Shown here: in pieces, positions 1-64,000 of the stretch | How positions within the stretch are numbered: position 1 is the stretch's first letter | Layout: every line of letters starts with the position of its first letter | DNA from: Marsupella aquatica | Lineage: Eukaryota > Plantae > Marchantiophyta | Length of the DNA: 64,000 nucleotides | NCBI GenBank assembly: GCA_973895155.1 | Contig: OZ316892.1 | Span: 31,055,802-31,119,801, forward strand | Direction: 5' to 3' | Notes under the pieces: generated by a model | The model's input: the letters and a program-made list of their open reading frames with translations, nothing else | Told to the model about the DNA's origin: nothing | Database searches by the model: none | Program-made: the position numbers and the translations under genes

Positions 1-4
1 TGGC

Positions 5-2146
5 TTGGTAATTTTTGGAAGTGATGCATATGCTCTCACACCAAAGCAGAATAGGACCAAGTTGGATCCTACCTCCAGGAAATGTGTTTTTCTTGGGTAC
101 CAGAGTGGTGTGAAAGCCTATAGGCTATGGGATCCTATTGCCTGTAAGCTCGTTGTCAGTAGGGATGTTTCCTTCAATGAATCCAGATTATTGAAGGAGG
201 GGGAGAATACTCAGGTCTCCCGTACTGACAAAGGAAAATCTCCTATCCCGGATCTCGTTGAGGGGGAGATTGGTTATGAGATGCATGACCGGAGAGAAGG
301 AGTTGCTCCAATTATGGAGCTGGTTCCTATGCCAGAGGAACCAGAGGAGTTTGTTGATGCTGGTGAGCAACAAGTGGATGCTGTTGAGCTTCAAATTGTA
401 CCAGCACACGCAGATCAACCGGAGTCATCGACTAGAAGAACATCTGGTCGCACTGTACACGCTCCATCAAGGTATGGACAGTGGGTTGATTCATCTCAAC
501 TGCAAGAGGATGATTTTACAGCTGATGATGAGGGTGATGCGTTAATTTTGGAAGAAGGAGAACCTTCTTCATTTCATGAGGCAAGTGCTTCAAAAGAGAA
601 GCAGAAGTGGACTGCAGCAATGCAAACGGAGATGCAGTCACTAAAGGACAACAAAACTTGGGAGCTTGTTAAGCTGCCTAAGGGTCAGCAAGTGGTGGAC
701 AGCAAGTGGATTTACAAGCTGAAGGATAATTCCATAGGAGGTGGATCGAAGGTCTACAAGGCTAGATTGGTAGCAAAGGGATTCACACAAGAGAAAGGTG
801 TGGATTACAATGAGGTCTTCTCACCAGTTGCTAAGTACTCTACAATACGACTATTGTGTGTACTTGTTGTAATGTTTGGTCTACTCCTAGATCAGATGGA
901 TGTTGTCACAGCTTTCCTCTATGGCACATTGGAAGAGGTGATCTTCATGAGACAACCGCTAGGTTTTGTGAAGAGAGGACAGGAGGAATTGGTTTGCAGA
1001 TTGCTGAAATCCTTGTATGGGTTGAAGCAGTCACCAAGACAGTGGAACAAGCGGTTTGACGATTGGATTCGGTCACAAGGTTTTCACAGAAGTGTATTTG
1101 ACCCTTGTGTGTATTTGAAACCGGTGAAGAATGTTGTCTTTGGGTTCATTGTTTTAGTACTTTATGTGGATGACATGCTAATTGCAGCCAAGGATAGGTC
1201 TGAGATTGTTAAGCTCAAGGCACTGCTTAGTGCAGAGTTTAAGATGAAGGACTTAGGGCCAGCTAAGAGGATTTTGGGTATGGAGATCACTAGGGACTTG
1301 GAGGCTGGCAAGCTATGGTTGACGCAGAGCAGTTATGCGAGGAAGGTAATTGCAAGGTTCAACATGGAGAATAGCAAGCCAGTAAGTACCCCGTTGGCTC
1401 CACACTTCAAGTTATCATCAGCGTTCTGTCCTACGGATGACACAGAGAAGGGGTTGATGTCAAAGGTTCCATATGACAAGGCAGTGGGGAGTCTCATGTA
1501 TTTGATGACTTGCACTAGACCTGATCTTGCCATGGCTATGGGCAAGGTGAGCAGGTACATGTCGAATCCAGGGAAGGTACACTGGGAAGCAGTGAAGTGG
1601 ATTATCAGGTACTTGAAGGGTACCGTGGATCATGGTCTTTTATTTGATGCGAATGCAAAGAATGCTAGATCATTGATTGGCTATGTAGATTCTGACTATG
1701 GACAAGATTTGGACCGAAGGAGATCAACAACAGGATACGTGTTCACACTTGGCGGTGGATGCATAAGTTGGAGGTCTACTTTGCAGAAGTGTATTGCTCA
1801 GTCTACTACAGAAGCGGAGTATGTTGCAGCTGCGGAAGCAGCAAAGGAAGCGATTTGGTTGGATAGACTTATCACTGAAATGGGATTGCCACAGGGGAAT
1901 GTGAAGCTCCATTGTGATAGTCAAAGTGCGCTCCACCTTGCTGTGAACCAGGTGATGGACAGTAGAGTGAAGCACATTGACGTCAGGTACCATTTTATCA
2001 GGCAGGCTGTGTCTGATAATTTGTTTGAGCTAGTCAAGATTGATGGTAAACTCAACCCGGCTGACGCATTTACCAAAGTGATTCCTTTGGAGAGTTTCTC
2101 TAGACACCGTGACGTATTGCAGGTTTTGCAATTGCATCACAAGTAG
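5..2146 (+). CDS. pol: copia pol polyprotein, partial (integrase C-terminus, reverse transcriptase, RNase H)
   Basis: CVFLGY..VKAYRLWD, YKARLVAKGF, QMDVVTAFLYG, LYGLKQSPRQW, LYVDDML, YVDSD, KHIDVRYHF, NPADAFTK; uninterrupted 713 codons. Confidence 0.97.
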   Translation: MVIFGSDAYALTPKQNRTKLDPTSRKCVFLGYQSGVKAYRLWDPIACKLVVSRDVSFNESRLLKEGENTQVSRTDKGKSPIPDLVEGEIGYEMHDRREGVAPIMELVPMPEEPEEFVDAGEQQVDAVELQIVPAHADQPESSTRRTSGRTVHAPSRYGQWVDSSQLQEDDFTADDEGDALILEEGEPSSFHEASASKEKQKWTAAMQTEMQSLKDNKTWELVKLPKGQQVVDSKWIYKLKDNSIGGGSKVYKARLVAKGFTQEKGVDYNEVFSPVAKYSTIRLLCVLVVMFGLLLDQMDVVTAFLYGTLEEVIFMRQPLGFVKRGQEELVCRLLKSLYGLKQSPRQWNKRFDDWIRSQGFHRSVFDPCVYLKPVKNVVFGFIVLVLYVDDMLIAAKDRSEIVKLKALLSAEFKMKDLGPAKRILGMEITRDLEAGKLWLTQSSYARKVIARFNMENSKPVSTPLAPHFKLSSAFCPTDDTEKGLMSKVPYDKAVGSLMYLMTCTRPDLAMAMGKVSRYMSNPGKVHWEAVKWIIRYLKGTVDHGLLFDANAKNARSLIGYVDSDYGQDLDRRRSTTGYVFTLGGGCISWRSTLQKCIAQSTTEAEYVAAAEAAKEAIWLDRLITEMGLPQGNVKLHCDSQSALHLAVNQVMDSRVKHIDVRYHFIRQAVSDNLFELVKIDGKLNPADAFTKVIPLESFSRHRDVLQVLQLHHK

Positions 2147-2337
2147 AGTTTTCTTAAACATTCATTGTAATTACTGATATATGCTCTTCCTCATTCCTAT
2201 GTATTAGGCTACGGCTTAGTTCTGGTTTGCTCTAGTTAGAGAGGGAAACCGGTTTGGTTTCTGTCCAGAACTTCCCGCTGAGGGATCATATACATTGGCA
2301 GTATTACTCTCCCCTAGACCAGAGTCAAGGGGAAGAT

Positions 2338-2812
2338 TGTTGGGTATTTACTCTTACGTCTAGGTTAGGTATGACGTGGTTGGTACAACAACGTGGGTTG
2401 GTACAACTACGTGGTTAGGTACAACTATGTGATTAGGTACAACTATGTGGTTAGGTACAACTACGTGATTAGGTACAACTATGTGGTTAGGTACAACTAC
2501 GTGATTAGGTACAACTATGTGGTTAGGTACAACTATGTGGTTAGGTACAACTAAGTTGCACACTATATCATAAGAGGCATGTGTGCTTGGAGAGGTAGAA
2601 CCAAGGCTCATTGTTATGGAGCCACTTGAGAGATAGGGAGAGCTTACACTGTGGAGACTCGGTATAGCCGACGGGCTTAGAGTTCAGTAAAGTTCTCTTG
2701 TGTGTTCCCGTGGACGTAGCCTCAAGGAGGTGAACCACGTATCTCTTGTGTCGACTATTGTGCGTTGGATGGTTCATGGGCTTGCCGTTGCGATCGTCGT
2801 CTATGCTCAACA
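2338..2812 (+). repeat. copia 3' LTR (475 bp)
   Basis: Starts TGTTG just after the PPT and ends CAACA (terminal inverted repeat); right boundary fixed by comparison with intact gypsy LTR (GTTC-ACAGC-AACATCC near 30702-30717). Confidence 0.9.
2375..2553. repeat. 18-bp tandem array (GTGGTTAGGTACAACTAT, about 10 units) in the copia U3
   Basis: Directly visible near-perfect head-to-tail units. Confidence 0.95.
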
Positions 2813-4515
2813 ACAGCAACATCCTCCATCCCAAGCATGCGGTGTACCTGAAGACTCAGGGATTTGAGCACCTCGCCTCTCTCCCCTGGAACACTTGCAG
2901 GTACTACGGGGAGGACATGACAGAATTCGTCAAGAATTATGACGACGTACGTCAACAGACTCGGCTGCGGGGAAGGAATATGTCCCTCACAGAAGAACGG
3001 CTCAAGATGATCTTCGGGTTACCCGAAGGTGACCATCGAGTCGAATCACGGGCTCCCGGGGGCAAGGGGGCCAAGTACCAATCTTCAAGTTTTCCCTCAG
3101 AGGGATCAGTAGACAACGGGTTCGTGATGAGGACCTGCCTCATGCCCGAGATAGCTGAGCGGCTGGAGTTCCAGAGGTACGCTCTCCACTTGATGGAACC
3201 CCGGGGGGAGATCTCCGCCGCCCAGGTCATCCAGGTCGAGAACTATCGACCTAGGAAGTGGGCGTCGTACTTCGCTAAGAAATTCCATGAAGAGATGGAG
3301 CGGCGAAGGAAGACGCTGTACATTGGCGGGAAGGCGTATTTCGCTAGCCACATCGAAATCATTCTTGAGTGGTATGCCCGGTTTGATCGACGAACCCTTC
3401 CCCGCCTCAACGTTACAAAGCTGGTCCCAGCTAGGTGGGTTTTTCCGGCATTGGAGAGACGGCCCCAACCCGAGGCCCGAAGTCCAGTGGACACGCCAGC
3501 TTCACCCACCCCACCTCCACAAATAGCTGTAATCGTAACCGAGGAGGCGCCGGAGGGGTCGGTCGTCGCAACCGTTGGTGCGACCCAACTAGCCGGGCTA
3601 AGTACAGAAGTTGGTACGGCAGAGGTCTTACCCGAACCCGGGCCTCCCAAGGACCCGCCGGTGGCAATTCCGGAGAACCGGACATCGCTGCAGGAGGATA
3701 CTCCGGCCCCTTCCAACGTTATGTCCCCAGGGCTGGACGTCACTGCCCCGGCCCCTGCGCGTGTTGATGTCTGCCCGTGCCCAAATCCGGACAGGCACAA
3801 CTTGGACCACCCGGAACTCTTCGTACAGGGTACGTTTCTGAACGGGCTTCTGGGAGATTTCTCTCATCAAATTGCCCGGGATACCGGGGAGTTCACGGCT
3901 CGGAAGGTAGCCTGTTTCTTCAATCAGGAGTTGGTTGCCGCCGTAAAGGCAGGGCGGGCCCAGTCGGAGGCCCTTCAGAGGATAGAGCGGTACCGGGAGG
4001 AGTCCGTGTACCTAAAGAACGAAGTGGCGGCTCAAGAGGCTGAGCTTCTGCAACTACGACCCAAGGTTGCAGCCGCCGATGAGTTGTTAGCAAAGGCGTA
4101 CGCTCTTACCGCCCTAGCCGAACAGGCCAAAGCTGGGAACGAGGCCGAGATTACACGACTCCGGAACCAGATTGACAGTTTGAAGAAACAAGCTGTCACC
4201 TGGCAGAAAGACCTGGAGGAGGCCGAGGAGCAAGCCCAGCGGGACGCGACGGAGATAGCCACGCTGCAGGCCGAGATGGCGCGGCTCCAAACCGAGGCCG
4301 AGAAGTAGGACCAGCTGGCGAGTAAACTGGCGAGCGACGCCCAGCAGCTGGAGGAGGCATGTCAAGAGGCAGCAGAGGAGACGGACGCGGCGAGGCGAGA
4401 GAACGAATCTCTGCTGGACCAGGTCCAGCTCCTCAAAGCAGACAATGACAGGCTTCGAAGGCAGCAGGATGGCCGTTCCCATTCGGGCGGCTCTGGCAAG
4501 CGTGCCATGCATTAG
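2813..4515 (+). pseudogene. disrupted copy of the family-A LTR-encoded ORF
   Basis: Same protein as 39869-42529 from SNILHPKH onward; N-terminus displaced by copia; CAG>TAG nonsense at 4306-4308; natural stop at 4513-4515. Confidence 0.9.
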
Positions 4516-5414
4516 CGGCGGAGTAGGAATAGATTAGGATTAGGATTGGCTTAGTCAGGCTCTTGGGACAGGCACCTGCCTTAGGTACGGCAGCGCTGCC
4601 CTGCTGTCCAGCCTGCGTAGATTAGGATCTTCTAATAAGACACAGCCGTTTTCCGGCCTGACTGTCAGCTTAGTTAGGACCTTGGTCAGCGAATCTTCGG
4701 CGGGAGGACGCCCCGTTCCTCGGCTCTTAGTATTTAGTGCACCCCTCGGTAGAGGCAGGGGGGGTTTTTAGTTTCAGAGTCGGACATCCGCGGGACATGC
4801 GGGGAGTCCCGACCTCTAGGAATGACAGAGTACCAAGGGGAGGGGGTAGGACTAAGCTTGCCGGGCGAGTGCGGAGCCGGGCTCCGTTGTAGTGTGCACC
4901 CTTGGCCTTGAACCTGTGCATTCCAGGGCTGTCGTGTCAACTAAGTGTACGCATATGTTCCCTTTGTAGTAAAAATCCTTTCCCATCATTTTTCCTTCGT
5001 GTAAATCGAGATTGTATGCATGTGTGCGCATATGTGTGGGGGTTTCTCGTATATGGGTGGCAGCGCCGGGCCGAACGCACTACCCGAGACGTGCACAGGG
5101 TGCAGCCTGCGGGTAAGTGGTTGCGAGCACGGGTTGAGGACCTGTATCATCGAATCCGGATCGAAGGCGGACAGCACGAAGGCTTAGAAGCCCTTAAGCC
5201 GGGGTCGATCCTACTATCGACTAAGGTACGTTCCGGCGGCGGAACACAAACCATACCTAGGAGGTGTCCGTATTTAGCAATATGCGCACTTAGCGCTAGT
5301 TTACGAGAATAAGGTGCATTACGTGCTTCCCTTCCTGCCCGAACCCTCAGATTTACGAGGGATGTGCCCGTCTAAGCTGAAGTCTGAGTTAAGGCCGAAG
5401 CCTACGACGTGACA
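2813..5414 (+). mobile_element. gypsy family-A LTR, 3' portion (3' LTR or solo LTR), split by the copia insertion
   Basis: Near-identical to 30706-33310 and 40827-43429; ends CGTGACA; followed by ATCAA rather than the PBS. Confidence 0.95.
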
Positions 5415-8400
5415 ATCAACCTAAGGAGGGTATGAGCAACGTCAATCAAGCGGCACATTTTTGGGGATGCCTGTTCGAACGGGCAACTGAGTACATCAAG
5501 ACTTACGAGGACGAGGAGTCAGAAAGGGCAGCTCGAGAACGGCAGGAGCTCGCTCGATTGTGGGAGCTGCAGAAGACGGCTTTCTTAGGAGGCGAACTCA
5601 TCAAGGACGAGTTCCTGTGGACGCCTACTTCCAATCAACTCGACGATCTTCTGTTTTGCAAAGACAGCGTCGTCGGCATCCGAGAGGCCATCAAGAACTG
5701 CAACGACATACACTGGGAATTAAAGGGTAGCACGGAAAGGTGGACCCAGGCAACGGTGCTAGGAGAAACCTCCACGGCAGCAGAGATGAAGAGGAAGGGA
5801 GCCGTCAACGATGAAGCCACCCCGGCAAAAAGAACGAGGTCGACGGCACCAAAGAAGCCAGCCAAGCAGCAGAGCAGGAGGCAGGGAGAAGCCGAAGAGG
5901 AGGAGGTCGATCCCATCAAGGCCATTCCAACCAGGGATGACACCTGGAAGGGCTGGGCGGCAACCCTACCGGTGGAGGTGCAACTACATTTTGCACGGGA
6001 GGAGGATGCATGCTTTACGGCCATGCAGACCAAGAAGTACCAAGGCTTCATGGCCGGATCCGGCTTGGAGGCCTTTGTAAGATTACCATGGCTGAAGCCG
6101 GAGGTACCGGAGTCAGACCTATTAGAATTCGTGGGGTCATGGGAACCCGAGACCAATTGCACGAGGATATATGGGAAGGATTTCTATCTTACTCCCAAGG
6201 TGATTGCCGAAGTGTTTGGCTTGCCGATGGGCAATAAGACCAAAGTTGATACCAGGAAGACCTTGCCTGACAAGGAGTTCCGGTCGTTCCCCGGGCCATC
6301 AACGAAGAATGGCTTCTTCCGGAACACCTGCACCAACCCGCACATAGGAGAGATGATCGACTTCTTGCGGGTGACCATGCATTGTAACTTGCCGAGGGCA
6401 GAGATCGGCAAGGCACAGGTCTATCTGGCAGAAAGGCCAGACCCAAGCCGGGACTACAACGGGTACCTCCTCAACCAATTGAAGAAGATCTTAAAGGAGG
6501 AGCAGCAGGTAATCGGCATGGGGAGCGTGTCGCGGCTTGGCTATCACATGCCGCTGTTGTGCCGGTATGCCAGAGGTCAGACTTTTGCCCCGGTACTTCC
6601 CCTGCAGGTAAGGGCACCCGAGGAAGCTCCAACGCCGAGGCCGTTGGCTGAGAAGCCTCAACCACCTGTTAGTCCTACGATCGAGCAGGTGTTTAGGCCC
6701 AGGAAGGAAGACTTGCCGATGCAGCAACCAGGCATGCAGAGTCTGCTGAAACTACTGGAGAAAGAAAAGAAATCGGCATCGGCAACAACAACGGCAACGG
6801 CAACAATGCAGGACACTACTACAGAGGTAGGCCTACACCGGCTCACAAGAGAAAACCCCTTTGCTGGAGACAAGGAGAGAATCAGGCCGGAATCCAAGCC
6901 AGGTGTTCGAATGTACGTGGGAACCTCAAGCTCCAAATCTGAGGCAGAATTGCCTGAAGCTCCTACCGAGGAAGAGGAGAGGGAGAAGCCGGAAATCCAA
7001 GAGGTAGAGGAGGCAGTGGAGGACTGCAGCCATGATAATTCCGGCTATGGGTCGGACCATCACGTTCCAGGAGTAAGGACCTGTGGCCGGTTTGTCCCCA
7101 CACTTCCAAGGGTAGTGCGAGGGGACCCCAACCAACAGAGTAGCCCTGAGTCTCCCCCACCAGATGTTGCTCCCCCGAGCTTCGACGGCATAAAACAAAC
7201 GGTGCAGGAATTTCAGGAGCGAATCAAGCAGGAGGAAGAGGCCGCCCTGGCTAAGGAAAAGGATTTACCAGGAGGAGATTGGCCGGAGGACATCAGGCGG
7301 CTAGCCGAAAAAGGAAGCAAACCTCTAGCCACGATTGAAGAGATCCGCAGGACGGCTTGGGAGCAGAGGCCACGATGGGCGATGCCGATCACTTCTACTT
7401 ACTCCACCTACGCTAAGAATAGAGCCATGGAGTATGGTGAGATGTGTGGGGAACTTGCGCTCGGCATCTTTGGAGAGGAGTTGGAGGTAGGACCCTTTTT
7501 CCATAGGGAACAGTTGGAGAAGCACCAATTAGAAGAAGCGGTGGCTTTAGAGAGAAGCAAGAAGGACGAGGTCATTCGGCGGCTTAGGAGGATGGGAGCC
7601 GAGATTGAAGATCTAAGGGCGGCCAAGAAAGCCCAAGATGAACTGCGGATTAAACGACATGAGCTGAACATCATGCAGGGGCAGTTGGACGCCGCGCAGG
7701 CTGATAATCAGAATATCAAGGATAAACTGACTCAGACACAGGAAGAGTTGGCCGACACGATCAAAGAAAGGGAAAAGTGGAAGCAAGAGCTGAAGAATAC
7801 AGAGGAGGCCCACATAACAGCCAACAGCCGGGCCATGGCGGAGACCCAAAGAAAGGAATGGGCGTTGAAAGGGGAGCTCGAGAAAATCCGCGGAGCCCTT
7901 GAGCAGAAGGAGGTCAAGTTAGGGAAATCCTATCAAGGGATTATGGCGCTGCAGCAGGAGCTTGCGTCCCTGACGGCCAGCTTCAAGGCCGACCTAAGGG
8001 AGAAGGACGAGATGCTCGAACAGACTTACGCCAAGATGAACCAGATGGAGTCTGTCATCATTGCAGAGCTCGACAAGGAGCTAAGAGCAACCCAGGAGGA
8101 GAAGGCTACCTTGAAGAAGGAATTGGAGGAAGCCCACAGGGAGCAGGAGGAGGCCAAAAACGAGCTGGAGGGGGCACGTAAGGACCTGGATGAAACCCAA
8201 GAGGAGTTGGAGGAAATCACGAGGAAGATGGAGAACCTACAGCGGCGGGCCGACAACCAAACAGAGCGGCTGAAGAAACAAGCCGCAGTATTTAAATGCT
8301 TAGCTGCAGCGGGTCCATCTCCTGTTGGGACAAACCAGTTACCAGGGGTGGTAATTGCCGAAGGACAAGCCGCGCCACCTGCACCAGTGCCGGAGGTAAG

Positions 8401-9517
8401 TGGGAAGGGGAAGGGACCAGCTGCCGAGCCACCAACGAAGAAGAAGCGGAAACCTTCAGGGTCAAGGAGTAATACGACTTCACAGGCCGTGGTGATCAAG
8501 GAGGTAGACCCAGCACCGACCCCAGACATGGTCACGGCTAGGGATCCAACTACCCTAAGGGAAGGGGAAGCCGAAGCCGTGAGAGTGGCTGAGGCCGAAG
8601 CCGTGGGTATTGCCGAGGCCGGTGTCGAGGCTGAAGCCGAAGGTGGACCCAGTCAGGCCGAGGGAGAGTTGACTCGGTCAAGGGCAGGTAATCTGTCAGT
8701 AGGCGGGCCAACGGCAGTGGCTGAGGAGGAAGTGTTGGGGGCGTCCATTGAGGATCCACCACCGGTGTCGTGACGGTGCAAGGGCGCCGTTCCTTTTAGG
8801 GAGGGCGGACGTGGAGGGAGGAGGCGTGAGTGGGCAGGGCGGGCACGGATCTCCACGTTTAGGATTAGGATCAGAACCAGGAGCGGCCCTGACACTTAGC
8901 TTAGTGGGATTGCGGTCCCACTGGTAGGAGCAACACTTGTGCTCCTGCCTTGCTGTACATAGGTAGATTCGGGCAAGTAGATTACTGTTAAGTAGATTAG
9001 GCTTACGATGCAAAGAATGGCGGATCCACTACCAGGATAAGTACCTGGGCAGCGGGGAGCTCAGGGCCTCTTCTTTAGCAAGTTTTTAGTTTGCACCAGC
9101 CGGGCTGGGATCAAGTAGTACGAGAAGCTCTCGGTTAGTCATACAGTGACCCTTGTGTATATTCATGTTTCCTCATGCCTAAGAGCTGAATAGAGTTGGC
9201 CTCACGGCTTAGTTCGCAGAACTTGTGTATGAGATGTACTGTTTGTATGGCAAGTGCATGGTATGACTCAGTCAGAATGAGTCATTTTGCTATTTGTGTG
9301 TCGCATTAACTTGTGTGAAGAGTGCCCACATCAACAGAAGGAAGGAAAGTAAGCAGGGGAGTGAGAGTTGGATGTGTCGAGCTGAGAGAGGTCTTAGCGG
9401 CTTAACCAAGCCTATTGGGGATCATTCCGGCGGCGGAATCCAAACATACCTAACAAGACGGAGGGGAAGACAGGGGAAGACAGGGGAAGGCCTATATTAG
9501 GCCGACTACGTATCTCA
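5415..9517 (+). mobile_element. probable LTR (3' part) of a diverged sister gypsy family B
   Basis: Carries a homologous ORF; shares post-stop TTAGGATTAGGAT, hairpin TTCCGGCGGCGGAA followed by CAAAC(C)ATACCTA, and a similar end (AGGCCGACTACGTATCTCA vs AGGCCGAAGCCTACGACGTGACA); no second LTR or gag-pol in the window. Confidence 0.65.
5432..8773 (+). CDS. 1113-aa PMD/Transposase_32-like domain plus long coiled-coil protein (family-B LTR ORF)
   Basis: Intact long ORF; GLEAFVRLPW..LLEFVGSW..TRIYGKDFYLTPKVIAEVFGLPMG..KNGF aligns by eye with family-A GFEHLASLPW..MTEFVKNY..TRLRGRNMSLTEERLKMIFGLPEG..DNGF; E/K/Q-rich heptad region about 7500-8280. Confidence 0.85.
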   Translation: MSNVNQAAHFWGCLFERATEYIKTYEDEESERAARERQELARLWELQKTAFLGGELIKDEFLWTPTSNQLDDLLFCKDSVVGIREAIKNCNDIHWELKGSTERWTQATVLGETSTAAEMKRKGAVNDEATPAKRTRSTAPKKPAKQQSRRQGEAEEEEVDPIKAIPTRDDTWKGWAATLPVEVQLHFAREEDACFTAMQTKKYQGFMAGSGLEAFVRLPWLKPEVPESDLLEFVGSWEPETNCTRIYGKDFYLTPKVIAEVFGLPMGNKTKVDTRKTLPDKEFRSFPGPSTKNGFFRNTCTNPHIGEMIDFLRVTMHCNLPRAEIGKAQVYLAERPDPSRDYNGYLLNQLKKILKEEQQVIGMGSVSRLGYHMPLLCRYARGQTFAPVLPLQVRAPEEAPTPRPLAEKPQPPVSPTIEQVFRPRKEDLPMQQPGMQSLLKLLEKEKKSASATTTATATMQDTTTEVGLHRLTRENPFAGDKERIRPESKPGVRMYVGTSSSKSEAELPEAPTEEEEREKPEIQEVEEAVEDCSHDNSGYGSDHHVPGVRTCGRFVPTLPRVVRGDPNQQSSPESPPPDVAPPSFDGIKQTVQEFQERIKQEEEAALAKEKDLPGGDWPEDIRRLAEKGSKPLATIEEIRRTAWEQRPRWAMPITSTYSTYAKNRAMEYGEMCGELALGIFGEELEVGPFFHREQLEKHQLEEAVALERSKKDEVIRRLRRMGAEIEDLRAAKKAQDELRIKRHELNIMQGQLDAAQADNQNIKDKLTQTQEELADTIKEREKWKQELKNTEEAHITANSRAMAETQRKEWALKGELEKIRGALEQKEVKLGKSYQGIMALQQELASLTASFKADLREKDEMLEQTYAKMNQMESVIIAELDKELRATQEEKATLKKELEEAHREQEEAKNELEGARKDLDETQEELEEITRKMENLQRRADNQTERLKKQAAVFKCLAAAGPSPVGTNQLPGVVIAEGQAAPPAPVPEVSGKGKGPAAEPPTKKKRKPSGSRSNTTSQAVVIKEVDPAPTPDMVTARDPTTLREGEAEAVRVAEAEAVGIAEAGVEAEAEGGPSQAEGELTRSRAGNLSVGGPTAVAEEEVLGASIEDPPPVS

Positions 9518-9591
9518 TGACCCGATGAAGGATCTGTCCAGTATATGTGTGTAAAATGTTAATAGTAGTAGTAGAAGGTTAGCAGCGTCCC

Positions 9592-12500
9592 ATGCCGCTA
9601 AGCCGCGGAAACGGCCTCGCCAAGCACGAAACCTGCGGGAATCGGCTTGAGCTGGGGGGTTTCTTGGGTTTAGGGAGCCATGGGACGCACCACACGCACC
9701 GTGCTGAAACTCTTGAAGCTGAGAAGATCAAGCAAGGTGGCTGCAAACCAGCCTCGTCTGCAATGCATTATCCCCACAAACAAGTTTCGTCCACCTCTTC
9801 CAGGAAGCGTCAACGAAGGGCTGCGCATAAGCTATCTGGCGCTAATGGCAGTCAATCACAAAGTTATCAAGCGACCCACTCTACAGGAAATGTTGACAGT
9901 GGGGAAACAAATCATGACCAGATGGTAGCTTTTCCCATTGCTCCGACAGGGACCACATCTTCAAAACAACTTCCATCGAATTCCAGAAGGCCACCCAGGA
10001 AGGTGTGGATTGTCAAACCCCCAAAGGCAAACGAATCACCCAACTCTCATCTGGCGCTAACGCAACCAGTTGTTGTTGAGGTGACTCCGTCTAATGCACC
10101 AATCCTACCAGCAAGGACGCTTTCGCCTCAACCTCCAAGTGATCAAGGGAATGTCACCATTCGCAAACGAAAGCTTTCTAAGGAATCTTCAGAAACAGAA
10201 TCTGACTCCCTCCCTACCATCTGTTCTTGGAGATTTCACTCCGCGGACGAAGCGCCCCCGGCTACTAGATCCGTCTGCTCCCAGCACCATTTACTGCCAT
10301 AAAATCCCCCCGACTCAACAGGCACAACCTGGATGGCCGAACTCTACGCAGGCTCCATAGAATCTACGCCTCCAGAGGAGCCTTCAAGGAGAATTTTGAC
10401 ATTTCATCTACTATCCTGCCTGGTTTTCCCCTGTCCGACCACGCCCCTGTTATTGCCAGGATCACCCCAATTGAGGCCACCAAACGATTCACGCAACATC
10501 TCATGAACGTTAGCCACCAAACCCAGTATGAATATCAAGCGCGGATCAAGCTATTGTGGGAGAAAGAAGAAACCCTCTGTGCTACGAAAGGGTTCTCAAC
10601 TGAAAGGGCTCTCGTTTGGTGTCTCGGCAAGGCTAGAAAATTTGATCGATGCTGGGGAAAGCGAAGGGCGGAGGAGCGGCGTAGGAGGGAGACAACGCTC
10701 CGAGACAGGCTCTCTCGAGCGCAACTATCCTGGAAATGGAACCTTCCGACGCAAATAGGCAGGATGAGGTGATAGACGCTGAAACTCTGTTACACGAATT
10801 TGAAAATGAAAAAGCACAATGGATGGACTACATCTTACAATCGCGGTGGATTGGCGAGGGGGACAAATGTTCTAGGCTCTTTTTTCGCACCTTCCGAGGT
10901 CTAGCCATGAACAATGAGATCACCCAATTGTTCAATAAGGAAGATGAAATTGTTCGGGATTGGGACTCAATGGCTATTACGGCCACCGAATTCTTTAAGG
11001 ACATCCTTGGTTCGACTACTGGCCCCTGGGAACAGCTTGCTCAAGTTCTTGAGTTACAAACTACCCACATTACGTTGGAAGACCGGAAGCTGCTGAACGC
11101 ACCTCTCATTGTGGATGAACTTGGTAAAGCTGCTGCTGCGGAGCAGACGGTGTTCCTATGGAATTCTTCGTGTCACAAGGGACGACAGTTGGGCCCTCCT
11201 TACACCGTGCACTCCTGCATGGAATGGCTGAAGGCATCTTCTCCCCCGAAATCACTCGGGGCTTCATTTTACTAGGTGGGAGGATGGTCCGTGTGATGTG
11301 CTGCCGGGAAACTGTGCTGTTGCCTATCGGAACCTGATTGCCAATCTCAGCAGCACCCCTGAGATGCACGAGGATCCGGACCAACGTACACCGGTCTTCA
11401 TGGAAGCTTCTCTCTGGGAATACTCCATTCAAAGAAAGTTTATCACCTCCCAGTGGCAACATTTTCATTGCACCTCTGTCATGCCCTATGCGAACCTTCA
11501 GAGTCATCAACGAGGTACTTTACAAAGCTGACAACAGTCCCCCTCCGGTGGGAACTATTCTGAACAGGGTAATTGTGAGGACGCATGGTGCCGCTGCAAC
11601 AAAAATCTTGCTCCGCATTGGGAGACCAGAGGGCTTGTTGGCACCGCTGCTGCTTTATGAATGGAAAGATGGTCGCCCATTCATGGATACCACCACTGCC
11701 CACATGAGGGAAATCCAGGGAACATCCCACGGGAACTTACACAAAGCACTCCACAAGTGGGCTATCAGGCTGCAGTGGAGACCCAATCCCCCTGTGTTAT
11801 GGCGGGACCTCTGGCGCCCTTTTCGTGCTGCTGCTGAGAACTGCTTCTTGTGGCAGCTGACCTATAGAACACCAGCCACCCAGCACTGGCATTTCCCAAA
11901 GCTACCACCTTCGGATGCCATCACCTGGTGTACCAGATGTGATCAGAATCAGCAGGAAGATATCGAACACTGCATCTGGGGCTGCCCCAGCTCGCAAATT
12001 GTCTGGAGATGGGGGAATCATCTCTTGTTGTTGTGTTCTTTCTCCAGAGGTAACTCTGTCCAGGTGCAGCCTGTACGTGTCTTTGTGGGCGCTACGTTAC
12101 CTGAGGAGTGGGACATACCTCACAAACTGTGGCTTATCCTCAGAGCGACCGTATGTTGGCATATCTGGAAAGATCGTAATATGCACCTCATGGAACACTC
12201 AATTCCTAATCCACAGGGGGTCATTCGAAAATCGTGGCATAGACTTGGGATCTACCTTAGACGGGACTGGGCCCGGCACCGTCACAAAATCAGGATTGGG
12301 AAACTCACCTTTGGGGATGCTCAACGAGAGATGTCTCATGACTTTGGTACTTGGGCCGACCTCTGGGAAATACACGAAGAGATCCTCCAGATTCCACCGG
12401 TTCCCCCACGTCCACCATGACCTATTCTCTGATCAGGTTCTGGAGTTGCACTGCAGGCAGATTGATAAGGTTCTTACCTTACCGCGGATCCACTGTTGGG

Positions 12501-12745
12501 AACCTCGCCGGAACCCGACAACTGGCCGGTCTTTAAGAGTGTGCTATTCTCACCTGTAGTTTCTAAATTGCTTGTTTAGTTTCCCATTCGGGGATCAGCT
12601 CCTTACCTGGTACCGGCCTCCCCGGTTGTTAGCACTTCGACCTTATTTGGTCCTCTGGGTTGGTGCCCCATGTGTGCCCCCCTTTATGTTTCTTTGGCAT
12701 TTTGAATGGAATTCATCTTGTTTTGATTGAGGCAAAAAAATAATG
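9592..12745 (+). mobile_element. degraded L1-like LINE with internal deletion of the RT core
   Basis: Endonuclease tail LSDHAPV near 10431; RWIGEGDKCSRLFF and LNAPLIVDEL; C-terminal zf-RVT (WRDLW..CFLWQL..CTRC..EDIEHCIWGC) in ORF 11338-12420; A-rich tail near 12734. Confidence 0.85.
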
Positions 12746-12849
12746 AATAAGAAGTAGCCATTTTTCTCCGGAAGCTCCCCCCAAACCAAGCTACGCAGCG
12801 AGGAAGCATTATTATTGTTTACTGAAACTTGATTCCCTCATATTATAAG

Positions 12850-13805
12850 GACGCCACCAGATCCCCATCAACCTAAGCGACCATCGTGTCGTTCATGTCT
12901 AACCATCTTTTGGATTTGTGCTTTTTAGCATGAAATAACGGTGTCGGCTGGAAAGCAGTTCATGCATGGGCAGGCCTTTCCTGCTTCACACGGAGTTGGC
13001 CACAATTTGAGGGGATGTCCTGAGATATGAAAATGCTCCGGAAATCATTCATTTCACACGCATCTGGCCACAGAAATGAACACCACCCTCGGGCAAGCTT
13101 TCTACATTTTAAAAAACAACACGCGGGAACCCGATCATGACTCATGCATTAATTCCTTCATGTCTTCCAGAGACTCGGACTTTAATTTATGGGCTATCTT
13201 GCCCAACAAACATCCGCGGCCACCCGTGATGCAGTCCCACGAGAGCGTCAGTGGCTAATCAATTTGCCCCGTCCCTCGTGGGGCCAGACCCAAACACCTG
13301 CTGCTTCTACAGAACTACACCAAAGATCCGCAGGCTTTGCGAGCCCCTCCCGCTATGTAACATCTCACCGTCAACAGATCCATTGTGGCAAAAAAAACAT
13401 TACTGAAGGCCGTCCCCTTGACAGGCTACGTCCCGGCTGAATCTCCCATAGCAGAGGCGTACATGGAGATGTCTGGTTATTTAGGAAGAACATTTTCATA
13501 CAACAGATGATCGAAACTTGAGATATATGGAAATCTCGGGAAGTTGGACGCAACGGAGAGAAATCGGATTTAGAGAAAGTATGAGTAGAAGATGGGCCCG
13601 ATTGATCATTCTGGAGAAACCAACTGACGCTACTCAAAGCTCAACAGTCAGCAGCACTCTTAATGGAGCACCTGAGGAAAAGGTTACTTTGATGCAGTTG
13701 ACTCTGGTTGTACACTCGCCCGCGAACAGAGGAGGAGGACGAAAATGTCGAGCGTCGAAATTCCACTGTGCATGGACTACCTCACGTTTAGGGTTTAGGG
13801 TTTAG
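12850..13805 (-). mobile_element. possible decayed LINE ORF1/5' region
   Basis: Fragmentary KCRKLARGWCSFL resembles bryophyte LINE ORF1; telo-box repeat at its 5' side; many stops. Confidence 0.25.
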
Positions 13806-14929
13806 AGACGAAGAGGTTGTCGACCCGCTATAGGGTAGGGAGCACTGGATGCAAAGTACATGTTGAGCAGCCCACAAGGTTGCCGGCTACACACTTCCCG
13901 AAGATGCGCTTGCCAAACGTACCTTGCCCACCGGTGGGGTGCGCGAAATAACCTGCAATACATTTACGACTGTGAATGATCCAGTGCGCATTGAATAGAC
14001 ACGGTTGCTCATCATAAATCGGTTGCATGTTATTCTACAAAGTCAAGCAAATCTGCAATACAGGAAAATTACAGAGGAAAGCAAGTCCTGGACATAGCTG
14101 ATCCCGAGCGCTGAACAAATAATAACATGTGCAGATGTGCTGGCCGCAAGCATGCTTTTCGATCAGCAACAGGTGTGCCTTCACCGCCTTCACTTATTAT
14201 AAACATACGAAGAGGTTATCACGCAATCAAATACGCCAATTTGTCGTATGGACAGGCGTATGGAACCGACATCAGGAGTATAGTCGGAGATGTATAGTAT
14301 GATTATAATTCCAGAATGAAACTGCTATATGGTGTCTTATTCAAACTTCTTTTCTTGTGTATTTTAATTCAATGTGTCTTACCAAGGTGCATCCCTTGTA
14401 TATTTCTGGCACCCCTCTAAATTTTTCAATCTTTGATATACTTTTGATCATCCACCCTTTAACAAAGCTCACGGAAGTTCTAGCCCTTAGTGAAGAAGAA
14501 ATGATCTAATTAAAATGCACTCCTCATGTCTTTTAAGTTCTACTCATGGTTTTGTGTCCTAAATTTATGGTTTTAATTCATTTGAGTGTCATTACCTAAG
14601 ATAAGTACATAAGTATCTTTACTGTGTATAGTATGTGCAGAACCCAATACCATAGACTTAAATTTTTCCTGTTCATTATTACTTTTCTTTACATGTGTAC
14701 TTTTACTATTGTACTTTATGTGCACAACTTTTCAATGTCACGGTTCCTAATCAATGTCCTATTTATATTTGCCACAAAAAAATTGGATCACCTGTATTTC
14801 ACTAATAAAACTTAAATTTTTTGCTAGAGGACAAAATAACTTTTCATTTTCCAGGATGAGGATGCTATATATGGGAGAGAACTTGCCCCAACATTCTGTG
14901 TTAGTGCAAGGTTCCACTCATCAGGAAAT

Positions 14930-15660
14930 TGGTACCCATATTATTCGGCAAGGTTTCATGGTGTTTTCATCACAACATATAAGTAATATTGATTTACACA
15001 CAAAGTACTTCAATGATGATTCATCATTGAAATTTTCAGCATTGAATGAGGTATTTTTACCACAGATGTTTTCTATGTTTAATCATTATAGTGTCATCAT
15101 GGATGGATTCATCACATTTTCATTGCTGATGGGCATCACTTTCCATACACCAAAAAATTTGACAATGCTTAAGCAAGGACTCATTGTAAAATATACAATA
15201 ATTTTCATTACATTTTCATTGTCTTATCAGTATCTGTTCTAACTTGACAATATTAGCTAGTGGTCGTATGATGAATCATCAGCTATTGATCATCGTTGCA
15301 CTGTTATAGTTTTGGAGTTGACATAGATGTGACGTCATCATTGAATCAACATGTTTCAGTTGTTGAATAGCTTTCATTTCAGTGATATTTAATTGTGATT
15401 GCCTTCAATATTCCATATTGTGTCATTCATTATGCAATGAATTGTCAATGTTGTTTCCACACTGAAAAAACATGTCATGAATAGACAGTGACTCAACATT
15501 GTAAAATCATTGTGATTTCATTGTTGAATTATTGTGACATCACTATTGGTCTAGCTTGGACTCTGAAATAGTTTTGTGTTGTTTCATTGTCCTTTCAATA
15601 CCATTTCATCAACTAGTCATTTTCATTTCAAGCAACATATTTGTCGATTTGGACTTGTGC
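14930..15660. repeat. AT-rich degenerate repeat dense in TCATTG/TCATCA words
   Basis: Recurring short motifs; complementary CAATGA-rich block at 22100-22510; may be DNA-transposon subterminal repeats. Confidence 0.45.
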
Positions 15661-16739
15661 AACAAATGAGGGGTCTAGACACCTACATCTGACATGTGTC
15701 ACACCCAGTCATCCTGGCCCCGGCCTCGGCCCCCAACCCCCAATCAGCTCGGCAATCAGCTCATCCACATAAAGGAACACTGTCTCTTCATGGCTCTCGT
15801 TCTCTTGAGCATTGATCCGTTAAGGCTCCATCACTCTCACTCACCTGCAATTCTGTAGTTTCACTCACCTATACATTCTGTAGACATGAGTATTTCAGAG
15901 AATGCATATACAAGACCAAATGCTTATAGGGGTAAATGAATCTTGTAGACTGCATGCCATTTGAATGAATCCACTACAAACTCAACTATGGGTGATTTGA
16001 AGGAAAGTCTTTCAATTGAAAGAAAACTCAAGGACTTCAAGACATTATTGCAACTTGCATATCACACAAAAATTACAAAATATATTGTGATCAATTTTAG
16101 TTACTCCCCGCTCCATGCAACTCACCATTCCTTGCTCAACGTACTTGCACGGAAACACATAATTCAAAAATGAGGTTATTGTTAGCCAATCCTTGCTCCA
16201 GGAAACTTGTAATACCTGGCTCAAAGTAATTTGGCCTTGAATCTGCCATTCCCGGCTCATATCAACTTTGAGATCAACTTGTGTGTCCATTGCATTCAAC
16301 GCAAGCTCTTCTCGTTGTGACATTGGTGGCGCTACTACTCTTTGCCTCCGCTCAAAGCTCAAATGCAATTAGAAAATGCTAAATGAGGAGCAGCGCACCC
16401 CTGTCCTTTACTTCAGCTGCCCTTGCGAGCAGTGCATCGACGGTCCTGACTTGTAAATAAAGCCGGAACACTTCGTTTAATGGAGAAATTTGACACTCTC
16501 TAATGCCTTAGAATCTTACATGACTAGCAAACTGGGGTTCACGAACCTTGGGAGGCCTCCCAGTTCTAGCTAGGCTAGCATACTCCCCTGGCCGACTGAC
16601 CTAAGCCAGTTACTGGCTTTGTGTTTGACCTCTTTGGACGGTGTCATGCCATCAGTGACAGGGTGAGCTCGAACCATTCCTGGCCACGGCACAATTATTA
16701 TTACTGTAGGCCCCTTAGGGTTTAGGGTTTAGGGTTTAA

Positions 16740-19700
16740 ACCTTCACCCCACGACTCCTTGCAGTTGTGGTGGGTCTTTCTTGGTAGGCCCCTACCTTCA
16801 CCCCATGATTCCTTGCAGTTGTGGTGGGTCTTTCTTTGCTGTGCTTTGCGGCTCGTCTTCCTTTAGGCCCGCGCTAGCCTTTTCCCCTTCTTCATCCTCC
16901 TCTTTCACGTGGTCAGCAGCCGTGGTCTGGTACCGCGGTGAGCAGAAGCCTAAGAAGAAAGAAGTGAAGACGTCAAAACGTGCAAACTGAAGTTTAGCTC
17001 AATTGCGTTTCGTCTTTTCCCTCCCTCTCAATTCGCTGTCTCGCAGTTGCTGACGAGGAGCGTGGTTTTGCCTCGAGCGTTTTGCCTCTGGCGTTTGGCT
17101 CTCGATTGGAAGGATGATGGCGCTCTGATTTTGAATGTGAGTCGAGGGTGATCATTTGGTTTGAGACCTATCGAGTTCGATTTGGATGCTTTGGTGGAGT
17201 GCATTGGTCCGAGCGAGGGTTCCGTCGGTTTCTCGGACGGGAACGTCCAGTTTTCTCGGTTTTCACAAAGGATACATGAACCATAAGTGCTATGAAGTAC
17301 CTCGAATACACCCCGCTTGCAAGGTAGGCTTCTTCTCACATTTGTTTGTCCTTTCGTTTCCTTTCTTTCCTCGTTGTCTTTTATGGCATTGGTACTTCGA
17401 TTATGTTATTAATGGAAGTTTGGAGGTTGTTAGTCCCAATTCTGTCCAAGTTGGTCCCCAATGTTCAATTATATGGAAATTGAACGTGCTATTATCTACT
17501 GCATTTATTCAACATGTGTGTATGTGCCAATTGTTTGAGAGTTCTTGTGAAAGAGTCTTTCATCATGTCGACCTTATATCATAAGAACGTTGTCTTGTAA
17601 TTCGGTTTTTGTCGCTTTTCTCGCGCAGAATAAACGCTTTCCTGTCCAATGTCAACCTCGGCCTCATACAAGGAGCGTTGGAGGCCTATTCTTGTGAGTC
17701 TCAACTTCTAGGTCTTGTGTTCGTGTAGATCGATAACTACTCCGTTACAGAGTAATGGTCTAAATGGTCTTCTACTCCTTTGCGTTTGTTGACTTCTGAG
17801 GCAGCTAATGATTGAGTCTTGTGGTATAGTCCTCCTTCCTCTGCAGCAGTCATGCCTATGTCTTTTTCTTGATCTTATAGTGTTACACTGGTTTGGACCT
17901 TTGTCGTGGACCACGTAGCAGTTTTTCAGCAGGTTTACGGCTTCTCAGTCTTCAGAGCTTGGTGCACAGGTTGTACGTTGCAGTTTCTGGACAAGCATTC
18001 CTCAATTAAACTCTTGTAGTCACTGAAATGCTTCTGGTCACTGTTTTCTTTTCAAATGAATGGTAGTTTCAGGGGGAAGTGAACCATGTGCTCTATTCCA
18101 CCTGATCCCTCGAGGCTTCTAACGTTCTGCCTCGACCTTGGGAGGGAGTGTTTTTGTCTCGCGCTTTCTTACGACTTTCTATGGTTGGTTAATTGATTCA
18201 GGCAAGACAAGAAGCTATCACGGAGTTTTGAGCAAGAGGTGAGCCTTTCTTGGGACTTGATTCACCGGATAATTATAATCTGGCATTGCCCTTGATATGG
18301 TCTGGATCCAAGTCGGTAACAAAGCTTCTTCGTTACTATGTCGGTCATCTTAGTTCTCGTGGGGCGATACCATTTGTTAGCACTATTAATGTGGTTGATA
18401 TGTTTCAATCCCTTTAGTTATTAACCTCTGATGTGGCCGTAGTTACAGGTTCTCGACTCGCTTTGCTTTCTTCCAAATTTGTCAACATCTCAAGTTGGAC
18501 CTCTTTCTAGTTCAGCCAGGTAGGTATGTCTTCTCTTGTGATCCAGAAGAAAAGTTTAGAAGATGAATTTCAACAATTTGGTAAGCTGCAATATTCGCTT
18601 CTGGATGTCAGTTTTGGATGCTTTGACTGCAAATTTATCCACTAGTATGCAGCAAAGTGCTACGGAGTTGATTTTGTAAAAGCTTCAGAACTTAATGAAC
18701 ATGATGTCCATAGATTCTATGAGCAGCTCGCCGTCCAGCATGACCGCTGGGAGCAACCCTGAGGGCACCATGCGCTTGTACCAATCCGGCTTCTCACCGT
18801 AGCACCGCATGTTGATTTTCTCCACTTGGTAATTGATCTGCTTCTCCTCCATCTGAAGCCACACCCGCTCACACTAAGGGTGGGTTGCTTTGGGGTTTGG
18901 ATGGAAGATCTTCTCATACTTTTTCTTCTCAAAATTTGTAGTTTTGATTCTCAAGTTTTGATGGCAAAGCTGGGATGATTCCTAAAAGAGTCCAGCAAGA
19001 GGAATTGATCCTGGAGAAGATACCGCTACTGCTATGCTTCTAGGGCTTCCTTTAACTGTTACGCTGAGCTGAGATTCCTCTGCCCGGGCAAGGTTTCCCC
19101 AACAGAGCCTTCGCGTAATGAATATTCTTTCCTTAGTCCATGGGAAGGAAAGATGAGACTTGAAATTTGAGGGCTCTGCAAGATTGCACTACTTAGACTG
19201 ATTTGAACCTTTGTCAAACAGGTAAGATTGTATTTCTCAAAACTGTACCATTGAGCTCCGTATTCCCGGCACGGGAACGGAGCTGACTCGATGGAACTTT
19301 TGGATATGGACCGCTTTAGGCAACAGTCCTCAGCCAGGTATGATTAATTTTGTATGAATGTCATTTTGTTGGATTTGATGTGACCAAACGACCTTGAATA
19401 CATTCTCAACAAAGACGTTTGATTTGCAGAGTTTATCCTTCATCTTCCGGTGTGATTGGTATTGGCATCCGCCATTGTTCTTGTACACGGCCTTCAGGTA
19501 ATGAGACTGAAGAGCGATTTCAACGTTATGCGTACCTACTTTTAAACAGAAACTCTTGTTCCAGCACCACGGTGTGACATTTATAGTTGCGGGAATTTCC
19601 TGCTATGAGGCTTATGTCATCAAGACTTGAGTTGGACTTCAAGTTTGATTCCTTTTTTGTGTTAAGAAGCACAGGGTGGGTGGGGGGGCGCGCGGGCGGA

Positions 19701-20449
19701 GGGGAGGGGAGGGGAGGGGAGGGGAGGCTGTTACATTCGTGTCGTATGTGTCTCTTCACGGATTGTATAAGAGCCAAGTGCAAGAATGATGGATAGCCTC
19801 TATATCTGAATTGTAGGAGAGAGAGTGAAGCGCTTTCACGTTCATGTCATCTGTGTCTAATCACGATGGATTCTACAGATGATACCGGCTTTATTTCTAA
19901 GTAGTCTCTTTTCAGAAACCTGAGATTCTGGTTTGTGTATAGCGCAGAAAGGACAGTGTAGGCAACTTACAAATGAACGCCTGTCAAGATGCCCTAAGAG
20001 TCTGTCCTTTACACAACCCAAGGATAACATGTGCCTTCTGGCTGAAGTATTTTAGTACCAATTCGATAGGCTCTTGACTCTGTCCTTTCTGTGTGTACAG
20101 TGAAATACGGGAGAAGGAACGAGCTTGTTGATACCTGGATATGCCTTTCACAATTATTTGAATATTCTATTCTAAGATCATTGCATTCTTGACAGATAGC
20201 CGTTACTCGCAGTTGGAAAGGAGTCATTTAACTTTTGCAAGTTATCTGTACCAAAGATCACAGCAGAGCAAGGGAGACAAGAAAATACATTGGACGGAGG
20301 CAGGAATGCACCCTAGAACTCGAGAACATTTCTGAACACTCACTGTAGAAAGATCACTGGAAACATAGTCGTCAAGAAATAACTACAAATTCATTGCACC
20401 TTGTGGAATCTCCTGGATTTTATCCTGGTATCAGATCTGATCGTGGGTT
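16740..20449 (+). other. probable multi-exon, apparently non-coding 5' leader of the PPR locus
   Basis: Telo-box array at 16715-16737, CT-rich start, and a series of plus-strand GT-AG signals (AAG/GTAGGC near 17323, GAG/GTGAGC near 18239, G/GTAAGC near 18580, CAG/GTAAGA near 19221, CAG/GTATGA near 19337, CAG/GTAATG near 19498); no long ORF. Confidence 0.4.
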
Positions 20450-21855
20450 GTGGTGCTGACAGAGGAAGCCCAGAGCACTGAGTTCAATCAGAAGTTGACA
20501 AGACTAGCACTTTGGGTGGATGGTTTGTCAACCCCACTGTGGGTTAAGGCAAGGGCGAATTTGGTTACTCATTGCAGATTTCCATCTAATGTTAGTTATT
20601 GCACGAGAGATCGGTCTCAAGTCACTGCGAAAGGGATTGGTAGTAGGCATATGCATCCTGGTACCACGGGTCAAACAATTGCTATATTGAAAGATCGTCT
20701 ACAGCGAGGCATTGCTATAGACTCGTACACATATGTTAAAGTTCTGCAAATGTGCTTGCAACAGAAAGACCTTTCAGGAGCCAAGCAAATTCATGATTGC
20801 ATCATCGAGAGTGGAATTCACGAAAATCCATCTGTGGCAATCACGCTTTTGAATGTGTATATCAAATGCGGAGGTTTATCGGATGCACGTAGAGTGTTTG
20901 ATCAAATTCAGAAGAAGAGTGTTATTACTTGGACCAGCATGATGGTGGTATACTCTAGGAGTGATCATGCTGAATCTGCACTGAAAATTTTGAATCTAAT
21001 GCGCCAAGAAGGCGTGAAGCCGAATGAGATCACGTATCTGAGCATCCTGAATGCATGTTCAAGTCCATTAGCTCTCAATTGGGGAAAAGAAATTCATCAG
21101 GGTATTCGACATGCCGGCTCTGAATCAGACGTGCGTGTAGGGACTACTCTCGTACTGATGTACGCTAAATGTGGGTGCATCACCGAGGCAAGGAAAGCTT
21201 TTCAAAAGTTGACTAATCGAAATGTCATTACATGGAATGTTATGATTGGAGCATGTGCAGAACGTGGTGATGGTGTGGAAGCATATCGACTATTCCTGCA
21301 AATGACACGGGATGGCGTCAAACCAAATGCAATCACCTTTACGAGCATGCTGAATGCATCCGCATGTGATGGGGGTTTGGCATGGGTGAAGGACGTTCAT
21401 GGCCACGCTAGGAAAGCGGGACTGGAGTCAGAATTGCGTGTGGGCTCTACGCTGGTTCACATGTATGCAGAGAGTGGCAGGATAGGTCACGCCCGACTGG
21501 TTTTTGATAGAATGGAGAAACGCGACGTAATCACATGGAATGTAATGATAGGAGGACTTGCACAACATGGATGTGGACACGAAGCATATCGATTGTTTCT
21601 CCAAATGAGACAGGAAGGCTTTTGAACCAGATGCATTCACTTATGCGAGTATTCTGAATGCATTTGCAAGTGCGGGGGCTTTGGAGTGGGTGAAGGAGGT
21701 TCATGGCCATGCTAGAAATGCCGGACTGGAGTCAGATTTGCGTGTGGGCTCTGCGCTGGTTCACATGTATGAAGAGAGTGGCAGGATAGGTCGGCAAGCA
21801 CCAGAAAAACAAGTCTTCTCTCAAGATTTAGAGCTCTGGACTAGCCCAAGTTAAT
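20450..21855 (+). pseudogene. PLS-class pentatricopeptide repeat (RNA-editing-factor type) gene, frameshifted and truncated
   Basis: P-L-S triplets (SVITWTSMM, KPNEITYLSILNAC, DVRVGTTLVLMYAKCG, NVITWNVMIG); an extra T in GGCTTTTGAACCAGAT gives a stop at 21623-21625, while another frame continues EPDAFTYASILNAF; array breaks off near 21790 with no E/DYW domain. Confidence 0.9.
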
Positions 21856-22099
21856 CTTAAATTAGAAAAGTTCTCTTATGATTCTCTAGGACAAACTGTC
21901 ATTATGATTGGAATCTAGCGGTGCCATATTTGTTAAAACTTTGATAACTCTAGCGACCTTTAATATGGAGACGAATATTTGACTACAGAGCTCAAATTTC
22001 TTTTGCATCTTGATCAAAAGTTCATTGGAAACATTTAAAGTGAAAGTGCTTGAAATAGGTTGCGAAAGTGTATTCAAATTGGAAAAATTGGGATACCCC

Positions 22100-22510
22100 T
22101 ACAAAAATTTCAATGAAATGGTATTGAATCAATATTGACTGAATGACAATGGACAAATGATATAGGTTCATGATGAAAGGACAATGATTTGTCAATGAAC
22201 TGATAATGAAAATCTAATGAAAATATGGCTTTTTCACAATGAAAACACAATGATTACACACTAATGTGGCATTGATATATTGATAATTCAACATGCTACA
22301 CCAATGATGAATCAATGCAAATTCATTGTTTATTATTTTGAAATTGAATCAATCTTGATCATATAATTGATGAATCAATTCAAAAAAAAATACAAAATAA
22401 TGAATCAATGAGTAAACATTGTAAATTCAACACTGACATGTCAGCATGTAATTACTTGTTCAATTTCGTACCCCGCACAGTCAATTTCATTGATGATTAT
22501 TTGATGAATA
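22100..22510. repeat. AT-rich degenerate repeat dense in CAATGA/GAATCAAT words
   Basis: Recurring motifs, complementary in word content to 14930-15660. Confidence 0.45.
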
Positions 22511-24215
22511 TTCTTCACCTCATTTTCCTGATGGCGGGCGGCACTTGTTTCAAGGCTGAGGCAAGCTAGCTTGGATGGTGGGAGGTCCACCACTGTAGTC
22601 AACACTACGAGTATGTGGTTCACCTCACCATGCAGGCTACGTCCACTGGAAAGCAAGAGACCTTTACGTCTCTCTTGCTCCACTCCAACAATGAACTGAA
22701 GATCCACCAGGGGCTAGCATCAGCCCTGGTTATATACAGCATGCATCATTGCTAACCTAAGCTAAGTCCTAACCTGAGTTAGCCTAACTGTGGTTAGCTC
22801 TAGAGTCACAAGACTAAGGGCAATACTCAACAATAAGCTCTGGTTACCTTTAGGTACAAACAACTAACTTCTTAATTTTTGGAATCCAACAAAGGGCAAA
22901 TTTCACTTTCTCAATATGTAATTATGTGCTAAGATAACCATAACAACATGAAACAAAACTATGAAATACTCATGTACCTACCAAGAGCATTGCTGAAATT
23001 GAAGAAATCTATGATTATTCAAAAAAAAAGCTTCAAGTGTTGTGGTAAATTTTTAATATACTAATATTTATACAATGCTATATTTAAACTTTTTTGATCA
23101 TATATTTTAAAATAAACACTATTATGAAGATTGTGTATATTAGATTGTGAAAATTTGATTTTAAAGTATAGAATGCTTTGATTTAGCTTTATAAGAGATC
23201 AATTTTAGCAATCACACTAATTTGAATGGGTAAAAAAGAGAGAAACAAACCTCTATTTCAAGCCTTGATGAAAGCTTGGGGTTGTTTCTTAGTGAAGCCA
23301 ATATTTGTCTAGCAACTCACTCACACAAAATTGCACATGTCAAGAATTGGATGGACAAAACCTTCAACTGTAGCCCTCCTCGAGAGCTTTCCAACGCACC
23401 CAAGAATGCACCCAAGAAGTCCCCCAACTTTTGCAAATAATTTTATAGACAAGTGCAATACATATCCATTGCACAAAAATTTTGATAGACAATGATGAGA
23501 AGTGTAGGTGATTGTCTAGCTCCTTGCCTCCAAGATCGTTCCTCGCTTACCCTTGTGATGAACAATTTGTCATGAGAACAAGCGAGATGACAACTACAAT
23601 GAAGAGCTGCAATGTGGATTACTCAGGAAGGTGAGAAGAACATGAGAGAGGTGGAGACAAAGAAGGGATGACAATATTAATTATGTAACCCAGTGAGTAG
23701 AAGCTCCTTCTAAATTCTTGGCACCATATTTTGGTACATCATTGGTTTTCTCAAAGAATAACTTGTATGATTATGGCAACAAACATTTCAATGCTATTCG
23801 TGATTTTCTTCTCTCTCTTACCTTTTCCATCCGTCTCCCCCCCCCCCCTTTTCTTTCAGCCCATCCCCACACAAGGGAGGGCACACGCTTAGGGTTTAGG
23901 GTTTAGAGATCATTGTGGTAGGCAAGGGAGGTTCCTCGGGTTGTCTGGATTTTTTTGCACACTTGATGACCAGGAAAGATATTAAGGAAAAATAACTACA
24001 GTAGTAAAACAAACAAATATAATATTACCAATGCTGGAAAAAAATATTGAGCTGGACCCACATACTACTTTGAAGTTAATACCCTAAACCGTAAACCCTA
24101 AATTTAATTTATATTGAGATGATGACTTTTTTCTGTACTGGGGTTACTTCTAGAGGCTTCACCCCTAGACCCTAGGCCCTTAAGAGTAGACTTCGTTTGC
24201 TCTTTTATAGTAAAA

Positions 24216-25250
24216 CTAGCCCGGCCCGATGCCCGTTTTAGGGTAGCACAAAAGATGTCCAGGAGAGATGTATAGGAGAGAAAAACTGTTGAGGTCAGCA
24301 AAAGATGTTGAGGTGATAGACGATGTCGAGGAGAGGAAAGATGTCAAGGTGATATTTAAAAGAATGTCCAAGTGAGAAACATATGTCCAAGAGAGAAAAG
24401 ATGTTGAGGAGAGAAATAGATGCTGAGGTGAGACAAAAAATTGAAGAGATAAAATATGTCTAGGTGAACAAAAGATGTTGAGGAGAGAAACGTGTGCAAA
24501 GGAGAGTTTAGGGTGTTGAGAAGAAAAAGATGCAAAGCAGAGCAACAGATTTTGAGGTGAGAAATAAACTTGACACTTTTTCCACCCTTACCCGTGGCAG
24601 GAAGGGGCAAGATAAAGCCTCTCCCTCCCTCTTTTCCCATCCATGTGCCCCCCTTCCCCTTTCTCCTTGCCCCTGCCCCTCTTTGTTTTGCTTCCAAGGC
24701 TCTTCCAAGGCTTTGTTTGGGACGATAAAAGTCAATTTTTGTAAGACAATTTAGTTTAGGGTGTGAAAACCCATACTAATATTTGTCATAGTTTATGGGT
24801 GTGAAAATGTCATCATTTTGGCACAATATATATATACAAATAGCCCAATGCCTGTGCGTTGCACAAAATTAAGATGTTGAGGTGAGGAAAGATATCGAGG
24901 AAAGATGTTGAGATGAGACAATGACGTTGAGGTGCGGAAAAGATGTCGAGGAGAGAAAAATGTCACAAAATGCTATTAAGGTGAGGAAATCATGTCCATG
25001 TTAGAAAAATGTGAAAATGAGAATATGATGTTGAGTTGAGTCAAAGATGCCAAAGAGAAAATATGTCAAGAAGAGAAAATATATGAAGGTGAGAAAATGA
25101 TGTCGAGGTGATAAAAGATGTTTCTAGGAGAGAAAAGGTGTAAAGGAGAGGATCGCGCGATGTCTAGGTGAGAAAAAGATGTCAATGTGAGATTGAAAAG
25201 AACATTGTTTTTTATAATGTGATTTGAAAATATGACATATATATAAACAC
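24216..25250 (-). mobile_element. two tandem non-autonomous Helitron-like units with purine-rich ~20-bp degenerate internal repeats
   Basis: Minus strand reads ACGGGCATCGGGCCGGGCTAG|T ending at 24216 and GTGCAACGCACAGGCATTGGGCTAT near 24840-24865, typical Helitron 3' hairpin/CTAG ends; both adjoin AAAGATGTYGAGGWGAG arrays. Confidence 0.6.
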
Positions 25251-25479
25251 ATTGCATTGCACATTTGTCATGACAACCATTTCATTGTTACAACTATTCC
25301 ATTGTTACAACCATTTATCACTCTGGCCATTTTTGTGGTTGGGGCCATTTTATTCTTAAGGCCGTTGTGTCTTTTGGTCAATAAGGTTATTGCAATAAAC
25401 AATTTAGGAATTGAATGTTAATGTAACTTGGAAAAAGTACTTTAAAGATGTATCAGCAATGATACATCATCAGCAAAGT

Positions 25480-28250
25480 AACTATATATGCACATTCTGG
25501 ACACCAATGGATGCGATGTTGACTCCTGAAATGGCTCCATGATCCACAGCCCGCTGTATGATTCTACTGAGGGCATCAATTGCAATAATGAAGAGGATTG
25601 GTGAAAGAGGACAGCCCTGTCGTACAGAGCGCCTCAACGAGAACGATGGGGCCATTATCCCCATTCAGCAACACTGCATTTTCTCCATCCAGCTTATAGA
25701 AAGCCTTGGCCACGTCCAGCTTCATAAGAATGTAGTGCAGTCCGGATGAGTCAGCATGATGAAGCAGCTCGCTGAGTAAGAGTAGTGAGTGATGGATGTT
25801 GCGTCCCCGGCAGAAAGGCAAATTGTTGTTGAGGTGAGATATGAAGCGTTGGAGAACAGGAATGAGCCTGAGCTGAACTGCCTTGGCCCCAATTTCGTAC
25901 AACACATTCAGAAGAGTAATGGGTCTCTTGTTGGAAAGCAGACGCTGGTCATTTTTCTTGCACAGCACAGCAAGACAAGAATCCCTCTATTGAATTCAGA
26001 GCTGAAAGTTTCCTCTCTCAGACCATGTGTAATGGCGCGCCTTGAGGAGAGACGGCCCGACTGTCTTCCAATTGGCCACAAAGAATTCAACAGGGACTCC
26101 ATCCGGGCCTGGACATTTGTTAGAGGCAAGAGCTCTGGCAGCTTTCTCCAATTCCTCAAGAGTCAAGGGCAAGTCCAAGGTTTAGGGTTCAGCACCATTA
26201 ATCCTGTCAATCTGCAAAGCAATAACCTGAGCAAGTTGGTCAGGGTGGATGGCACTAAACCCTAAACCCTCCTCCATCTCGCTCCATTCAGACACCAGTT
26301 GCCCATCCTTACGGAAAAGGCAGGGGATTTTGTTGCCCATTGCCATTCCTTCGAAAGATTTGAAATAAATGTTGCAACATTTATTACCATCCTCAATCCA
26401 TCTCGTTTGTAGTATAATGTCCTTCCACTCGGCACGCTCACCATCAAATTCATTAACAGTGGCCTGTGCATAGAGATCTTGTGGGTCCAACTCAAGACGC
26501 AGCTGTGCTTGGGCCAAGTTCCCTCGTAGAATCGACTCCCGTAGATGGCGCTCTGCAGCCCTCTCTTTGCCACAGCACCTGTCCACCTTCCTAGCAATAT
26601 TAAGACAATGAGATAGCGTGGCATCAGGTGTCAGCTCCTCCCGCTCCTCCTCCTCCTGTGCAATTCTATCTTGATATGCTGTCTGTAATTGATGTGCAGT
26701 ATTCATCCTGTGTCGAGAGAAACATTTTGTGGAAGTGAGCGGACGAATTGTTGCACAGACAGACAGGGTCATGGTGAGACAGAGAATGGAGAATTTACAG
26801 TTCAGCTCCTTTGGTAGTACTGTCAATTCTTCTGATAATCCGATCCCCCCCTACGGCTACTAGCCTGAGTCCGAGTTTTGTGACGGTGCCTCCTCTTACT
26901 GGCCCAGCTGAATTTCAAGTGCGTCGGTTGCTGCAGGAAAGTAAAGTATCCTCTAAATGGAATCTCCTCTTCAGGTGACGCCAGGCTCTCAATTCACTTC
27001 CAGCGACGATGCTGGTGGTTCTTTAGGGTCTTTCCTGCCCTTAATCATGTCATTTTGATACCCCCCATGAAAATCCATTTGCTAGACGGGTCCAGCAGAT
27101 TAAAGAGTTCCTGCCGGAGATCAGTTCTCTCCCTGGGTGTGTTTGGCCCATATACACCTAGGATTCCAATCCTCTCGAAAGTGGCATGGTTGATGCAAAC
27201 CCATACAGCCCGTGTGCTGGCAAGACCCCATTCACCGGTAAGAAGCCGAGTTGATCTTTACTAGAAAAAAATTGGAAACTTCATACATTGTCATTCCTCG
27301 ACGGGTTGAGTGCGAATGAACGATTGGAGTGTGACAAGTATAGGGCTGGCGTCTGGTCGTCTACAAGGTTTAGGATTTGGGGTGGATGATCCTTGGAAGC
27401 CTTTACCGTGTCATTGTTGATTCATTTGTTTGGTGTTCTTCTCTTCCGGAGCGGAGGTGTGTTGAGCAGCTGGCCGTAGTGGACAATCGTGTGGTAGGCA
27501 TTCAAGCGGCTGTCCACTCCACCGTTGTGGGCACGGGCATTGGAAGCTACCACGCTGCACCGAAGCGTGGACAATTTAGGTGAATGATGGAAGGACGTCG
27601 TCATGAAGCGCAAGGTAGGATCAGGGTGTGCAGCTCCGGGGCCAGCAAAGAAGGCTCGATCCGCTGAGTCATTTCAGGAAGTTTAGGGTCTAGAAGATAG
27701 AGTGGAGCACAGAAGGGCGACGTGCCAGGGTTGTGCATGAAGAAAACAAAAGATGACATGGAGAGCATCGGCCCCGAGGGTTATAGAGCGTTTGGGGTGA
27801 CGAGGATGACAGGCACTCCCACCTTTTAGAGGTTGGATTCCAAATCAGAGCGGAGTCCCCCGAGGCGAACTAGTGCTGCCCAGCCTAATCACAACATCGA
27901 TATTGAGAGGAGTCCGACAACCGAGTTGGAGGATAAGCAAGTCGATAGTTCTGATGGTGGAGGTGTTGCACCCAGTTTATGACGGTATGAAAGTCGTTGC
28001 GAGAACCGATGAGTGTCCGGCAGTAACAGAAGTGCAGGCGTCAAGCGATTACTTTTCTCTGCCTAGGGAGATGGGTGCCTACCTGAGTTTAGGGTAGTCG
28101 GTGAAGCGGATAAGATTCAGCACCAGTTGCAAGAAGCTTGAACGCGAGAGGGTTTAGGGTTTAGAGCTAAGGACGTCGGGAATGATGCGCTGATGAATAA
28201 AATTGTTATCATGGCAGAGGAGCAACTTGAACTGTAGGAAAAGGTTAAAG
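25480..28250 (-). mobile_element. degraded L1-like LINE (ORF1 remnant, endonuclease, RT), 3'-truncated
   Basis: Frameshifted fragments RWIEDGNKC, PLTLEELEKA..KCPGPDGVPVEFF, RPITLLNVLY, MKLDVAKA, SVRQGCPLSPILF, FADD-like at the end. Confidence 0.88.
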
Positions 28251-29639
28251 ATTTAGGAGGAAAGGTTTCTGAGGTGTCGGGCTACGGCAGATTACTTCTT
28301 CGAATAGTTAGTAACGTATAACGGGTTATGAGTCCTTTAAGTAGCAGGTAAAGTCTGTCTGTCATGGGTTGTGCGTAGATCCCTTTTGTGGAGTTGCTCA
28401 GTGACCATGGCAGTTCCCACCCACACTATTGCTGGTGTGACTGTAATTCCATTTGTGCTGTAATGATGTTTGGGAGTCACCGGTTTTTTGCGACTGTGTT
28501 CTGCTGTGTCACCCTGTGTCGACATGACTACTTTCGGGAGGCACACTTGTGTTGTAGACTTCTACAAAGGTGGGATACACTCCAAAACTTCCATTCTGCG
28601 ATGTGCACAATGTGAAATAGAAGAGGAGAGGTACGCCCAGCAGCTGAAACTCATTTTTGCTATGAACTCATTATTTAACCACCCCCGTCGACCCTGAGCG
28701 ACGCTCGCCCGAAAAGCCCGTGGCTCCCCGCACGTTTTATTTATGTAGGATAGGATAACGCATCCCGAAAGGGTTGTGAGCTGGAGGGGTGTTTTGCAGC
28801 CCATCATCCACGTGAGGGTTCCATATGGTATTTAAGAAACATTTGCCTCACTTCTATATATGGACTTTACTGTGTTGTGAGGATGGGCCTAGCAAATTTC
28901 TGCCTATAAATTCCATACCAACATCTTATTGCTAATCTGAGCATTGTACCCGAGTTGTATTCAGATAAAGAGATGGATATATGGTTTAGGGTTAACGGTT
29001 GGGGGGCGCGGTGTGGAGGGCGCGATTGGGGGGCTTAGTGTGATGGGAGGGTGTGGTGCTGTTGTAACCTGGGTCGAAATTAGGACCTTGACCTTGTGTG
29101 TTTACAACGGAACCCTAAGTTGGGTTCGCCTTGTGTGTCTTGGTCAATGAACACATTCCCCCGGTAAATGCCAAAAATTTGCAATGGCCAAGTACAAGTT
29201 TTGAAATTGCAAATGGTCTGCAAAGAAAACGCTCAAATGCTCGGCAAACAGTACTCCTTCTTGAGATCAAAAGTCGTAGCCTGTGACGCCGCCGGTACGG
29301 CGGTTAATGAGTGATTCAGTCTAACTGCGCTCGGCACGCGCGTTAGGTGGGTCTTAGGCCGCTATTATTAGCATAATGACAGTATTTAGGTAATCATTAG
29401 GGGTAGGACATCATTAGGCAATAAGGGGGACCTCAGGTTCGGGCTGGCGGCGGGTCGCTATTCGCACACCCGGGTTATGAGCATGGAGTGGCCCCTCCCT
29501 CGGGTCCGTATAACGAACTTAAGGAAGCGGCCACTGACGCACGCTGACTCAGACCGATGGAGTGGCCGGTACACCACAAGCGTGAGCGGTTCAACCTATG
29601 GGCGTCGAGGAGACGTCGGGGATCGACAAGCCCTCAAAG

Positions 29640-29646
29640 TATAAAA
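29640..29646 (+). promoter_or_regulatory. TATA box (TATAAAA) of the 5' LTR
   Basis: Canonical TATAAAAGGGG, 108 bp upstream of the LTR-ORF ATG; identical copy at 39761-39767. Confidence 0.7.
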
Positions 29647-29747
29647 GGGGAGCCAACCCTTTGTAGTGCACCAGTCCATCAGTCCACGCGCCAGCTTCGA
29701 CCCCAGCTCTCTCGTTCTATCTAGGTCGCCACTACTATCTCCTCTGA

Positions 29748-32408
29748 ATGTCGCACACGATCCTCTCCAGCTCGGCCATTCGATTCTGGACGCAGTTCCT
29801 ATCTACCGGAAGGCACTTGGCCGATTCATTGAAACACGCCAACCCGCGCCGATACGAGATCGAACGCGAATACGAGAGAGCCATCCGCCTAGCAGGACGA
29901 CACCACTACGTCCTTAACTTTGACTACCCGTCTCAGAGCGAGCTTTACCGACCAGCTGAGGTATCTGGGTACTTCTTTGACGGAGACAAATATATCGGGT
30001 TCTGGGAAGCATTGCTTCGGCTTCCGGACGAGGTCTTCAATATCCCGGGTACAATCGACCTGCAGCGACATCACTTCGACCACATCCCTGCCCAGGTTCG
30101 GGCAGTCATTAACGGCGAGTCCAGTACCAACCGTTCGACAAGGGCGTCCGCACTCGCTTCGGAGAACTTCTACCAGCACCTACAGAGCTTCATGGGAACT
30201 CGGCCATCAACCAACATGACCAACTCAGCCGGACCCGTACCCGTACCCGTACCCGTACCCATACCCGTACCCGTGCCCATGCAACCTCAGCTTCAGCTTC
30301 AGCCTCAGCCGCAGCCTAGCCAAACCCCACCACCTATCACCCAGCCAGCACAGGTACGCTCCGTCATCAACGCGGTGGATCTTAGCGATGACGACGAGGC
30401 TACCCCACCCTTGACCAGGCGGCCCAGAGGAACAAGCGCTCGGGGGGCCGACACTATACCGTCCCCACCCCCTGCTCTGACCCCAGGAGCGGCCCCAGCA
30501 GACAACATGGTGACCGTGGCCGCCCCGGGCCCGTTACCAACCGCAGTGGCACTCCCCAGGCCCGATCGGGAGGATGGGGAAGTATCACCTTCCCCGAGTC
30601 AGTCACGGGGAAAGAAGAGAAAGGAATCCGCCAGTGCATCCGGGTTACCGTTAGCCACGGTAGCCGTAGCCAAGGTAACGATGCATCGCATGGGGGAAAA
30701 CGTTCACAGCAACATCCTCCATCCCAAGCATGCGGTGTACCTGAAGACTCAGGGATTTGAGCACCTCGCCTCTCTCCCCTGGAACACTTGCAGGTACTAC
30801 GGGGAGGACATGACAGAATTCGTCAAGAATTATGACGACGTACGTCAACAGACTCGGCTGCGGGGAAGGAATATGTCCCTCACAGAAGAACGGCTCAAGA
30901 TGATCTTCGGGTTACCCGAAGGTGACCATCGAGTCGAATCACGGGCTCCCGGGGGCAAGGGGGCCAAGTACCAATCTTCAAGTTTTCCCTCAGAGGGATC
31001 AGTAGACAACGGGTTCGTGATGAGGACCTGCCTCATGCCCGAGATAGCTGAGCGGCTGGAGTTCCAGAGGTACGCTCTCCACTTGATGGAACCCCGGGGG
31101 GAGATCTCCGCCGCCCAGGTCATCCAGGTCGAGAACTATCGACCTAGGAAGTGGGCGTCGTACTTCGCTAAGAAATTCCATGAAGAGATGGAGCGACGAA
31201 GGAAGACGCTGTACATTGGCGGGAAGGCGTATTTCGCTAGCCACATCGAAATCATTCTTGAGTGGTATGCCCGGTTTGATCGACGAACCCTTCCCCGCAT
31301 CAACGTTACAAAGCTGGTCCCAGCTAGGTGGGTTTTTCCGGCATTGGAGAGACGGCCCCAACCCGAGGCCCGAAGTCCAGTGGACACGCCAGCTTCACCC
31401 ACCCCACCTCCACAAATAGCTGTAATTGTAACCGAGGAGGCGCCGGAGGGGTCGGTCGTCGCAACCGTTGATGCGACCCAACTAGTCGGGCTAAGTACAG
31501 AAGTTGGTACGGCAGAGGTCTTACCCGAACCCGGGTCTCCCAAGGACCCGCCGGTGGCAATTCCGGAGAACCGGACATCGCTGCAGGAGGATACTCCGGC
31601 CCCTTCCAACGTTATGTCCCCAGGGCTGGACGTCACTGCCCCGGCCCCTGCGCGTGTTGATGTCTGCCCGTGCCCAAATCCGGACAGGCACAACTTGGAC
31701 CACCCGGAACTCTTCGTACAGGGTACGTTTCTGAACGGGCTTCTGGGAGATTTCTCTCATCAAATTGCCCGGGATACCGGGGAGTTCATGGCTCGGAAGG
31801 TAGCCTGTTTCTTCAATCAGGAGTTGGTTGCCGCCGTAAAGGCAGGGCGGGCCCAGTCGGAGGCCCTTCAGAGGATAGAGCGGTACCGGGAGGAGTCCGT
31901 GTACCTAAAGAACGAAGTGGCGGCTCAAGAGGCTGAGCTTCTGCAACTATGACCCAAGGTTGCAGCCGCCGATGAGTTGTTAGCAAAGGCGTACGCTCTT
32001 ACCGCCCTAGCCGAACAGGCCAAAGCTGGGAACGAGGCCAAGATTACACGACTCCGGAACCAGATTGACAGTTTGAAGAAACAAGCTGTCACCTGGCAGA
32101 AAGACCTGGAGGAGGCCGAGGAGCGAGCCCAGCGGGACGCGACGGAGATAGCCACGCTGCAGGCCGAGATGGCGCGGCTCCAAATCGAGGCCGAGAAGCA
32201 GGACCAGCTGGCGAGTAAACTGGCGAGCGACGCCCAGCAGCTGGAGGAGGCATGTCAGGAGGCAGCAGAGGAGACGGACGTGGCGAGGCGAGAGAATGAA
32301 TCTCTGCTGGACCAGGTCCAGCTCCTCAAAGCGGACAATGACAGGCTTCGAAGGCAGCGGGATGGCCGTTCCCATTCGGGCGGCTCTGGCAAGCGTGCCA
32401 GGCATTAG
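29748..32408 (+). pseudogene. 5'-LTR copy of the LTR-encoded ORF with one nonsense mutation
   Basis: Colinear with 39869-42529; CGA>TGA at 31950-31952 splits it into 734-aa and 143-aa ORFs. Confidence 0.93.
30234..30318 (+). repeat. coding hexamer microsatellites (CCCGTA)n and (CAGCYT)n encoding PV and QP/QL linkers
   Basis: Directly visible; second copy at about 40355-40439. Confidence 0.85.
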
Positions 32409-33322
32409 CGGCGGAGTAGGAATAGATTAGGATTAGGATTGGCTTAGTCAGGCTCTTGGGACAGGCACCTGCCTTAGGTACGGCAGCGCTGCCCTGCTGT
32501 CCAGCCTGCGTAGATTATGATCTTCTAATAAGACACAGCCGTTTTCCGGCCTGACTGTCAGCTTAGTTAGGACCTTGGTCAGCGAATCTTCGGCGGGAGG
32601 ACGCCCCGTTCCTCGGCTCTTAGTATTTAGTGCACCCCTCGGTAGAGGCAGGGGGGGGGGTTTTTAGTTTCAGAGTCGGACATCCGCGGGACATGCGGGG
32701 AGTCCCGACCTCTAGGAATGACAGAGTACCAAGGGGAGGGGGTAGGACTAAGCTTGTCGGGCGAGTGCGGAGCCGGGCTCCGTTGTAGTGTGCACCCTTG
32801 GCCTTGAACCTGTGCATTCCAGGGCTGTCGTGTCAACTAAGTGTACGCATATGTTCCCTTTGTAGTAAAAATCCTTTCCCATCATTTTTCCTTCGTGTAA
32901 ATCGAGATTGTATGCATGTGTGCGCATATGTGTGTGGGTTTCTCGTATATGGGTGGCAGCGCCGGGCCGAACGCACTACCCGAGACGTGCACAGGGTGCA
33001 GCCTGCGGGTAAGTGGTTGCGAGCACGGGTTGAGGACCTGTATCATCGAATCCGGATCGAAGGCGGACAGCACGAAGGCTTAGAAGCCCTTAAGCCGGGG
33101 TCGATCCTGCTATCGACTAAGGTACGTTCCGGCGGCGGAACACAAACCATACCTAGGAGGTGTCCGTATTTAGCAGTATGCGCACTTAGCGCTAGTTTAC
33201 GAGAATAAGGTGCATTACGTACTTCCCTTCCTGCCCGAACCCTCAGATTTACGAGGGATGTGCCCGTCTAAGCTGAAGTCTGAGTTAAGGCCGAAGCCTA
33301 CGACGTGACATAGCCTTTGTTT

Positions 33323-33340
33323 TGGCGCTAGATGGAGGGG
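33323..33340 (+). promoter_or_regulatory. primer binding site TGGCGCTAGATGGAGGGG
   Basis: TGG-initiated 18-mer 12 nt after the 5' LTR; cognate tRNA not determined. Confidence 0.75.
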
Positions 33341-33433
33341 GCACTCTACATATCGTAGAGGGGAGACATGTGCGTATTCACCTAGGCAGGATACATCAGG
33401 ACGTAGTACTAACCATTGCATTTATATGAGTAA

Positions 33434-36400
33434 ATGCCCGTCACTCGTTCTCAAGCAGCTTACTTGAGGAGATTGACCAGCGAACGAGAAAGTGCAACCA
33501 CAACAAGCTCCGACTCGTCGGGCTCGGAGGACTCGCAATCGTCCCGACGTATGAACATACCCCCGGGATCTTCGGGGTCCGGTTCGACCGGCCCTGCTGC
33601 GGTTCCACCACCACCACCACCACCACCACCACCTATGGCAGCCGCTCCACCGGTGGCCCGCGCTGCTCAGGCGCCTCCACAAATATCGCAACGATCGCGA
33701 TTTCATTATCGACCTTTCAAAGGGCGTCATGGGGATGATCCGGATGAATGGTTGGATGAGTTTGAAGCCACTACTAAAGCTAATGGGGAAGACGCCATTA
33801 AGCTAACCGTCCTCCCGGGAGTAATGCGGGGAGAAGCTCGTCCATGGTACAACTCGTTACCACCCGGGACTACCTGGGCACAATTCCAAGCTGCATTGCT
33901 GCAGGAGTTTCGTGCCATTGGATCAGAACAACGTTCTCTATTAAAGATTGGCCAGCTTCGCATGGGAAAAAAAGAGTCCCTGCGGAAGTTCATTCAGAAG
34001 TTTCAGAAACTTGCGGCCAAGATCCGGCACAGGCCAGGAGACGCGCTCCAGCTTACATGGTTCCTTCATGGTTTGCCCACGAATATGCAATTCTGGGTAC
34101 GCCAGAATAATCCAATTTCAATGCAGGCGGCCATAGCGTGCGCCGAAACTTACCGGGAGTCCACCTATAACTCCCGGCGGAGCCAGCGAGCACGCCGCAG
34201 GAAGGGTAAGTACGAAACCTTCAGTGACAGTGACTCCGAATCGGACGACAAGAGGAAGAAGAAACGGAAGAAGAAGAAGAAACGGAAGAAGAAGAAGAAA
34301 CATCGTTCGACCTCGTCCAGCTCTGAGACGGAATCCAGTTCGGATTCAGCTTCAAGCATCGGATCCTCTACCTCCAGTTCATCAGGAAGTGACTTGGAGA
34401 GCGAAAGCCGGAGCAAAAAGAAGAAGAGACGAGTGAAGAAGGAGGGGAAGATTAAACCCCGGGCGTGAAGAACGATACCAGATCCGAAGGCTGCCGAAGC
34501 AGACAAGCTGAACGAAATCACGGATCGACTCAAAGCACTGTCAGTACATCTTGCGGAGAAGCCGGTGGAGAAGAAGAAGCCATCTGAGATTCGAGCCCAT
34601 GCGTGGTGTTCAAAGTGCTTCCAATCCGGCCATGTGGTGCAGGAATGCCCAAGGTGGAAGAACCGAGTTCACCAAGTAGAGTTGGATGATGTTGACAACC
34701 TGGGCCCCGAATCGGAGTCCACGGAGTATTTCTTTGAGGACCCTCCTGATTCCGTGTACCAGATTTCAACGGTTGGTCCGCGTAATTTAGCGGGTAGAAC
34801 TGCGTACCCCTACCCAAGTAATGGCCGGAGTTTCCAGGTTATCAGTAACCCGAGCATCCCTCCTAAGCCAGGGATTTGGCGGTCCCCGGTTTGTTACAAC
34901 TGTGAAAAGTCAGGACACTTTGCGAGGGAATGCACCGAACCAAGACGTCAGGGAGATGGCCGAGGCACCCCACTATGTCAAGTTTGCAAAACGGAGGCTC
35001 ATTCCACGGCCAACTGTCCGTTGGTAATCGCTGCTCGAACGAGTGCGGCTAGACCAGTCACGAGCGATGCAGTCGTCCAAATGATTGCTGTAGAATGGCA
35101 AGATGACAACACCGAGTGGGTGAATCTGGTGGACGTGGCGGAACACCCTAATCCATTGGATGAGGCCGAGTGCTACCGAGTGTCGACAAGGGCCGAACGG
35201 AAGGAAGAAAAGACGGAGGAGAAACGGAGGAAAAAGCAAGATACTACTCCAGTGCAGCCAGCGATAAATATACCCCCGGAAAAGGACGATGACTACCGAC
35301 GGGACGACCCGAAGCTATTTTTCCCCCGCATCGAAGAATTGGTAAAGAAACAGCTGGAGGCTTACGAAGCTCGGGAATACCAGAAGGCAATCGATAAGGA
35401 CATCAAAGCAGCCGAGACAGCCCGGCGTCAGGAGCAAGAAAAGCAAGATAAACAAGAGGAAGCCAAGCAGCAGCCAACGAAAGAAACAAAGGAGGACTAT
35501 GATATTAAGGAGGACGTGAAGAGTTGCCCGGTTACAGCGACGGTGGGGCAACTGCTGCAGAACAACCCACAGTACAGACGACAACTGAGGGAGTTGCTCA
35601 TGGGTCACCGAAGGAGAAGACTACCCCGAGTTGGGAGTGCGGACTGCAACATGATATGCGAGGACCTTGGAGCGCCGGACATCTCGATCGAAATTAATAA
35701 CTGTACCATCAAGATGGTCCTTGTAGACGGAGGAGCGGGAGTCAACATCATGACTGAAGAAACGTCAGTCAAGTTAGGATACCTCACGTATCAACCCACG
35801 GCCCGAGCTATCAGATTAGCAAACGGGGCAAGGGTCCTCCCATTAGGCACGCTCACACGAGTGCTCACTCTGGTGGGAGGGGTAGAGTTCTATCTCAACT
35901 TCTTAGTCATGAGGCCGGTTTGTCCCTCCTCTTATCCGGTTCTTCTGGGCAGGCCGTGGCTGTACGGTGGCCGTGTAGTCACGGATTGGGGAAAGAAGGA
36001 GCTACGGTTCGGGGAACCCACCGTACGGGTATCCTGGGCAATGGACGATTATCAGGGAGAAACCCCACAAGGACCCGAGGAATATGATTCGGAGACCTCG
36101 GAGGAAGAGGAACTCAATATGATCGAACTCATCTCGTCCCTATCCGAGGAAGATGTCTTCGGAGTTGAAGCAACCCGAGAAACACATCTCCTAAATTACC
36201 CGAGGCTGCCATTGAGTCCACCCCAAGTACATCTACCGTCGGGGATGAGGAAACGCACGAACAACTCGTCGAGACGGAGGACACGGCTCCAGCTAAGCAG
36301 GGAGCCGTGGCTACTCCTTCCATTTCAGAGCCTTGTAACCATGAACCAGCCCAACAACCGCCTGAGGCCGAAAACTCGAGACCGAGACATAAAAAGCGAG

Positions 36401-36439
36401 TCTCATGGGATCCGTCCATTCCGCAATTGGAGGAAGTAA
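33434..36439 (+). CDS. gag: gag-protease, one in-frame TGA at 34466-34468
   Basis: MPVTRSQ start; capsid (PFKG..DPDEWL..MRGEARPWY); Lys/Ser-rich tract; three CCHC knuckles; protease LVDGGAGVNIM..LLGRPWL; ORFs 33434 and 34565 share a frame. Confidence 0.9.
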
Positions 36440-39435
36440 ACCCCATCCCGAGACCAATCCCGGTCCCACCCATGTACGGAGGGGTTCGGTTAGCTGAGCT
36501 TGACGCGAGCCTGGACCCGAGTCTGCGAAACCAGGTTGAAGTCATCAGGAAGGAGCACTACCGGAAGTACACTATTGGGATGGACAAATCTTTTAACCTG
36601 GGCCACGCTTTGACGGGGAAGGCTGAAAAAGCCATCCAAGCTTTGCTCAAGGAATATGAAGATGTGTTTGCATGGAGTCATCATGATTTAACAGGCGTCT
36701 CCCCCGAGTTGGGAGAACACACAATCGATCTGAACCTAGGAGCCCATGCGGTACGACAGCGACAACGTCGCATGAATCCGAGGTACTCCATCTTAGTGAA
36801 GGAGGAAATTGATCGTCTCCTCGCCGCCAATATCATTTACCCGGTAATGGCCAGCGACTGGGTCTCTCCCATTGTCATTGTACCAAAGAAGGGAGGTACG
36901 GATGGAAAACCTAAGATTCGTATCTGTCAGGACTACCGTAAGCTGAATGACGCAACCCGAAAAGACCATTACCCATTACCATTCACGGATATGGTTCTAG
37001 ATATGGTGGCCCGAAATGAAATCTATACATTTCTTGACGGGTATTCAGGTTATAACCAAATCTGGATTCGTCTCGCGGATCAGCTCAAAACAACGTTCAC
37101 TACGGAGTGGGGAACGTTCGCATTTCGGAGGATGCCTTTTGGTCTGTGTAACGCCCCGGCTATGTTTCAACGCCTTATGATGAATATCTTCCACGATTTC
37201 CTACGGGAATTTTTGGAGATATTTATCGATGACTTTGCCATCTTCGGAACCGTTGCCATGCACCCCGAACACCTACGACGAACGTTGCAACGATGCCGAG
37301 ATGTTAACCTCAAACTACATCCCGCCAAATGCTTCTTCGGGGTAGAGGAGGGGGTGTTACTCGGGCATCGTGTGTCCAAACGGGGCATTGAGGTGGACCA
37401 AGAGAAAGTTGCGGCCTGGATGGCGGTGGTGTTCCCCTTGGATCAAAAAGCAGTACGATCCTTCTTGGGCTGCGTAGGGTATTACCGCCGGTTCATTAAA
37501 GACTTTGCTAAAATTGCGTTGCCCTTAACTGAGATGATGAAGAAGGACGCAGCGGTCGAGGAAACACCCCGGAGACGGATTGCTTTTGAGGAACTCCGTA
37601 AACGACTCACCACCGCGCCTATCATGGTCACCCCAGACTGGAATAAGGAGTTCCACGTGTATGTCGATGTGTCAGGGTTCTGTATCGGATCCGTACTTAG
37701 TCAGCTAGATGAGGATGGACGTGATCACCCCATCTATTTCGCTAGCCGTCAACTATTTGCAGCCGAAAAGAATTATTCCCCCACTGATCGAGAAGCTTTG
37801 GGAATAATCTACTCGTGTAAAAAGTTCCGACACTATCTGCTAGGCTACAAGGTCATTTTCCACACGGATCATGATAGCCTGAAGTACATGGTCAACAAAG
37901 CGGATGTGACAGGACGGATAGCCCAGTGGGTGCTACTTCTCCAGGAATTTAATTACGAAGTTCGGGTTCGGCCAGGAAGGGGACACCTCAATGCCGATTT
38001 CTTTTCACGACTGGACGGCGTACCAGTCGATCAGCCAATTGATGATATTTTTCCGGATGAGGAGTTGTTCCACGTAGGGGAAGGGACACCAACGTGGTAC
38101 GGCTCAATAATCACCTTCCTTTTAACGGGCCGCATCCCTGACGGCATCAATCAGGAGGCCGCCGCTGTGTTTTTACAGAAAGCCGGGCCTTACGTCATGA
38201 TACAGGGTCACCTACATAAGGAAGGTATTAACGGAAAGTTACGACGCTGCTTAGAGTATAAGGAGACACTTATCGTGATAGGGGCCCTGCATGAAGAAGA
38301 AGCTGGAGGCCATTTCGCGGCAGTTACGACAGCCCGAAAGATTCTGGACTCGGGGTATTGGTGGCCTACGTTGCATCAGGATGTACAGCGCTTCATTAAG
38401 GGCTGTGACTTGTGTCAGCGAGCGGGGGCCCCGAGGCGGGCTCATCATCACCCGCTCACATCTGTGCTTCCATTGGCACCATTCGAAAAATGGGGAATTG
38501 ATTATATCGGACCGTTCACTCCCGTTACCCGAAGGCGAAGGTGCAGATACATCCTATTAGCTATTGATTACTCCACCAAATGGGTCGAAGCGCGGGCTAC
38601 GGTAAAGGACGACGCCGCAACCAGTGCCAGATTCTTATACGAACAGATTTTCACCCGATTCGGACCGCCCTTAGAATTGGTAAGCGACCGTGGAACCCAC
38701 TTCCTCAATGACACCGTAGCCCAGCTTACGGAGCGTTACCTAGTCAAGCACCGCAAGACTACCCCATATCATCCTAAAGCCAACGGGATGGCGGAGAGAG
38801 CAAATGGTATCATTGGGAAGATCCTCAACAAAACTGTAGCTGCGCACAAAACGGATTGGGATGATAAGTTGTACGCGGCGGTGTACTCGTATAATCTAGC
38901 TTACAAAACTACTACGAGTCATAGCCCGTACTTTCTGGTGTTCGGCCAACATTCGTTGGTGCCCGTCGAATTTGAAGTGCACACTCCACGGGTCAGCATT
39001 CGGGATCGCTTACCTGAATCTGAAAGTCTGTCAGACCGAGCTTATCAGATTGAAGCCTTGGAAGAAGCACGGCTACTGGCAGCTCGACACACCGTGAAGA
39101 AACAGGCAACTTCGAAGAAGCAGCACGACAAAGGACTACGGAGGGTCGACGTCGTGGCAGGCGATCTAGTCCTTCTGTACGATAGTAGGTACATGCAGTT
39201 TCCAGGGAAGCTGCATACCCGGTGGTTGGGGCCCTTCCTTGTCAATCAGATCTACCGAAACGGATCTTTGGAGCTTGCGACGTATGCCGGCGATTTACTC
39301 CCCACGCGAATCAGCTACGATCGTGTAAAAAAGTACCACCATCAAGATGACGACGCCGATAGCGATGTTCGCGAGGACGCTTCACAATTAAGCAGGGAGC
39401 TATGTGACGCCGCCGGTACGGCGGTTAATGAGTGA
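36169..39435 (+). CDS. pol: gypsy pol (RT, RNase H, integrase) in the -1 frame relative to gag-PR
   Basis: CQDYRKLN, FLDGYSGYNQI, MPFGLCNAP, FIDD, VDVSG..EKNYS, HHCC zinc finger, WGIDYIGP, SDRGTHF, NGMAERAN, WLGPF; frame opens after TGA 36166-36168 and ends 33 nt inside the 3' LTR. Confidence 0.96.
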   Translation, partial: SNPRNTSPKLPEAAIESTPSTSTVGDEETHEQLVETEDTAPAKQGAVATPSISEPCNHEPAQQPPEAENSRPRHKKRVSWDPSIPQLEEVNPIPRPIPVPPMYGGVRLAELDASLDPSLRNQVEVIRKEHYRKYTIGMDKSFNLGHALTGKAEKAIQALLKEYEDVFAWSHHDLTGVSPELGEHTIDLNLGAHAVRQRQRRMNPRYSILVKEEIDRLLAANIIYPVMASDWVSPIVIVPKKGGTDGKPKIRICQDYRKLNDATRKDHYPLPFTDMVLDMVARNEIYTFLDGYSGYNQIWIRLADQLKTTFTTEWGTFAFRRMPFGLCNAPAMFQRLMMNIFHDFLREFLEIFIDDFAIFGTVAMHPEHLRRTLQRCRDVNLKLHPAKCFFGVEEGVLLGHRVSKRGIEVDQEKVAAWMAVVFPLDQKAVRSFLGCVGYYRRFIKDFAKIALPLTEMMKKDAAVEETPRRRIAFEELRKRLTTAPIMVTPDWNKEFHVYVDVSGFCIGSVLSQLDEDGRDHPIYFASRQLFAAEKNYSPTDREALGIIYSCKKFRHYLLGYKVIFHTDHDSLKYMVNKADVTGRIAQWVLLLQEFNYEVRVRPGRGHLNADFFSRLDGVPVDQPIDDIFPDEELFHVGEGTPTWYGSIITFLLTGRIPDGINQEAAAVFLQKAGPYVMIQGHLHKEGINGKLRRCLEYKETLIVIGALHEEEAGGHFAAVTTARKILDSGYWWPTLHQDVQRFIKGCDLCQRAGAPRRAHHHPLTSVLPLAPFEKWGIDYIGPFTPVTRRRRCRYILLAIDYSTKWVEARATVKDDAATSARFLYEQIFTRFGPPLELVSDRGTHFLNDTVAQLTERYLVKHRKTTPYHPKANGMAERANGIIGKILNKTVAAHKTDWDDKLYAAVYSYNLAYKTTTSHSPYFLVFGQHSLVPVEFEVHTPRVSIRDRLPESESLSDRAYQIEALEEARLLAARHTVKKQATSKKQHDKGLRRVDVVAGDLVLLYDSRYMQFPGKLHTRWLGPFLVNQIYRNGSLELATYAGDLLPTRISYDRVKKYHHQDDDADSDVREDASQLSRELCDAAGTAVNE
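39390..39399 (+). promoter_or_regulatory. polypurine tract (AAGCAGGGAG)
   Basis: Purine-rich run 3 nt before the 3' LTR TG. Confidence 0.65.
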
Positions 39436-42400
39436 TTCAGTCTAACTACGCTCGGCACGCGCGTTAGGTGGGTCTTAGGCCGCTATTATTAGCATAACGA
39501 CAGTATTTAGGTAATCATTAGGGGTAGGACATCATTAGGCAATAAGGGGGACCTCAGGTTCGGGCTGGCGGCGGGTCGCTATTCGCACACCCGGGTTATG
39601 AGCATGGAGTGGCCCCTCCCTCGGGTCCGTATAACGAACTTAAGGAAGCGGCCACTGACGCACGCTGACTCAGACCGATGGAGTGGCCGGTACACCACAA
39701 GCGTGAGCGGTTCAACCTATGGGCGTCGAGGAGACGTCGGGGATCGACAAGCCCTCAAAGTATAAAAGGGGAGCCAACCCTTTGTAGTGCACCAGTCCAT
39801 CAGTCCGCGCGCCAGCTTCGACCCCAGCTCTCTCGTTCTATCTAGGTCGCCACTACTATCTCCTCTGAATGTCGCACACGATCCTCTCCAGCTCGGCCAT
39901 TCGATTCTGGACGCAGTTCCTATCTACCGGAAGGCACTTGGCCGATTCATTGAAACACGCCAACCCGCGCCGATACGAGATCGAACGTGAATACGAGAGA
40001 GCCATCCGCCTAGCAGGACGACACCACTACGTCCTTAACTTTGACTACCCGTCTCAGAGCGAGCTTTACCGACCAGCTGAGGTATCTGGGTACTTCTTTG
40101 ACGGAGACAAATATATCGGGTTCTGGGAAGCATTGCTTCGGCTTCCAGACGAGGTCTTCAATATCCCGGGTACAATCGACCTGCAGCGACATCACTTCGA
40201 CCACATCCCTGCCCAGGTTCGGGCAGTCATTAACGGCGAGTCCAGTACCAACCGTTCGACAAGGGCGTCCGCACTCGCTTCGGAGAACTTCTACCAGCAC
40301 CTACAGAGCTTCATGGGAACTCGGCCATCAACCAACATGACCAACTCAGCCGGACCCGTACCCGTACCCGTACCCGTACCCATACCCGTACCCGTGCCCA
40401 TGCAACCTCAGCTTCAGCTTCAGCCTCAGCCGCAGCCTAGCCAAACCCCACCACCTATCACCCAGCCAGCACAGGTACGCTCCGTCATCAACGCGGTGGA
40501 TCTTAGCGATGACGACGAGGCTACCCCACCCTTGACCAGGCGGCCCAGAGGAACAAGCGCTCGGGGGGCCGACACTATACCGTCCCCACCCCCTGCTCTG
40601 ACCCCAGGAGCGGCCCCAGCAGACAACATGGTGACCGTGGCCGCCCCGGGCCCGTTACCAACCGCAGTGGCACTCCCCAGGCCCGATCGGGAGGATGGGG
40701 AAGTATCACCTTCCCCGAGTCAGTCACGGGGAAAGAAGAGAAAGGAATCCGCCAGTGCATCCGGGTTACCGTTAGCCACGGTAGCCGTAGCCAAGGTAAC
40801 GATGCATCGCATGGGGGAAAACGTTCACAGCAACATCCTCCATCCCAAGCATGCGGTGTACCTGAAGACTCAGGGATTTGAGCACCTCGCCTCTCTCCCC
40901 TGGAACACTTGCAGGTACTACGGGGAGGACATGACAGAATTTGTCAAGAATTATGACGACGTACGTCAACAGACTCGGCTGCGGGGAAGGAATATGTCCC
41001 TCACAGAAGAACGGCTCAAGATGATCTTCGGGTTACCCGAAGGTGACCATCGAGTCGAATCACGGGCTCCCGGGGGCAAGGGGGCCAAGTACCAATCTTC
41101 AAGTTTTCCCTCAGAGGGATCAGTAGACAACGGGTTCGTGATGAGGACCTGCCTCATGCCCGAGATAGCTGAGCGGCTGGAGTTCCAGAGGTACGCTCTC
41201 CACTTGATGGAACCCCGGGGGGAGATCTCCGCCGCCCAGGTCATCCAGGTCGAGAACTATCGACCTAGGAAGTGGGCGTCGTACTTCGCTAAGAAATTCC
41301 ATGAAGAGATGGAGCGGCGAAGGAAGACGCTGTACATTGGCGGGAAGGCGTATTTCGCTAGCCACATCGAAATCATTCTTGAGTGGTATGCCCGGTTTGA
41401 TCGACGAACCCTTCCCCGCATCAACGTTACAAAGCTGGTCCCAGCTAGGTGGGTTTTTCCGGCATTGGAGAGACGGCCCCAACCCGAGGCCCGAAGTCCA
41501 GTGGACACGCCAGCTTCACCCACCCCACCTCCACAAATAGCTGTAATCGTAACCGAGGAGGCGCCGGAGGGGTCGGTCATCGCAACCGTTGATGCGACCC
41601 AACTAGCCGGGCTAAGTACAGAAGTTGGTACGGCAGAGGTCTTACCCGAACCCGGGTCTCCCAAGGACCCGCCGGTGGCAATTCCGGAGAACCGGACATC
41701 GCTGCAGGAGGATACTCCGGCCCCTTCCAACGTTATGTCCCCAGGGCTGGACGTCACTGCCCCGGCCCCTGCGCGTGTTGATGTCTGCCCGTGCCCAAAT
41801 CCGGACAGGCACAACTTGGACCACCCGGAACTCTTCGTACAGGGTACGTTTCTGAACGGGCTTCTGGGAGATTTCTCTCATCAAATTGCCCGGGATACCG
41901 GGGAGTTCATGGCTCGGAAGGTAGCCTGTTTCTTCAATCAGGAGTTGGTTGCCGCCGTAAAGGCAGGGCGGGCCCAGTCGGAGGCCCTTCAAAGGATAGA
42001 GCGGTACCGGGAGGAGTCCGTGTACCTAAAGAACGAAGTGGCGGCTCAAGAGGCTGAGCTTCTGCAACTACGACCCAAGGTTGCAGCCGCCGATGAGTTG
42101 TTAGCAAAGGTGTACGCTCTTACCGCCCTAGCCGAACAGGCCAAAGCTGGGAACGAGGCCGAGATTACACGACTCCGGAACCAGATTGACAGTTTGAAGA
42201 AACAAGCTGTCACCTGGCAGAAAGACCTGGAGGAGGCCGAGGAGCGAGCCCAGCGGGACGCGACGGAGATAGCCACGCTGCAGGCCGAGATGGCGCGGCT
42301 CCAAACCGAGGCCGAGAAGCAGGACCAGCTGGCGAGTAAACTGGCGAGCGACGCCCAGCAGCTGGAGGAGGCATGTCAGGAGGCAGCAGAGGAGACGGAC

Positions 42401-43429
42401 GCGGCGAGGCGAGAGAACGAATCTCTGCTGGACCAGGTCCAGCTCCTCAAAGCGGACAATGACAGGCTTCGAAGGCAGCGGGATGGCCGTTCCCATTCGG
42501 GCGGCTCTGGCAAGCGTGCCAGGCATTAGCGGCGGAGTAGGAATAGATTAGGATTAGGATTGGCTTAGTCAGGCTCTTGGGACAGGCACCTGCCTTAGGT
42601 ACGGCAGCGCTGCCCTGCTGTCCAGCCTGCGTAGATTAGGATCTTCTAATAAGACACAGCCGTTTTCCGGCCTGACTGTCAGCTTAGTTAGGACCTTGGT
42701 CAGCGAATCTTCGGCGGGAGGACGCCCCATTCCTCGGCTCTTAGTATTTAGTGCACCCCTCGGTAGAGGCAGGGGGGGGTTTTTAGTTTCAGAGTCGGAC
42801 ATCCGCGGGACATGCGGGGAGTCCCGACCTCTAGGAATGACAGAGTACCAAGGGGAGGGGGTAGGACTAAGCTTGCCGGGCGAGTGCGGAGCCGGGCTCC
42901 GTTGTAGTGTGCACCCTTGGCCTTGAACCTGTGCATTCCAGGGCTGTCGTGTCAACTAAGTGTACGCATATGTTCCCTTTGTAGTAAAAATCCTTTCCCA
43001 TCGTTTTTCCTTCGTGTAAATCGAGATTGTATGCATGTGTGCGCATATGTGTGTGGGTTTCTCGTATATGGGTGGCAGCGCCGGGCCGAACGCACTACCC
43101 GAGACGTGCACAGGGTGCAGCCTACGGGTAAGTGGTTGCGAGCACGGGTTGAGGACCTGTATCATCGAATCCGGATCGAAGGCGGACAGCACGAAGGCTT
43201 AGAAGCCCTTAAGCCGGGGTCGATCCTGCTATCGACTAAGGTACGTTCCGGCGGCGGAACACAAACCATACCTAGGAGGTGTCCGTATTTAGCAGTATGC
43301 GCACTTAGCGCTAGTTTACGAGAATAAGGTGCATTACGTACTTCCCTTCCTGCCCGAACCCTCAGATTTACGAGGGATGTGCCCGTCTAAGCTGAAGTCT
43401 GAGTTAAGGCCGAAGCCTACGACGTGACA
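39403..43429 (+). repeat. 3' LTR (4027 bp)
   Basis: TGTGACG...CGTGACA followed by TSD TAGCC. Confidence 0.97.
39869..42529 (+). CDS. intact 886-aa LTR-encoded protein: N-terminal globular region, Pro-rich linker with NLS-like RGKKRK, PMD/Transposase_32-like domain, C-terminal coiled coil
   Basis: ATG-to-TAG ORF wholly inside the LTR, downstream of a TATA box; G..L..LPW..EF..N...RG....L...L...FGLP pattern resembles the accessory domain of Athila/Tat-type extra ORFs. Confidence 0.9.
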   Translation: MSHTILSSSAIRFWTQFLSTGRHLADSLKHANPRRYEIEREYERAIRLAGRHHYVLNFDYPSQSELYRPAEVSGYFFDGDKYIGFWEALLRLPDEVFNIPGTIDLQRHHFDHIPAQVRAVINGESSTNRSTRASALASENFYQHLQSFMGTRPSTNMTNSAGPVPVPVPVPIPVPVPMQPQLQLQPQPQPSQTPPPITQPAQVRSVINAVDLSDDDEATPPLTRRPRGTSARGADTIPSPPPALTPGAAPADNMVTVAAPGPLPTAVALPRPDREDGEVSPSPSQSRGKKRKESASASGLPLATVAVAKVTMHRMGENVHSNILHPKHAVYLKTQGFEHLASLPWNTCRYYGEDMTEFVKNYDDVRQQTRLRGRNMSLTEERLKMIFGLPEGDHRVESRAPGGKGAKYQSSSFPSEGSVDNGFVMRTCLMPEIAERLEFQRYALHLMEPRGEISAAQVIQVENYRPRKWASYFAKKFHEEMERRRKTLYIGGKAYFASHIEIILEWYARFDRRTLPRINVTKLVPARWVFPALERRPQPEARSPVDTPASPTPPPQIAVIVTEEAPEGSVIATVDATQLAGLSTEVGTAEVLPEPGSPKDPPVAIPENRTSLQEDTPAPSNVMSPGLDVTAPAPARVDVCPCPNPDRHNLDHPELFVQGTFLNGLLGDFSHQIARDTGEFMARKVACFFNQELVAAVKAGRAQSEALQRIERYREESVYLKNEVAAQEAELLQLRPKVAAADELLAKVYALTALAEQAKAGNEAEITRLRNQIDSLKKQAVTWQKDLEEAEERAQRDATEIATLQAEMARLQTEAEKQDQLASKLASDAQQLEEACQEAAEETDAARRENESLLDQVQLLKADNDRLRRQRDGRSHSGGSGKRARH

Positions 43430-43559
43430 TAGCCCTCTGTGAACCGCCCGACCACAACGACGACTCTTCCACAGCGACCACACGCAACTTTTAATGTAGG
43501 AAACAACCTATTGTTGTAGGCATTTGTGATGAGATTAGCTCCGTGAGGGTTTCATTCCA

Positions 43560-44920
43560 GGAGCTGGGTTCCCAGGTTCCTACTAAACCCTCATGTTCAG
43601 TACGTGCGAATTTTCACCGGACGAGTGTACCCCTGTACTAGCTTCATCTGCCGCAGATTTGACCTCCAGACCTTTCTCATCACGCGAGCCGGTAATTGGG
43701 CTATCATGCACAGCCCTGTTTTCGAGAATGGCTTGATGAGATCAATTTCCCAACGTACATGCTCATCTCTCGCTGGCCCTAAACTGAATGATTCCTTCTA
43801 CTGTAGTTCGATCTCTTGTACCTACATGGATGAATGTATGCGCTACGGTTGTTCAGACCCTTGTAGTCTCTGGCAAATGTCACAAACAGGATGCAGACAG
43901 AGTTTGTGGATAACAGAGGAGGCCATTCTCCCCCCTTGTTGCTCTGCTCCCCTCCCTGTTTATTGTGCTTGTCTCCAAATTTGCAAGGCGATTGATTGAA
44001 GTTGAGGGCCGGAAAACAATGCCACTTGGCTCCAAAACCAGGTGGGTGGATGGTTTGAACCGTCTGTACTATGGATCTTGGCTTCACCCTGGCGGAGTCC
44101 GTTTTAGAAGTCGTCGACAAGTGAGGTCAGTTCCAGTTTGCCGCTTTTTTGTCGGGACAGCGTGTGCTACCTTTGACATTCTGGCCTAAACCCCGCCCAC
44201 ATTCATCCGGCCAAGATATAGGTCACGAGTCGGCTTGATTCGAAGGAGATGTGAACAAAAGTCAGATACTCCGGAGGTATCGATGACAAAGATGAATATG
44301 GAACCAGCAAAGACGGTTGTTGGAGTGAAGGAGAAGAAGAACATGCAGAAGCAGTGCCATGGCGTTTAGGGTAGAGGATACCGCCGACAACCTGAGAAGT
44401 TCAAATTTGGAGATTGATTGACCTGTCTGGAGACTCGGAAGACAATAGCTCGGAAGTAGTCTGTATCAGAGACGTTTTCATACGGTTGAGGGGCAGGCGT
44501 TTAGGGTAGCGCTCAAAACCAAAGGCGGATGACGACTGAGATCCAGTTGCCTTCGGACGTAGGGGGAAGGTGGTTCAGAAGTGGGAACGGAAACCTTTAA
44601 TTTTACATCAGTAGGAGGAAACGGAGACCAAACTGCCCCGAAACAGTATGTACAGAGAGAGTAGCTTTCACCGAGCGACCTCTTCCAGTGTCTGGGTTGT
44701 TGAGTGACTGGAGGTATGAGCCGAACATGGCAAAAAATTTGGCCCGCATCATAGCAGCAGAAGTCCTAGAGTGTAAGAGGACAAACAACGAGGGAGTTGG
44801 AATCAGAAGGGAGGCTGGTACAGGAAATTGCTTGTCCGGGTAAGGTAGGATAGAGCAAAGGAAGAAGTACAGAAGTTTTGGAAAAAATATGTAGGGTTTA
44901 GGGTGCAAAACTTTCAAATT
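43560..44920 (-). mobile_element. possible decayed LINE 5'/ORF1 remnant
   Basis: Composition and telo-box-rich 5' side resemble 27300-28250; no clean diagnostic motif. Confidence 0.2.
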
Positions 44921-46640
44921 TGCAACCGAGAAACAGAGGGGGTTTGAGAGAGGAGAGGCAAGGGGCGTTATGTAATTATAGCATCAAAGGATGTACACGG
45001 TATGATCAATGAAGACGACCCGAGTAGGAGAAGAAGTAGCTAGGGAGCCGAGTAATTAAATTGCGGAAGGAAAATGAAGATTGAATTGCGACGAACACGC
45101 ATTGTAGGCGAGGGGAAAAAAAGTGATTTGTGTCTAGCCAGGTACACATTCCGTAAGTTATCCCACAAAGAAGATGGTATGTCGACCCAACCCCCATACC
45201 CTGTGAGAAAATGCAGTAGTGCAGTTTACACTCTGCCCGTGAGTGGGTTTAGGGTATACACACATGTTGCTATAGAGGACCGGTCCCAATTTTAGATTTG
45301 CTTGTCCGTGGTATGCATCTGGGTTGTTCCGGTTTTGGTGACAGGTTGGATGTGTCGAACGTACCGCCGGACGCTTGAAGGCACTTGCAGTTTAAAGAGT
45401 TGAGCCTCGGAGACAATCAAACGATGGAAGATGTATAATAGGGGTGTAAGTCGTAAGTTGTACCAAACTCGATGACTTGAATGTTGAATGAACTAATTCG
45501 TGTTGTGAAGGGATTTGCGTGAATAATTGTGTTGGGGACTGAGTGCTGGGAAGGTTTATTAATGGGTGCGTGCAAAATGCTTGTAGTTAATTCCGAGATG
45601 AGACCAAACAGTGGTGGTGTAGAGTAAGAAACCTCCGGGGCTTGTTGTTAGTCTATTCTTTAGCAGGAGAAAAGCGCGGCTTCAGGGTATAGACATTCGG
45701 ATAGAATATTTCTTGGACAGTGCAGGGGGGAAGATGCAGCTTAATTTTAGCATTCTCCAACCCCACTGCGTGTAGTGTGTTTTTTTGTATTGCCAGTCTC
45801 GATTAAAAGGCAGGGTTTGATCACTAGCCCAAAATTCTGGGATGTTTGTACCGGCTCTAATATAGGGTCCGTTTTTTTCTTATGCACCCTACCTTGTAAT
45901 AACATCGGTTGGCATTTCAGTCTGAGCAGTTGTGACTTTGAAGTGGTGGAGTGTGTTTCTTCTGTGCAATTTCGACCTTCTCGCGTGATCTGTTTTCAAA
46001 TCATAGGGAGTCATTATATGATCTGTCCTTCTGCAATAGGCCCGATGAGTTGTTTCTGTGGAATTGCATATCTGGTTCTTTGGTTCAGAATTCTGTGACG
46101 CGAGGTAAAAGAATTTCACTATAATTTCGCTTACTGGTAATTAGCATTGACATGTAACGGTCACTTTATTGAAGGCAAATTGGGAATTAATGTTGAGGGA
46201 GGACTAAATTTTGTTCTGAACTAATGTAACAATGTCATTATATTGAAGTTGAATCCTCTGTTCGTGCTTGTAGGATTTCAAAAACAACACAATTCGAGCG
46301 GGAACGCGATTATTGCAGGCCATTGCTGCTTTCTATGGAGCACCGCTTGGTTGTGTATTAGTGTCACGGCACTTCTGATTTGGCATATTGGAAGATACCA
46401 CCCAATCCCCAATTCTAAATCGTCTGCAGTAGCACCTGGCTGTTGAATTATTTATCATCGCGGATGAGTACTCCCCTCCTTTGGATATTCAATAGTCGCA
46501 ATACATCCCTAAGTCGTCACTGGTGTTGAGTTGTGGCGTGGCGCGGCGTGGGTGTTTCTATTCAATACCTGCATCATTAGGGCAATTGACACTCAGTTTT
46601 GCATCTGGGAATGGAGGGCCCACACTCACTCGGATGCACA

Positions 46641-48498
46641 CTATTGAATCTCAGGAGCGGATTTGAATTTTCTTTGTTTATCCTGAAAGAAAGCTGTGTC
46701 TGACCATACATACAAACATTGGTAATGTAATCGAATTGATGATGTATGCAGGTCTCACCTGATCCAAACGGTAACGGAGATTGGTCTCATTTGCCAATCG
46801 AAGTTGTTGATTTTCCTGCCCCATATGTTGTATTAACTTGGCAGCTTTTTCAGTTTCTTCTTGAAGCAGGGTCATCTTTAGTCGATAAGCTGCTCTTGAA
46901 AATGTAACTGATCCCTGCTCTACTAATGTGGACAAGTCAAATCCATCAATGTTGTGCAGTGCCTCGTGAAGATAAAATTCCATGGCTTTTTCCCTTTCCT
47001 TCGAAGCTTCTATGATGAAGGACTCCTTGGCCTCAACTTTGGGATTCCCTGCCTCTTGCAAACGTCGGGTGAGGTCGTCAAGGAGTTGTAAATCCGTGTC
47101 GAGCTGCTTCTTCAATCCCTGTACTTCTTCTTCTACTTTTCGGCATTGGCTCCGTTGGTTCTGTATCTCTCCCTGGAGCCTAGCATTTTCCTCTTTCAGT
47201 GCGTCTAGTTGCTTACATATTCTAGGCTCACACGGCCCCAATTTGTCTGACCTCTGTTCCAAAGCCGTGCCGTCGATTGTCATGCTCTGTACCGTTCCCT
47301 TGTGTAATAATGTACCTTCGGATTTGTGCAATGACTCTGCGGCGTCCTGATGAAATCCCATGTTCCGGCTGGGGCTCTCTGCAAACTCTTTTCCCTCGTT
47401 TACCGATGTGACGGCTACCCTCTGTTCGAAACCTTTCAATTGAGATGCATCTACTGATTCCAGCTTCTGTACATGTACATCCACCCGTCCGTCCTCCGAA
47501 CCGCCTTCCACCATGGAGGATTGTAAGGCGTGGTTGCTCGCCCTGAAGTTGTGCAAAATGTATGCTCCCTGTAGAGTGGCTTCTTCTCCACGATCTTCTT
47601 CGCCTTCTGAACTGTGATCGCGTGCTTCTTCCTGTTCCGGATTAGCTGCAGTCCCATGTGGTAAGGTGGATTCACTGGTTACCCAGTTTTCCCCGACGGC
47701 ATGACTGTAAGCAACGGTTTGCCGGTGACTCCTATGCCATTGGCGATTTTGCGGTGCAACATCAGGGATGGCGGTGGTATCCCTGATCGGGTTCACCATT
47801 CTTTTCTTTAGCACCCAACAAATGATGTAAGCAAGAAGTGAGGGAAAAGGAGGAACCGATTTGGACCCGAGTTTCTGAAGCAACTCTGCCTTCCACACTT
47901 GCAACGGGTGGAGCTCGCCTTCGAGCGCTCGAGCGGCGATCGTGATATGGTCAATTGTCCCATGATGGTAACCAGATTTTATCATCACCCATTTGGTGAA
48001 AAACTCTATATACTTGCGGACCTCCAAATTTGTCACCGTCCCGTATTGGATCTTCCCGGCACGGATCGAGGATCTCAAGTCACGGTCCGACCTCAAAAAG
48101 CCGATAATCTGCCGTGGAGTGTAAGGTGTGCACTTCACTCTTGTCAGGAGCTGCGATGGAACTAAACCTGGAATCCCAAACATGTTTGCCAATTCTTGGT
48201 TGAGCACCCTAATAAGCGGTGTCCTATCGTACTCGATGCAAAGTGACGCCTCATCCCCATAGACTGATCGTATATTCCGATGATAATATGCAGCCTCTGC
48301 CAAGGTCAGATCGCAACCCACCCGGACCATACCCAGGCATTTGGCACGACGGAAGATGCTCTCAAATTGAGTAATGTAAGCGGTGTCCGTTCGCGAGTTC
48401 CGAATGTTGGCCTCTGCCGCCATTGTAACGGTTTTAGAGCCATCGATAACTGCAGTGTTTCGAGTAGTCTCCGCGCGAGACCTCTTTCTGCTCGACAT
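46641..48498 (-). CDS. intact two-exon gene, distant PMD/Transposase_32-like domain plus coiled coil (exons 48498-46759 and 46682-46641)
   Basis: MSSRKRSR start; NQELANMFGIP, EVRKYIEFFTKWV and PSLLAYII match the LTR-ORF motif order; CAG/GTGAGA donor and TTTCTTTCAG acceptor define a 76-bp phase-0 intron ending DKQRKFKSAPEIQ*. Confidence 0.7.
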
Positions 48499-49953
48499 GA
48501 AATGAATGGAAGGACAACCTTGCAAAACCACAGTTTACTTCCGAAACTCGTGTCGTTCATTCGGGTGCTGGAACGATTTTGGCGAATTGCTCAAAAAACT
48601 TTTCATCCAACTATGTTGGCCCCTATTGTATCGCTCGAGGTGGCGGATGTTTTTAGGGCTGACTTCCGCTAAAGCCGGACATCGCATGCGGCAAATTAGA
48701 GGGTCAAATTTGAAAGCGATGCAACTTTTAAGTTTTTTTGTATTTCTTCCAAGACTTATGAGAGAAGCTTTGATCTGACACTATTTGTGAGATTTTAGGG
48801 TGTACATTACTGTTATCCTCTAGATACACTCAGCGGGTTACGGTGACGCACGGTGACTTCCCTCATATTTACGAGAGGGCCGACCATTCCCAAAAATGGG
48901 TTTCGGTCAAACAAAATGAGATGTATCATTATTAGCATTGACTTTTTGGTTGGTTGGTTGAAGAGACTCTTCAGCCCGAATTCAAGATTCAACACATGTC
49001 CCCTCGTTTATCATGCTTAGGGAAATGGAAGGAAGGTTGCCACGGTGTGTGGTCACAACGAATATATGTCATTGTTTTGATGGTTCGTTTAGGGTTCGAG
49101 AGGTGGCCAAATTGAAACGGGGTCTTCAATGGCTAATTTGGTGAAGCTCCGATTTGAGCTCTATGTTATCCCTTTCAGGGTTTATAGTTTAGGGTTGTAT
49201 GGTAAATGTGTTTTATGGAGCATATACTGGTGACTGGTGGTGTGGGTAAAATGGCTGCGGCTAGGGCAATTCTAGATTGCTGTTTCAAGTTTCGATAAAA
49301 CAATGGAGTGTAGCTCTGGACCTCGGATGGAACAGAGTGATTTCAAGCTCGTACGATTGATACCCATCTGTAGTGCCGAGCTGACTACACAAAACTGGTC
49401 ACAACACAACAGTACTTAACCGGCTGAGACTCAAGCTAACTTTGGCCGCAAGTTATTTCACTTACCACATCGGTGAATCAATTTAGTCACCATCTGAAGC
49501 AGTTGCCGTGCTAGTATGGGCTCGGCTGACACAACAGAACCCAATCCGGTGGTATTCTTGTCGTCGGGTTTGGCTATAAGACGTCCAATGAAAAGGCTTT
49601 GCATCCGACAAAACAGAGGCTTAGTTCCGCTGGCATACATAGATTGTAAAAAACAACTCGATAGTTGGGAAAAGTTTAGCCCTACTGACCAACTCCCTCC
49701 ATTCTTCCCTAGAGCCTAACTCCTAAAGCTTTACAGTGTAGCGCAGATTGCGCCAATGCTACCTACTACAAAACCAATCTATGAAAAAAAGAGTTGTGCC
49801 TGCTGTACTCTGGGGTCGTGCTCAGACATAGCTGTTTTGAAAGGAATAAATATGTCTTTGGAAGAAATTCCGGAATATATACATTGTGTGACCGCGTTTT
49901 GAATGTGTAATAAAATATGTACATGTACATGTGGGGTGGATGGCTTCAGCTCG

Positions 49954-50784
49954 TCATACTTTGTTGAACCTCATCTCCAAATTGCGCCACTTGTCTTTCA
50001 GATCAACCTGTGGCACGAGGCACGAAAAAGGAAATTGAGAAAATTCCTCAGATCCATTACATTGATTTACAGGAGGTGGTGCGAATTATTCTGACCTCAT
50101 CAACGTACCTGGGATCGGTCTCGCAATGTTTGCCCGCTTTCTCGACGGATTGCACTCCAACTGCCTTTCCCAAACCTGTGGCACAGAGTCTTTGCATGCT
50201 TTGAAAATTGAACTCAACCAAAATGAATGTTCCTAGACTGGCCGGTACACGCTGTACGAATGGAAACCGCGAAAAGGACTTGTGTGTGGAACGCAAACCA
50301 TTAATTCATACGGAGCGTTGACATGACACAAGTCCCCAAACTCACCTGCTTACTCCGTTTCTGAGGCACTGTTCCTCTTCTTTGGTCCACCTTCTAAATT
50401 GCCTGCGCATAGATTTTGATGAGTCGGAGCTCATTCTGCTGATGGTGGAGGCAGATTGCGATGTTACGACAGTATCAGGTTCATCCAGTCGCATTCCCTC
50501 CCACCGGGTATGCCCCGCTCCCACCTGCACGAAGAGATTCAAAACATGTCAGGTTGCTGTGAATCAGATTTATCCTTATTCCATGCAGCCCAGCTCGGAA
50601 CGGCCGATGATACCGTCTTACCTGTGCCGAAGGCTGAAGAGGACTGGGCGCGGCGTGTGCATCCAATATACGTTTCCTCTGTGGATTCTGCCCTGACATC
50701 ATGCGCGTATCACATTTAGTTTGGCTACCTTCCGTGGTGAGAGGAGTATGGGAACATTGCCAGGGCCGAGCGCCAACAGAGTAT
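49954..50784 (-). CDS. 3' exons of a gene ending in a TRF-like telobox Myb domain (exons 50784-50622, 50524-50346, 50175-50109, 50007-49954)
   Basis: GT-AG introns with compatible phases give RRWTKEEEQCLRNGVSR/FGKGSWSAIRRESGQTLRDRSQ/VDLKDKWRNLEMRFNKV*; LKDKWRN is the telobox signature. Confidence 0.9.
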
Positions 50785-51483
50785 CTGTGAACAATTGAAC
50801 GAGGATCTCTTAACTATCTTGTCATACGTTGCTCTCATAGCTGATGATACAGTCTTACATTGCGTAGAACTCATATTAAATATACAGGGGCACGAATGCC
50901 AGGAATTCATGGCTTGGGGGCAGCAGATGGTAGTTTACAGTTTCCATGACCCAGGCTTTACATTCTTGGAATTTTATACGTGTGTTGCCCGAAGCATAAG
51001 CTAATGGAACACGTAATGCTTATGCAGATGAACGGGACTTTCGAAATGTGAGACCCACAGGATTCGAGGCAAACAAAACGCTCCCCGTTTCAAGAAAGAG
51101 CAATGCTCGATCTCCGATCAGAAGCAGATGCATTCACTAAATAGGCAGATACTTGATGCACGTACCCCCCCTATATCTTCCTAGTTTGGTTTAAATACCA
51201 TCGTGTGTGTATATAGTGTAGTGTAGTGTAACCAAATCCAAATCCAAATGCCGGAACGATACAGAGAGGATGATCCCTGCACCCTCCACCTCGGTCGCAC
51301 TCCGACGAATCAGTGGCAGTCTTCCGTGCGTACCCCACAGGTTTTAGGTGTGGATGGCCTGGGGTTCCTTCGACTGGGACGTGCCATAAGTCGACTGTAC
51401 CGGTCCTGTGCTAGACTTATTTAATAAGCTGTCCGTTGACAGACTCGGCCTTCATGTCGGCGATCTGAGATTTCCCCGTGTAC

Positions 51484-54471
51484 CTACGTTTGATGCCAGG
51501 ACTTACCGTTGTCCGATGCCGATGCCGATGCCAATGCAAGTCGGGTACGATTGGGCGTCGATTGTCCTGGTGCCGTCGATAGGGGTGGCTTTACAGGATG
51601 TTCCTTCTTTGCCCGTGACATCTCCAGGAGCCGATTGATCTCCGCCAACTGCCTTTTCGTCTGGGCCTTTAGAAGTTCGTTGACACCTTGTAATCGTTCG
51701 GCCTCATCCCCCGCGGAATCCCGCTGTTGTCGGGCTTCCTCCAAGTCTGCCGCCAGAGCTGCGATCTCCGATCTAAACCCTGCCACCTTCTGAAGGTGAA
51801 ATTTGGCTCTCTCTTTCTCGGCCGCCAGTTCCTCCGCTTTAGCCCGGATGTCATCCAACCTCTGAACTGACACGGACTTTGCCTCCGCCACCTCCTTTGC
51901 TGCTTGCGTTTGTAGGTCCACATATCGTTGATCTCTCGTTTGTTGCAATTTCTCCAGGTCCCCACTTATTCCGACGATCTTCTCTCTTTCTGAGTCCAAC
52001 TCCTTATTGTGACTCTCCACGAGATTGGCGACTTGATGAGCAAAACTTTCCTTCAAACGCTTCACCGAATCTTCATGTAGTCGTTGTTCGTCCTGCATCG
52101 TCCGGTTAACATCATGTTGCTCCGCGACTTGGCGTTTTATCTCTTCCACCGAACCATGTAAGACTGCCAATTTGTGTTCCATCTCCGCCATGTGGGCGGA
52201 CTTCCGTCGCTCGGCCTCTAACACCTTGGCGCTCTTGTCCCTTTCCGCCTGTAACGCCTTCCGGTGAACCTCCATAACATGGGCTTTCATGTGCTCTTCG
52301 TGCAACGCTTGCTGATGTGCTATCTCCAAACTTTGCTTCAGGTGCAAAATGTGTTCCGCATCTTGCTTGTGTGCATCACTGATCGAATTGAGCTCGTGAT
52401 TGAGGTCGTGTAGGACCGCCTGCATATTTCCCATCCTGGCCTGCTTTGCATCCATTTCTCAAAGCCTCCGGATGACCTCCGCCTTCATGAGTTTCTCGGC
52501 CTCCAACTTGGACAAAATGTTCTGGCACTGGGCATTTCGCTGCCAGAGGAGCGGCCTGGCGTCCATGTGACGATGCAAAATTTCTATTAGAAGCTTGCCT
52601 ACCTCGTCAGCACAATACTTGGAAAGCTCGACGGCATAAGCGGACCTTGGCTCATCCGTACGAACTGGACGCCAAACTTTCGTGTCCTACTGGCAGCTCA
52701 TTTTCTCGTAGTAGTCCAAATCCTGAATTGGTTGTTGGGCGTTTAGGATTTTCTCTTCAATAAATGACGGCCAGGGACCGCCGGGAATGTCATGCTCCTG
52801 GGACATGTCTTCATCCGGGGGCAATTGGTGAGCTTCTGCGTTTGTGGATAGTGACTGTTCGGTAGCTATCATCAGTGTTGATTCCGGTAATACTGTCATC
52901 ACCTCCGTTTGCCCCACGCTCCCCACCGGCCGGTCTTGACCGAGCACCCATGACTCTCCAGGCGGGCAGCACCCTTCTGCAATGGTCTGTTGTGTGTCTA
53001 TGCCGGGGCCCTCAAAACCATGGCCTGGGCCTGGAGCCTCGTCGGGTGCAAGGTGTTGCTGGTTTTCGCAGCGGTGAATGTTGGCCGCAGTGGAGGCCAA
53101 CGGGTGTAGAGACTCCCCGTCCACCGCTCGAGTTGCTGTACCTTCTCTGCACTCACTTGCCACTGTTGCAGCACCCTCTGTTTCGTGCCGAACACCATTT
53201 CTGGAGTCGGTATGGTTGTCCTGGAACTTCCCCGAAGTCTTTCCGCTCTGTTGAATTTTGGCCGCAGTGGAGGCCAACTGCTTTAGAGACTCCCCGCCCA
53301 CAGGTCGAGTTGATATACCTTCTTTGCGCTCCCTCGCTACCACCGCAGCACTCTCCGCTTTGGGCCGAACGCCATTTCCGAAGTCGGCATGGGTGTCTTG
53401 GAACTCCCCCGAAGTCTTAGTCAGGTTTGTCGCCGTGGGACGTAATGATTCCTGACCGTCTGGTTTGCCGTCCGATCCCGAACTGGGAACCCTTGTCGCT
53501 GGATCCTCCGCAACATCCCCCATTCCCAACAGTAAAGGCTCCTGATTGCACAGCAGCCCCATCTGCACCTTGTCTTGGGGAGCTTTGCCGACCCCGCCAT
53601 CAGTATGGGGACCGGCTGATGCGAACAAAAGTCTCCGCGCGTACCTGCATATCATTGGTAAATGATAAGCTAACTTTGATGATGAGGAGGTCTGTAAGTT
53701 TTCTCTGGAAAAATCAAGGTTACCCAAAAGTTTTTTATACAGAAACCCACAGTAGTTTAGGTTCGGTCCGAGAGTCTGCAACAACCAACAGTGGCGCTTC
53801 GGTATTTCTTCATCGGGATCGGTCATCCAGAGTGCCGCCCTCAAGAATTCCAAGAGCTCCAGCTGATGTTTGCTGGTGCACTGGTTCTTCAGGAACCCAG
53901 TTGTGGTGGGTGCTCCTCTGAAATAGGTCCACTGGTGATCACGTATGTACACCCGCCCTTGGATCGCTCCCGGCCGACCTCTGGGCAAGCGGAAAACCTC
54001 GGAGACAACCTGCTCGTCAAATTGGAATTCCCTGCCACTGATGCACCCAACCTTCCGCTTGGGGTCCCAAGTCCCCACAAAGTCCCGCATCTCCTGTTCT
54101 GACACATCGTCCGAATGCAACCACGGCAGGTTTATGAAGGCGGAGAGGCCTGTGTTGTCCGTCGAAGTGTCATATTGATTGGTATCAATGTTGGCGAATG
54201 CTTTGTCCTCGATCTTGGGGAACCTTAGCTCTAGGTTTGTTGGCAGTGTTCCATTCCACCCCTGCGAATCGCAATGTGTTGGTGGAGATGCAGCAGCCTG
54301 AGCCTCAAACGGCGGCTCCTCTTCTCTGCCCTCAAGTGCCGCAACCCCGTTGGGTGTGGTCCGGGTCTTCTTCTTGGGTGCCACTCCAGGGGTTTCTTGA
54401 TTGTCCTCCTCCGTGGATGTTGCTGTTGCATCTGCTGCCAACTTCCTCTTCATCGGGGGCTCCGGTGCCAT
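51484..54471 (-). pseudogene. homologue of the family-B LTR ORF (PMD/Transposase_32-like plus coiled coil) with two in-frame stops
   Basis: ORFs 52687-54471 and 51484-52455 share a frame; the linker is open except TAG (52687-52689) and TGA (52459-52461); DIPGGPWP..EVIRRL* matches DLPGGDWP..EVIRRLR of 5432-8773; G/GTAAGT donor at 51507/51506. Confidence 0.85.
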
Positions 54472-54611
54472 GGTAGGGCTCTGCAGGTCCCAGTGTGATC
54501 AAAATGGCCCGCACAAACTTCAATTACGCTTTCAAAAACCCTTTTAAATAACCCTAAACGTTTTGTCGACCAAGATGTGCTTATCGCCACGCCTTGGAGC
54601 CCCAAAACGAG

Positions 54612-54935
54612 TGAGAGAATGATAGTCCCGTCTACTCACTCTTGTCAAACCTTGCTTGCGCATCACCCTGAAAGAGCGCGATAGAATCACAGTCCCTTCT
54701 ACTCACTCTGTTGAACCTCGGATGCCCACAACCCTGAAAGAGCGCGAGAGAATCATAGTCCCTTCTACTCACTCTGTCAAACCTCGGATGCCCACAACCC
54801 TGAAACAGCACGGCAAAATGATAGTCCCATCTCCTCACTCTTGTCGAAACTCGTCCCACAGCCCAGAAAGAGCGAGAGAGATTGATAGTCCCAGCTCCTC
54901 ACTCTTGACGAACCTCGCTTGCCCACAAACCCTAC
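54612..54935. repeat. about 66-bp tandem repeat, 5 units, immediately upstream of the 54471 start codon
   Basis: Units GAGAGAATSATAGTCCCTTCTACTCACTCT(T)GTCAAACCTCG..CCCACAACCCTGAAAGAGCGC visible at about 54612, 54680, 54745, 54811 and 54874. Confidence 0.9.
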
Positions 54936-56755
54936 TACGACTACGACTACTACATTATTTTAGCCGTTGGTGATAGACGACTTAATCCGGCCTTGACCCT
55001 CAAAGGTTGTTTAGGGTTTAGGGTACAAACATATCATTTGTGAAATGCCGATAGCCATCTACAACTATAATAAGGGATCCCACCTTTTTTCGTCCTTGGT
55101 CACCATACAAAAAAGCTTCTGGGCGGGAAAGATCCAGTAATTTTTTCTAAATAAATCAAGATATTGAAAAATATTGATAATTAGGGGTGACAATGTTATT
55201 GGTGGTAACCCTAAACTGGACCCAGGCACTCCAAAATTTGGCAGACTACCAACGACATCTCTTTGTGTGGATGTTCTTAGAAAGTTTCTTTATGTTTTAG
55301 CGTGTCAGTCTTTTTGAAAGGAGGTTGACAGATTGATAACATGGCGGGAATGGATTTGCCATCATAGCTGGATTTGCTAGAGCAAGGGAAAGAGAACCAA
55401 GACTATGTCAAAATGTAACAGGTAATTAATCTGCATCTCCTTTGGCTTATCCTCGCTGCATTTCAAGAAATGATAAATGAAGACCCAAAAAATGTGGGGA
55501 TTGGGACACGGGGCACATCTGGGAAATTGATAAAGCCAAGCAAAGATTGGTTTTTTTTGCCATTGGCAAGGGTGGCAAGGGATTCTGTAGCTGAGGTGAA
55601 CAATTTTGTTGACAGACATGGCATGTCTGAATATGCACAAAATTCAATGATAAGCACCGATTTGCCTCTATGTCAACTTACACCTGAGCTTCAGAATATC
55701 ATAGCAAAGTATCGAGTGAATTTTGAAGGGAGTCGAGATGACCTTGACATTGATGCTACTGTTGAAGTGGCTTCTGCTGTTGGTGAACCAGGTGAAGAGC
55801 CAGGTCAACCCACTTCTCAATGTTTTCTCAATGTTTGTGTGAGTAATAAATTTTGTAAACTGTAATCAAATATTGTGCACAGTTTCTAATTTTTTATAAG
55901 CACAACTTTGATTATTGTCCATTCCATTTATTTTGACTTGTGACCACAATTAGTGTCATGCCATATTAATGTCACACACCCTAATTACCGTCACTTACCT
56001 CAAATAGTCAAATCTAACCTCACATTAATTAGAGTGTGTGAGACTAAATACTGTAAGGAGTGTAGTGGAAAGAAAGAAAGAAAGAAAGAAAGAATGAAAA
56101 AACTGCACAACTTTCCAAAAGCGAGAAAGGTACAATACTTTAAGACAAGTGCATTAATTTCAAGGAACTTTATGATTGAAAGAGAAGTGCTTGAACTTTG
56201 TGCTTTCCTGATTTTCTGCTCTGCTCAAATTGGCGCTCTCTATTTAGGTGACACCTGTTGATCAATAAACCATGAACAATGTAAATTTTATATCCAATGG
56301 CATATAATGTGCACTCATCAGTAAATAGAACACTAGTTGCTTGGTTGAAGGGTCGAACCTTCTCATGCAAGTAAGGAAATATGCCCCTCAAAATGATAAG
56401 TATAATATAGCGGACCTGATAAGAACTAGGAAATGAAAACAAATTTATATGACTAAATTTTAAAGCATGGACATGGCCAAAGCATGGACTAGGCCGGATT
56501 AACATAATAATATATTTCAATTCAATGAGACCAAAAAATGTCCCTACCTAAATACCGTATATATATATCTCTCCAAACCATCGACCAGATAGATTTCAAA
56601 TTTCCATCTCATCCCTTGATAAAACCTTTCATTATTATGATTGCAGGAGAAGCTTTTTGATGGAGGTTTTTCAATGAGCCTAGCATTTCAATGAAGCGTT
56701 TCAGAGGTGACGGATTTTCTGAATCATTGTACCCTTCTTCGAAAGCATAGTAGTG

Positions 56756-57018
56756 TTTAGGGTTTAGGGTTTAGAGATTGATTTCAAATTTCCCACTCTC
56801 TCTCGCTCGCAATGAGCGAATCGTTCGTGGATGTATGGTTGTATGGTTTAGGGTAACATCAACTGCCAAGGGTTTAGGGTTTTATCAATGGTTTGGGCTT
56901 TAGGGTTGGGATTTTCCCTGCTGTTTTCATTTTTGTAGGTTTTCGATTACCATTAGTCAGATGAATTTCGGTCGTTTTACGACTACTTTAGCTGGTTTAG
57001 GGTTTAGGGTTTAGGGTT
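56756..57018. repeat. cluster of interstitial telomere-type repeats (TTTAGGG) / telo-boxes
   Basis: (TTTAGGG)2-3 at 56756-56774 and 56996-57018, with further single units between. Confidence 0.85.
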
Positions 57019-58664
57019 GGGTATAGGTATTTTACCTTGCGTTGCATTAAACATGATGGGGGTCCCTGAAGGAAGGAGCTTGCCATGGGGGTCTGTCAAG
57101 AAATTCATAAACTCTCAAGCATCCTCATACTAAACCAATGGAATGTCCAACCCGCCCTACACGACTCCCGCGCAGAGCTTTGGTTGATGACTACTATAGT
57201 CCTGTTCTGGTTCACTACCAACATCCATGTCCTATGGGTTTTCCGGTGACAAAATGGACCGTAAATGGCTGTGTTTCAGCCGGCTTAGACTTTGGGGCAA
57301 ACCACCTACTGTACGCCCTCTGTTTTGTGCCACGTTTTCATCGTTGTTGAGCACCCCCAAGTCCCCACTTTTATACCGGCGGTGTGACGGATCCACAATG
57401 TGTCGAGGTTTGTAGAGAGCATTGACAATTGCTTGACATTGAATTGGGCATCGCCCTTCTTCACAGCCCTCTCACGGAGCCTCCGGCCGTTGCAGCGGAA
57501 CGACCCCATGGCCTGCATCACAATTATCTGTAACGTCCTTTTGTAAAGCGTTTTTCCACCTCTTCCCCACCATCTTTCATTGCATTGGTATGTTTGCGTC
57601 GATAGTGCACAGTAGAAGACTGGTAAGAACTCCATAAACAAGACAATTAGGAATTAGCAGGTGAATGTCCATATGGGCCTCGTTCTGGATGCATGTTCAC
57701 GATGAGTACTTTTAAGATGCTTTGAGAGGTAACGAGAATCACAATAGCCAAAGGCAATCGTTATACATGAAAACTGGGAGGAGAAATCACAAATGTCCAT
57801 ACGGTGAGTGCACTGTAGACGCGGCAATCGTGATCATGGAAAAATAAGCACATGGACGATGGCTTCAAATAAACTTTCCACTAATATAGAAGCATATATG
57901 ACCAGCATAGACAAAACCAGAGAATTACTTCAACAACATGGAGCTACAGTCGCGCAAGCAAATGAACAGCATATCCATGGAAGCAAGTTGTTGACATTTG
58001 TCAATTATCTCAGTGTCGATAAACGCATCATGCTGCCAAATCTTTCGGCAAAGACAGTAAATAATGGAGTCACCTCAATCTGTTGAGGAACAAATCAAGA
58101 TTGTTTCCACAGTCATGGTAATTACAAACAAAGAGAGAAGAAGAAAGGTACAGGGTAGGCAAGGTCCAGCTAATTAAATAATTGAAAATCCTGCCTGAAG
58201 CTATGGTGGTAAGTTCCAACGAAGTACTTCTTCAACAAGCTTAGAGCTAAGGAAACCGAGGAAAGCATACACCTTCTTAAGCTTTGCACAGGAGAGACAA
58301 CAGAGAACTAGGACGAAATCTTGCAAGAGGAGTCCTCGGTGGCTGATGTGGTGTTTTGCCGGCCTGGAATGTTTGAGGGGTCGTTCAGGCCCGGGATGAC
58401 TTGCACCAAGTTGAGCATTTCCTGAGGTATTCGGTTGGATCGAATTAGCTCAGTGAAGAGGGCTGCCAACAGTTGAGCTCTCAGGAGAGTCTATGGATTC
58501 TCCAGATCAGTTGTAGCCCTCTTCTCTTCGTGTTTTCTGTGGAGCCTATCCCTCTCTCTGGCGTCCTTTTGCCAATAAATCGTGTGCTTCCCTTCTGTCA
58601 GCGAGTTGTTGACATTTCCATTTAATATCATATGCTGCTGTCTGAAAACATTTTTCTCACCTAG

Positions 58665-59750
58665 CTATCCGATGTAAACTCCTGCCAAATTGGGCCGGGA
58701 CGTAGCCTGTGAAGGACCCGCCTTCCTTCCATTCTTCTTGTTATGATTGGATCTCTCCACAGTGGGATTACTTGGCGGAGCTGTGGGGACTCGTGCAGCC
58801 TGCCCATTTTGGGTGTAACGAAACGTGTGCTCTCCAGCAGAAGCAGTCGGGTTTGCTTCCTGCCTTACCCCTCTGAATTCATGAGCTTGTGATGCTGTGG
58901 CTCGAGGCACCGTGCGTGGATCTGTATTGTCGTTGGGAAGCTAGTCCCCACTGGAAATCAAATTGTTAGTCCCCACCCTCTTCGCAAAAATCTGTGTAAC
59001 ACTTTATGTCGTTCCTGTGGGAACATCTGAAATAATCAGCGGAATTGAATGCACGATGCCAATAAATTGTACCTGGTGCCACCGAGTCTTGCTGCAGAGC
59101 TCCTTCGTAGTCCTCTTGGTTTTCATCATCTGATGCTGCATCCACAAAGAGCTCGGTGTGTCCTGGCAATCCAACAGACGCTGTGGTAGGAGGAGCAACA
59201 TTTGCCCTCTCACCATACACCGCATGCATCCTGTCGAAGTGAGGGCAGATTTTGTCGAGGTTGTCCTCCGACGTCATTCCTGCCCGAAACTCCGCCATTG
59301 ATAAACCAGTTCCTGAATTGTTTTTGGCGTCCTTATGTTATCCTTCATGGCGAGAGCCTCCTTGTACCCTAAACCGTAACGTCAAAACCTTTTTCCCAAG
59401 TTATCTCCCGTGCCTACAAATTTGGGGAAACCGTTGGCATGGAGATGAACTTGTCCCCACAGGCACCCTACGAGAGGATCCATTCAGCATATCAAAACTC
59501 TTTGCATCTTCCGATTCATATCGCTTCCACGAACCTGCTCACAATTGGATGCGACCATGTCCGCTCCGTGTTCATTCACCTGCGAGTGTACCACTACACT
59601 ACTGCTGGATCCTGCGATACTCCCGATCCAGACAATACTGGAAATGTAGCAGCGCCCCACATCGAATTTGCCATACCTTCTATTTCTACTCCCGACTTTC
59701 ACACGGAAAATTAGTAATCACAGAGAGAGGGGAGCTTGAATTTTGAAACC
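58665..59750 (-). pseudogene. degraded Myb/SANT-like accessory gene of the type found beside PIF/Harbinger transposases
   Basis: SGTGLS..DNLDKICPHFDRMHAVYGERANVAP motif; donor CAG/GTACAA near 59073; (AAACCCT)3 at 59746-59766; frameshifts; no transposase recognised nearby. Confidence 0.4.
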
Positions 59751-59987
59751 CTAAACCCTAAACCCTCTGAAATGTCGCGCATTACCACCAGTACCAGACA
59801 AGTTGCAGAGCAAAGTCGGCCGAGGTGTTCAAATGGGAACAAGACGGGCTTTCCTTAACCTAGGGTAAACCCGGCTTTGTAAGAGGCCCCCTTGTTTTTG
59901 CATGCCTGGCCGAAAACTCGGTCCCGGGCGGCTTTCCGGACAAACTGTGCTCGTGACCATGTTCGATGGCGCCAAGTTTGAGATGCC

Positions 59988-60017
59988 CTAGTAGTAGTAG
60001 TAGTAGTAGTAGTAGTA
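59988..60017. repeat. (TAG)n microsatellite
   Basis: About 9-10 consecutive TAG units. Confidence 0.95.
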
Positions 60018-60275
60018 CTATAGTACTGTAGTAGAGGCTTCACCACTTGGCATTTCCGGTCATTAACCAGGCCTTATGGGATGGAGTAGGAGCCATCCAA
60101 GAGTTGTGCTCAGATGAGGGATGAAGTACGGACCAATAATGAGTTTGTCCGTGGTTGCCGTTGGGATACTCCCTTCAGATATGGAGATGGGACCATGGAT
60201 CCGGAAGGAAAAATTCTACAAAGTAGCAAAGAATGAGAAGGCTGTGTTGTAGGGGCCTAAGTTTAGGGTGAGCCG

Positions 60276-61907
60276 TTGCGAAAGATGGAAGCCGACGGGA
60301 GGGATGTCCGTGGCACGGAGGAGATGAAGCACGAGTTGCAACGTAAGTTGGCAGAGCTTGCCATCCTAAATGGACAATACGCAGCTGAGAACCTGCTGCT
60401 TAAGGAGAAGGTGGCCAGGGGGGATAAGGCGTTGGGTGCAGTCCGGAAGCAGCGTGATATGCTGGCGTTTTGGGTTGATGATGCTTGCAAGGCTGCTTCA
60501 ACAAAGCAAATGGATGTGTGCACTGAAATGACAAAGGACCACCAGGCGACAAGAGAGGCGTTGGAGCGGGAACCGAGTGATGTTCCCGAGGTGGCCGCTA
60601 GACAGTCGGACGATCTGAGGAGTCAGCGGACCGCGGCCTTGGAGGACGTCAAGAGCCGGAATGGAGAATCGAGGGATGTTCCCAAGGGGGCCGCTAGACA
60701 GTTGCGTGCTCTGATGAGTCAGCGGACTGCGGCCTTGGAGGAAGTCGAGGGCCGGAATGGCGACATAGTGATGCAGTTTGCGACCTTGCGCGTCGCGAAT
60801 GAATCTGAACCTAAGGCGAAGGAAGACAGGCAGAATGGGAAGCGAGATGCACTTGCCGGAGAAGCAGAAGAAGTGGAGCGGAGGAACAAGTACTTGCAGG
60901 CCCTAGCGGACAGTCAGATGCAGAAATGTTGCAAGTGCGCAGAAGCAGGGAAGGAGTGGCGAGGAGGATTATTAGGTTCACGACGACCCGGCAAATCGGC
61001 CACTTATGAATGGGAGGAGCATCCTAGTTTTTGTAGGGAATTCAAGCTTTTGTTGGGAAAGTTTAGTGTAAAACGAATCTGCACCGATGTCCACGAGCTC
61101 GTTAGGCAGAAGAATCTACTCTTCCCTACTGCTGATCTACCTGTGTGGCTGAGCGAAAGTCTTATCGTTAAGGATCGGAATGATAAGCCGCTGTTGTATT
61201 TTTTGAAACATGCCCTTCAAAGACCTTTCTGAAATAGAGATCCTACGTTGGAAGGATTAGAAGCTCTTGAAGAGCTTGTGGAGGTGTACCCGCCAAATCG
61301 ACCCGCATCTGCAAATGGCAGATTCAAGGGACAAGCTATTCCCCTTGGCTCGGGTGTACACCATCTGGCATTTTGGCATGGCACCGGTCACAAACATGTC
61401 CCAGGGGTTTTGTCACAGCACATCATTGGATCCGGGAAGAAGTTGAATTGGATCCTAGAGTTCATAAACAAGTTCACGCCGGTGACACAGGCGATTGGAG
61501 CGCTCTTCGAATGCATCGACAGTGACATGTACGAAACATATAAGGCATTGTTTGATGCTTTCGCTCCTGGAGCAGCCAGTTATATGCATTCCACTTCCCG
61601 AAATTGTTTCTTAGGGATGGCAATAAATACCCAACTCGCTCCTGGTCCGCACAGAGATACAAATGACGCTGTGGATGGCTGGGTTGCGAATGTAGCATTT
61701 GGTGATTTTGAGGGTGGACGTTTGGAAGTGCCACAACTTGGTTTACAATTTGTATTACAACCTGGAGATGTGGTGTTTATGCGGTCGGCCGTTCTGCAAC
61801 ACTCGATATCAAGGATAACGTCCGGCTCTAGGTTTGGCGTAGTGTTTTTTACTCACGAAGCGAACTTTGCAGAGAATCTTCGCAAGTCACGGATCAGTAC
61901 CGAGTAA
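60276..61907 (+). pseudogene. TET/JBP-like 2-oxoglutarate/Fe(II) dioxygenase with N-terminal coiled coil; single in-frame TGA at 61230-61232
   Basis: ORFs 60276 and 61248 share a frame; HRD (61650-61658), FGDFEGGRLEVPQLG, PGDVVF, distal His (61800-61802), Arg (61830-61832) and VFFTH fit the double-stranded beta-helix active-site pattern. Confidence 0.75.
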
Positions 61908-62099
61908 GATTAGAGCCATTGGGGCTGTAGGTCTGTGGCGGGGTGTGAGGATGGTTTCTTGGTACTCTGCTCTCACTATGCAATTTGTGAACAATCTGCA
62001 ATGAAGATATGATGGATGACATCGAACAAGAGATCCCATTGAATTGCTGGTTTGGTAGCGCTAGTGGAGCAATGAGAAGCATTTTTCAATGAAAATGAG

Positions 62100-64000
62100 C
62101 TTCAGAGCAACACCAATTGTCTGTGCTCCTTTCGATGGATTCCAGTTTTAAGACACTTGGAAATGATCTCGGAGGTAGGCCATCCAGATCCATTCTCCGA
62201 CAATCCCCTTTTTGTGATGTCTCATTTTACGTGCTTCAGCCTGTTTCTTAAAGACCTCCTTCATCCTTTTCTCTCCATGCGATCAGTGGTTTCCGGAAGG
62301 CTCCTGTGTTTGTGTGTTCGCCCCCAAAGAGACCTTTTTTCCAGTTCGCCAAAAGCCCTTTCTTAAAAAGTGCCAGCATCATAAGGTGGTAAGTTGGGAT
62401 AGCCTTGAGAATGTGTTTTAGCATGATCGCCCTACCAGCAAACATGAGGCTGCTGTTCGCCCATGTGTGGAGACGCTTCCTCAACTTGCCCAGAAGGAAA
62501 TTTGCATCTTGTGAAGGTTGAGTCCTACACCTCCAAGGCAAATACATATCTCTGCCTCTTTAGCAATTTTGCATCCCGTTTCCTTGAGCCAGTCAGGAGA
62601 TGCCATTCTCCAGGTAGATCGGAATATGATTTGAGACTTTTTGACGTTCAAGACAGCTCCCGAGATGTTGTCTGGATCACCTCACGAGCAGCAACAAATT
62701 CCTCTGCAGTGTCTTTGAGGAATAGTCCCGTGTCATCAGCGAAGAGCTGGTGGCAAAGACTACTCCCATTACAGAGTTGCAATGCATTGATGACCCTGCA
62801 TCCAATTGTTGTTTGAGCATGGCCATCAGAGCTATGGCTGATTGGTGAGTGTCAAAAGGATGCTAGAGAGCGGACATCCCTGTCAACTTCTGTGAGGGTA
62901 AGCATAGTGAGTGGTCGCTAATTTGACAACAGAAGCAAGTCCTGACTCTTGGGTATGAGTTCAATAACTCCGGCTAGTGGCTTTGGTTGTCATGGTTCCG
63001 TGTTAATGAAAGCCCGAATAACAGCAGAGTAAGTAGGACCCATGTACGACCATCCCTTTAGCAGCATCTTGATGGTGACTCCGTCGATTCCTGGTGACTT
63101 ATCTTTTGGCATCCCTGTAACCACTTTAAGAATATCTGCATCTTCGGTTGTCTACCTAGATACACTGCCTTGGTTACCTCGACATCTCCTCCCTGTCCTT
63201 CTGTTTCCTTTTTGTGCTTTCTTCGGTTTGTTGGGACCTCACTCTGTACGTCCACTCTGTTAGCATCCCAAGCAGGCATCCGGGAGAGGACGGTAAATTA
63301 TTACATCCACCTGGTAGTTTCCCACTCCTGGCACCGCAATGTTGATGTACACAATTGGGTCTTCATATTACATGAAACACATCCTCGTATGTGAGAGAAT
63401 TTACTCCTGGATTTATGTGTCTGCGCATATATAGCACAGTTCCAACCTCGGCAAGCATAATATTCAAAAGCAGGGTTGAACAGTGGCATGTCGATCCAAA
63501 CAGGAGCCCTGGTAGATTTCATCGGCTTAGCGTCAAAGTCAGGTGTCCGGGGCATGGCCACTACCATCTTCATCAGAATGTGTTTCGGGAATTCGATATC
63601 GAATTAATATCAATCTTTAAGGTAGTCGCGTGTTGGATTGAAGTCCAGAGTGTATAGAATGATTCCTCTCTTCTGTAGGTGAAGTATTCTGCTAACGATG
63701 ATATTTCGATCTACCCCGACAGTTTCGGATCTCATCCTAACTGTCGGACGGTGCTGCAGCGTAGGACAGTTCACGGTGAACTTCAGCAATCCTTCTTGGT
63801 CTCTCCTTCATGGTGTCGGTGTTCAAACTTGTGACCTACCACCCGATACATGCTGAGTTCTGTTGTGCGAGTTCGGGTCGCCGTTAACTATCATGCCAGA
63901 AAATTGGAGGTTTCGCATTTCTGCCATAGCTGTTTCTCTCTGGCGCGCTGTCGGAAAACTGTTTAGTATAAAATAAACACGGTCAGTTGATTCAGGAAAG
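62100..64000 (-). mobile_element. degraded L1-like LINE (ORF1 remnant joined to RT fragments)
   Basis: APVWIDMP..HIRGCVSC (ORF1); KSPGIDGVT, CHQLFADDTGLF, GRAIMLKHILKAIPTY (ORF2); multiple frameshifts and deletions. Confidence 0.82.

Follow-up and report, generated by a model that had tools for sequence, protein, structure and literature searches.

DNA transposons of dicots have been shown to counter silencing in a sequence-specific manner, and among retroviruses sag of MMTV, nef of HIV and bel of the foamy viruses are accessory genes located in or overlapping the LTR. The protein VANC21 of the Arabidopsis transposon VANDAL21 binds to a motif of 9 bases and causes its element to lose methylation (PMC5735166), and VANC is described as dicot-specific, as resembling MAIN and as having a predicted coiled coil for self-assembly (PMC13547354). 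PMD is reported to be structurally like the DUF1985 of VANC (10.1101/2024.09.27.615353). Non-chromovirus gypsy elements carry PMD-A (PF10536; surveyed in angiosperms only, PMC5418596), ATHILA ORF-1 (PF03078) and Transposase_32 (PF20167) as extra sense ORFs. The Ogre elements have LTRs of several kb (1.9-6.5 kb), and their extra ORFs are internal, the long LTRs being treated as non-coding in the review concerned (PMC6431247).

The 64-kb stretch of DNA analysed here (the window) comes from a non-flowering plant, probably a moss or a liverwort, and holds the 3' part of family B, an element present in many copies and probably of gypsy type, together with a complete gypsy element of family A (Table 1). 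The 1113-aa protein of family B is like VANC21 (PDB 9LNJ/9LNK, DUF1985) in the predicted fold of about 200 residues, matched on chain 289-533, and both are transposon-encoded accessory proteins with a predicted coiled coil. However, VANC21 is the gene product of a Mutator-like DNA transposon (VANDAL), whereas the family B ORF belongs to an element with LTR ends (in family A with gag-pol), and its protein differs from VANC21 in its sequence (8% identity), its intronless gene, an extra N-terminal FW domain and the lack of a visible tandem target array. The PMD-A, ATHILA and Transposase_32 proteins are nearest in Atlas features, although neither the family B nor the family A protein has a Pfam match. 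Unlike the Ogre ORFs, the family B ORF likely lies in the LTR, and in contrast to the retroviral genes, which encode unrelated proteins, its approximately 3.3 kb of coding sequence would make up most of the repeat. A literature search covering few subscription journals found no report of LTR-internal plant genes or of a VANC fold in bryophyte retrotransposons.

Table 1. Features of family B, family A and relative C in the window
Feature	Position	Strand	Evidence or remark
Intact 1113-aa ORF, ATG to stop	5432..8773	+	Open reading frame
N-terminal FW domain, about aa 1-112	5432..5767	+	Profile test
VANC21-like globular domain, aa 166-395, predicted DNA-binding	5927..6616	+	pLDDT 82.9; Foldseek, VIA
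Predicted long coiled coil, aa 691-955	7502..8296	+	Proline-free, E/K/L/A-rich, high heptad score in simple scan
KKKRK basic cluster, aa 1003-1007	8438..8452	+	Possible nuclear localisation signal, function inferred
Trailer motif shared with family A LTR, small hairpin	9425..9452	+	Outer pair A-T in B, G-C in A
Long terminal hairpin	9575..9692	+	-63.3 kcal/mol, z -5.3, 0/200 shuffles
Terminal CA of family B LTR	9693..9694	+	Contig depth drop
Probable 3' part of family B LTR, as far as visible	5415..9694	+	3' LTR or solo LTR; continuous high contig depth in 4/4 runs
3' part of family A LTR inserted in B	2813..5414	+	99% identity to 30706-33310 and 40827-43429
Full family A gypsy, reference element	29282..43429	+	gag/protease/RT/RNase H/integrase, 5-bp target duplication
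Relative C, decayed 995-codon ORF	51484..54471	-	Two in-frame stops

The 1113-aa protein and the fold of its central domain

The preliminary description had proposed a second, diverged family with an intact 1113-aa ORF, no obvious DNA similarity to family A in the coding region, and a protein of the same layout (FW helix, central domain, Pro/Glu linker and coiled coil), and all of this was borne out. The ORF runs uninterrupted and without introns, coding-strand BLASTN of B against A gave no significant match (best E 0.026, on the opposite strand), and the central domains, B202-381 and A327-509, are 28.6% identical (E 2.6e-19). The FW domain of family B scored 17.7 bits against a profile of family A, P0016 and P0023, a score that none of 2000 shuffles equalled, while the pairwise comparison of B with A alone was not significant (125/2000 shuffles). 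The predicted FW model consists of a helical hairpin and a small alpha/beta part, and a fold search returned only generic helical matches (Z at most 6.5) and no specific one. The Pro/Glu-rich linker (aa 393-600) and the coil come from simple scans, and further basic clusters lie at aa 120 and 133. No transmembrane segment was found, the top 19-residue hydropathy being 0.82 in B and 1.13 in A, so that by this measure the proteins are not env-like.

The same N-terminal domain is shared by homologues from a liverwort protein set and from metagenome and Logan contigs, and CAM6122807.1 and CAM6090539.1 of Calypogeia fissa are candidate relatives; the HMMER scan comprised 20 rows, with the repeat proteins P0005, P0018 and P0020 dropped as spurious, and the folding alignment excludes P0006, P0007, P0011 and P0017. 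Searches for homologues by shared words yielded nothing new, and a tree of the central domain (11 rows) had no supported branch and was not used. Within the window, relative C resembles B (33.6% over 283 aa, E 1e-45) more closely than A does. It carries stops at codons 595 and 671 and has no FW domain, no trailer motif and no sign of an LTR, which shows that the gene is not always LTR-bound.

VANC21 was the top Foldseek match of the central-domain model (E 0.018, prob 0.99) and the top match in a VIA comparison with 48,161 chains (Z 8.7, rmsd 4.1, 206 residues aligned; the next row had Z 2.2). In all, VIA comparisons gave it Z of 8.4, 8.7 and 8.5, the last with a second model. Conserved basic residues of the domain include R275, H304, R313 and K327. 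The match is moderate, with the low identity given above accompanied by an rmsd of about 4 and the Foldseek E of 0.018, and VANC21 was absent from the matches listed by Foldseek for a longer 395-residue model. Pfam, including the DUF1985, PMD, ATHILA and Transposase_32 profiles, gave no match, a PDB-sequence search to E 10 retrieved no chain of VANC21, and the Rfam search was blank. A viral fold library gave one weak match (E 0.04). In the Atlas, the features of B and A fall close to the Transposase_32, ATHILA, DUF1985 and PMD clusters, with scores of 0.81-0.89 that fall under the 0.9 line and serve as leads only. Owing to its VANC21-like fold, the central domain is predicted to belong with the VANC/PMD/DUF1985 proteins, a class of plant transposon proteins. 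This predicted fold of an LTR-borne gene's central domain is what appears to be new here, and it had been missed in the earlier account. A common fold by itself is no proof of function, because the same class holds the host MAIN/MAIL proteins described as needed for silencing (PMC5418596).

The ends of the family B element

The LTR-borne arrangement of the gene is directly visible in family A, where paired repeats, target duplication and gag-pol are all present. Its LTRs of 4.03 kb each are 99.4% alike, the primer-binding site is at 33323, and the homologous ORF lies inside both LTRs, being intact with 886 aa in the 3' LTR. A TATA box occurs about 108 letters ahead of the family A ATG, and an ORF located in U3 would call for a second promoter in the trailer. 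The family A LTR fragment inserted in B, which a copia element ending at 2812 interrupts in its turn, ends 17 letters before the ATG of B, and position 5415, previously taken as the start of the element, is the point where this fragment ends. One X6 contig extends upstream of 5415 in other letters. The nested insertions have pushed the 5' part of family B outside the window, which holds its 3' part only and shows neither paired LTRs nor a 5' end, a target duplication or gag-pol of family B.

An LTR end had been expected behind the 1113-aa gene, at a CA at 9517; such an end exists, but contig depth is still high beyond 9517 and collapses at 9694, at another CA, where the flanks diverge. Summed depth falls from 585,424 at 9690-9693 to 66 past 9706 in run X1 (about 9,000-fold) and from 59,562 to 47 in run X5, and the contigs that continue beyond 9694 (37+18 in X1, 14+14 in X5) enter differing flanks. 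The end was read in runs X1, X5, X3 and X6, while X8 and X9 were without coverage there. A sharp terminal CA is thus common to many dispersed family B copies, as is characteristic of an LTR. In three of the four runs, the majority lines of the flanks match the family A primer-binding site (33323-33339) with a constant offset of 4 letters. Counted by hand, the matching letters were 14/17 in X1, the discovery row, 10/17 in X5, 11/17 in X3 and 4/17 in X6, where the signal is absent. The three rows after the discovery row pooled to 25/51 letters (P 2e-4 to 3e-3), and two control rows at 9695 had 4/17 and 5/17. This evidence is statistical only and concerns some copies; the window copy has no primer-binding site after 9694. 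Since a tRNA-type primer-binding site of family A occurs in these flanks, 9694 is the LTR end of family B. A 236-aa ORF at 9592-10302 was dismissed as a chance frame because it spans this junction.

The long terminal hairpin of family B has no counterpart in the last 120 letters of family A. As for the family A LTR motifs formerly seen in the trailer, one is clear (26/29 letters, E 2e-5), with an exact 14-letter core at 5231, 9425, 33127 and 43246, whereas the other shared words are short, with E of at least 0.04. A scan of viral, metagenome and prokaryote contigs with the family B end, the shared motif, the family A pol, P0026 and B found no loci.

Proposed function and its alternatives

We hypothesize, giving this reading an even chance, that the visible segment is the 3' part of the LTR of a high-copy, probably gypsy, element, whose gene likely lies in the repeat and whose VANC21-like protein likely binds the DNA of its own element to counter silencing. 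The protein would enter the nucleus, as its predicted localisation suggests, could oligomerise through the predicted coiled coil and may bind a short motif in its own element, which would loosen silencing by DNA methylation or Polycomb. A gene in the LTR exists in two copies in each element and is retained by solo LTRs, which would keep supplying the protein in trans. No 6-8-mer exceeded shuffles as a target motif in the family B trailer (the leader lies outside the window), and in the family A trailer one 6-mer was marginal (4/200 shuffles).

Between the ORF and 9694, neither mean depth nor the listed flanks revealed an LTR start, and the ORF therefore probably lies inside the LTR. The ORF could instead be an ordinary sense extra ORF of the internal region, with pol before it and a short 3' LTR after it as in Athila ORF-1, with LTR-borne genes confined to family A. 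Such ORFs usually occupy this position (PMC7264820), the Atlas neighbours include Transposase_32 and ATHILA, the 5' end of family B lies outside the window, and the median depth of the trailer is about 1.5-fold that of the ORF in two of four runs (X1 and X3). We nevertheless consider this arrangement improbable. The mean depth ratios of ORF and trailer (1.21, 0.82, 0.98 and 0.46 in the four runs) show no step and do not reach at least 2, and among 24 listed of 1330 loose-end rows no mixed-flank cluster precedes 9694 except for joints at GATC/GANTC/CTNAG. The joints concerned (6060, 6358 and 7345) and two loose ends (6057 and 9023) lie on GATC, have their partners on GANTC or CTNAG, and were left aside as probably stemming from Hi-C ligation. 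Moreover, the distance from the ORF stop to the element end is 921 in family B and 900 in family A, and the order in which the shared motif occurs is the same in both. It is more doubtful still that family B is non-autonomous, with giant LTRs and little or no gag-pol, and moved by family A or by a different gypsy family with the same primer. The window, with its 3' part of B only, contains no B gag-pol, and A and B have the primer-binding site and one trailer motif in common, but the LTR DNA of B is otherwise unrelated to that of A and ends in different letters, so that use of the integrase of A seems less likely.

If the LTR-borne gene with a VANC/PMD fold is accepted, it might do another job, such as integration tethering, ordinary transcription activation or binding of element RNA, which we regard as unlikely though well within reach. 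The same Foldseek and VIA evidence would apply, the family B trailer is without a VANDAL-like tandem target array, the joints in X1 that link the 9694 end to internal positions of B and the nesting of A in B suggest clustered insertion, and both the conserved small hairpin and the long terminal hairpin are present. On the other hand, the only solved member of the fold is DNA-bound according to its PDB titles, and the members characterised in the cited accounts act on silencing (PMC5735166; 10.1101/2024.09.27.615353). That the ORF is a host gene captured in recent times, or merely a neutral reading frame, is scarcely credible and already largely refuted. Host genes of the fold class are described in flowering plants (PMC5418596), and relative C could be a host-like copy; against this, two families 28% alike carry the gene, it has no introns, relative C is broken, and the differences among copies are skewed as under purifying selection. 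Counting the 40 best-supported of 477 differences, 16 of the 34 listed ORF variants are synonymous (9.9 expected, P 0.019) and none falls in aa 165-392 (7 expected), and the listed indels (12 of 18) are all at 8700 or later, sparing nearly the whole ORF. Together with the A/B core identity of 28% and the homologues sharing the N-terminal domain, this agrees with the earlier view of an old, selected gene. Its extension to a whole lineage is supported by two families only, and relative C is without the FW part and the trailer motif.

Implications for plant retrotransposons

With a gene of VANC fold under constraint in abundant LTR families of a non-flowering plant, it can be tested directly whether retrotransposons counter silencing in the same way as the dicot DNA transposons. 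The gene bears on whether the PMD/VANC fold originated in transposons or in hosts, and on what extra ORFs do in the LTR retrotransposons of plants. Pipelines that seek extra ORFs only between LTRs would overlook such a gene. If its position in the LTR is true, solo LTRs, usually deemed dead ends, would still encode a trans-acting protein. We tentatively propose, as a possibility below even likelihood, that the LTRs of a bryophyte gypsy lineage are constructed around an anti-silencing gene of VANC fold, so that each LTR, a solo one included, would be both switch and target. This lineage may represent an early-branching reservoir of VANC/PMD/ATHILA-ORF proteins, which would support an origin of the fold in retrotransposons before the flowering plants, followed by domestication as MAIN/MAIL and re-capture by DNA transposons.

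Gene and terminal repeat of family B

The 64-kb window is transposon-rich plant DNA, probably of a bryophyte in view of two Calypogeia fissa homologues and a PPR fragment of moss-like appearance. In it the complete gypsy element of family A, our reference, contains gag, protease, RT, RNase H and integrase, and a long ORF lies inside both of its LTRs, intact with 886 aa in the 3' copy. Its primer-binding site is presumably of the tRNA-Asn type. A pyrimidine tract with AG at its end directly precedes the ATG of the LTR ORF, and the 5 letters past the 5' LTR (within 33311-33322) equal the target duplication.

Coordinates of the features in the window
Feature	Position	Strand	Description
Copia element (RVT_2)	281-2812		nested in family A LTR
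18-nt tandem array	2364-2574		in copia LTR
Family B ORF	5432-8773		1113 aa
Hairpin at family B LTR end	9575-9692		long, very stable, z -5.3; absent from family A end; no Rfam match
LINE-like frames	9695-12560		decayed, L1-like
PPR repeat gene fragment	20651-21625
Family A complete gypsy element	29282-43429		4.03-kb direct repeats 99.4% alike, TG and CA ends, 5-bp target duplication
Family A primer-binding site	33323		tRNA-type
Family A pol frame extension	39403-39435		33 letters into 3' LTR
Family A TATA box	39761-39768		canonical, in LTR, ~108 letters upstream of LTR-ORF ATG
606-aa ORF	46678-48498	-	globular-looking N-terminal part and coiled coil
Relative C	54471-51484	-	995-codon ORF, two in-frame stops
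66-nt tandem repeats	54592-54917	-	precede relative C ORF
315-aa coiled-coil ORF	60285-61232		96-nt internal repeat; no Pfam match

The preliminary description placed the end of family B, the diverged element part with the 1113-aa ORF, at a CA at 9517, where the contigs of four public sequencing runs, which span the region at high depth, show no fall in depth. Depth drops instead at 9694, from 585,424 to 66 in run X1 and from 59,562 to 47 in X5; letters 9693-9694 are CA, and contigs passing this point are mutually discordant (agreement 0.37-0.42). Four letters on, the majority line of the X1 loose ends, i.e., the contig parts running past the junction, matches the family A primer-binding site at 14 of 17 letters (P 1e-6, or 6e-4 when corrected for 14 offsets and 36 rows, the length being chosen post hoc). 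At this fixed offset, 10 (X5), 11 (X3) and 4 (X6) of 17 letters matched, and two control rows gave 4 and 5 of 17. Some family B copies thus continue into a primer-binding site, and 9694 is the end of an LTR. The gap between LTR end and primer-binding site is 12 letters in family A versus ~4 in family B.

Directly 3' of this copy follow decayed frames that we take to be LINE-like by motif recognition (no match in a Pfam search), into which family B was inserted; the copy is therefore a 3' LTR or a solo LTR. To its left, a family A LTR stops exactly at 5414 and is cut in turn by the copia element, while an X6 contig extends family B upstream of 5415 in other letters. We infer the insertion order LINE, family B, family A, copia.

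The family B ORF likely lies within the LTR as well, given that the mean depth ratios of trailer (the LTR part 3' of the stop) to ORF were 1.21, 0.82, 0.98 and 0.46 in the four runs (although the medians rise to 1.5 in two of them), that the remaining frequent joints sit on restriction-type sites typical of Hi-C, and that the stop-to-LTR-end spacing is 921 compared with 900 in family A. This placement stays below proof, 24 of 1330 loose-end rows having been examined.

Shared layout, relatives and sequence variation

The ORF proved intact, as originally proposed, and no significant coding-DNA match to family A was found, in agreement with the reported lack of nucleotide similarity. The claim of a common protein layout also holds: aa 202-381 match family A at 28.6% identity (E 2.6e-19), and residues 1-118 score above all of 2000 shuffles against an N-terminus profile of family A, P0016 and P0023, although the two N-termini aligned pairwise do not beat all 2000. 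Downstream of the central domain come a linker rich in Pro and Glu and a heptad-rich stretch free of proline. Basic clusters lie at aa 120, 133 and 1003; a search for a membrane segment found none. One trailer motif is common to the family A LTR.

Of the 20 rows that a HMMER search with the protein returned, 17 are plausible relatives; two homologues are from Calypogeia fissa. Both the N-terminal FW domain and the central domain occur in P0016 (from Calypogeia), P0023 and P0026, the last also having linker and coiled coil. The decayed relative C is nearer to family B (33.6% identity), and the domain tree of 11 rows branches without resolution. The view of an LTR gene as a feature of the whole lineage stands in part: LTR placement holds for family A and likely for family B, but relative C lacks the FW domain and the shared trailer motif. 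No LTR pair was seen around relative C in the window, and a tandem array adjoining a gene of predicted VANC fold recalls VANDAL target arrays. The 606-aa ORF, without tblastn match to A, B or C, is possibly another transposon accessory gene.

Variation was assessed in a non-random sample, the best-supported 40 of 477 differences and 12 of 18 indels. Of the 34 differences in the ORF, 16 were synonymous versus 9.9 expected (P 0.019), and aa 165-392 contained 0 versus 7 expected (P 4e-4). All 12 indels lie at positions of at least 8700, a skew with P 1e-4 even if the remaining 6 are all assumed in the ORF. Both patterns fit purifying selection.

Predicted fold of the central domain and possible function

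The central domain, modelled from a 22-row alignment (pLDDT 82.9, pTM 0.81), retrieved DNA-bound VANC21 first in Foldseek (E 0.018, probability 0.99; second row E 1.7). By VIA, VANC21 scored Z 8.4 in a set of 75 chains; in a set of 48,161 chains it reached Z 8.7 over 206 aligned residues (rmsd 4.1), and the sole other row had Z 2.2. With a second model (aa 1-395), not independent as most alignment rows are shared, VANC21 again came first by VIA (Z 8.5) and was not among the Foldseek matches. Pfam and VANC21 PDB-chain searches gave no sequence-level match. Atlas features of both families lie near the Transposase_32, ATHILA, DUF1985 and PMD clusters (0.81-0.89), which serve as leads only. By its predicted fold the gene is VANC-like, yet it stands outside VANC proper because of its different carrier and the missing sequence match.

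VANC21 is described as binding a 9-base motif, often tandemly repeated in element non-coding DNA, with the element becoming demethylated (PMC5735166). VANC is presented as similar to host MAIN and dicot-specific, with self-assembly by coiled coil predicted for it and for the Athila domain (PMC13547354). PMD-C resembles the DUF1985 of VANC and opposes Polycomb silencing (10.1101/2024.09.27.615353); PMD-A is gypsy-encoded across angiosperms, the direction of transfer being left open there (PMC5418596). Extra ORFs are placed before or after gag-pol (PMC7264820; PMC6317226), and the giant LTRs of Ogre elements are treated in PMC6431247. Among the papers listed in our literature searches, none described an LTR-borne gene in plants or a VANC-type fold in bryophyte retrotransposons.

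The trailer shows no conspicuous repeated target motif and the same fold also serves host silencing, so the protein may have another nucleic-acid-binding role, which we consider possible though rather unlikely. The most likely reading, held with about even confidence, is protection of the element's own family: the LTR of family B would drive expression of a nuclear, oligomeric protein that, by predicted fold and by analogy with VANC, would bind DNA of its own family and may shield it from silencing.

Follow-up and report, generated by a model that had tools for sequence, protein, structure and literature searches.

VANC21 is a DNA-binding anti-silencing protein of VANDAL transposons, and genes resident in long terminal repeats (LTRs) are known from retroviruses, including sag of MMTV and nef of HIV, which overlaps the LTR. 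VANC proteins bind short motifs and demethylate their own family (PMC5735166, in part; sources so marked are cited from a portion of their text), and they have been called dicot-specific (PMC13547354, in part). The VANC/DUF1985 and PMD domains are described as structurally alike, with PMD-C proteins opposing Polycomb (10.1101/2024.09.27.615353 and PMC13547354, both in part). The extra ORFs of plant Gypsy elements have been described in the internal region (PMC7264820), as they are in a Gypsy survey (PMC6317226, in part), and what the PMD, Transposase_32, and ATHILA types do in the thousands of plant Gypsy elements that have them is described as still open (PMC6317226, in part; PMC7264820). The part of the survey cited here also gives an extra archaeal-type RNase H as the defining feature of Tat and describes Phygy and Selgy as short and without extra ORFs, with Phygy preferring NCGN targets (PMC6317226, in part).

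We analyzed a window of 64,000 nucleotides, the whole stretch of DNA to which all positions refer, with every feature given below by position lying on the + strand. The retrotransposon at 29282–43429 is an abundant, 14.1-kb non-chromovirus Gypsy element of a likely liverwort, and it is nearly certain that a gene resides within its LTRs. Judged from the sequence, what appears to be new is that an accessory gene whose product is predicted to belong to a known fold group is placed inside the LTR of a plant Gypsy element; the literature covered, which included few subscription journals, contained no report of an ORF-in-LTR layout in plants.

Structure of the element and its gene copies

Identical 5-mers, a TAGCC target-site duplication of 5 bp (29277–29281 on the left and 43430–43434 on the right), flank the element, which is bounded by a 5' LTR of 4,029 bp (29282–33310) and a 3' LTR of 4,027 bp (39403–43429), both of the form TG..CA and sharing 99.4% identity. 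A 12-bp spacer and a PBS-like TGGCGC tract (33323–33340) follow the 5' LTR (together 33311–33340), and a lineage-specific terminal motif with a polypurine tract at 39390–39399 lies directly 5' of the 3' LTR (39364–39402); a profile of this motif made from five other loci identified a single site in the window (E 1.5e-8). PBS, polypurine tract, TG..CA LTRs, and target duplication, by which LTR retrotransposons are recognized, are all present. Pfam matches and reading frames placed gag, zinc knuckles, and protease at 33434–36439 (Retrotrans_gag, 1e-9; zf-CCHC, 1.7e-6; gag-asp_proteas, E 4.5e-4), and Pfam placed RT, RNase H, and integrase in pol at 36169–39435, the order gag-PR-RT-RH-IN being that of Ty3/Gypsy. 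In the present copy, the gag/protease region is split by an in-frame stop (34466–34468), and pol is in a different frame from the protease region. Because the pol stop lies 33 bp within the 3' LTR, no extra ORF occurs in the internal region, as the preliminary description of this locus had stated.

Each LTR contains an accessory frame of 2661 bp, or 66% of its length, in line with the two thirds given earlier, and the TATA box reported for both LTRs is present (TATAAAAG, 29640–29647 and 39761–39768). It is the sole consensus TATA 5' of the ORF and a putative promoter, and the ATG of the frame is the first ATG 3' of it. The copy in the 5' LTR (29748–32408) has a stop at codon 735 (31950–31952), and the copy in the 3' LTR (39869–42529, 886 codons) is the only open one of three, followed by a non-coding LTR tail of 900 bp (42530–43429) with a UGUA cluster at 42903–43028. 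The third copy (2813–5414), which follows the terminal part of a Copia-like element, comprises the 3' 2.6 kb of the LTR only; within the window, the initial 1424 bp of the LTR are missing from it, and with them the TATA box and codons 1–319, and its codon 818 is a stop. The preliminary description was thus right that both LTRs carry the gene, but its complete 886-codon gene in each LTR fails for the 5' copy, the TATA box and 2.66-kb ORF that it ascribed to the third copy are contradicted by the fragment found there, and its reading of the window goes too far in that 2 of the 3 copies have stops and one is a fragment.

The two LTRs differ at 24 places, 22 of them substitutions, of which 21 are transitions in CG (14) or CHG (7) context; this pattern argues that they are no assembly duplicate and that the element was methylated after insertion. 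The ORF accounts for 14 of the differences (7 synonymous, 6 missense, and 1 stop), which resemble post-insertion decay. As in the retroviral cases, the coding sequence is doubled in both LTRs, but the retroviral ORFs are unrelated, much shorter, and have immune functions, whereas the gene described here is 2.66 kb long with a predicted chromatin role.

Position among Gypsy lineages

No chromodomain was identified after the integrase at E ≤1, which leaves the element outside the chromoviruses, and the additional archaeal-type RNase H of Tat was absent, with only RT_RNaseH before the integrase and no room after it. The internal region is a polyprotein without a second RNase H, as in the Phygy and Selgy elements, likewise Gypsy elements of non-seed plants; however, a length of 14.1 kb, LTRs of 4 kb, a gene in the LTR, and a 5-bp duplication do not fit the description of Phygy. 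The extra ORFs of Athila, Ogre, and Retand (ATHILA ORF-1 [PF03078], PMD [PF10536], Transposase_28, and Transposase_32 [PF20167]) share with the LTR gene a non-chromovirus Gypsy host, a coiled coil, and, by prediction, the fold group. Athila carries its extra ORF between pol and the 3' LTR, whereas the present ORF sits within the LTR, pol enters the LTR, and the protein has an extra N-terminal domain without a known match and no transmembrane segment. Relatives L002 and L003 share the Athila-type sense 3' internal ORF position, and L001 and L002 share an Athila-like PBS, a tract that we take to match tRNA-Asp (compare PMC1142308, in part); the window PBS differs from that tract after TGGCGC and so, on that assignment, is not of the tRNA-Asp type.

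In a quick tree of RT-RH-IN, the window pol grouped with liverwort and other rows (support 99), and four angiosperm rows, about 42% identical and treated as Athila-like although none bore a reference label, fell outside this group. The closest named relatives of pol were from Calypogeia fissa (66–67%) and Riccia sorocarpa (up to 56%), and no pol relative was found among viral contigs.

Occurrence across the family and selection

In four sequencing runs, the 4-kb LTR with the gene is what the family normally carries, and the accessory ORF was covered in 30 of 30 bins in all of them. The family was very abundant in runs X1 and X2, with 13,201 and 18,360 contigs on the element, respectively. Median summed depth relative to the internal region was 5.5, 7.5, and 2.7 over the ORF and 3.1, 3.8, and 2.1 over the LTR ends in X1, X2, and X5, ratios that do not equal copy number; depth over the ORF was not below that over the non-coding LTR ends in these three runs.

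The preliminary description had held that a one-off duplication or assembly artefact would undo its reading. Such an origin has a negligible probability: it could draw on the TAGCC 5-mer that recurs after the 5' LTR, but it is opposed by the 24 LTR differences with their methylation signature, by the coverage of the ORF in every run, and by relatives that independently show this layout and a spacer much like the present one. TAGCC at this place is more likely native than an artefact, and the 5-mer match a chance one, since the spacer 5' of the PBS in relative L002, 11–12 bp long and starting with TAG, resembles that of the window.

Among the best 40 of 343 ORF variants, 24 were synonymous against 11.2 expected (p 2e-5) and none was a stop, a count that is not a formal dN/dS and that covers the best-supported subset, including changes private to the present copy. 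Rows with indels at ≥15% numbered 7, all in the Pro/Gln linker at 40337–40402 and none from X1 or X2. It is very likely that the LTR gene encodes a selected protein. The stops in 2 of the 3 window copies, and also in a further homologue (homologue C), would suit a passenger gene, that is, once-useful or captured DNA that sits in the LTR and decays neutrally. We regard this as very improbable given the synonymous excess, the lack of a common frame-breaking indel in X1 and X2, and the three conserved regions of the protein, kept across families at 23–33% identity in open frames of 550–1113 codons. A 66-bp array in five copies lies 5' of homologue C.

The LTR-encoded protein and its predicted fold

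The 886-aa protein consists of an N-terminal helical domain (about aa 1–120), a Pro-rich linker with KKRK, a central domain of predicted VANC/PMD fold (about aa 306–515), a further linker, and a C-terminal part with a coiled coil (about aa 660–870) and a basic tail. The NLS-like motif and coiled coil noted previously were both recovered, the former as KKRK (289), RRRK (483), and KRAR (882), the latter with Pfam coiled-coil matches all below cut-off; the coiled coil is predicted to oligomerise the protein. No transmembrane segment was found (top 19-residue hydropathy, 1.13), and the protein is therefore not env-like.

The core domain (40784–41413) was modeled by AlphaFold with a pLDDT of 90.4, and structure comparison matched it to VANC21, the only chain at Z ≥5 among 48,161 PDB chains (next row, 2.2); the predicted fold resembles the part of VANC21 that binds DNA. 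The match (Z 8.3–8.4, rmsd 4.2, 211 aligned residues, and 11% identity) is of a middling level, and a shared fold by itself shows no function; Foldseek gave a probability of 0.98, a TM score of 0.53, and an E-value of 0.027. Searching the core profile against PDB chains by sequence returned no match, VANC21 included, and a viral structure library returned nothing at E ≤0.001. The protein matched none of Pfam PMD (PF10536), ATHILA (PF03078), and DUF1985 (PF09331) at E ≤1, nor did any of 43 homologues scanned at E 0.05. Transposase_32 (PF20167) did not match the protein itself and was identified in 9 of the 43 homologues, at best with 31.8 bits, below the gathering score of 45 bits. Atlas gave Transposase_32, ATHILA, and DUF1985 at 0.81–0.82, which, being under 0.9, are leads only. 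The PMD/Transposase_32-like domain proposed earlier is therefore not borne out by a direct Pfam match and holds by way of the homologues and the fold. Membership of the core in the Transposase_32/PMD/DUF1985 fold group is supported by these predictions, and a DNA- or chromatin-binding VANC/PMD fold is quite likely.

The N-terminal domain was modeled less well (pLDDT 65; best Z, 4.8; Atlas, 0.75), and Foldseek found no match for it, which is no proof of a new fold. A profile search identified 86 homologous proteins at E ≤0.001, whereas word-based searches returned nothing, either with the full protein or, for alignment A3, among proteins of 1587–4530 aa. One homologue, P0090 (906 aa), matches the N-terminal domain, the core, and the C-terminus, with 33% identity over aa 13–524.

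VANC21 (DUF1985), encoded by the Mutator-like VANDAL DNA transposons, has in common with this protein the predicted core fold, a coiled coil, variable low-complexity flanks, and a transposon as its source. The present host is instead a retrotransposon in a bryophyte, with the gene in a terminal repeat, 9–11% identity, and no tandem array found. The host PMD-C proteins MAIN, MAIL1, and MAIL2, compared here by description only, are alike in the reported VANC-like fold and in motif-dependent protection from Polycomb but are host genes of angiosperms.

Relatives and the position of the gene

Another homologue, homologue B, lies in the window (5432–9518; core identity 29%, tblastn E 2e-18) and has an open gene of 1113 codons and, behind it, an LTR-like tail whose last bases are CA. 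Its N-terminal domain aligns with that of the 886-aa protein, and the tail at 42530–43429 is colinear with its tail (score 98 vs 48 ± 7 in 200 shuffles). Homologue B is likely a second, diverged LTR-resident family whose 5' part lies outside the window.

In other relatives, the accessory gene is internal (L002 and L003) or inside the LTR (L001, L005, and L006). The pol tree grouped the window element with L001, L005, and L006 (support 98 in a quick tree of 41 rows and 84.8/76 with 9 rows), whereas the accessory-domain tree placed L001 and L006 with the internal L002 and L004 (98.8/100); because of this conflict, the trees do not establish that the LTR-resident layout arose only once. We suggest that the gene originated internally, as a 3' accessory ORF under its own promoter, and that the LTR would have taken it in once the plus-strand priming site lay upstream of the gene. 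A switch of priming site would lead one to expect traces within the LTR of a second terminal motif, and the profile detected none; a decayed second motif after the stop codon, apparent by eye, found no support in the profile.

Two arrangements of transcription appear evenly balanced. The TATA box before the gene may be the sole promoter, so that the genomic RNA would carry the gene at either end, within a 3.3-kb R, and gag-pol would be expressed via splicing; this accords with the single consensus TATA, the tail having only a weak TATATG, with a TACTAAC branch-point-like motif and an AG just 5' of the gag ATG, and with the LTR-to-gag splice sites predicted for Diaspora (PMC1142308, in part). 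Alternatively, the gene may lie in U3, with the 900-bp tail supplying a second promoter for the genomic RNA, as would be consistent with a TATA-like box preceding the ORF even in L003, where the gene is internal, and with the whole LTR of L002 being about as long as the tail.

Methylation and the proposed function

CpG observed/expected ratios were 0.88–1.05 in the family of this element (family A), indicating little depletion, compared with 0.37 in the neighbouring Copia pol, a point in favour of the proposal made below. No VANC-type tandem target array or family-specific motif was identified in the LTR by a test that dispersed 8–9-bp sites would escape. TTAG/TTAGG was rejected as a target motif, being enriched also in an unrelated Copia LTR and in host DNA and lying within the shuffle maximum.

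We propose, with a probability of about 0.55, that the product of the LTR gene is a nuclear VANC/PMD-like DNA-binding factor that counters host silencing of its own family. The preliminary description had suggested a nuclear chromatin or anti-silencing factor; the VANC21 fold supports this beyond its original basis, but the present copy was itself methylated, which counts against a lasting shield effect. The transcript would start at the TATA box and end in the LTR tail, and the protein would bind short LTR motifs, lower DNA methylation or H3K27me3 there, and act in trans on all family copies; in Marchantia, H3K27me3 is reported on 40% of transposons (PMC10952607, in part).

The predicted fold, the NLS-like motifs, and the coiled coil would fit equally well a nuclear factor of the same fold that serves another step, by anchoring the integration complex at selected chromatin, by nuclear import, or by trans-activating the LTR without removing marks. 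The integrase without a chromodomain match, the methylation of the present copy after insertion, and the nuclear or import roles proposed for plant accessory ORFs (PMC7264820) point the same way. Such a role seems to us rather unlikely, since the tested proteins of the fold group all act on silencing (PMC5735166 and 10.1101/2024.09.27.615353, both in part) and since two copies per element, kept on in solo LTRs, would be better explained by a trans-acting factor than by a particle component.

The opposite effect, a self-limiting factor whose dose grows with solo LTRs and dampens the family by silencing or copy-number control, could draw on the CG/CHG mutation pattern as a sign of methylation, on LTR depth more than twice internal depth, and on MAIN and MAIL1, which were first described as silencing factors because their mutants release transposons (PMC5418596, in part). 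The MAIL1 effect was later tied to keeping MORC1 expressed, an anti-Polycomb action (10.1101/2024.09.27.615353, in part), and X1 and X2 contain the family in great abundance; we give this explanation little credence.

Implications for the family and its host

Each insertion would add two gene copies, of which every solo LTR would keep one. If the anti-silencing reading is extended to the whole repeat, the LTR would be a self-contained anti-silencing cassette, with promoter, VANC/PMD-fold gene, and target sites doubled per insertion and surviving in solo LTRs, a proposal that we put forward tentatively. Solo-LTR formation as a rule strips an element of everything it encodes; this layout departs from that rule and puts 2.66 kb of gene into a region that annotation pipelines treat as non-coding. 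By prediction, the element links an accessory ORF of this kind to the solved VANC21 fold, and its 4-kb unit, with gene, promoter, and presumed targets, is a compact test object that can be assayed in a liverwort model. Relatives with internal and LTR-resident genes offer a ready-made series in which to follow an LTR taking up a gene, and the element bears on whether the VANC/MAIN fold arose in hosts or in retrotransposons. Should the proposal be true, host recombination that deletes an element would leave behind a gene de-silencing the family, and this would be the first retrotransposon-encoded VANC-like system, so that the presence of the fold in transposons would far predate flowering plants.

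Structure of the element and its LTR gene

Self-comparison of the window identified 2 direct repeats, 99.4% identical, and a third partial copy. The 2 full repeats form the 5' LTR (29282-33310) and 3' LTR (39403-43429) of the Gypsy element, both starting with TG and ending with CA, and an identical 5-mer borders the element on either side. Between the LTRs, the Pfam scan recovered the Gypsy order of gag, zinc knuckles, protease, RT, RNase H, and integrase, with no match to a chromodomain or a second RNase H in the element. Pol runs straight into the 3' LTR, as preliminarily described, its frame stopping at 39435, 33 bases into the LTR, and an extra ORF cannot be accommodated in the internal region. 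The TATA box, TATAAAAG, was identified at LTR position 359 in both LTRs, and in both a 2661-base frame opens at the first ATG downstream of it. The preliminary description had a complete 886-codon gene in each LTR and a TATA box with a 2.66-kb ORF in the third copy; only the 3' copy is open over all 886 codons. In the 5' copy, codon 735 is a stop. The third copy (2813-5414) is missing the initial 1424 LTR bases, which include the TATA box and codons 1-319, and its codon 818 is a stop. The gag-pol region of the window element has 1 in-frame stop and 1 frame change, the latter probably private to this copy, since family contigs differ in length nearby. A TACTAAC branch-point-like motif with an AG 3 bases ahead of the gag ATG was noted at 33408-33436, and a donor-like GAGTGGTGAGG in the leader ahead of the LTR gene is common to metagenome contig loci L001, L005, and L006.

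Age and maintenance of the gene

The 2 LTRs differ at 24 places (K2P 0.0055). Transitions made up 21 of the 22 substitutions, all 21 in CG (14) or CHG (7) context, with CG alone being 26% of C/G (p 1e-4). This pattern marks the element as a real, young, methylated insertion and not an assembly duplicate; that the LTR-resident gene is an artefact is exceedingly improbable.

The LTR, or part of it, was present in 7 of 10 listed sequencing runs, none of which is recorded as RNA, a listing neutral as to expression. Contigs covered the ORF in 30 of 30 bins in each of 4 runs carrying 4 organism labels, with 13,201 (X1) and 18,360 (X2) contigs on the element. Median summed depth relative to internal depth, which according to the tool is not copy number and was used only to compare the ORF with the LTR ends, was 5.5, 7.5, and 2.7 for the ORF and 3.1, 3.8, and 2.1 for the noncoding LTR ends in X1, X2, and X5, respectively. 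The ORF was not rarer than the LTR ends in any of these runs, and the ratios hint weakly at solo LTRs. Among the 40 variants listed of 343, 24 were synonymous, whereas changes of the same kinds would be expected to give 11.2 (p 2e-5; a count and not a formal dN/dS), and none of the 40 created a stop. The Pro/Gln linker contained all 7 ORF indel rows of at least 15%, each from a single contig of X5 or X6, and all 12 whole-element indel rows among those listed (of 23) lay outside the ORF. Action in trans would explain how single copies may degenerate even as selection preserves the gene across the family; that the gene is a mere passenger of the LTR we consider improbable.

Predicted fold of the LTR protein

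No transmembrane segment was found in the LTR protein, which rules out an env-like protein. Direct Pfam searches gave no match except weak coiled-coil families; the Transposase_32 resemblance of the preliminary description was recovered through homologues, 9 of 43 scanned matching Transposase_32 below the cut-off (best E 1.6e-7). In the proposed AlphaFold-Foldseek check, the core domain (about aa 306-515) was modelled from a 68-row alignment with pLDDT 90.4 and pTM 0.87, and the top Foldseek match was VANC21, the anti-silencing protein of VANDAL DNA transposons, bound to its target DNA (prob 0.98, TM 0.53, E 0.027), the next match having prob 0.02. An independent all-against-model search returned VANC21 (Z 8.3, rmsd 4.2, 211 residues aligned) as the sole chain with Z of at least 5 among 48,161, the next reaching 2.2. 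Best Z values of 7-8 are common, by the tool's own note, and a fold is no proof of function; homology of the modelled core to VANC21 is nevertheless supported by its distance from the runner-up and by coverage of the full domain. Atlas features for the core (Transposase_32, ATHILA, and DUF1985, at 0.81-0.82) serve as leads only, and structure and Atlas searches gave no assignment for the N-terminal domain.

Homologues and lineage

A profile of 3 window copies of the core retrieved 86 proteins (E ≤ 0.001), including P0090 (906 aa), which aligns to the core at 33% over aa 13-524 and also to the N-terminal domain and C-terminus. The 29 homologues looked up included 7 from Calypogeia fissa and 2 from Riccia sorocarpa, and these liverworts also provided the nearest named pol relatives (66-67% and up to 56%, respectively), with angiosperm pol rows at about 42% identity, which makes a liverwort host likely. 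We place the element among Gypsy elements of a non-seed-plant lineage, neither chromovirus nor Tat; it differs from Athila in both PBS and ORF position and from Phygy in both size and target features, the pol tree being built from rows without reference labels. In 3 homologous proteins (P0040, P0044, and P0060, 2 of them named Riccia sorocarpa), the core is annotated with weak DDE_Tnp_4 (Harbinger-type) pieces, and DNA transposons of liverworts may be further carriers of this domain.

Homologue B (5432-8773, 1113 codons), also in the window, has 29% identity over the core, and the tail behind it terminates in CA and is colinear with the LTR tail of the element's own family, family A (score 98; shuffles 48 +/- 7, max 66), for which reason it likely represents a second and diverged family with the gene inside its LTR. 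The 3' part of a Copia-like element (1-2812, plus strand; RT/RNase H motifs read by eye), with a strongly CpG-depleted pol (o/e 0.37) unlike family A, adjoins the third LTR copy, and the nesting is likely Copia in a family-A LTR in a family-B LTR. Homologue C (54471-51484, minus strand) retains a core domain 34% identical to that of B and a coiled coil but is broken by stops; no LTR-like tail was seen behind it. It is preceded by a TATA-like box and, at 54592-54917, by 5 tandem copies of a 66-bp unit, a gene-plus-array layout reminiscent of VANC systems. About 1 kb downstream, 3 short exon-like pieces (~50400-49960, minus strand) may encode a telobox-type Myb domain, as read by eye. A 618-codon ORF with a coiled coil (46678-48534, minus strand) showed faint same-family resemblance in alignment and no match from either core profile.

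Elsewhere in the window, an ORF at 61233-61907 (plus strand), in frame downstream of a coiled-coil ORF (60267-61232), has a Tet_JBP oxygenase domain above the Pfam cut-off (E 6.6e-12), possibly a 5-methylcytosine oxidase in mobile DNA and a separate anti-silencing lead. A PPR-repeat fragment of a host gene (20441-21625, plus strand; PPR_2 E 6e-48) lies amid the repeats, and related broken ORFs at 10269-12420 (plus strand) and 26182-26850 (minus strand) resemble non-LTR retrotransposon pieces by eye, the 2 scanned having no Pfam match.

Proposed route of the gene to its LTR position

Scanning metagenome contigs for pol yielded 80 loci, and the core profile matched 5 of them in six-frame search (L002, L003, L004, L006, and L041). 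Direct tests detected the core in L001 (E 6e-5) and L008 (E 3e-4) and gave no significant match in L011; the accessory ORF of L005, cut by the contig end, was recognised by eye. The LTR start is marked by a terminal motif finishing in a purine tract and TG, and its profile, built from 5 loci with the window excluded, found exactly one window site, directly ahead of the 3' LTR (E 1.5e-8); within the window LTR it had no match. The motif lies downstream of the accessory ORF in L002 and L003, where the gene is internal, and right after pol, upstream of the ORF, in the window element, L001, L005, and L006; the L001 and L005 contigs stop within the ORF, and that of L006 continues 218 bases beyond it. 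In L001, the 9 bases after the motif are exactly inverse to the LTR end adjacent to the PBS, and the accessory ORF begins 514 bases further in. L002 (1-10852, 123-bp end overlap) is a whole collapsed element ordered as pol, purine tract, 742-codon accessory ORF, terminal motif, 1-kb LTR, PBS, and gag, so that 2 purine tracts flank the ORF. A second tract between pol and the ORF, also present in L003, provides what plus-strand priming would need to move upstream, and such a shift would have enclosed the accessory gene in the LTR. We only infer this route, because the predicted remnant of the downstream priming site was not found in the window LTR with the motif profile. The 4 rows with the gene in the LTR group together in pol trees (98 in a quick tree of 41 rows, 84.8/76 in one of 9) but not in the accessory-domain tree, which is compatible with either one origin and later gene exchange or two origins.

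Proposed function

The LTR would most likely act as a cassette of TATA box, gene, and tail with poly(A) elements, a UGUA cluster being present in the tail; whether the gene lies within U3 or within a 3.3-kb R region is evenly balanced. From this anatomy and standard LTR biology, each insertion would deposit 2 gene copies and each solo LTR 1. The protein would reach the nucleus via the basic motifs that it contains, oligomerise through its coiled coil, and bind family DNA through the VANC-like domain, reducing silencing in trans, a reading to which we assign a probability of about 0.55. VANC proteins are described as recognising 8-9-base motifs, often arranged as tandem repeats, and demethylating their own family (PMC5735166), and coiled-coil oligomers are predicted for VANC and the Athila domain (PMC13547354). 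VANC/DUF1985 reportedly resembles in structure the PMD of the host proteins MAIN/MAIL1, which counter Polycomb at particular motifs (10.1101/2024.09.27.615353; PMC13547354); PMD-A clades are described as encoded by Gypsy elements (PMC5418596), and H3K27me3 as marking 40% of Marchantia transposons (PMC10952607). Two results count against anti-silencing: the window copy was methylated after insertion, judging from its CG/CHG transitions, and searches of the LTR revealed neither a target array nor a motif specific to the family. A nuclear tether or activator is a less likely alternative, and a self-limiting factor is rather unlikely.

Gypsy extra ORFs of this fold group and VANC anti-silencing in DNA transposons are already known, and LTR-resident genes have retroviral precedents in sag and nef. 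Plant extra ORFs are described as internal in a review (PMC7264820) and in a survey (PMC6317226), and Retrosat2, with LTRs of 3.2 kb, is described as having its ORF0 upstream of gag-pol (PMC3485330). In the literature searched, an incomplete set, we found no report of such an LTR-resident gene in plants, the only plant match being to a host gene within an element (PMC1560396). The LTR-resident accessory gene of the window element is real, and it may, more tentatively, constitute a self-contained retrotransposon anti-silencing cassette that would persist in solo LTRs.

Follow-up and report, generated by a model that had tools for sequence, protein, structure and literature searches.

Background

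Accessory genes that lie in a long terminal repeat (LTR), or reach into it, are known from retroviruses such as MMTV (sag) and HIV (nef), and in foamy viruses tas has an internal promoter, is expressed first and switches on the main promoter. Plant LTRs are treated as non-coding, and two reviews, in the sections consulted, place accessory open reading frames (ORFs) only in the internal region (PMC7264820; PMC6317226). In Athila, for example, such an ORF lies between pol and the 3' LTR and is expressed from spliced RNA (PMC7197481, PMC7264820; all sources are cited here for the sections consulted). Transposase_32 (PF20167) is a family of unknown function that is related to Athila ORF1 (PMC11728184). 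Among DNA transposons, the Arabidopsis MuDR element VANDAL21 encodes the anti-silencing factor VANC21, whose binding sites are 8-9-nt motifs arranged in tandem (PMC5735166). The fold of VANC21 is also that of the host silencing factor MAIN (PMC13547354), and this PMD fold is used by the host silencers MAIN and MAIL1 (PMC5418596). Regarding expression, the barley copia element BARE1 makes an R-containing RNA from an upstream start and a translated RNA from a downstream one (PMC3735527). In Ogre, LTRs of up to 6.5 kb replicate (PMC6431247), and a 2-kb (2023-bp) R behind an early TATA has already been predicted, in silico only, for rice Retrosat2 (PMC3485330).

Here we analyse a 64,000-nt stretch (the window) of the liverwort Marsupella aquatica, in which a gene of 886 codons lies inside an LTR, between a TATA box and a likely 3'-end signal, an arrangement that forces an unusual expression plan.

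Results

Between TG...CA LTRs flanked by a target site duplication (TSD), the element (Table 1) encodes gag, PR, RT, RH and IN in this order, and thus belongs to Ty3/gypsy. The end of its 5' LTR is confirmed by a third copy, whose right end falls on the same CA (5414); this copy is 99% identical and, having no primer binding site (PBS) behind it, represents a solo or a 3' LTR. The two LTRs of the element differ by 22 substitutions and one 2-nt gap, and all 21 transitions lie in CG or CHG context, so this element copy has been methylated. The element is young; its CpG observed/expected ratio (0.88-1.07, against 0.39 in a copia and 0.63 in a LINE element used for comparison) is not depleted, which youth alone can explain. 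Its gag-pol is interrupted by a stop at 34466 and by a frame break near 36200, both absent from most other copies. The candidate PBS is presumably tRNA-Asn-like, and no tRNA genes were found within the window. The purine run inside the LTR, possibly a second plus-strand primer or a relic polypurine tract (PPT), precedes a block (~32742-32791) common to the diverged copies; a G run also occurs nearby, at 32650-32660. The five public runs covered consist of contigs. In 4 of 4 runs LTR depth is even and 4.7-6.4x that of the internal region, and run X2 contains a contig joint 39400 -> 29282. Given this excess depth, most copies of the LTR gene probably sit in solo LTRs.

Table 1. Features of the element and of related sequences in the window
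Feature	Position	Strand	Remarks
Ty3/gypsy element	29282-43429		14.1 kb, flanked by 5-bp TSD
Left TSD TAGCC	29277..29281	.	right copy 43430-43434
5' LTR	29282..33310	+	4029 bp, TGTGAC...GTGACA
TATA box TATAAAAG	29640..29647	+	358 bp into 5' LTR; putative function
LTR gene, 5' copy	29748..32408	+	TGA at 31950-31952; 734 codons open
Central domain, aa 312-511	30681..31280	+	VANC21/PMD-like predicted fold, putatively Transposase_32-related
Purine run AAGGGGAGGGGG	32731..32742	+	inside 5' LTR
TGTA/U-rich cluster	32784..32912	+	likely 3'-end (poly(A)) signal region
Two-hairpin module with CAAAC(C)ATACCTA tail	33099..33155	+	conserved
Candidate PBS TGGCGCTAGATGGAGGGGG	33323..33341	+	TGG-led, 12 nt behind 5' LTR
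gag-PR-RT-RH-IN	33434..39435	+	pol stop inside 3' LTR
PPT-like AAGCAGGGAG	39390..39399	+	directly after IN, 3 nt before 3' LTR
3' LTR	39403..43429	+	4027 bp
LTR gene, 3' copy	39869..42529	+	886 codons open
Third LTR copy	2813..5414	+	right part only; copia element truncates left
Family 2	5432..9521	+	homologous ORF 1113 aa (5432-8773); right end approximate
Family 3	50560..55192	-	TGTCAC start at 55192

Pol ends about 35 residues past the IN tail, and Pfam detected no chromodomain after IN, which separates the element from chromoviruses. Neither pol piece gave a Pfam match to the extra archaeal-type RNase H (aRH) of Tat elements (TatI-III, Ogre, Retand), and RH runs directly into IN. Compared with the REXdb table, the 5-bp TSD TAGCC departs from Phygy (4-bp NCGN TSD, tRNA-Trp PBS), and the TSD and the length of 14.1 kb depart from Selgy (4-bp TSD, tRNA-Ala PBS, 4.4-6.7 kb). 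A 5-bp TSD without aRH is found as in Athila, but the accessory ORF lies wholly within the LTR and not between pol and the 3' LTR. In a quick RT-RH tree of 100 rows, which was built without REXdb references, the element groups with two Calypogeia rows and P0060 (100), apart from angiosperm rows; its tree neighbours include Calypogeia and Riccia proteins.

The TATA box is the only TATAWAW in the LTR and its only site with at most one mismatch from TATAWAWR, although such a site is not rare in itself (present in 169 of 1000 dinucleotide shuffles of the LTR). The ATG of the LTR gene follows 108 bp past it, which leaves a leader of 78 nt from a start near 29670, and the stretch 29682-29781 is rich in pyrimidines (41 C, 26 T). 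A preliminary description of this locus had placed the TATA about 360 bp into the LTR and the gag ATG about 3.75 kb downstream, with an R+U5 of about 3.6 kb if all RNA started there. These distances hold: between the TATA and the gag ATG at 33434 there are 3794 bp, or 3764 bp if a start near 29670 is taken as reference, and R+U5 would measure 3641 nt. The 886-codon ORF of that description is intact in the 3' LTR, whereas the 5' copy is cut short by a TGA that is absent from the third copy and the 3' LTR and therefore arose after insertion. The difficulty it saw for gag translation is real, since 44 ATGs intervene between the likely start and the gag ATG and scanning from the TATA cannot reach gag. 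This gag ATG is conserved (MPVTRSQ here, MPITRSQ in P0060), and an in-frame TAA directly before it makes a fusion of LTR ORF and gag impossible. Among 12 of the 13 indel rows none falls in the 2661-nt ORF and seven fall in the non-coding LTR, a pattern by which the LTR gene looks maintained. Codon changes between the two LTRs (7 silent, 6 missense, 1 stop) are not decisive, nor are the 5 silent and 4 missense variants in the nine ORF rows seen out of 762 variant rows.

A splice that frees gag must leave upstream of 29748, and the leader has no usable donor: its four GTs score -4.6 to -7.7 under an approximate donor matrix, and the one in AG/GT context ranks 128th of 197. CAGs do end at 33389 and 33399, where acceptors had been proposed, but both are poor acceptors because only 11 pyrimidines (5-6 T) occur in the 24 nt upstream and a branch motif is missing. 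The putative intron would be 58% GC and 19% T, and whichever acceptor is used, the spliced RNA would keep an out-of-frame ATG at 33426. No GT-AG deletion in the LTR was seen among 15 of 83 joints, nor among the 10 listed in a second comparison; in run X1, seven contigs begin to diverge at 29714. Within the LTR, the best donor-like site (33122) is part of the hairpin module and is not kept in family 2.

Behind the LTR gene, five TGTA motifs fall within 130 nt, a density matched by 3 of 1000 shuffles, and each of the two diverged homologues is likewise followed by such a cluster (17 and 3 of 1000 shuffles). With TATA, pyrimidine-rich 78-nt leader and ATG in front and the TGTA cluster after the stop, the LTR gene thus has the parts of a full cassette. 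In family 2 a collinear non-coding tail follows the ORF and contains both the TGTA cluster and, at 9425, the hairpin of the element. In family 3 a TATA-like site occurs at 54550, 79 bp before the ATG of a broken homologous ORF (54471 to 51484), and a TGTA cluster behind that ORF; its LTR end and TSD were looked for and not found.

The hairpin module is a candidate packaging signal or promoter element. No second TATA with up to one mismatch occurs in 32409-33310, a region which is G-rich, unlike a Y patch. A downstream start would still leave 5 to 13 upstream ATGs, so that a second-start model would in turn have to invoke leaky scanning, internal entry or a short splice. Rfam gave no match in 32400-33450, the fold of 33000-33440 is no better than that of shuffles (z -1.23), a scan of prokaryote genomes with the hairpin motif returned chance matches only, and no relic LTR start was seen inside the LTR. 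A TATA-like site at 33421-33430 was rejected as a gag promoter, as its RNA would start behind the conserved gag ATG.

The LTR protein, as encoded by the 3' copy, consists of an N-terminal domain, a low-complexity linker, a central domain, a coiled coil and a basic C-terminus. The central domain was modelled from the 3' copy (40802-41401; pLDDT 96). Its top Foldseek match is VANC21-DNA (prob 0.97, TM 0.56, E 0.053; next prob <=0.03), and VANC21 is likewise the top VIA match (rmsd 4.0, 183-189 of 200 residues aligned; next Z 2.4), with a Z of 7.6-7.7 that is within the range VIA calls common for best matches. Sequence identity to VANC21 is 10%. The domain is accordingly predicted, at a middling Z, to adopt a VANC/PMD fold; a shared fold shows no function. 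The query itself has no Pfam match to Transposase_32, which matches 7 of 42 aligned relatives (best E 1.6e-7; Atlas lead 0.83). A single-sequence search with the central domain found zero relatives and a profile search 87; P0211 is homologous over its full length (29% across 934 columns), a further sign that the LTR gene is maintained. Longer, fused forms were not found, which is weak evidence. A PDB sequence search gave coiled-coil noise only, and a viral fold search no match at E 0.001. A metagenome scan with the domain found nothing; a scan with pol found 11 loci, one of which (L006, LTR limits not visible) has the domain in a homologous ORF that begins some 500 nt past pol and is preceded by an AT-rich and then C/T-rich stretch of its own. 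Arrays of long target motifs were looked for in the LTR and not found, and no 6-9-mer stands clearly above shuffles. The tetramer TTAG, spotted post hoc, is enriched in 3 of 5 non-coding regions; stretches rich in it lie at 29343-29417 and 32405-32667.

Discussion

We give roughly even chances to an explanation with two transcription units, in which the two starts, the poly(A) site and also the role of the protein are inferred. The LTR gene would be transcribed from the TATA at 29640 and its RNA would likely end at the TGTA-rich signal near 32784-32950; gag-pol would come from a second start, one without a TATA, within the final 0.9 kb of the LTR. The product of the LTR gene would be a DNA-binding regulator of VANC/PMD fold that, in a sequence-specific manner, counters the silencing of the family's own LTRs or activates them. 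An LTR-borne regulator cassette of this kind, also carried by solo LTRs, is our best reading of the locus. As to the RNA that is reverse-transcribed, we lean modestly towards a start at the second site, which would precede the poly(A) site, over read-through from the TATA. The former would put the gene in U3, with an R+U5 of about 0.55-0.9 kb, and the latter would give a long R with separate RNA pools, as in BARE. Against the two-unit explanation, the order TG-TATA-leader-poly(A)-CA, that of an ordinary LTR with a gene dropped in, favours a long R, and the PPT at its ordinary place after IN fits a gene inserted into R as well as an expansion of U3. The preliminary description had offered either a long R+U5 or a gene in U3 with its own promoter and a second start; the second option fits the sequence better, but the pair omits separate RNA pools of the BARE kind (PMC3735527). 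The replication puzzle that it drew from a long R was overstated, as plus-strand strong-stop DNA spans the whole 4-kb LTR in any model (PMC7197481), Ogre replicates with even longer LTRs (PMC6431247) and a long R had been predicted for Retrosat2 (PMC3485330).

A single promoter with a long R is rather unlikely in our view. Here the TATA at 29640 would start every RNA. Most RNAs would end at the poly(A) site of the 5' LTR and serve as LTR-gene mRNA, some would continue past it to give genomic RNA whose R measures 3.2 kb, and splicing would remove the gene together with the PBS to yield gag-pol mRNA. Strong-stop DNA would stay short if templates were switched early within the long R, as described in retroviral work. 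The sole TATA of the LTR lies at an ordinary U3 distance, the PPT is at its usual place, and Retrosat2 offers an in silico parallel (PMC3485330); yet this scheme has no credible donor before the ORF ATG, it depends on weak acceptors around a GC-rich intron, the ATG at 33426 survives both splices, and in both LTRs the poly(A) site would be preceded by an identical 3.2 kb of sequence. Without splicing, gag-pol could be translated by way of an IRES or a shunt, located where the leader is structured, in its final 400-700 nt. The conserved hairpins, and the cap-independent entry used by Idefix and retroviruses (PMC3735527), would suit such a route, but we consider it improbable: the region folds no better than shuffles, the hairpins equally suit a packaging signal, and nonsense-mediated decay would be expected of an RNA that extends 10 kb beyond its first stop.

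A different question is what the protein does, and an answer that shares the layout of the two-unit explanation, so that its probability is not to be added to that of the latter, is a real but less-than-even prospect: an accessory protein of the Athila type whose role is a different one, nuclear or structural (targeting, tethering to chromatin, export of RNA), or one that even dampens the family. The Transposase_32 matches lead to a family of unknown function (PMC11728184), host silencers use the PMD fold (PMC5418596), and this element copy was methylated. However, the only solved-structure match is a DNA-bound anti-silencer, the order of folded domain and long coiled coil resembles VANC21 (PMC13547354), and CpG is not depleted along the element, though its youth could account for that. 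That the 4-kb repeats are a segmental duplication or a misassembly and not LTRs can be regarded as refuted. TAGCC follows both repeats, and the PBS stands farther from the LTR end than the 0-5 bp used in PMC6317226, but the TG...CA ends, the TSD, the third copy with its identical end, the joint in run X2 and the even depth in 4 of 4 runs speak against such an artefact.

A broader reading, which we regard as speculative and somewhat improbable, is that in a liverwort-lineage Ty3/gypsy clade a VANC-like anti-silencing gene was moved to the LTR. Each LTR, solo ones included, would then be a unit complete in itself, with promoter, gene, poly(A) site and target sites, which first turns the family on and afterwards licenses the TATA-less gag-pol promoter. 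If so, LTR-LTR recombination by the host would leave helpers, not inert scars, and a gene residing mostly in solo LTRs would change how these are read in such genomes. A VANC-like role in a retrotransposon would also extend sequence-specific anti-silencing beyond VANDAL DNA transposons. For accessory ORFs of this kind, whose Transposase_32/Athila-type proteins are of unknown function, the fold match offers the first concrete, testable function that we found. Phrase searches of the open literature found no case of a plant ORF inside an LTR and no plant case of a VANC-like retrotransposon protein.

Among known systems, the retroviral genes sag, nef and tas differ in belonging to animal retroviruses, in their unrelated and much shorter proteins and in a U3 location that has been mapped. 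The element resembles Athila as a non-chromovirus Ty3/gypsy element with a 5-bp TSD, without aRH and chromodomain, and with a sense accessory ORF of putative Transposase_32 kind with a coiled coil; in contrast to the internal ORF of Athila, however, this one lies inside the LTR behind a TATA. With VANC21 it shares the predicted fold of the central domain and the character of a transposon accessory gene with a coiled coil, but VANC21 is encoded by a DNA transposon of the VANDAL (MuDR) group and the present gene in a Ty3/gypsy LTR, in which no array of binding motifs was found. Retrosat2, RIRE3 and RIRE8 (Tekay) and Ogre likewise have LTRs of more than 3 kb, an early TATA with a predicted long R and an extra ORF upstream of gag, but theirs is internal, hence single-copy and absent from solo LTRs. 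BARE1, finally, has two TATA boxes only about 330 nt apart and no gene between them, yet it provides a working precedent for the proposed split between two starts.

Structure, age and affinities of the element

Self-alignment delimited the direct repeats of the Ty3/gypsy element, which end in TG...CA and carry TAGCC on each outer flank, and the right end of the LTR is fixed by a third, left-truncated copy that stops at the same terminal base. The internal region encodes gag, zinc knuckles, protease, RT, RNase H and integrase; neither a chromodomain nor an extra RNase H was found between the repeats. Between the LTRs there are 22 substitutions and one 2-nt gap, and all 21 transitions lie in CG (14) or CHG (7) context, as expected of post-insertion methylation decay; at usual plant rates, the insertion is about 0.2-0.4 million years old. 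Among named pol proteins, the closest come from Calypogeia (66-68%) and Riccia, and a quick RT-RH tree (100 rows, without REXdb references) places the element beside two rows from Calypogeia and separate from the angiosperm matches; a liverwort is therefore the probable host. Phygy and Selgy were ruled out by TSD length as tabulated for both.

The TSD sequence recurs as the first five bases past the 5' LTR, either by chance (about 1 in 1000) or through homology-guided integration of a long overhang, and a PBS-like site sits 12 nt from the LTR end. Among metagenome loci, single-ORF gypsy relatives of ~2500 codons (L001:2-7375, L002:1483-9234, L004:1106-8824) extend some 450 residues beyond IN; in L005 the post-IN tail resembles a second aspartic-protease motif.

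Features of the window (positions; strand where assigned)
Feature	Position	Remark
Copia element	281-2812	LTR with 18-bp repeats; truncates third LTR copy on left
Third LTR copy	2813-5414	Ends 17 bp ahead of family 2 ATG, hence inserted in that gene's leader
Diverged family 2	5432-9521 (+)	Homologous ORF 5432-8773; right end approximate
TTAG, family 2	8774-9521	12 vs 5.2 expected
Host PPR gene fragment	20651-21792	Long repeats; only clear host gene within the window
TSD	29277-29281, 43430-43434	TAGCC
5' LTR	29282-33310	
TTAG, LTR	29343-29417	6 vs 1.3 expected
TATA	29640	
LTR gene, 5' copy	from 29748	
TTAG, LTR	32405-32667	12 vs 5.8 expected
TGTA cluster	32784-32912	5 TGTA words
Donor-like sites	33009, 33122	Two best of whole LTR
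Hairpin module	33099-33155	
TAGCC match	33311-33315	
gag ATG	33434	
3' LTR	39403-43429	
LTR gene, 3' copy	39869-42529	
Coiled-coil ORF	46678-48498 (-)	
Diverged family 3	50560-55192 (-)	
66-bp tandem repeats	54613-54931	Four to five; upstream of family 3 TATA-like site
Coiled-coil ORF	60285-61232 (+)	

A gene apparently maintained within the LTR

The LTR gene is part of the LTR and looks maintained. In four public runs, taken as contigs, summed depth is even over the LTR and exceeds the depth of the internal region 4.7- to 6.4-fold, a ratio that is not a copy number; this points to many solo LTRs retaining the gene. Indels number none in the ORF and seven in the non-coding LTR (12 rows listed of 13). 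A related protein, P0211, is homologous over its full length (29% over 934 columns), a profile search recovered 87 relatives (of ten looked up, three were from Calypogeia and one from Riccia), and in locus L006, where no LTR limits can be seen, a homologue lies ~500 nt past pol, compared with 434 nt in the element. In the set P0001-P0027, P0121-P0124 and P0211, contigs of ~6.0 kb (close to the 6092 bp of the element's internal region) or of 9-10 kb carry many of the pol relatives, and contigs of 3.6-4.5 kb carry several LTR-gene homologues; these sizes no more than hint at large gene-bearing LTRs clade-wide.

Only the 3' LTR keeps the reported 886-codon frame open; the 5' copy stops at codon 735, unlike the other two copies. 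A gag-pol stop at 34466 and a frame break near 36200 are also missing from most contigs covering them; the expression puzzle is thus that of the family rather than of this decayed copy.

The encoded protein

Residues 312-511 are modelled at pLDDT 96 (42-row alignment). In Foldseek the best PDB match is the DNA-bound form of VANC21 (prob 0.97, TM 0.56, E 0.053), and an independent wide fold search again returned VANC21 (Z 7.6, 7.7 on repeat; next row 2.4); Transposase_32 matches occur in 7/42 alignment members. VANC binds to short motifs within the non-coding DNA of the transposon that encodes it, and strips methylation (PMC5735166); its fold is also that of MAIN, a PMD protein of the host (PMC13547354), and angiosperm gypsy elements carry PMD genes (PMC5418596). 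The predicted fold supports a nuclear DNA-binding regulator, for which anti-silencing would be the likeliest role, within the limits set by a middling Z, 10% identity to VANC21 and the methylation of this copy. No VANC-type motif array was found in the LTR.

Transcription and the route to gag

The preliminary description, which combined an early TATA box with a gag ATG about 3.75 kb downstream, was accurate in the TATA, its distances and the positions of both CAGs. Past the TATA come a C/T-rich leader and, at 108 bp, the LTR-gene ATG. A TGTA cluster (3/1000 shuffles) lies past the LTR-gene stop, and clusters of this kind also stand behind both diverged homologues; judged by the usual layout of plant 3' ends, the cluster probably marks the poly(A) region, ~400 nt short of the LTR end. 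Given this cassette layout, the TATA would most simply serve the LTR gene.

Between a TATA-driven start and gag, whose own start is conserved, lie 44 ATGs. Splicing could free gag only from a donor inside the 78-nt leader, none of whose GTs scores as a donor (approximate matrix); the hypothetical intron holding the LTR gene is 58% GC, and candidate acceptors lack pyrimidine tracts. GT-AG deletions were absent among the joints listed (15 of 83; 10 in a second listing). Fusion of the ORF to gag is barred by the TAA directly preceding the gag ATG. Upstream ATGs, missing donor, GC-rich intron, poor acceptors and TAA together favour, as far as sequence can indicate, a second gag-pol start downstream of the LTR gene. 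Such a start would still leave 5 to 13 leader ATGs, which counts against it, and no downstream TATA is present. Both best donor-like sites lie past the TGTA cluster, and a short splice joining 33122 to 33399 would take out four small ORFs together with the hairpin and the PBS, yielding a translation-only RNA; against this, donor 33122 is missing from family 2. We give about an even chance to the full arrangement, in which the LTR gene would form a cassette, complete with a TATA and a 3' end of its own, gag-pol RNA would arise from the second start, and the LTR protein would be a regulator of VANC/PMD fold.

The conserved hairpin module coincides with a peak in depth that is flanked by loose ends on either side. 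In both families it is predicted to form two hairpins, and a single two-sided change occurs at the base of the stem (three sequences only). It would suit a packaging signal and is a candidate promoter element. TTAG, in an enrichment noted post hoc, is over-represented on the sense strand in non-coding parts of the LTR and of family 2, but not of family 3.

Replication and origin of the layout

A long R permits early template switching. Plus-strand strong-stop DNA extends from the PPT across U5 and the PBS (PMC7197481), and would thus measure 4 kb here under any model, while Ogre replicates with LTRs of up to 6.5 kb (PMC6431247). For all these reasons long strong-stop DNA, made part of the puzzle in the preliminary description, is no real barrier; the other half of its puzzle, the translation of gag, stands as the hard part. 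The PPT adjoins IN directly, with no relic LTR start demonstrated, so the gene may have been gained either through an expansion of U3 or by being inserted into R.

Diverged homologues

Both diverged homologues of the LTR gene in the window lack neighbouring gag or pol. The collinear non-coding tail of family 2 scores 112.5, where shuffles reach at most 89.5, and shares an exact 14-mer with the element's LTR (2/500 shuffles). Family 3 starts with TGTCAC, has a TATA-like site 79 bp ahead of its ATG and a TGTA cluster past the ORF; a search for an LTR end and a TSD found neither. The tandem repeats nearby are a candidate enhancer or target array. Neither orphan coiled-coil ORF scores with the domain profile; that at 46678-48498, with the same overall layout as the LTR gene, could be a more distantly related accessory gene.

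Comparison with known elements

Plant accessory ORFs are located in the internal region in PMC7264820 and PMC6317226, and passages of PMC11963269, PMC11728184 and PMC12885004 add no LTR-borne case. Phrase searches of open papers listed neither a plant LTR holding an entire gene nor a VANC-fold retrotransposon protein; accessory ORFs, long LTRs, two-promoter LTRs and the LTR-borne genes of animal retroviruses are known separately. Of the two architectures initially proposed, a long R-U5 or a second promoter, the sequence favours the latter, but the choice left out a third solution to the split between copying and translation, that of BARE, in which an upstream start provides the copied RNA and a downstream start the translated one (PMC3735527).

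What the first reader, a model, noticed from the sequence alone, without database searches (positions are those of the whole stretch)
49954..54471. LTR-gene homologue apparently spliced onto a telobox (TRF-like) Myb DNA-binding domain
Seen: a clear family-B homologue with no LTR end motifs has a perfect G/GTAAGT donor at 51507, and about 0.7 kb downstream on the same strand four phase-compatible exons end in a telobox Myb (VDLKDKWRN). One possible bridging exon (about 51394-51333, phase 1 to phase 2) keeps the frame, but its acceptor is weak. Known: telobox Myb domains bind TTTAGGG, and plant TRB proteins recruit chromatin modifiers to telo-boxes. Inference: a chimeric protein that could aim a TE-derived chromatin factor at telo-boxes or telomeres. 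This copy has two nonsense codons, so intact paralogues or alleles should be sought.
Basis: partly seen in the sequence, partly recalled or inferred. Interest (0 to 1): 0.82.

Follow-up and report, generated by a model that had tools for sequence, protein, structure and literature searches.

The report
Transposon anti-silencing fold beside telomere Myb
A broken gene, probably from a moss, places a retrotransposon-derived protein predicted to fold like the transposon anti-silencing factor VANC directly in front of four intact exons of a telomere-type DNA-binding domain, and the two were likely once spliced into one protein, but no RNA was available to show it.

Summary
Both halves are real. Exon 1 (54471-51507, minus strand, 988 codons, two stops) is homologous to ORFs carried in Gypsy LTRs in the same window. 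Its N-terminal domain models at pLDDT 91 and matches only VANC21, a transposon anti-silencing DNA-binding protein (Z 8.2, next 3.8); a long coiled coil follows. Four canonical exons downstream encode a complete telobox Myb with the exon layout of host TRF-like family 2 genes, not TRB. The join is not shown. No RNA run was listed. The donor is phase 1, the next good acceptor phase 2. For a fusion: the LTR flank and first domain are lost, a strong donor sits nine codons before the stop, and every lesion seen in either half is private to one copy type, so both halves stayed intact until recently. Copies now diverge neutrally (28 non-synonymous, 9 synonymous); no intact copy was seen. Verdict: probable (about 50%) recently dead chimeric gene; no such fusion found in the searches run.

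The parts
51507..54471 (-). Exon 1: 988-codon retrotransposon-derived reading frame with two premature stops; lacks the extra N-terminal domain of the LTR-borne relatives
53611..54264 (-). Globular domain predicted to have the VANC21 (PMD / Transposase_32-like) fold
   Evidence: AlphaFold2 pLDDT 90.8; VIA-align Z 8.1-8.2, rmsd 4.5-4.7, 207-211 of 218 aligned; Atlas Transposase_32 lead 0.86
53075..53418 (-). 177-nt in-frame tandem duplication in the variable linker
51604..52641 (-). About 345 residues of long helix (coiled-coil like)
   Evidence: single-sequence model, helices 64-409 of the segment, mean pLDDT 69
52687..52689 (-). Premature stop, codon 595; a sense codon in contigs of runs X2 and X4
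52459..52461 (-). Premature stop, codon 671; a sense codon in contigs of runs X1 and X4
51501..51506 (-). Splice donor GTAAGT, phase 1, nine codons before the unspliced stop; best-scoring donor of the region
51334..51405 (-). Exon-like island ending in donor GTACGC (51333). From acceptor 51406 the frame closes after 20 codons; from weaker acceptors 51395, 51374 or 51359 it stays open into the Myb exons
50622..50784 (-). Exon A (phase 2 to 0); holds an in-frame ATG at 50702 and a weak phase-1 acceptor at 50693
50346..50524 (-). Exon B: linker with a possible degenerate iDDR-like Trp, then Myb helix 1
50109..50175 (-). Exon C: 67 nt, phase 2 to 0, Myb helix 2; same length as in host TRF-like genes; one base shorter in another copy type
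49954..50007 (-). Exon D: telobox helix VDLKDKWRN, 8 more residues, stop (no Myb extension)
54613..54933 (.). 66-bp tandem array (4.9 copies) upstream of the start codon
55010..55024 (-). Tandem telo-box-like motifs upstream of the gene

Best explanation
This is a broken bryophyte-type gene whose 988-codon first exon derives from a retrotransposon accessory protein, predicted to carry the VANC21 anti-silencing fold and a long coiled coil, and which was likely spliced through a small exon onto the last exons of a duplicated TRF-like telobox Myb gene, making a protein that would have brought a transposon-type chromatin domain to telo-box DNA. Shown: homology of exon 1 to LTR-borne ORFs, the four Myb exons, loss of the LTR flank, the lesions and their patchy distribution among copies. 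Predicted: the VANC-like fold and coiled coil. Inferred: the splice join; that both halves were under selection until shortly before the copies split (about 2.6% apart); that the protein oligomerised through the coiled coil, bound AAACCCTA-type repeats through the Myb and opposed silencing there, as VANC and PMD proteins do at their own motifs. The copies seen now decay neutrally.
For: (1) Fold: only VANC21 matches among 48,161 chains, Z 8.2 against 3.8 for the next (Foldseek TM 0.47, E 0.24). (2) The ORF has lost both the N-terminal domain and the TAG-rich flank shared by the two LTR-borne relatives, so it is not a plain LTR remnant. (3) The best-scoring donor of the region lies nine codons before the stop, followed by an intron-like 101 nt, an exon-like island with its own donor, and an intron-like stretch to exon A (weak model). 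(4) Myb exon C has the host length of 67 nt and phase 2 entry found in 7 of 9 resolved host loci, yet the domain is only 22-30 of 52 identical to them: an old duplicate kept in frame over three introns needs a gene to belong to, and no other 5' half was found in the window (weak test). (5) All five lesions seen in exon 1 and the Myb exons are private to one copy type; none is shared, which bounds neutral decay before the split at about 1.6% divergence. (6) Pieces 8-10% diverged in run X4 cover the end of exon 1, the island and the intron before exon A at similar depth, which suggests the arrangement is older than the lesions.
Against: No transcript: no RNA run was listed and the four runs laid behave as genomic DNA. 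Donor phase 1 does not fit acceptor 50785 (phase 2). The best-scoring acceptor (51406) closes the frame after 20 codons; the frame-keeping acceptors score low (-2.3 to -10.8 on a 16-intron matrix from other plants). A frame-keeping bridge appears in 199 of 200 shuffles. 0 of 89 family proteins carry a Myb and 0 of 120 Myb proteins carry the VANC-like domain; many of these are probably single-exon gene calls, so the test is weak. Substitutions between copies are neutral (dN/dS 0.86-1.2). Sequence identity to VANC21 is 6%, rmsd 4.5-4.7; a shared fold shows no function. A similar donor also sits after the coiled coil of the LTR-type relative (8396) with no clear exon behind it.
Confidence: 0.5

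Rival explanations
1. Two reading frames, not one. Exon 1 splices to the 51405 exon and ends after 20 codons as a stand-alone domesticated VANC/PMD-like coiled-coil protein; the Myb exons are a separate short gene (in-frame ATG at 50702, 126 aa) or a 5'-truncated TRF-like duplicate.
For: Best-scoring splice sites give exactly this. A TATA-like TATAAAA near 50975 and a possible 74-nt intron 50858-50785 lie upstream of exon A (sequence read directly). The next gene (48498-46759) has the same build, a Transposase_32/ATHILA-like long exon, coiled coil, donor and tiny exons, without a Myb. Contig depth of the other copy type is higher over Myb exons C-D than over exon 1 (depth is no copy number).
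Against: Needs two neighbouring genes 0.7 kb apart to stay intact and then die at about the same time. The donor at 51333 lies only 10 nt after the stop. The putative own 5' exon holds four upstream ATGs, none in an open frame with the Myb.
Confidence: 0.3
2. Cargo of a low-copy transposon: captured pieces (an LTR accessory ORF and the 3' end of a TRF-like gene) lie side by side in a mobile unit, each copy decays neutrally after insertion, and no fused protein was ever made.
For: Private lesions and neutral divergence among copies are what TE copies show. Upstream 66-bp array and internal peptide repeat recall VANC-bearing VANDAL elements (PMC5735166 passages). 3 of 89 family proteins carry a Harbinger transposase fragment. 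The surroundings are TE-rich.
Against: No terminal inverted repeat or Helitron 3' end was found around the unit; the high-copy repeat starting at 55057 runs away from the gene. Only two to three sequence types per run were seen. Unselected cargo would not keep a Myb this diverged in frame over three introns.
Confidence: 0.15
3. Assembly artefact joining two unrelated loci.
For: No single contig spans the whole unit in any run, and one run may be the source sample.
Against: Contig pieces cover all 30 bins of 49400-55400 in runs X1, X2 and X4, from two studies and two organism labels, including pieces across the spacer (50537-51042, 51094-51514).
Confidence: 0.03

Closest known systems
VANC21 of Arabidopsis VANDAL21 (MuDR) elements, PDB 9lnj/9lnk
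   Same: Predicted fold of the N-terminal domain (Z 8.2); coiled coil; tandem peptide repeats in a variable linker and a tandem DNA array nearby (features described in PMC5735166 and PMC13547354, passages read).
   Different: 6% identity; relatives here sit in Gypsy LTRs of a bryophyte-type genome, not in a dicot MuDR; VANC reads DNA with its own domain and no telobox Myb fusion is described in the passages read.
Plant mobile domain proteins MAIN/MAIL1/MAIL2 and the PMD-PP7 fusion MAIL3
   Same: TE-related domain fused to a host domain (PMC7156037 passages); PMD-C is reported to resemble VANC and to oppose Polycomb at promoters that also hold telo-boxes bound by TRB (10.1101/2024.09.27.615353 passages).
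   Different: No Pfam PMD hit. Known fusion partners named there are protease, kinase and phosphatase domains; MAIL proteins act at their own motifs beside telo-boxes, not through a fused telobox Myb.
Transposase_32 (PF20167) / ATHILA ORF1 extra ORFs of Gypsy elements
   Same: 9 of 89 family members score weakly on PF20167 (best E 1.6e-07, below cut-off); Atlas lead 0.86; globular domain plus coiled coil.
   Different: The query itself has no Pfam hit; the window relatives lie inside the LTR, and this copy has left the element.
TRF-like family 2 telobox proteins (TRFL7 subgroup; Physcomitrium A0A2K1IZD5)
   Same: Single C-terminal Myb ending a few residues after KDKWRN; 67-nt middle exon with phase 2 entry; 42% over 65 aa to the Physcomitrium protein.
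   Different: The N-terminal part is absent or replaced; iDDR motif unclear; tree placement unresolved.
TRB/SMH proteins
   Same: Telobox Myb.
   Different: TRBs have an N-terminal Myb, an H1-like domain and a coiled coil; here the Myb is C-terminal and no H1-like domain is found.

Membership tests
Telobox Myb domain | Three-Trp Myb repeat with LKDKWRN telobox in helix 3 | tested here: met
   Spliced exons B-D give W-19-W-22-W and VDLKDKWRN; 74 bits on a profile of 9 fetched domains
Telobox Myb domain | Binds telomeric repeat DNA | not testable with these tools
   Needs EMSA or DAP-seq; family 2 was first reported not to bind in vitro (PMC4700174), TRFL7 later reported to bind (10.64898/2026.01.29.702503)
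TRB/SMH | N-terminal Myb followed by H1-like domain | tested here: not met
   Myb is last, 8 residues before the stop; no linker-histone Pfam hit in exon 1 segments
TRFL family 1 | About 30-residue Myb extension after the telobox | tested here: not met
   Stop 8 residues after KDKWRN; definition from PMC4700174 passages
TRFL family 2 | C-terminal telobox Myb without extension | tested here: met
   same ending as Physcomitrium P0213 (7 residues)
TRFL7 subgroup | iDDR motif (Ala, Thr, Trp flanked by acidic residues) before the Myb | tested here: inconclusive
   Exon B begins with Ala, Thr, Trp and a few acidic residues about 40 aa before the Myb, but spacing and exon position differ from fetched host loci
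TRFL7 subgroup | Groups with TRFL7 in a tree | tested here: inconclusive
   25-row, 52-column tree; no supported set holds the window domain
VANC anti-silencing proteins | VANC (DUF1985) fold | tested here: met
   Z 8.1-8.2, rmsd 4.5-4.7, 207-211 of 218 aligned; next hit 3.8; predicted model, middling Z
VANC anti-silencing proteins | Detectable sequence membership (DUF1985 profile) | tested here: not met
   No Pfam hit for the exon 1 segments at E 0.1; no DUF1985 among 89 relatives at E 0.01; 6% identity
VANC anti-silencing proteins | Encoded in a VANDAL/MuDR element | tested here: not met
   Relatives lie in Gypsy LTRs; no element ends found round this copy
VANC anti-silencing proteins | Sequence-specific DNA binding and loss of methylation at targets | not testable with these tools
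   Needs binding and methylome assays
Plant mobile domain (PF10536) | Pfam PMD match | tested here: not met
   None for the query or 89 relatives; a fold-level link is indirect, via VANC
Transposase_32 (PF20167) | Match above the curated cut-off | tested here: inconclusive
   9 of 89 relatives match below cut-off; Atlas 0.86 is a lead only
TE-host chimeric gene | Spliced transcript joining TE and host exons in frame | not testable with these tools
   No RNA holder listed
TE-host chimeric gene | Purifying selection on the fused frame | tested here: inconclusive
   Neutral between present copies; no shared lesion, so intact until shortly before they split

The most novel reading that the evidence does not exclude
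A bryophyte lineage built a gene in which a retrotransposon's VANC-fold anti-silencing domain was given a telomere-type Myb, a one-chain device that targets anti-silencing activity to telo-boxes, the motifs through which TRB proteins recruit Polycomb; intact orthologues survive in related mosses, and the LTR-borne parents show the VANC/PMD fold in Gypsy elements outside flowering plants.
Probability: 0.3. Interest if true: 0.8.

Novelty: new variant of a known kind. Interest (0 to 1): 0.55.

Why it matters
PMD proteins are reported to oppose Polycomb at promoters that also carry TRB-bound telo-boxes, and how they or VANC act after binding is open. A natural fusion of this fold to a telobox Myb would tie the two systems in one chain and give a direct handle on what the fold does when tethered. 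Independent of the fusion, the fold assignment covers a family of bryophyte Gypsy LTR-borne ORFs, whereas PMC13547354 (passages read) calls VANC dicot-specific and derived from MAIN-like host genes; a VANC-like fold in moss and liverwort transposons would bear on that direction of origin. The value is capped because every copy type seen is broken and the join is unshown.

Tried and rejected
No RNA holder listed; the four runs laid showed no splice joints and covered introns: no evidence on expression either way. Word-index protein search with residues 70-290 found 0 of 898 candidates; exon B alone 0 of 2. Related-locus scan of metagenome contigs: 530 pattern hits, none confirmed. PDB sequence searches with single Myb exon pieces and with alignment A2 gave only chance or coiled-coil hits. 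Viral fold library: nothing. Bridge exon as evidence: rejected. TRB and TRFL family 1: rejected on domain order and missing extension. The N-terminal-domain test for the 5432 ORF used a wrong frame and was redone. Helitron 3' ends and terminal inverted repeats round the unit: none convincing. Myb tree unresolved. Profile comparison with the neighbouring ORF 48498-47761 was not significant (probability 1.6). Codon-position model did not pick a frame for the island. Bacterial promoter scan is not applicable. Earlier-findings look-ups by place, sequence and words gave nothing on this locus or family; one search listed other telobox fusions. In one search, 12 of 21 fetched loci could not be resolved and were left out of the exon count; the phase 0 of the last intron was fixed by the search pattern and is not independent. 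Variant tables were truncated (241 rows hidden, 22); 37 shown exon 1 substitutions, pooled over copy types, were counted. Literature: eight searches showed no report of a VANC/PMD-telobox Myb fusion in the listings or passages read; subscription papers and supplements were not seen, including the paper behind 9lnj/9lnk.
Full report
Setting. The window is a TE-rich plant stretch: a copia fragment, a LINE fragment, a PPR gene and an intact-looking Gypsy element at 29283-43434 whose two 4-kb LTRs (99.4% identical) each hold a long ORF. The named relatives of that ORF family come from the liverworts Calypogeia and Riccia; the PPR protein looks moss-like (recalled, no call). A bryophyte, probably a moss, is therefore inferred.

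Exon 1. The minus-strand frame 54471-51507 has 988 codons with stops at 595 and 671. It is homologous to the ORF at 5432-8773 (34% over 289 aa, E 1e-46, and 23% over 352 aa further on) and to the LTR ORF (E 8e-08). A profile built only from 52 database hits scores the LTR ORF at 192 bits, the 5432 ORF at 159 and exon 1 at 142, so the three are one family. The two relatives share a further N-terminal domain and a TAG-rich 3' flank with a TAGGATTAG motif; this copy has neither.

What the domain is. Pfam gives no hit on exon 1. A profile search found 89 relatives; 9 match Transposase_32 below the cut-off and 3 carry a Harbinger transposase fragment. An AlphaFold2 model from a 55-row alignment has pLDDT 90.8. 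Foldseek ranks VANC21 bound to DNA first (TM 0.47, E 0.24; next TM 0.14). VIA-align gives Z 8.1 and, against 48,161 representatives, Z 8.2, rmsd 4.7, 207 of 218 residues, next hit 3.8. Identity is 6%, so this is a fold-level link. VANC21 is a transposon-encoded protein that binds short motifs in tandem arrays and removes silencing (PMC5735166, passages). PMD proteins are reported to share its fold and to oppose Polycomb at promoters that also hold telo-boxes (10.1101/2024.09.27.615353 and PMC13547354, passages). The C-terminal third models as long helices, and the linker holds a 177-nt duplication; a 66-bp array lies upstream of the start.

The Myb exons. Exons at 50784-50622, 50524-50346, 50175-50109 and 50007-49954 join in frame over GT-AG introns of 97, 170 and 101 nt. 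To compare them with host genes I fetched 82 loci holding a telobox exon and tried 21; 9 resolved, all with a phase 2 intron before the middle exon, which is 67 nt in 7 of the 9, as here. The spliced domain scores 74 bits on their profile and is 22-30 of 52 identical to the seven of equal length, and 42% over 65 aa to a Physcomitrium protein of the same ending. It stops 8 residues after KDKWRN, so it is TRF-like family 2, not family 1 or TRB (definitions from PMC4700174 and 10.64898/2026.01.29.702503, passages and section 17). The subgroup is unresolved. [quoted passage not shown]

The join. The donor at 51506 is the best-scoring in the region and such a site within 60 nt of a given stop has about 0.5% chance. 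It is phase 1; the acceptor of exon A is phase 2. Six one-exon bridges keep the frame, but shuffled spacers give 6.9 on average and at least one in 199 of 200 cases, so a bridge proves nothing. The best-scoring acceptor, 51406, gives a 101-nt intron and a frame that closes after 20 codons; the frame-keeping acceptors 51395, 51374, 51359 and the direct one at 50693 score low on a matrix of 16 introns from other plants. A crude codon model marks 51405-51334 as exon-like between intron-like stretches but picks no frame. The sites thus suggest one splice chain from exon 1 to the Myb, without showing an open frame along it.

Other copies. Four runs from two studies and two organism labels hold the locus; all behave as genomic contigs. 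Each of the window's stops is a sense codon in other copies, and one X4 contig lacks both, but that contig has its own stop at codon 684. X3 and X4 show a one-base insertion at 53296, all four runs show a copy type with one base missing in Myb exon C, and X1 and X4 one with a base missing at 51342. The 37 listed substitutions in the last 420 codons of exon 1 are 28 non-synonymous (three of them at stop codons) and 9 synonymous, dN/dS 0.86-1.2. The main copy types differ by about 2.6% (18 of 675, 35 of 1368). No lesion in exon 1 or the Myb exons is shared by all types, which limits neutral decay before their split to about 1.6% (rough, from five events). X4 also holds pieces 8-10% diverged over 51270-51460 and 50765-51062, and a second type over 51485-51596 at similar depth. 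Contigs are short and merged, so lesions are not phased and an intact copy is not excluded; none was seen.

Relatives with both domains. None of the 89 family proteins has a Myb and none of 120 telobox proteins has the VANC-like domain. Many are probably single-exon calls, and the 120 are the top of 3,427, so this is weak. Eight literature searches showed no such fusion in listings or passages read. Known PMD fusions are to protease, kinase and phosphatase domains (PMC7156037, passages). Earlier scan notes list telobox Mybs fused to recombinases and MC1 domains in other genomes (unchecked), so this Myb is a mobile module in general.

Reading. An old, diverged Myb kept in frame and a 988-codon TE frame stripped of its LTR, 0.7 kb apart, joined by a chain of splice sites and both intact until about the same recent time, are most simply one chimeric gene that has recently died (0.5). 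Two separate frames (0.3) and inert transposon cargo (0.15) remain. If fused, the protein would likely oligomerise through its coiled coil, bind telo-box repeats (20 AAACCCTA in the window against 2.1 expected; such motifs are common in plant promoters) and act on chromatin there through the VANC-like domain; every step of that mechanism is inferred. It works like a VANC/PMD factor at best; it is not a member of VANC, PMD or TRB by the tests run. Novelty: new variant of a known kind. Interest 0.55.

Noticed in passing
window 29283-43434 (+): Young Gypsy element with 4.03-kb LTRs (99.4% identical, 5-bp target duplication) each carrying an ORF of the same VANC-fold family: 886 aa in the 3' LTR, stopped at 734 aa in the 5' LTR; a third partial LTR at 2813-5414. 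A protein gene inside the LTR is copied with every solo LTR.
   Followed up: partly
window 5432-8773 (+): Intact 1113-aa relative with the extra N-terminal domain and an LTR-type 3' flank; its upstream part is cut by the LTR insertion ending at 5414; has a GTAAGT donor at 8396 after the coiled coil.
   Followed up: partly
window 46500-48498 (-): Second TE-derived gene 1.4 kb downstream on the same strand: long exon with an ATHILA/Transposase_32-like domain (Atlas 0.92-0.93), coiled coil, donor at 46758 and small exons; telo-box-like motifs upstream.
   Followed up: partly
window 60267-61907 (+): TET/JBP-type oxygenase domain (Pfam E 6.6e-12) behind a coiled-coil ORF, separated by one stop; a DNA-base oxygenase in a plant TE region.
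   Followed up: no
window 55057-55400 and beyond (+): High-copy repeat with a sharp left end at 55057 in all four runs; its start resembles a Helitron 5' end (recalled).
   Followed up: partly
window 58350-59700 (-): Multi-exon frame that resembles the accessory (Myb/trihelix-like) gene of Harbinger elements (recalled; no Pfam hit for the pieces tried).
   Followed up: no
whole window: ACCCTAAA occurs 40 times against 2.2 expected, 32 of them on the minus strand, in clusters at 23.9-29, 44-45, 48.8-49.2 and 54.5-60.3 kb.
   Followed up: partly
proteins P0042, P0046, P0064: Family members joined in gene calls to a Harbinger transposase fragment (two named from Riccia), suggesting the domain also rides in Harbinger elements.
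   Followed up: no
window 20441-21625 (+): PPR gene fragment that ends at a stop, followed by a diverged duplicate of its last part (21224-21488 vs 21527-21792).
   Followed up: no

Follow-up and report, generated by a model that had tools for sequence, protein, structure and literature searches.

A stop-broken TET/JBP dioxygenase gene of fungal type in land-plant DNA from Marsupella aquatica

Reviews assign TET oxidation to animals and fungi, and glycosylases to plants, as their respective means of DNA demethylation (PMC10573277, PMC11065753). A published outline of where the TET/JBP family occurs comprises animals, amoebae, algae, kinetoplastids, bacteria, phages and fungi, and does not name land plants (PMC8889193). 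TET-carrying mobile elements are known in fungi, where 11 lineages of DNA transposons carry TET/JBP genes (PMC12730594), and in Chlamydomonas (bioRxiv 10.64898/2026.10.09.758095). An anti-silencing role has been proposed for the fungal TET+ elements in a survey whose text describes the function of transposon TETs as not experimentally validated (PMC12730594). Two members of the family serve as guides to substrate. In NgTet1, residues D234, V293, F295 and H297 bind 5mC; D234, which reads the N4 of the base, makes the enzyme prefer cytosine to thymine (PMC4678852). NgTet1 R224 has been called strictly conserved in 5mC dioxygenases (PMC8256090). CcTet also oxidises 6mA, an activity determined by G331 and D337; the AG type is characterised by Gly or Ser at position 331 and Asp at 337 (PMC12730594).

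Here, a gene of this family is described within a window, a 64,000-nt stretch of Marsupella aquatica DNA to which all coordinates refer (Table 1); P0001 denotes the protein of the window TET gene. The gene is a pseudogene of the TET/JBP family, fungal in type, and lies in the DNA of a land plant. With slightly better than an even chance of being right, we read it as a stop-broken copy, likely acquired from an ascomycete and likely spreading in the plant genome on a mobile unit that carries it as cargo; intact copies would be expected to oxidise 5mC.

Table 1. Coordinates of the TET/JBP gene, its parts and its neighbours in the window
Feature	Position	Strand	Remarks
Decayed, frameshifted gene	58311..59690 (ends approximate)	-	head-to-head with TET gene
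Intergenic stretch between divergent genes	59737..60284	.	telobox-type repeat 59745-59766; TAG microsatellite 59989-60034
TET/JBP dioxygenase gene	60285..61907	+	540 codons, single nonsense codon
N-terminal helical (probably coiled-coil) extension	60285..60998	+	not in nearest soil homologues
96-bp (32-codon) tandem duplication	60570..60760	+	inside N-terminal extension
Catalytic double-stranded beta-helix domain and its N-terminal helices	60999..61883	+	modelled part, pLDDT 96.4
TGA, codon 316	61230..61232	+	CGA (Arg) in X2 and X4 contigs; TGA also in X2
H456-x-D458 iron ligands and D461	61650..61667	+	D461 at NgTet1 D234 place
H506 iron ligand, R516 2-oxoglutarate arginine, V520/F522/H524	61800..61856	+	last three at NgTet1 V293/F295/H297 places
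Decayed LINE (reverse-transcriptase remnant)	62000..63603	-	tail-to-tail with TET gene; cut before usual ORF2 C-terminus

The TET/JBP gene and its predicted enzyme

An initial annotation had described an intronless forward frame (60276-61907) broken by one TGA. This description holds: the first ATG lies at 60285, and the single interruption is an in-frame stop at codon 316 of P0001. The HxD..H..R ligands are likewise complete (H456 at 61650, D458 at 61656, H506 at 61800, R516 at 61830), a pattern that in its bare form is unspecific, with four raw matches across the window's six frames. For the fragment after the stop, Pfam Tet_JBP (PF12851) scores 45.4 bits against a cut-off of 34.9 (E 6.6e-12) and is the sole Pfam family at E values up to 1. 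A sequence search of the PDB returns NgTet1 (1.4e-8) and CcTet (1e-4), the next 2-oxoglutarate enzyme being PiuC (0.24). In Foldseek, the AlphaFold2 model of the domain (60999-61883; based on 94 aligned rows, the stop being entered as X) is predicted to resemble CcTet (8e-18), NgTet1 (1e-12) and CMD1 and TET2 (both 2e-9), with the first non-TET structure at 3e-6. By VIA-align, the predicted fold is nearest to CcTet (Z 26.6, rmsd 3.2, 282 aligned), followed by NgTet1 (21.4), TET2 (20.6) and CMD1 (16.3); ranks 1-16 of the model's matches are all TET or CMD1 (Z 26.6-15.2), and FTO and AlkB score 13.7 and below. Pfam, the PDB matches, Foldseek and VIA-align thus agree on a TET/JBP enzyme and not one of the AlkB or prolyl-hydroxylase type, and the best matches, which for a wrong assignment would have been small-molecule or protein hydroxylases, all belong to TET/JBP.

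P0001 comprises an N-terminal extension (residues 1-238) and the enzyme domain (residues 239-540), with GC3 of 0.62 in the extension versus 0.45 in the domain. The extension had been called a coiled coil; the five long helices predicted there are compatible with this, but their low confidence (pLDDT about 40-65) makes them no proof, and the poor full-length fold (5-row alignment, pLDDT 49.5) was taken for helicity alone. The strand pair proposed upstream of the ligands, IVKDRNDKPLLYFL (residues 294-307), appears as two strands in the predicted structure. A CCKC motif is present at 60927-60938 as annotated, but it is missing in all four nearest homologues; it was rejected as a meaningful motif and given no weight. 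The CpG observed/expected ratio, 0.87 in the TET gene versus 0.37-0.98 in other elements, is uninformative.

The ligands are conserved among homologues (H456 in 84 of 93, D458 in 87 of 93, H506 in 78 of 83 and R516 in 78 of 80), and sequence alignment puts D461, V520, F522 and H524 at the base-reading positions of NgTet1, with Asp at the D461 place in 83 of 93 homologues. The annotation had named 5mC, thymine and 6mA as candidate substrates. The residues favour the first, and intact versions of the enzyme are predicted from them to oxidise methylcytosine. The last is the least likely of the three, because both CcTet determinants are replaced in the alignment, G331 by D461 and D337 by V467. The iron-binding motif of the window protein is HRD, not the HxE of the PE type.

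A quite unlikely alternative leaves family and origin unchanged but has the enzyme act on thymine, on 6mA or in hypermodification, in the style of JBP, CcTet and CMD1, in a role other than 5mC removal. It can draw on the best fold match, CcTet, being also a 6mA oxidiser (PMC12730594), on the minor thymine activity reported for NgTet1 (PMC4678852), and on the Leu (L451) that stands at the NgTet1 R224 place here, as it does in 9 of 11 clade members. The Asp at the place that sets the 5mC preference and the replaced CcTet determinants argue against it, as does the lack of any glycosyltransferase family among the frames scanned. An arginine present in 68 of 76 rows, R346, may stand in for the R224-type arginine and may resemble TET2 R1261, the equivalent of NgTet1 R224. 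The Leu at the R224 place also weighs against the favoured reading, as do the differences of the window copy from its clade at N344, F347, N448 and N469.

The nonsense codon and the residence of the locus in plant DNA

The state of the stop codon was read from contigs of public sequencing runs (X1-X4; X1 and X2 are from organism A, X4 from organism B), and contigs in X2 and X4 cover site 61230. An X4 contig of 1467 bp that spans the site (depth 48) has C there, giving CGA (Arg); in X2, two contigs have C (depth 63 of 110) and one has T (depth 47). The two runs that read CGA represent two organism labels and two studies. Since contigs of both carry CGA at this site, the stop, a genuine C-to-T change at a CpG, is not fixed. 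A change from CGA to TGA is what deamination at a methylated CpG would produce, and such deamination is its presumed cause. The X4 contig with CGA has four extra letters within 60057-61150, and its frame could be shifted.

An intron concealing the stop was considered and rejected. The four nearest homologues are colinear across it, and since their alignment has no break there, the TGA counts as a true nonsense codon rather than part of an intron. Assembly error is unlikely in view of the exact TGA in an X2 contig, although X2 may be related to the source of the window. The TGA lies upstream of every catalytic residue, and thus the window copy, which has no open frame through the domain, is a null allele; CGA versions exist.

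The window contains a PPR gene, copia and gypsy elements, LINEs and telobox repeats. The PPR protein presumably belongs to the PLS class, with its greatest likeness to moss and liverwort PPRs. Two studies, with one organism label each, supplied the runs in which the locus was found; identity between the labels is about 98% (24 differences in 1463), and the locus contigs have the depth of flanking DNA in X1, X2 and X4. The least probable of the readings considered here is that a fungal endophyte or contaminant, misassembled or co-sequenced with the plant, is the source of the gene or of its high-depth relatives. The relatives do all look fungal. However, an X4 contig (61689-62325) spans the end of the TET gene and continues into the plant-type LINE, and the high-depth relatives share with the window copy both the N-terminal region and the sequence just past the stop codon. 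Because this contig reaches the LINE and the depth of the locus equals that of its flanks, a fungal contaminant is unlikely; the recurrence in two labels and two studies also counts against it.

Several other features were seen in the window. The PPR gene (20441-21850, +) is frameshifted near 21625 and shows no C-terminal domain. A near-intact gypsy element (29282-43072) encodes gag, protease, reverse transcriptase, RNase H and integrase at 33434-39435 and has near-identical LTRs of about 3.7 kb. Each LTR contains a coiled-coil ORF of 733-886 aa that matches no Pfam family, and at 2734-5057 there is a third copy, which is partial. Four long ORFs, at 5393-8773 (+), 46678-48534 (-), 51484-52458 (-) and 52687-54498 (-), have Pfam coiled-coil matches only; those at 5393 and 52687 have N-terminal regions that look alike by eye and may be mobile-element cargo. 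Tandem arrays occur at 2364-2592 (18-bp), 24236-25192 (about 18-bp, degenerate) and 54592-54933 (66-bp). Repeated sequence, with contig depth raised in four of four runs, is present at 57000-57800 and 62400-63000.

Relatives, copies and the carrier

A query with residues 240-540 gave, among 1852 candidates, four clusters of soil and Logan proteins (45-50% identity, 323-344 aa), none of the four with the long N-terminus. A profile search of 1.84 billion representatives returned 1156 matches at E values up to 0.001, 58 of them at 1e-30. Species names were obtained for 3 of 24 clusters looked up (four named proteins): Watsoniomyces obsoletus, Phylliscum demangeonii and Peltula sp., all of which we take to be lichen-forming ascomycetes; among the species names of these 24 clusters there was no named plant protein. 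Nine metagenome loci hold relatives at 39-55% identity (of 160 pattern matches), and the TET gene of one (L003) contains a fungal-style 48-nt GT-AG intron with a CTAAT branch box. Among viral contigs, 79 pattern matches yielded no confirmed relative. In the Atlas, Tet_JBP clusters come top at 0.96, with Basidiomycota commonest.

Two quick trees, midpoint-rooted and without bootstrap, were made, one from the 79 proteins that remained of 198 after removal of partial domains and cluster duplicates, the other from 37 hand-picked rows. The window protein pairs with a Logan protein, P0002 (SH-aLRT 94 and 97); the pair sits within a clade made up of 15 soil and Logan rows (SH-aLRT 99), a nesting repeated in the 79-row tree, and in both trees the named lichen fungi fall on a branch apart from the window protein. 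Nearest relatives, the L003 intron, the named fungal homologues, trees and Atlas support the fungal type that the motif spacing had suggested, and a fungal origin is likely from these comparisons, with quick midpoint-rooted trees as their phylogenetic part. Donor and direction are not fixed, since the nearest neighbours are unnamed, the named fungi sit on another branch, and the trees are of the quick, midpoint-rooted kind.

The soil loci have neighbours of their own. At L001 (3367-5049, -) and L007 (2864-4267, -), an ORF of 468-561 aa with an HxD...H pattern, which we assume to be JmjC-like, lies tail-to-tail with the TET homologue; in soil fungi, a DNA demethylase and a histone demethylase might be paired in this way. 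Short frames adjoin TET homologues at L002 (1257-1514), L008 (766-1023) and L009 (14-271) and, as we read them, resemble Fot1/pogo transposase fragments. Eight flanking frames at the soil loci, including the JmjC-like ORFs and two of the pogo-like frames, gave no Pfam family.

Related sequences are abundant in organism A. The X1 contigs that are identical to the locus lie at depths of 34-46, and a related contig of 1793 bp, which matches 61338-61911 at 82% (105 differences in 574), has a depth of 1014. A second deep contig (depth 1029) matches 60177-61090 patchily, and with it the N-terminal extension. Other X1 contigs are a related one of 1398 bp (depth 28; 82%, 55 differences in 312) and a near-identical one of 387 bp (depth 73; 21 gap letters). 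In X2, locus contigs at 138-169 compare with related contigs at 4417-4654. The ratio of related to locus depth is thus about 22 and about 31 in X1 and X2, whereas X4 is flat at 33-55; this comparison covers X1, X2 and X4 (X3, with an unclear single-copy level and 57% of it read, was left out), and contig depth is not copy number; a tandem array or a co-sequenced organism could give like depth. X1 and X2 each contain a contig in which 57770 is joined to 61333, marking a second copy with an internal deletion, and several distinct paralogue contigs occur in these runs. The gene belongs to a multicopy family. Recent amplification in organism A, from many near-identical templates, is likely, because a 1.8-kb contig of such depth implies them. 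The high-depth contigs are known as alignments alone and their frames may or may not be intact; one carries V490G, in a column that is well filled, together with a +1 and a -1 shift that compensate each other.

The decayed gene head-to-head with the TET gene behaves similarly: its depth is raised in X1 and X2, whereas X4 is flat. In the Atlas, where its recognition value of 2279 falls short of the 2300 mark, it reaches 0.93 to Basidiomycota hypothetical proteins and 0.75-0.76 to Myb/SANT-like clusters, and it has no Pfam family; the Myb/SANT likeness is a weak sequence lead towards Harbinger-type elements. This gene is the probable partner of the TET gene in the amplified unit. Its depth suggests a recently amplified unit of two genes, for which the stretch between them would probably serve as a shared promoter.

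An unlikely alternative is that a fungal-derived TET was domesticated as a host gene family, in dispersed or tandem duplicates, with no active element; a TET route would then have been added to the plant's own demethylation. No transposase or termini were found, the locus is common to both organism labels at about 98% identity, and the N-terminal extension is not in the soil homologues, all of which would suit domestication. A host gene family does not sit well, however, with the 22-31x depth in organism A against the flat depth in X4 of organism B, with the deletion derivative, with a decayed neighbour that is deep as well, or with a null allele that segregates. Taken together, the depth contrast, the deletion copy, the deep decayed neighbour and the null allele amount to the behaviour of mobile DNA. 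A bolder version of the mobile reading, a young, spreading transposon with a fungal TET whose 20-30 near-identical intact copies oxidise 5mC beside ROS1/DME, is tentative, and we lean against it.

The nature of the carrier is less clear-cut. A link to a KDZ transposase, or to any other, was not borne out by the Pfam scans. The stop-to-stop frames of at least 42 aa in 54900-60300 (63 of 63), 15 read-through frames and longer frames scanned elsewhere in the window matched no transposase family; the DNA is decayed, and the window ends 2.1 kb downstream of the gene. Around the TET gene, the search for terminal inverted repeats and target duplications gave nothing beyond chance-level pairs (112 inverted pairs, the longest being telobox or microsatellite), and a 14-mer terminus search gave no pair with fewer than two mismatches. 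Kyakuja and Helitron elements are without terminal inverted repeats. A DNA transposon is the most likely carrier. A 148-codon frame at 55419-55865 (+), without a Pfam match, may be a carrier remnant or unrelated; in our judgement it resembles the C-terminus of a pogo/DDE-type transposase.

On the other side of the gene, the decayed LINE (tblastn to another LINE in the window, E 0.001) probably belongs to the flank and not to the amplified unit. That the TET gene is instead antisense cargo in the tail of this LINE, copied by retrotransposition, is very unlikely. The gene does lie antisense and 3' of the reverse transcriptase, but the high-depth 1793-bp contig departs from the window at 61911, its remaining 1078 letters lack a LINE match at 80% likeness, and contig depth drops beyond 62025. 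Moreover, insertion or deletion is a better fit to an ORF2 cut before its usual C-terminus, and Kojima found no TET+ retrotransposon. The possibility that the LINE's missing 3' half lies across the unit was rejected: the C-terminus of the other LINE gave a best z of 1.3 against 30 frames and no tblastn match.

A proposed route and comparison with known systems

The starting point of the favoured reading, a mobile unit with a fungal TET as cargo, is a domain with a TET fold and the ligands for Fe(II) and 2-oxoglutarate. A DNA transposon would have captured or inherited a fungal TET and entered the plant lineage, where the TET may have gained its helical N-terminal arm, perhaps for oligomerisation or targeting. 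The intact enzyme would flip 5mC into a pocket of D461, V520, F522 and H524 and hydroxylate it to 5hmC or further. The oxidised base could then escape maintenance methylation or be excised by host glycosylases; ROS1 and DME are reported to excise 5hmC (PMC10573277). Consequently, the element and its surroundings would lose silencing marks, and CpG decay would slow. In organism A, this may have helped the unit of TET and divergent neighbour to reach some 20-30 near-identical copies, judging by contig depth. The older copy in the window was inactivated by the change from CGA to TGA, presumably through deamination of a methylated CpG.

In the literature searched, to which the main family surveys (Iyer 2009, 2013, 2014) do not belong, no report of a land-plant TET/JBP was found. 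If the favoured reading is correct, TET-carrying elements extend from fungi and algae to land plants, by probable fungus-to-plant transfer, and a compact enzyme would be supplied from a TET clade for which no characterised member was found. One of the Iyer surveys may mention a moss sequence; such an entry would lower the novelty of TET presence in plants and leave that of its amplification untouched. 5hmC has been detected in plants (PMC10573277). On the bolder version of the mobile reading, a land plant would have a native enzymatic source of 5hmC and TET-based anti-silencing beside ROS1/DME; with a native multicopy TET, the source of 5hmC would be testable within one lineage by comparing organisms A and B (5hmC, 5fC and 5caC). 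The enzymatic source of plant 5hmC is, to our knowledge, unsettled.

Among described systems, CcTet and the AG-type TET/JBP proteins of Kyakuja/Zisupton transposons (7vpn, 7w5p, 8jkk; PMC12730594) give the best whole-domain fold match (TM 0.72) and are alike in the HxD motif and in a multicopy, transposon-rich setting. Unlike them, the window gene, at 16-19% identity, is without G331 and D337, and here there is a land-plant host, a long helical N-terminus and no KDZ transposase found. NgTet1 of Naegleria (4lt5, 5cg8; PMC4678852) is the best sequence match in the PDB and its four 5mC-binding places are kept, but its R224 place is Leu here and structural identity is about 20%. Fungal DNA transposons of the PU and PE types (PMC12730594, Table S1) likewise have TET as probable cargo beside other genes, with passive transfer between elements; however, the PE type has HxE in place of HxD, the PU rows look unlike by eye, and that survey covers fungi only (PMC12730594). 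Chlamydomonas CMD1 (7cy4-8) and the transposon and virus TETs share with the window gene a green lineage and mobile DNA (bioRxiv 10.64898/2026.10.09.758095). CMD1 differs in structure and sequence (Z 15-16, 10-13% identity), and the window gene groups with fungal-type proteins, so that an acquisition separate from that of CMD1 is likely. Finally, the ROS1/DME glycosylases and the VANDAL anti-silencing proteins (PMC10573277; VANDAL as cited in PMC12730594) are alike in the job proposed, with proteins and chemistry that are unrelated.
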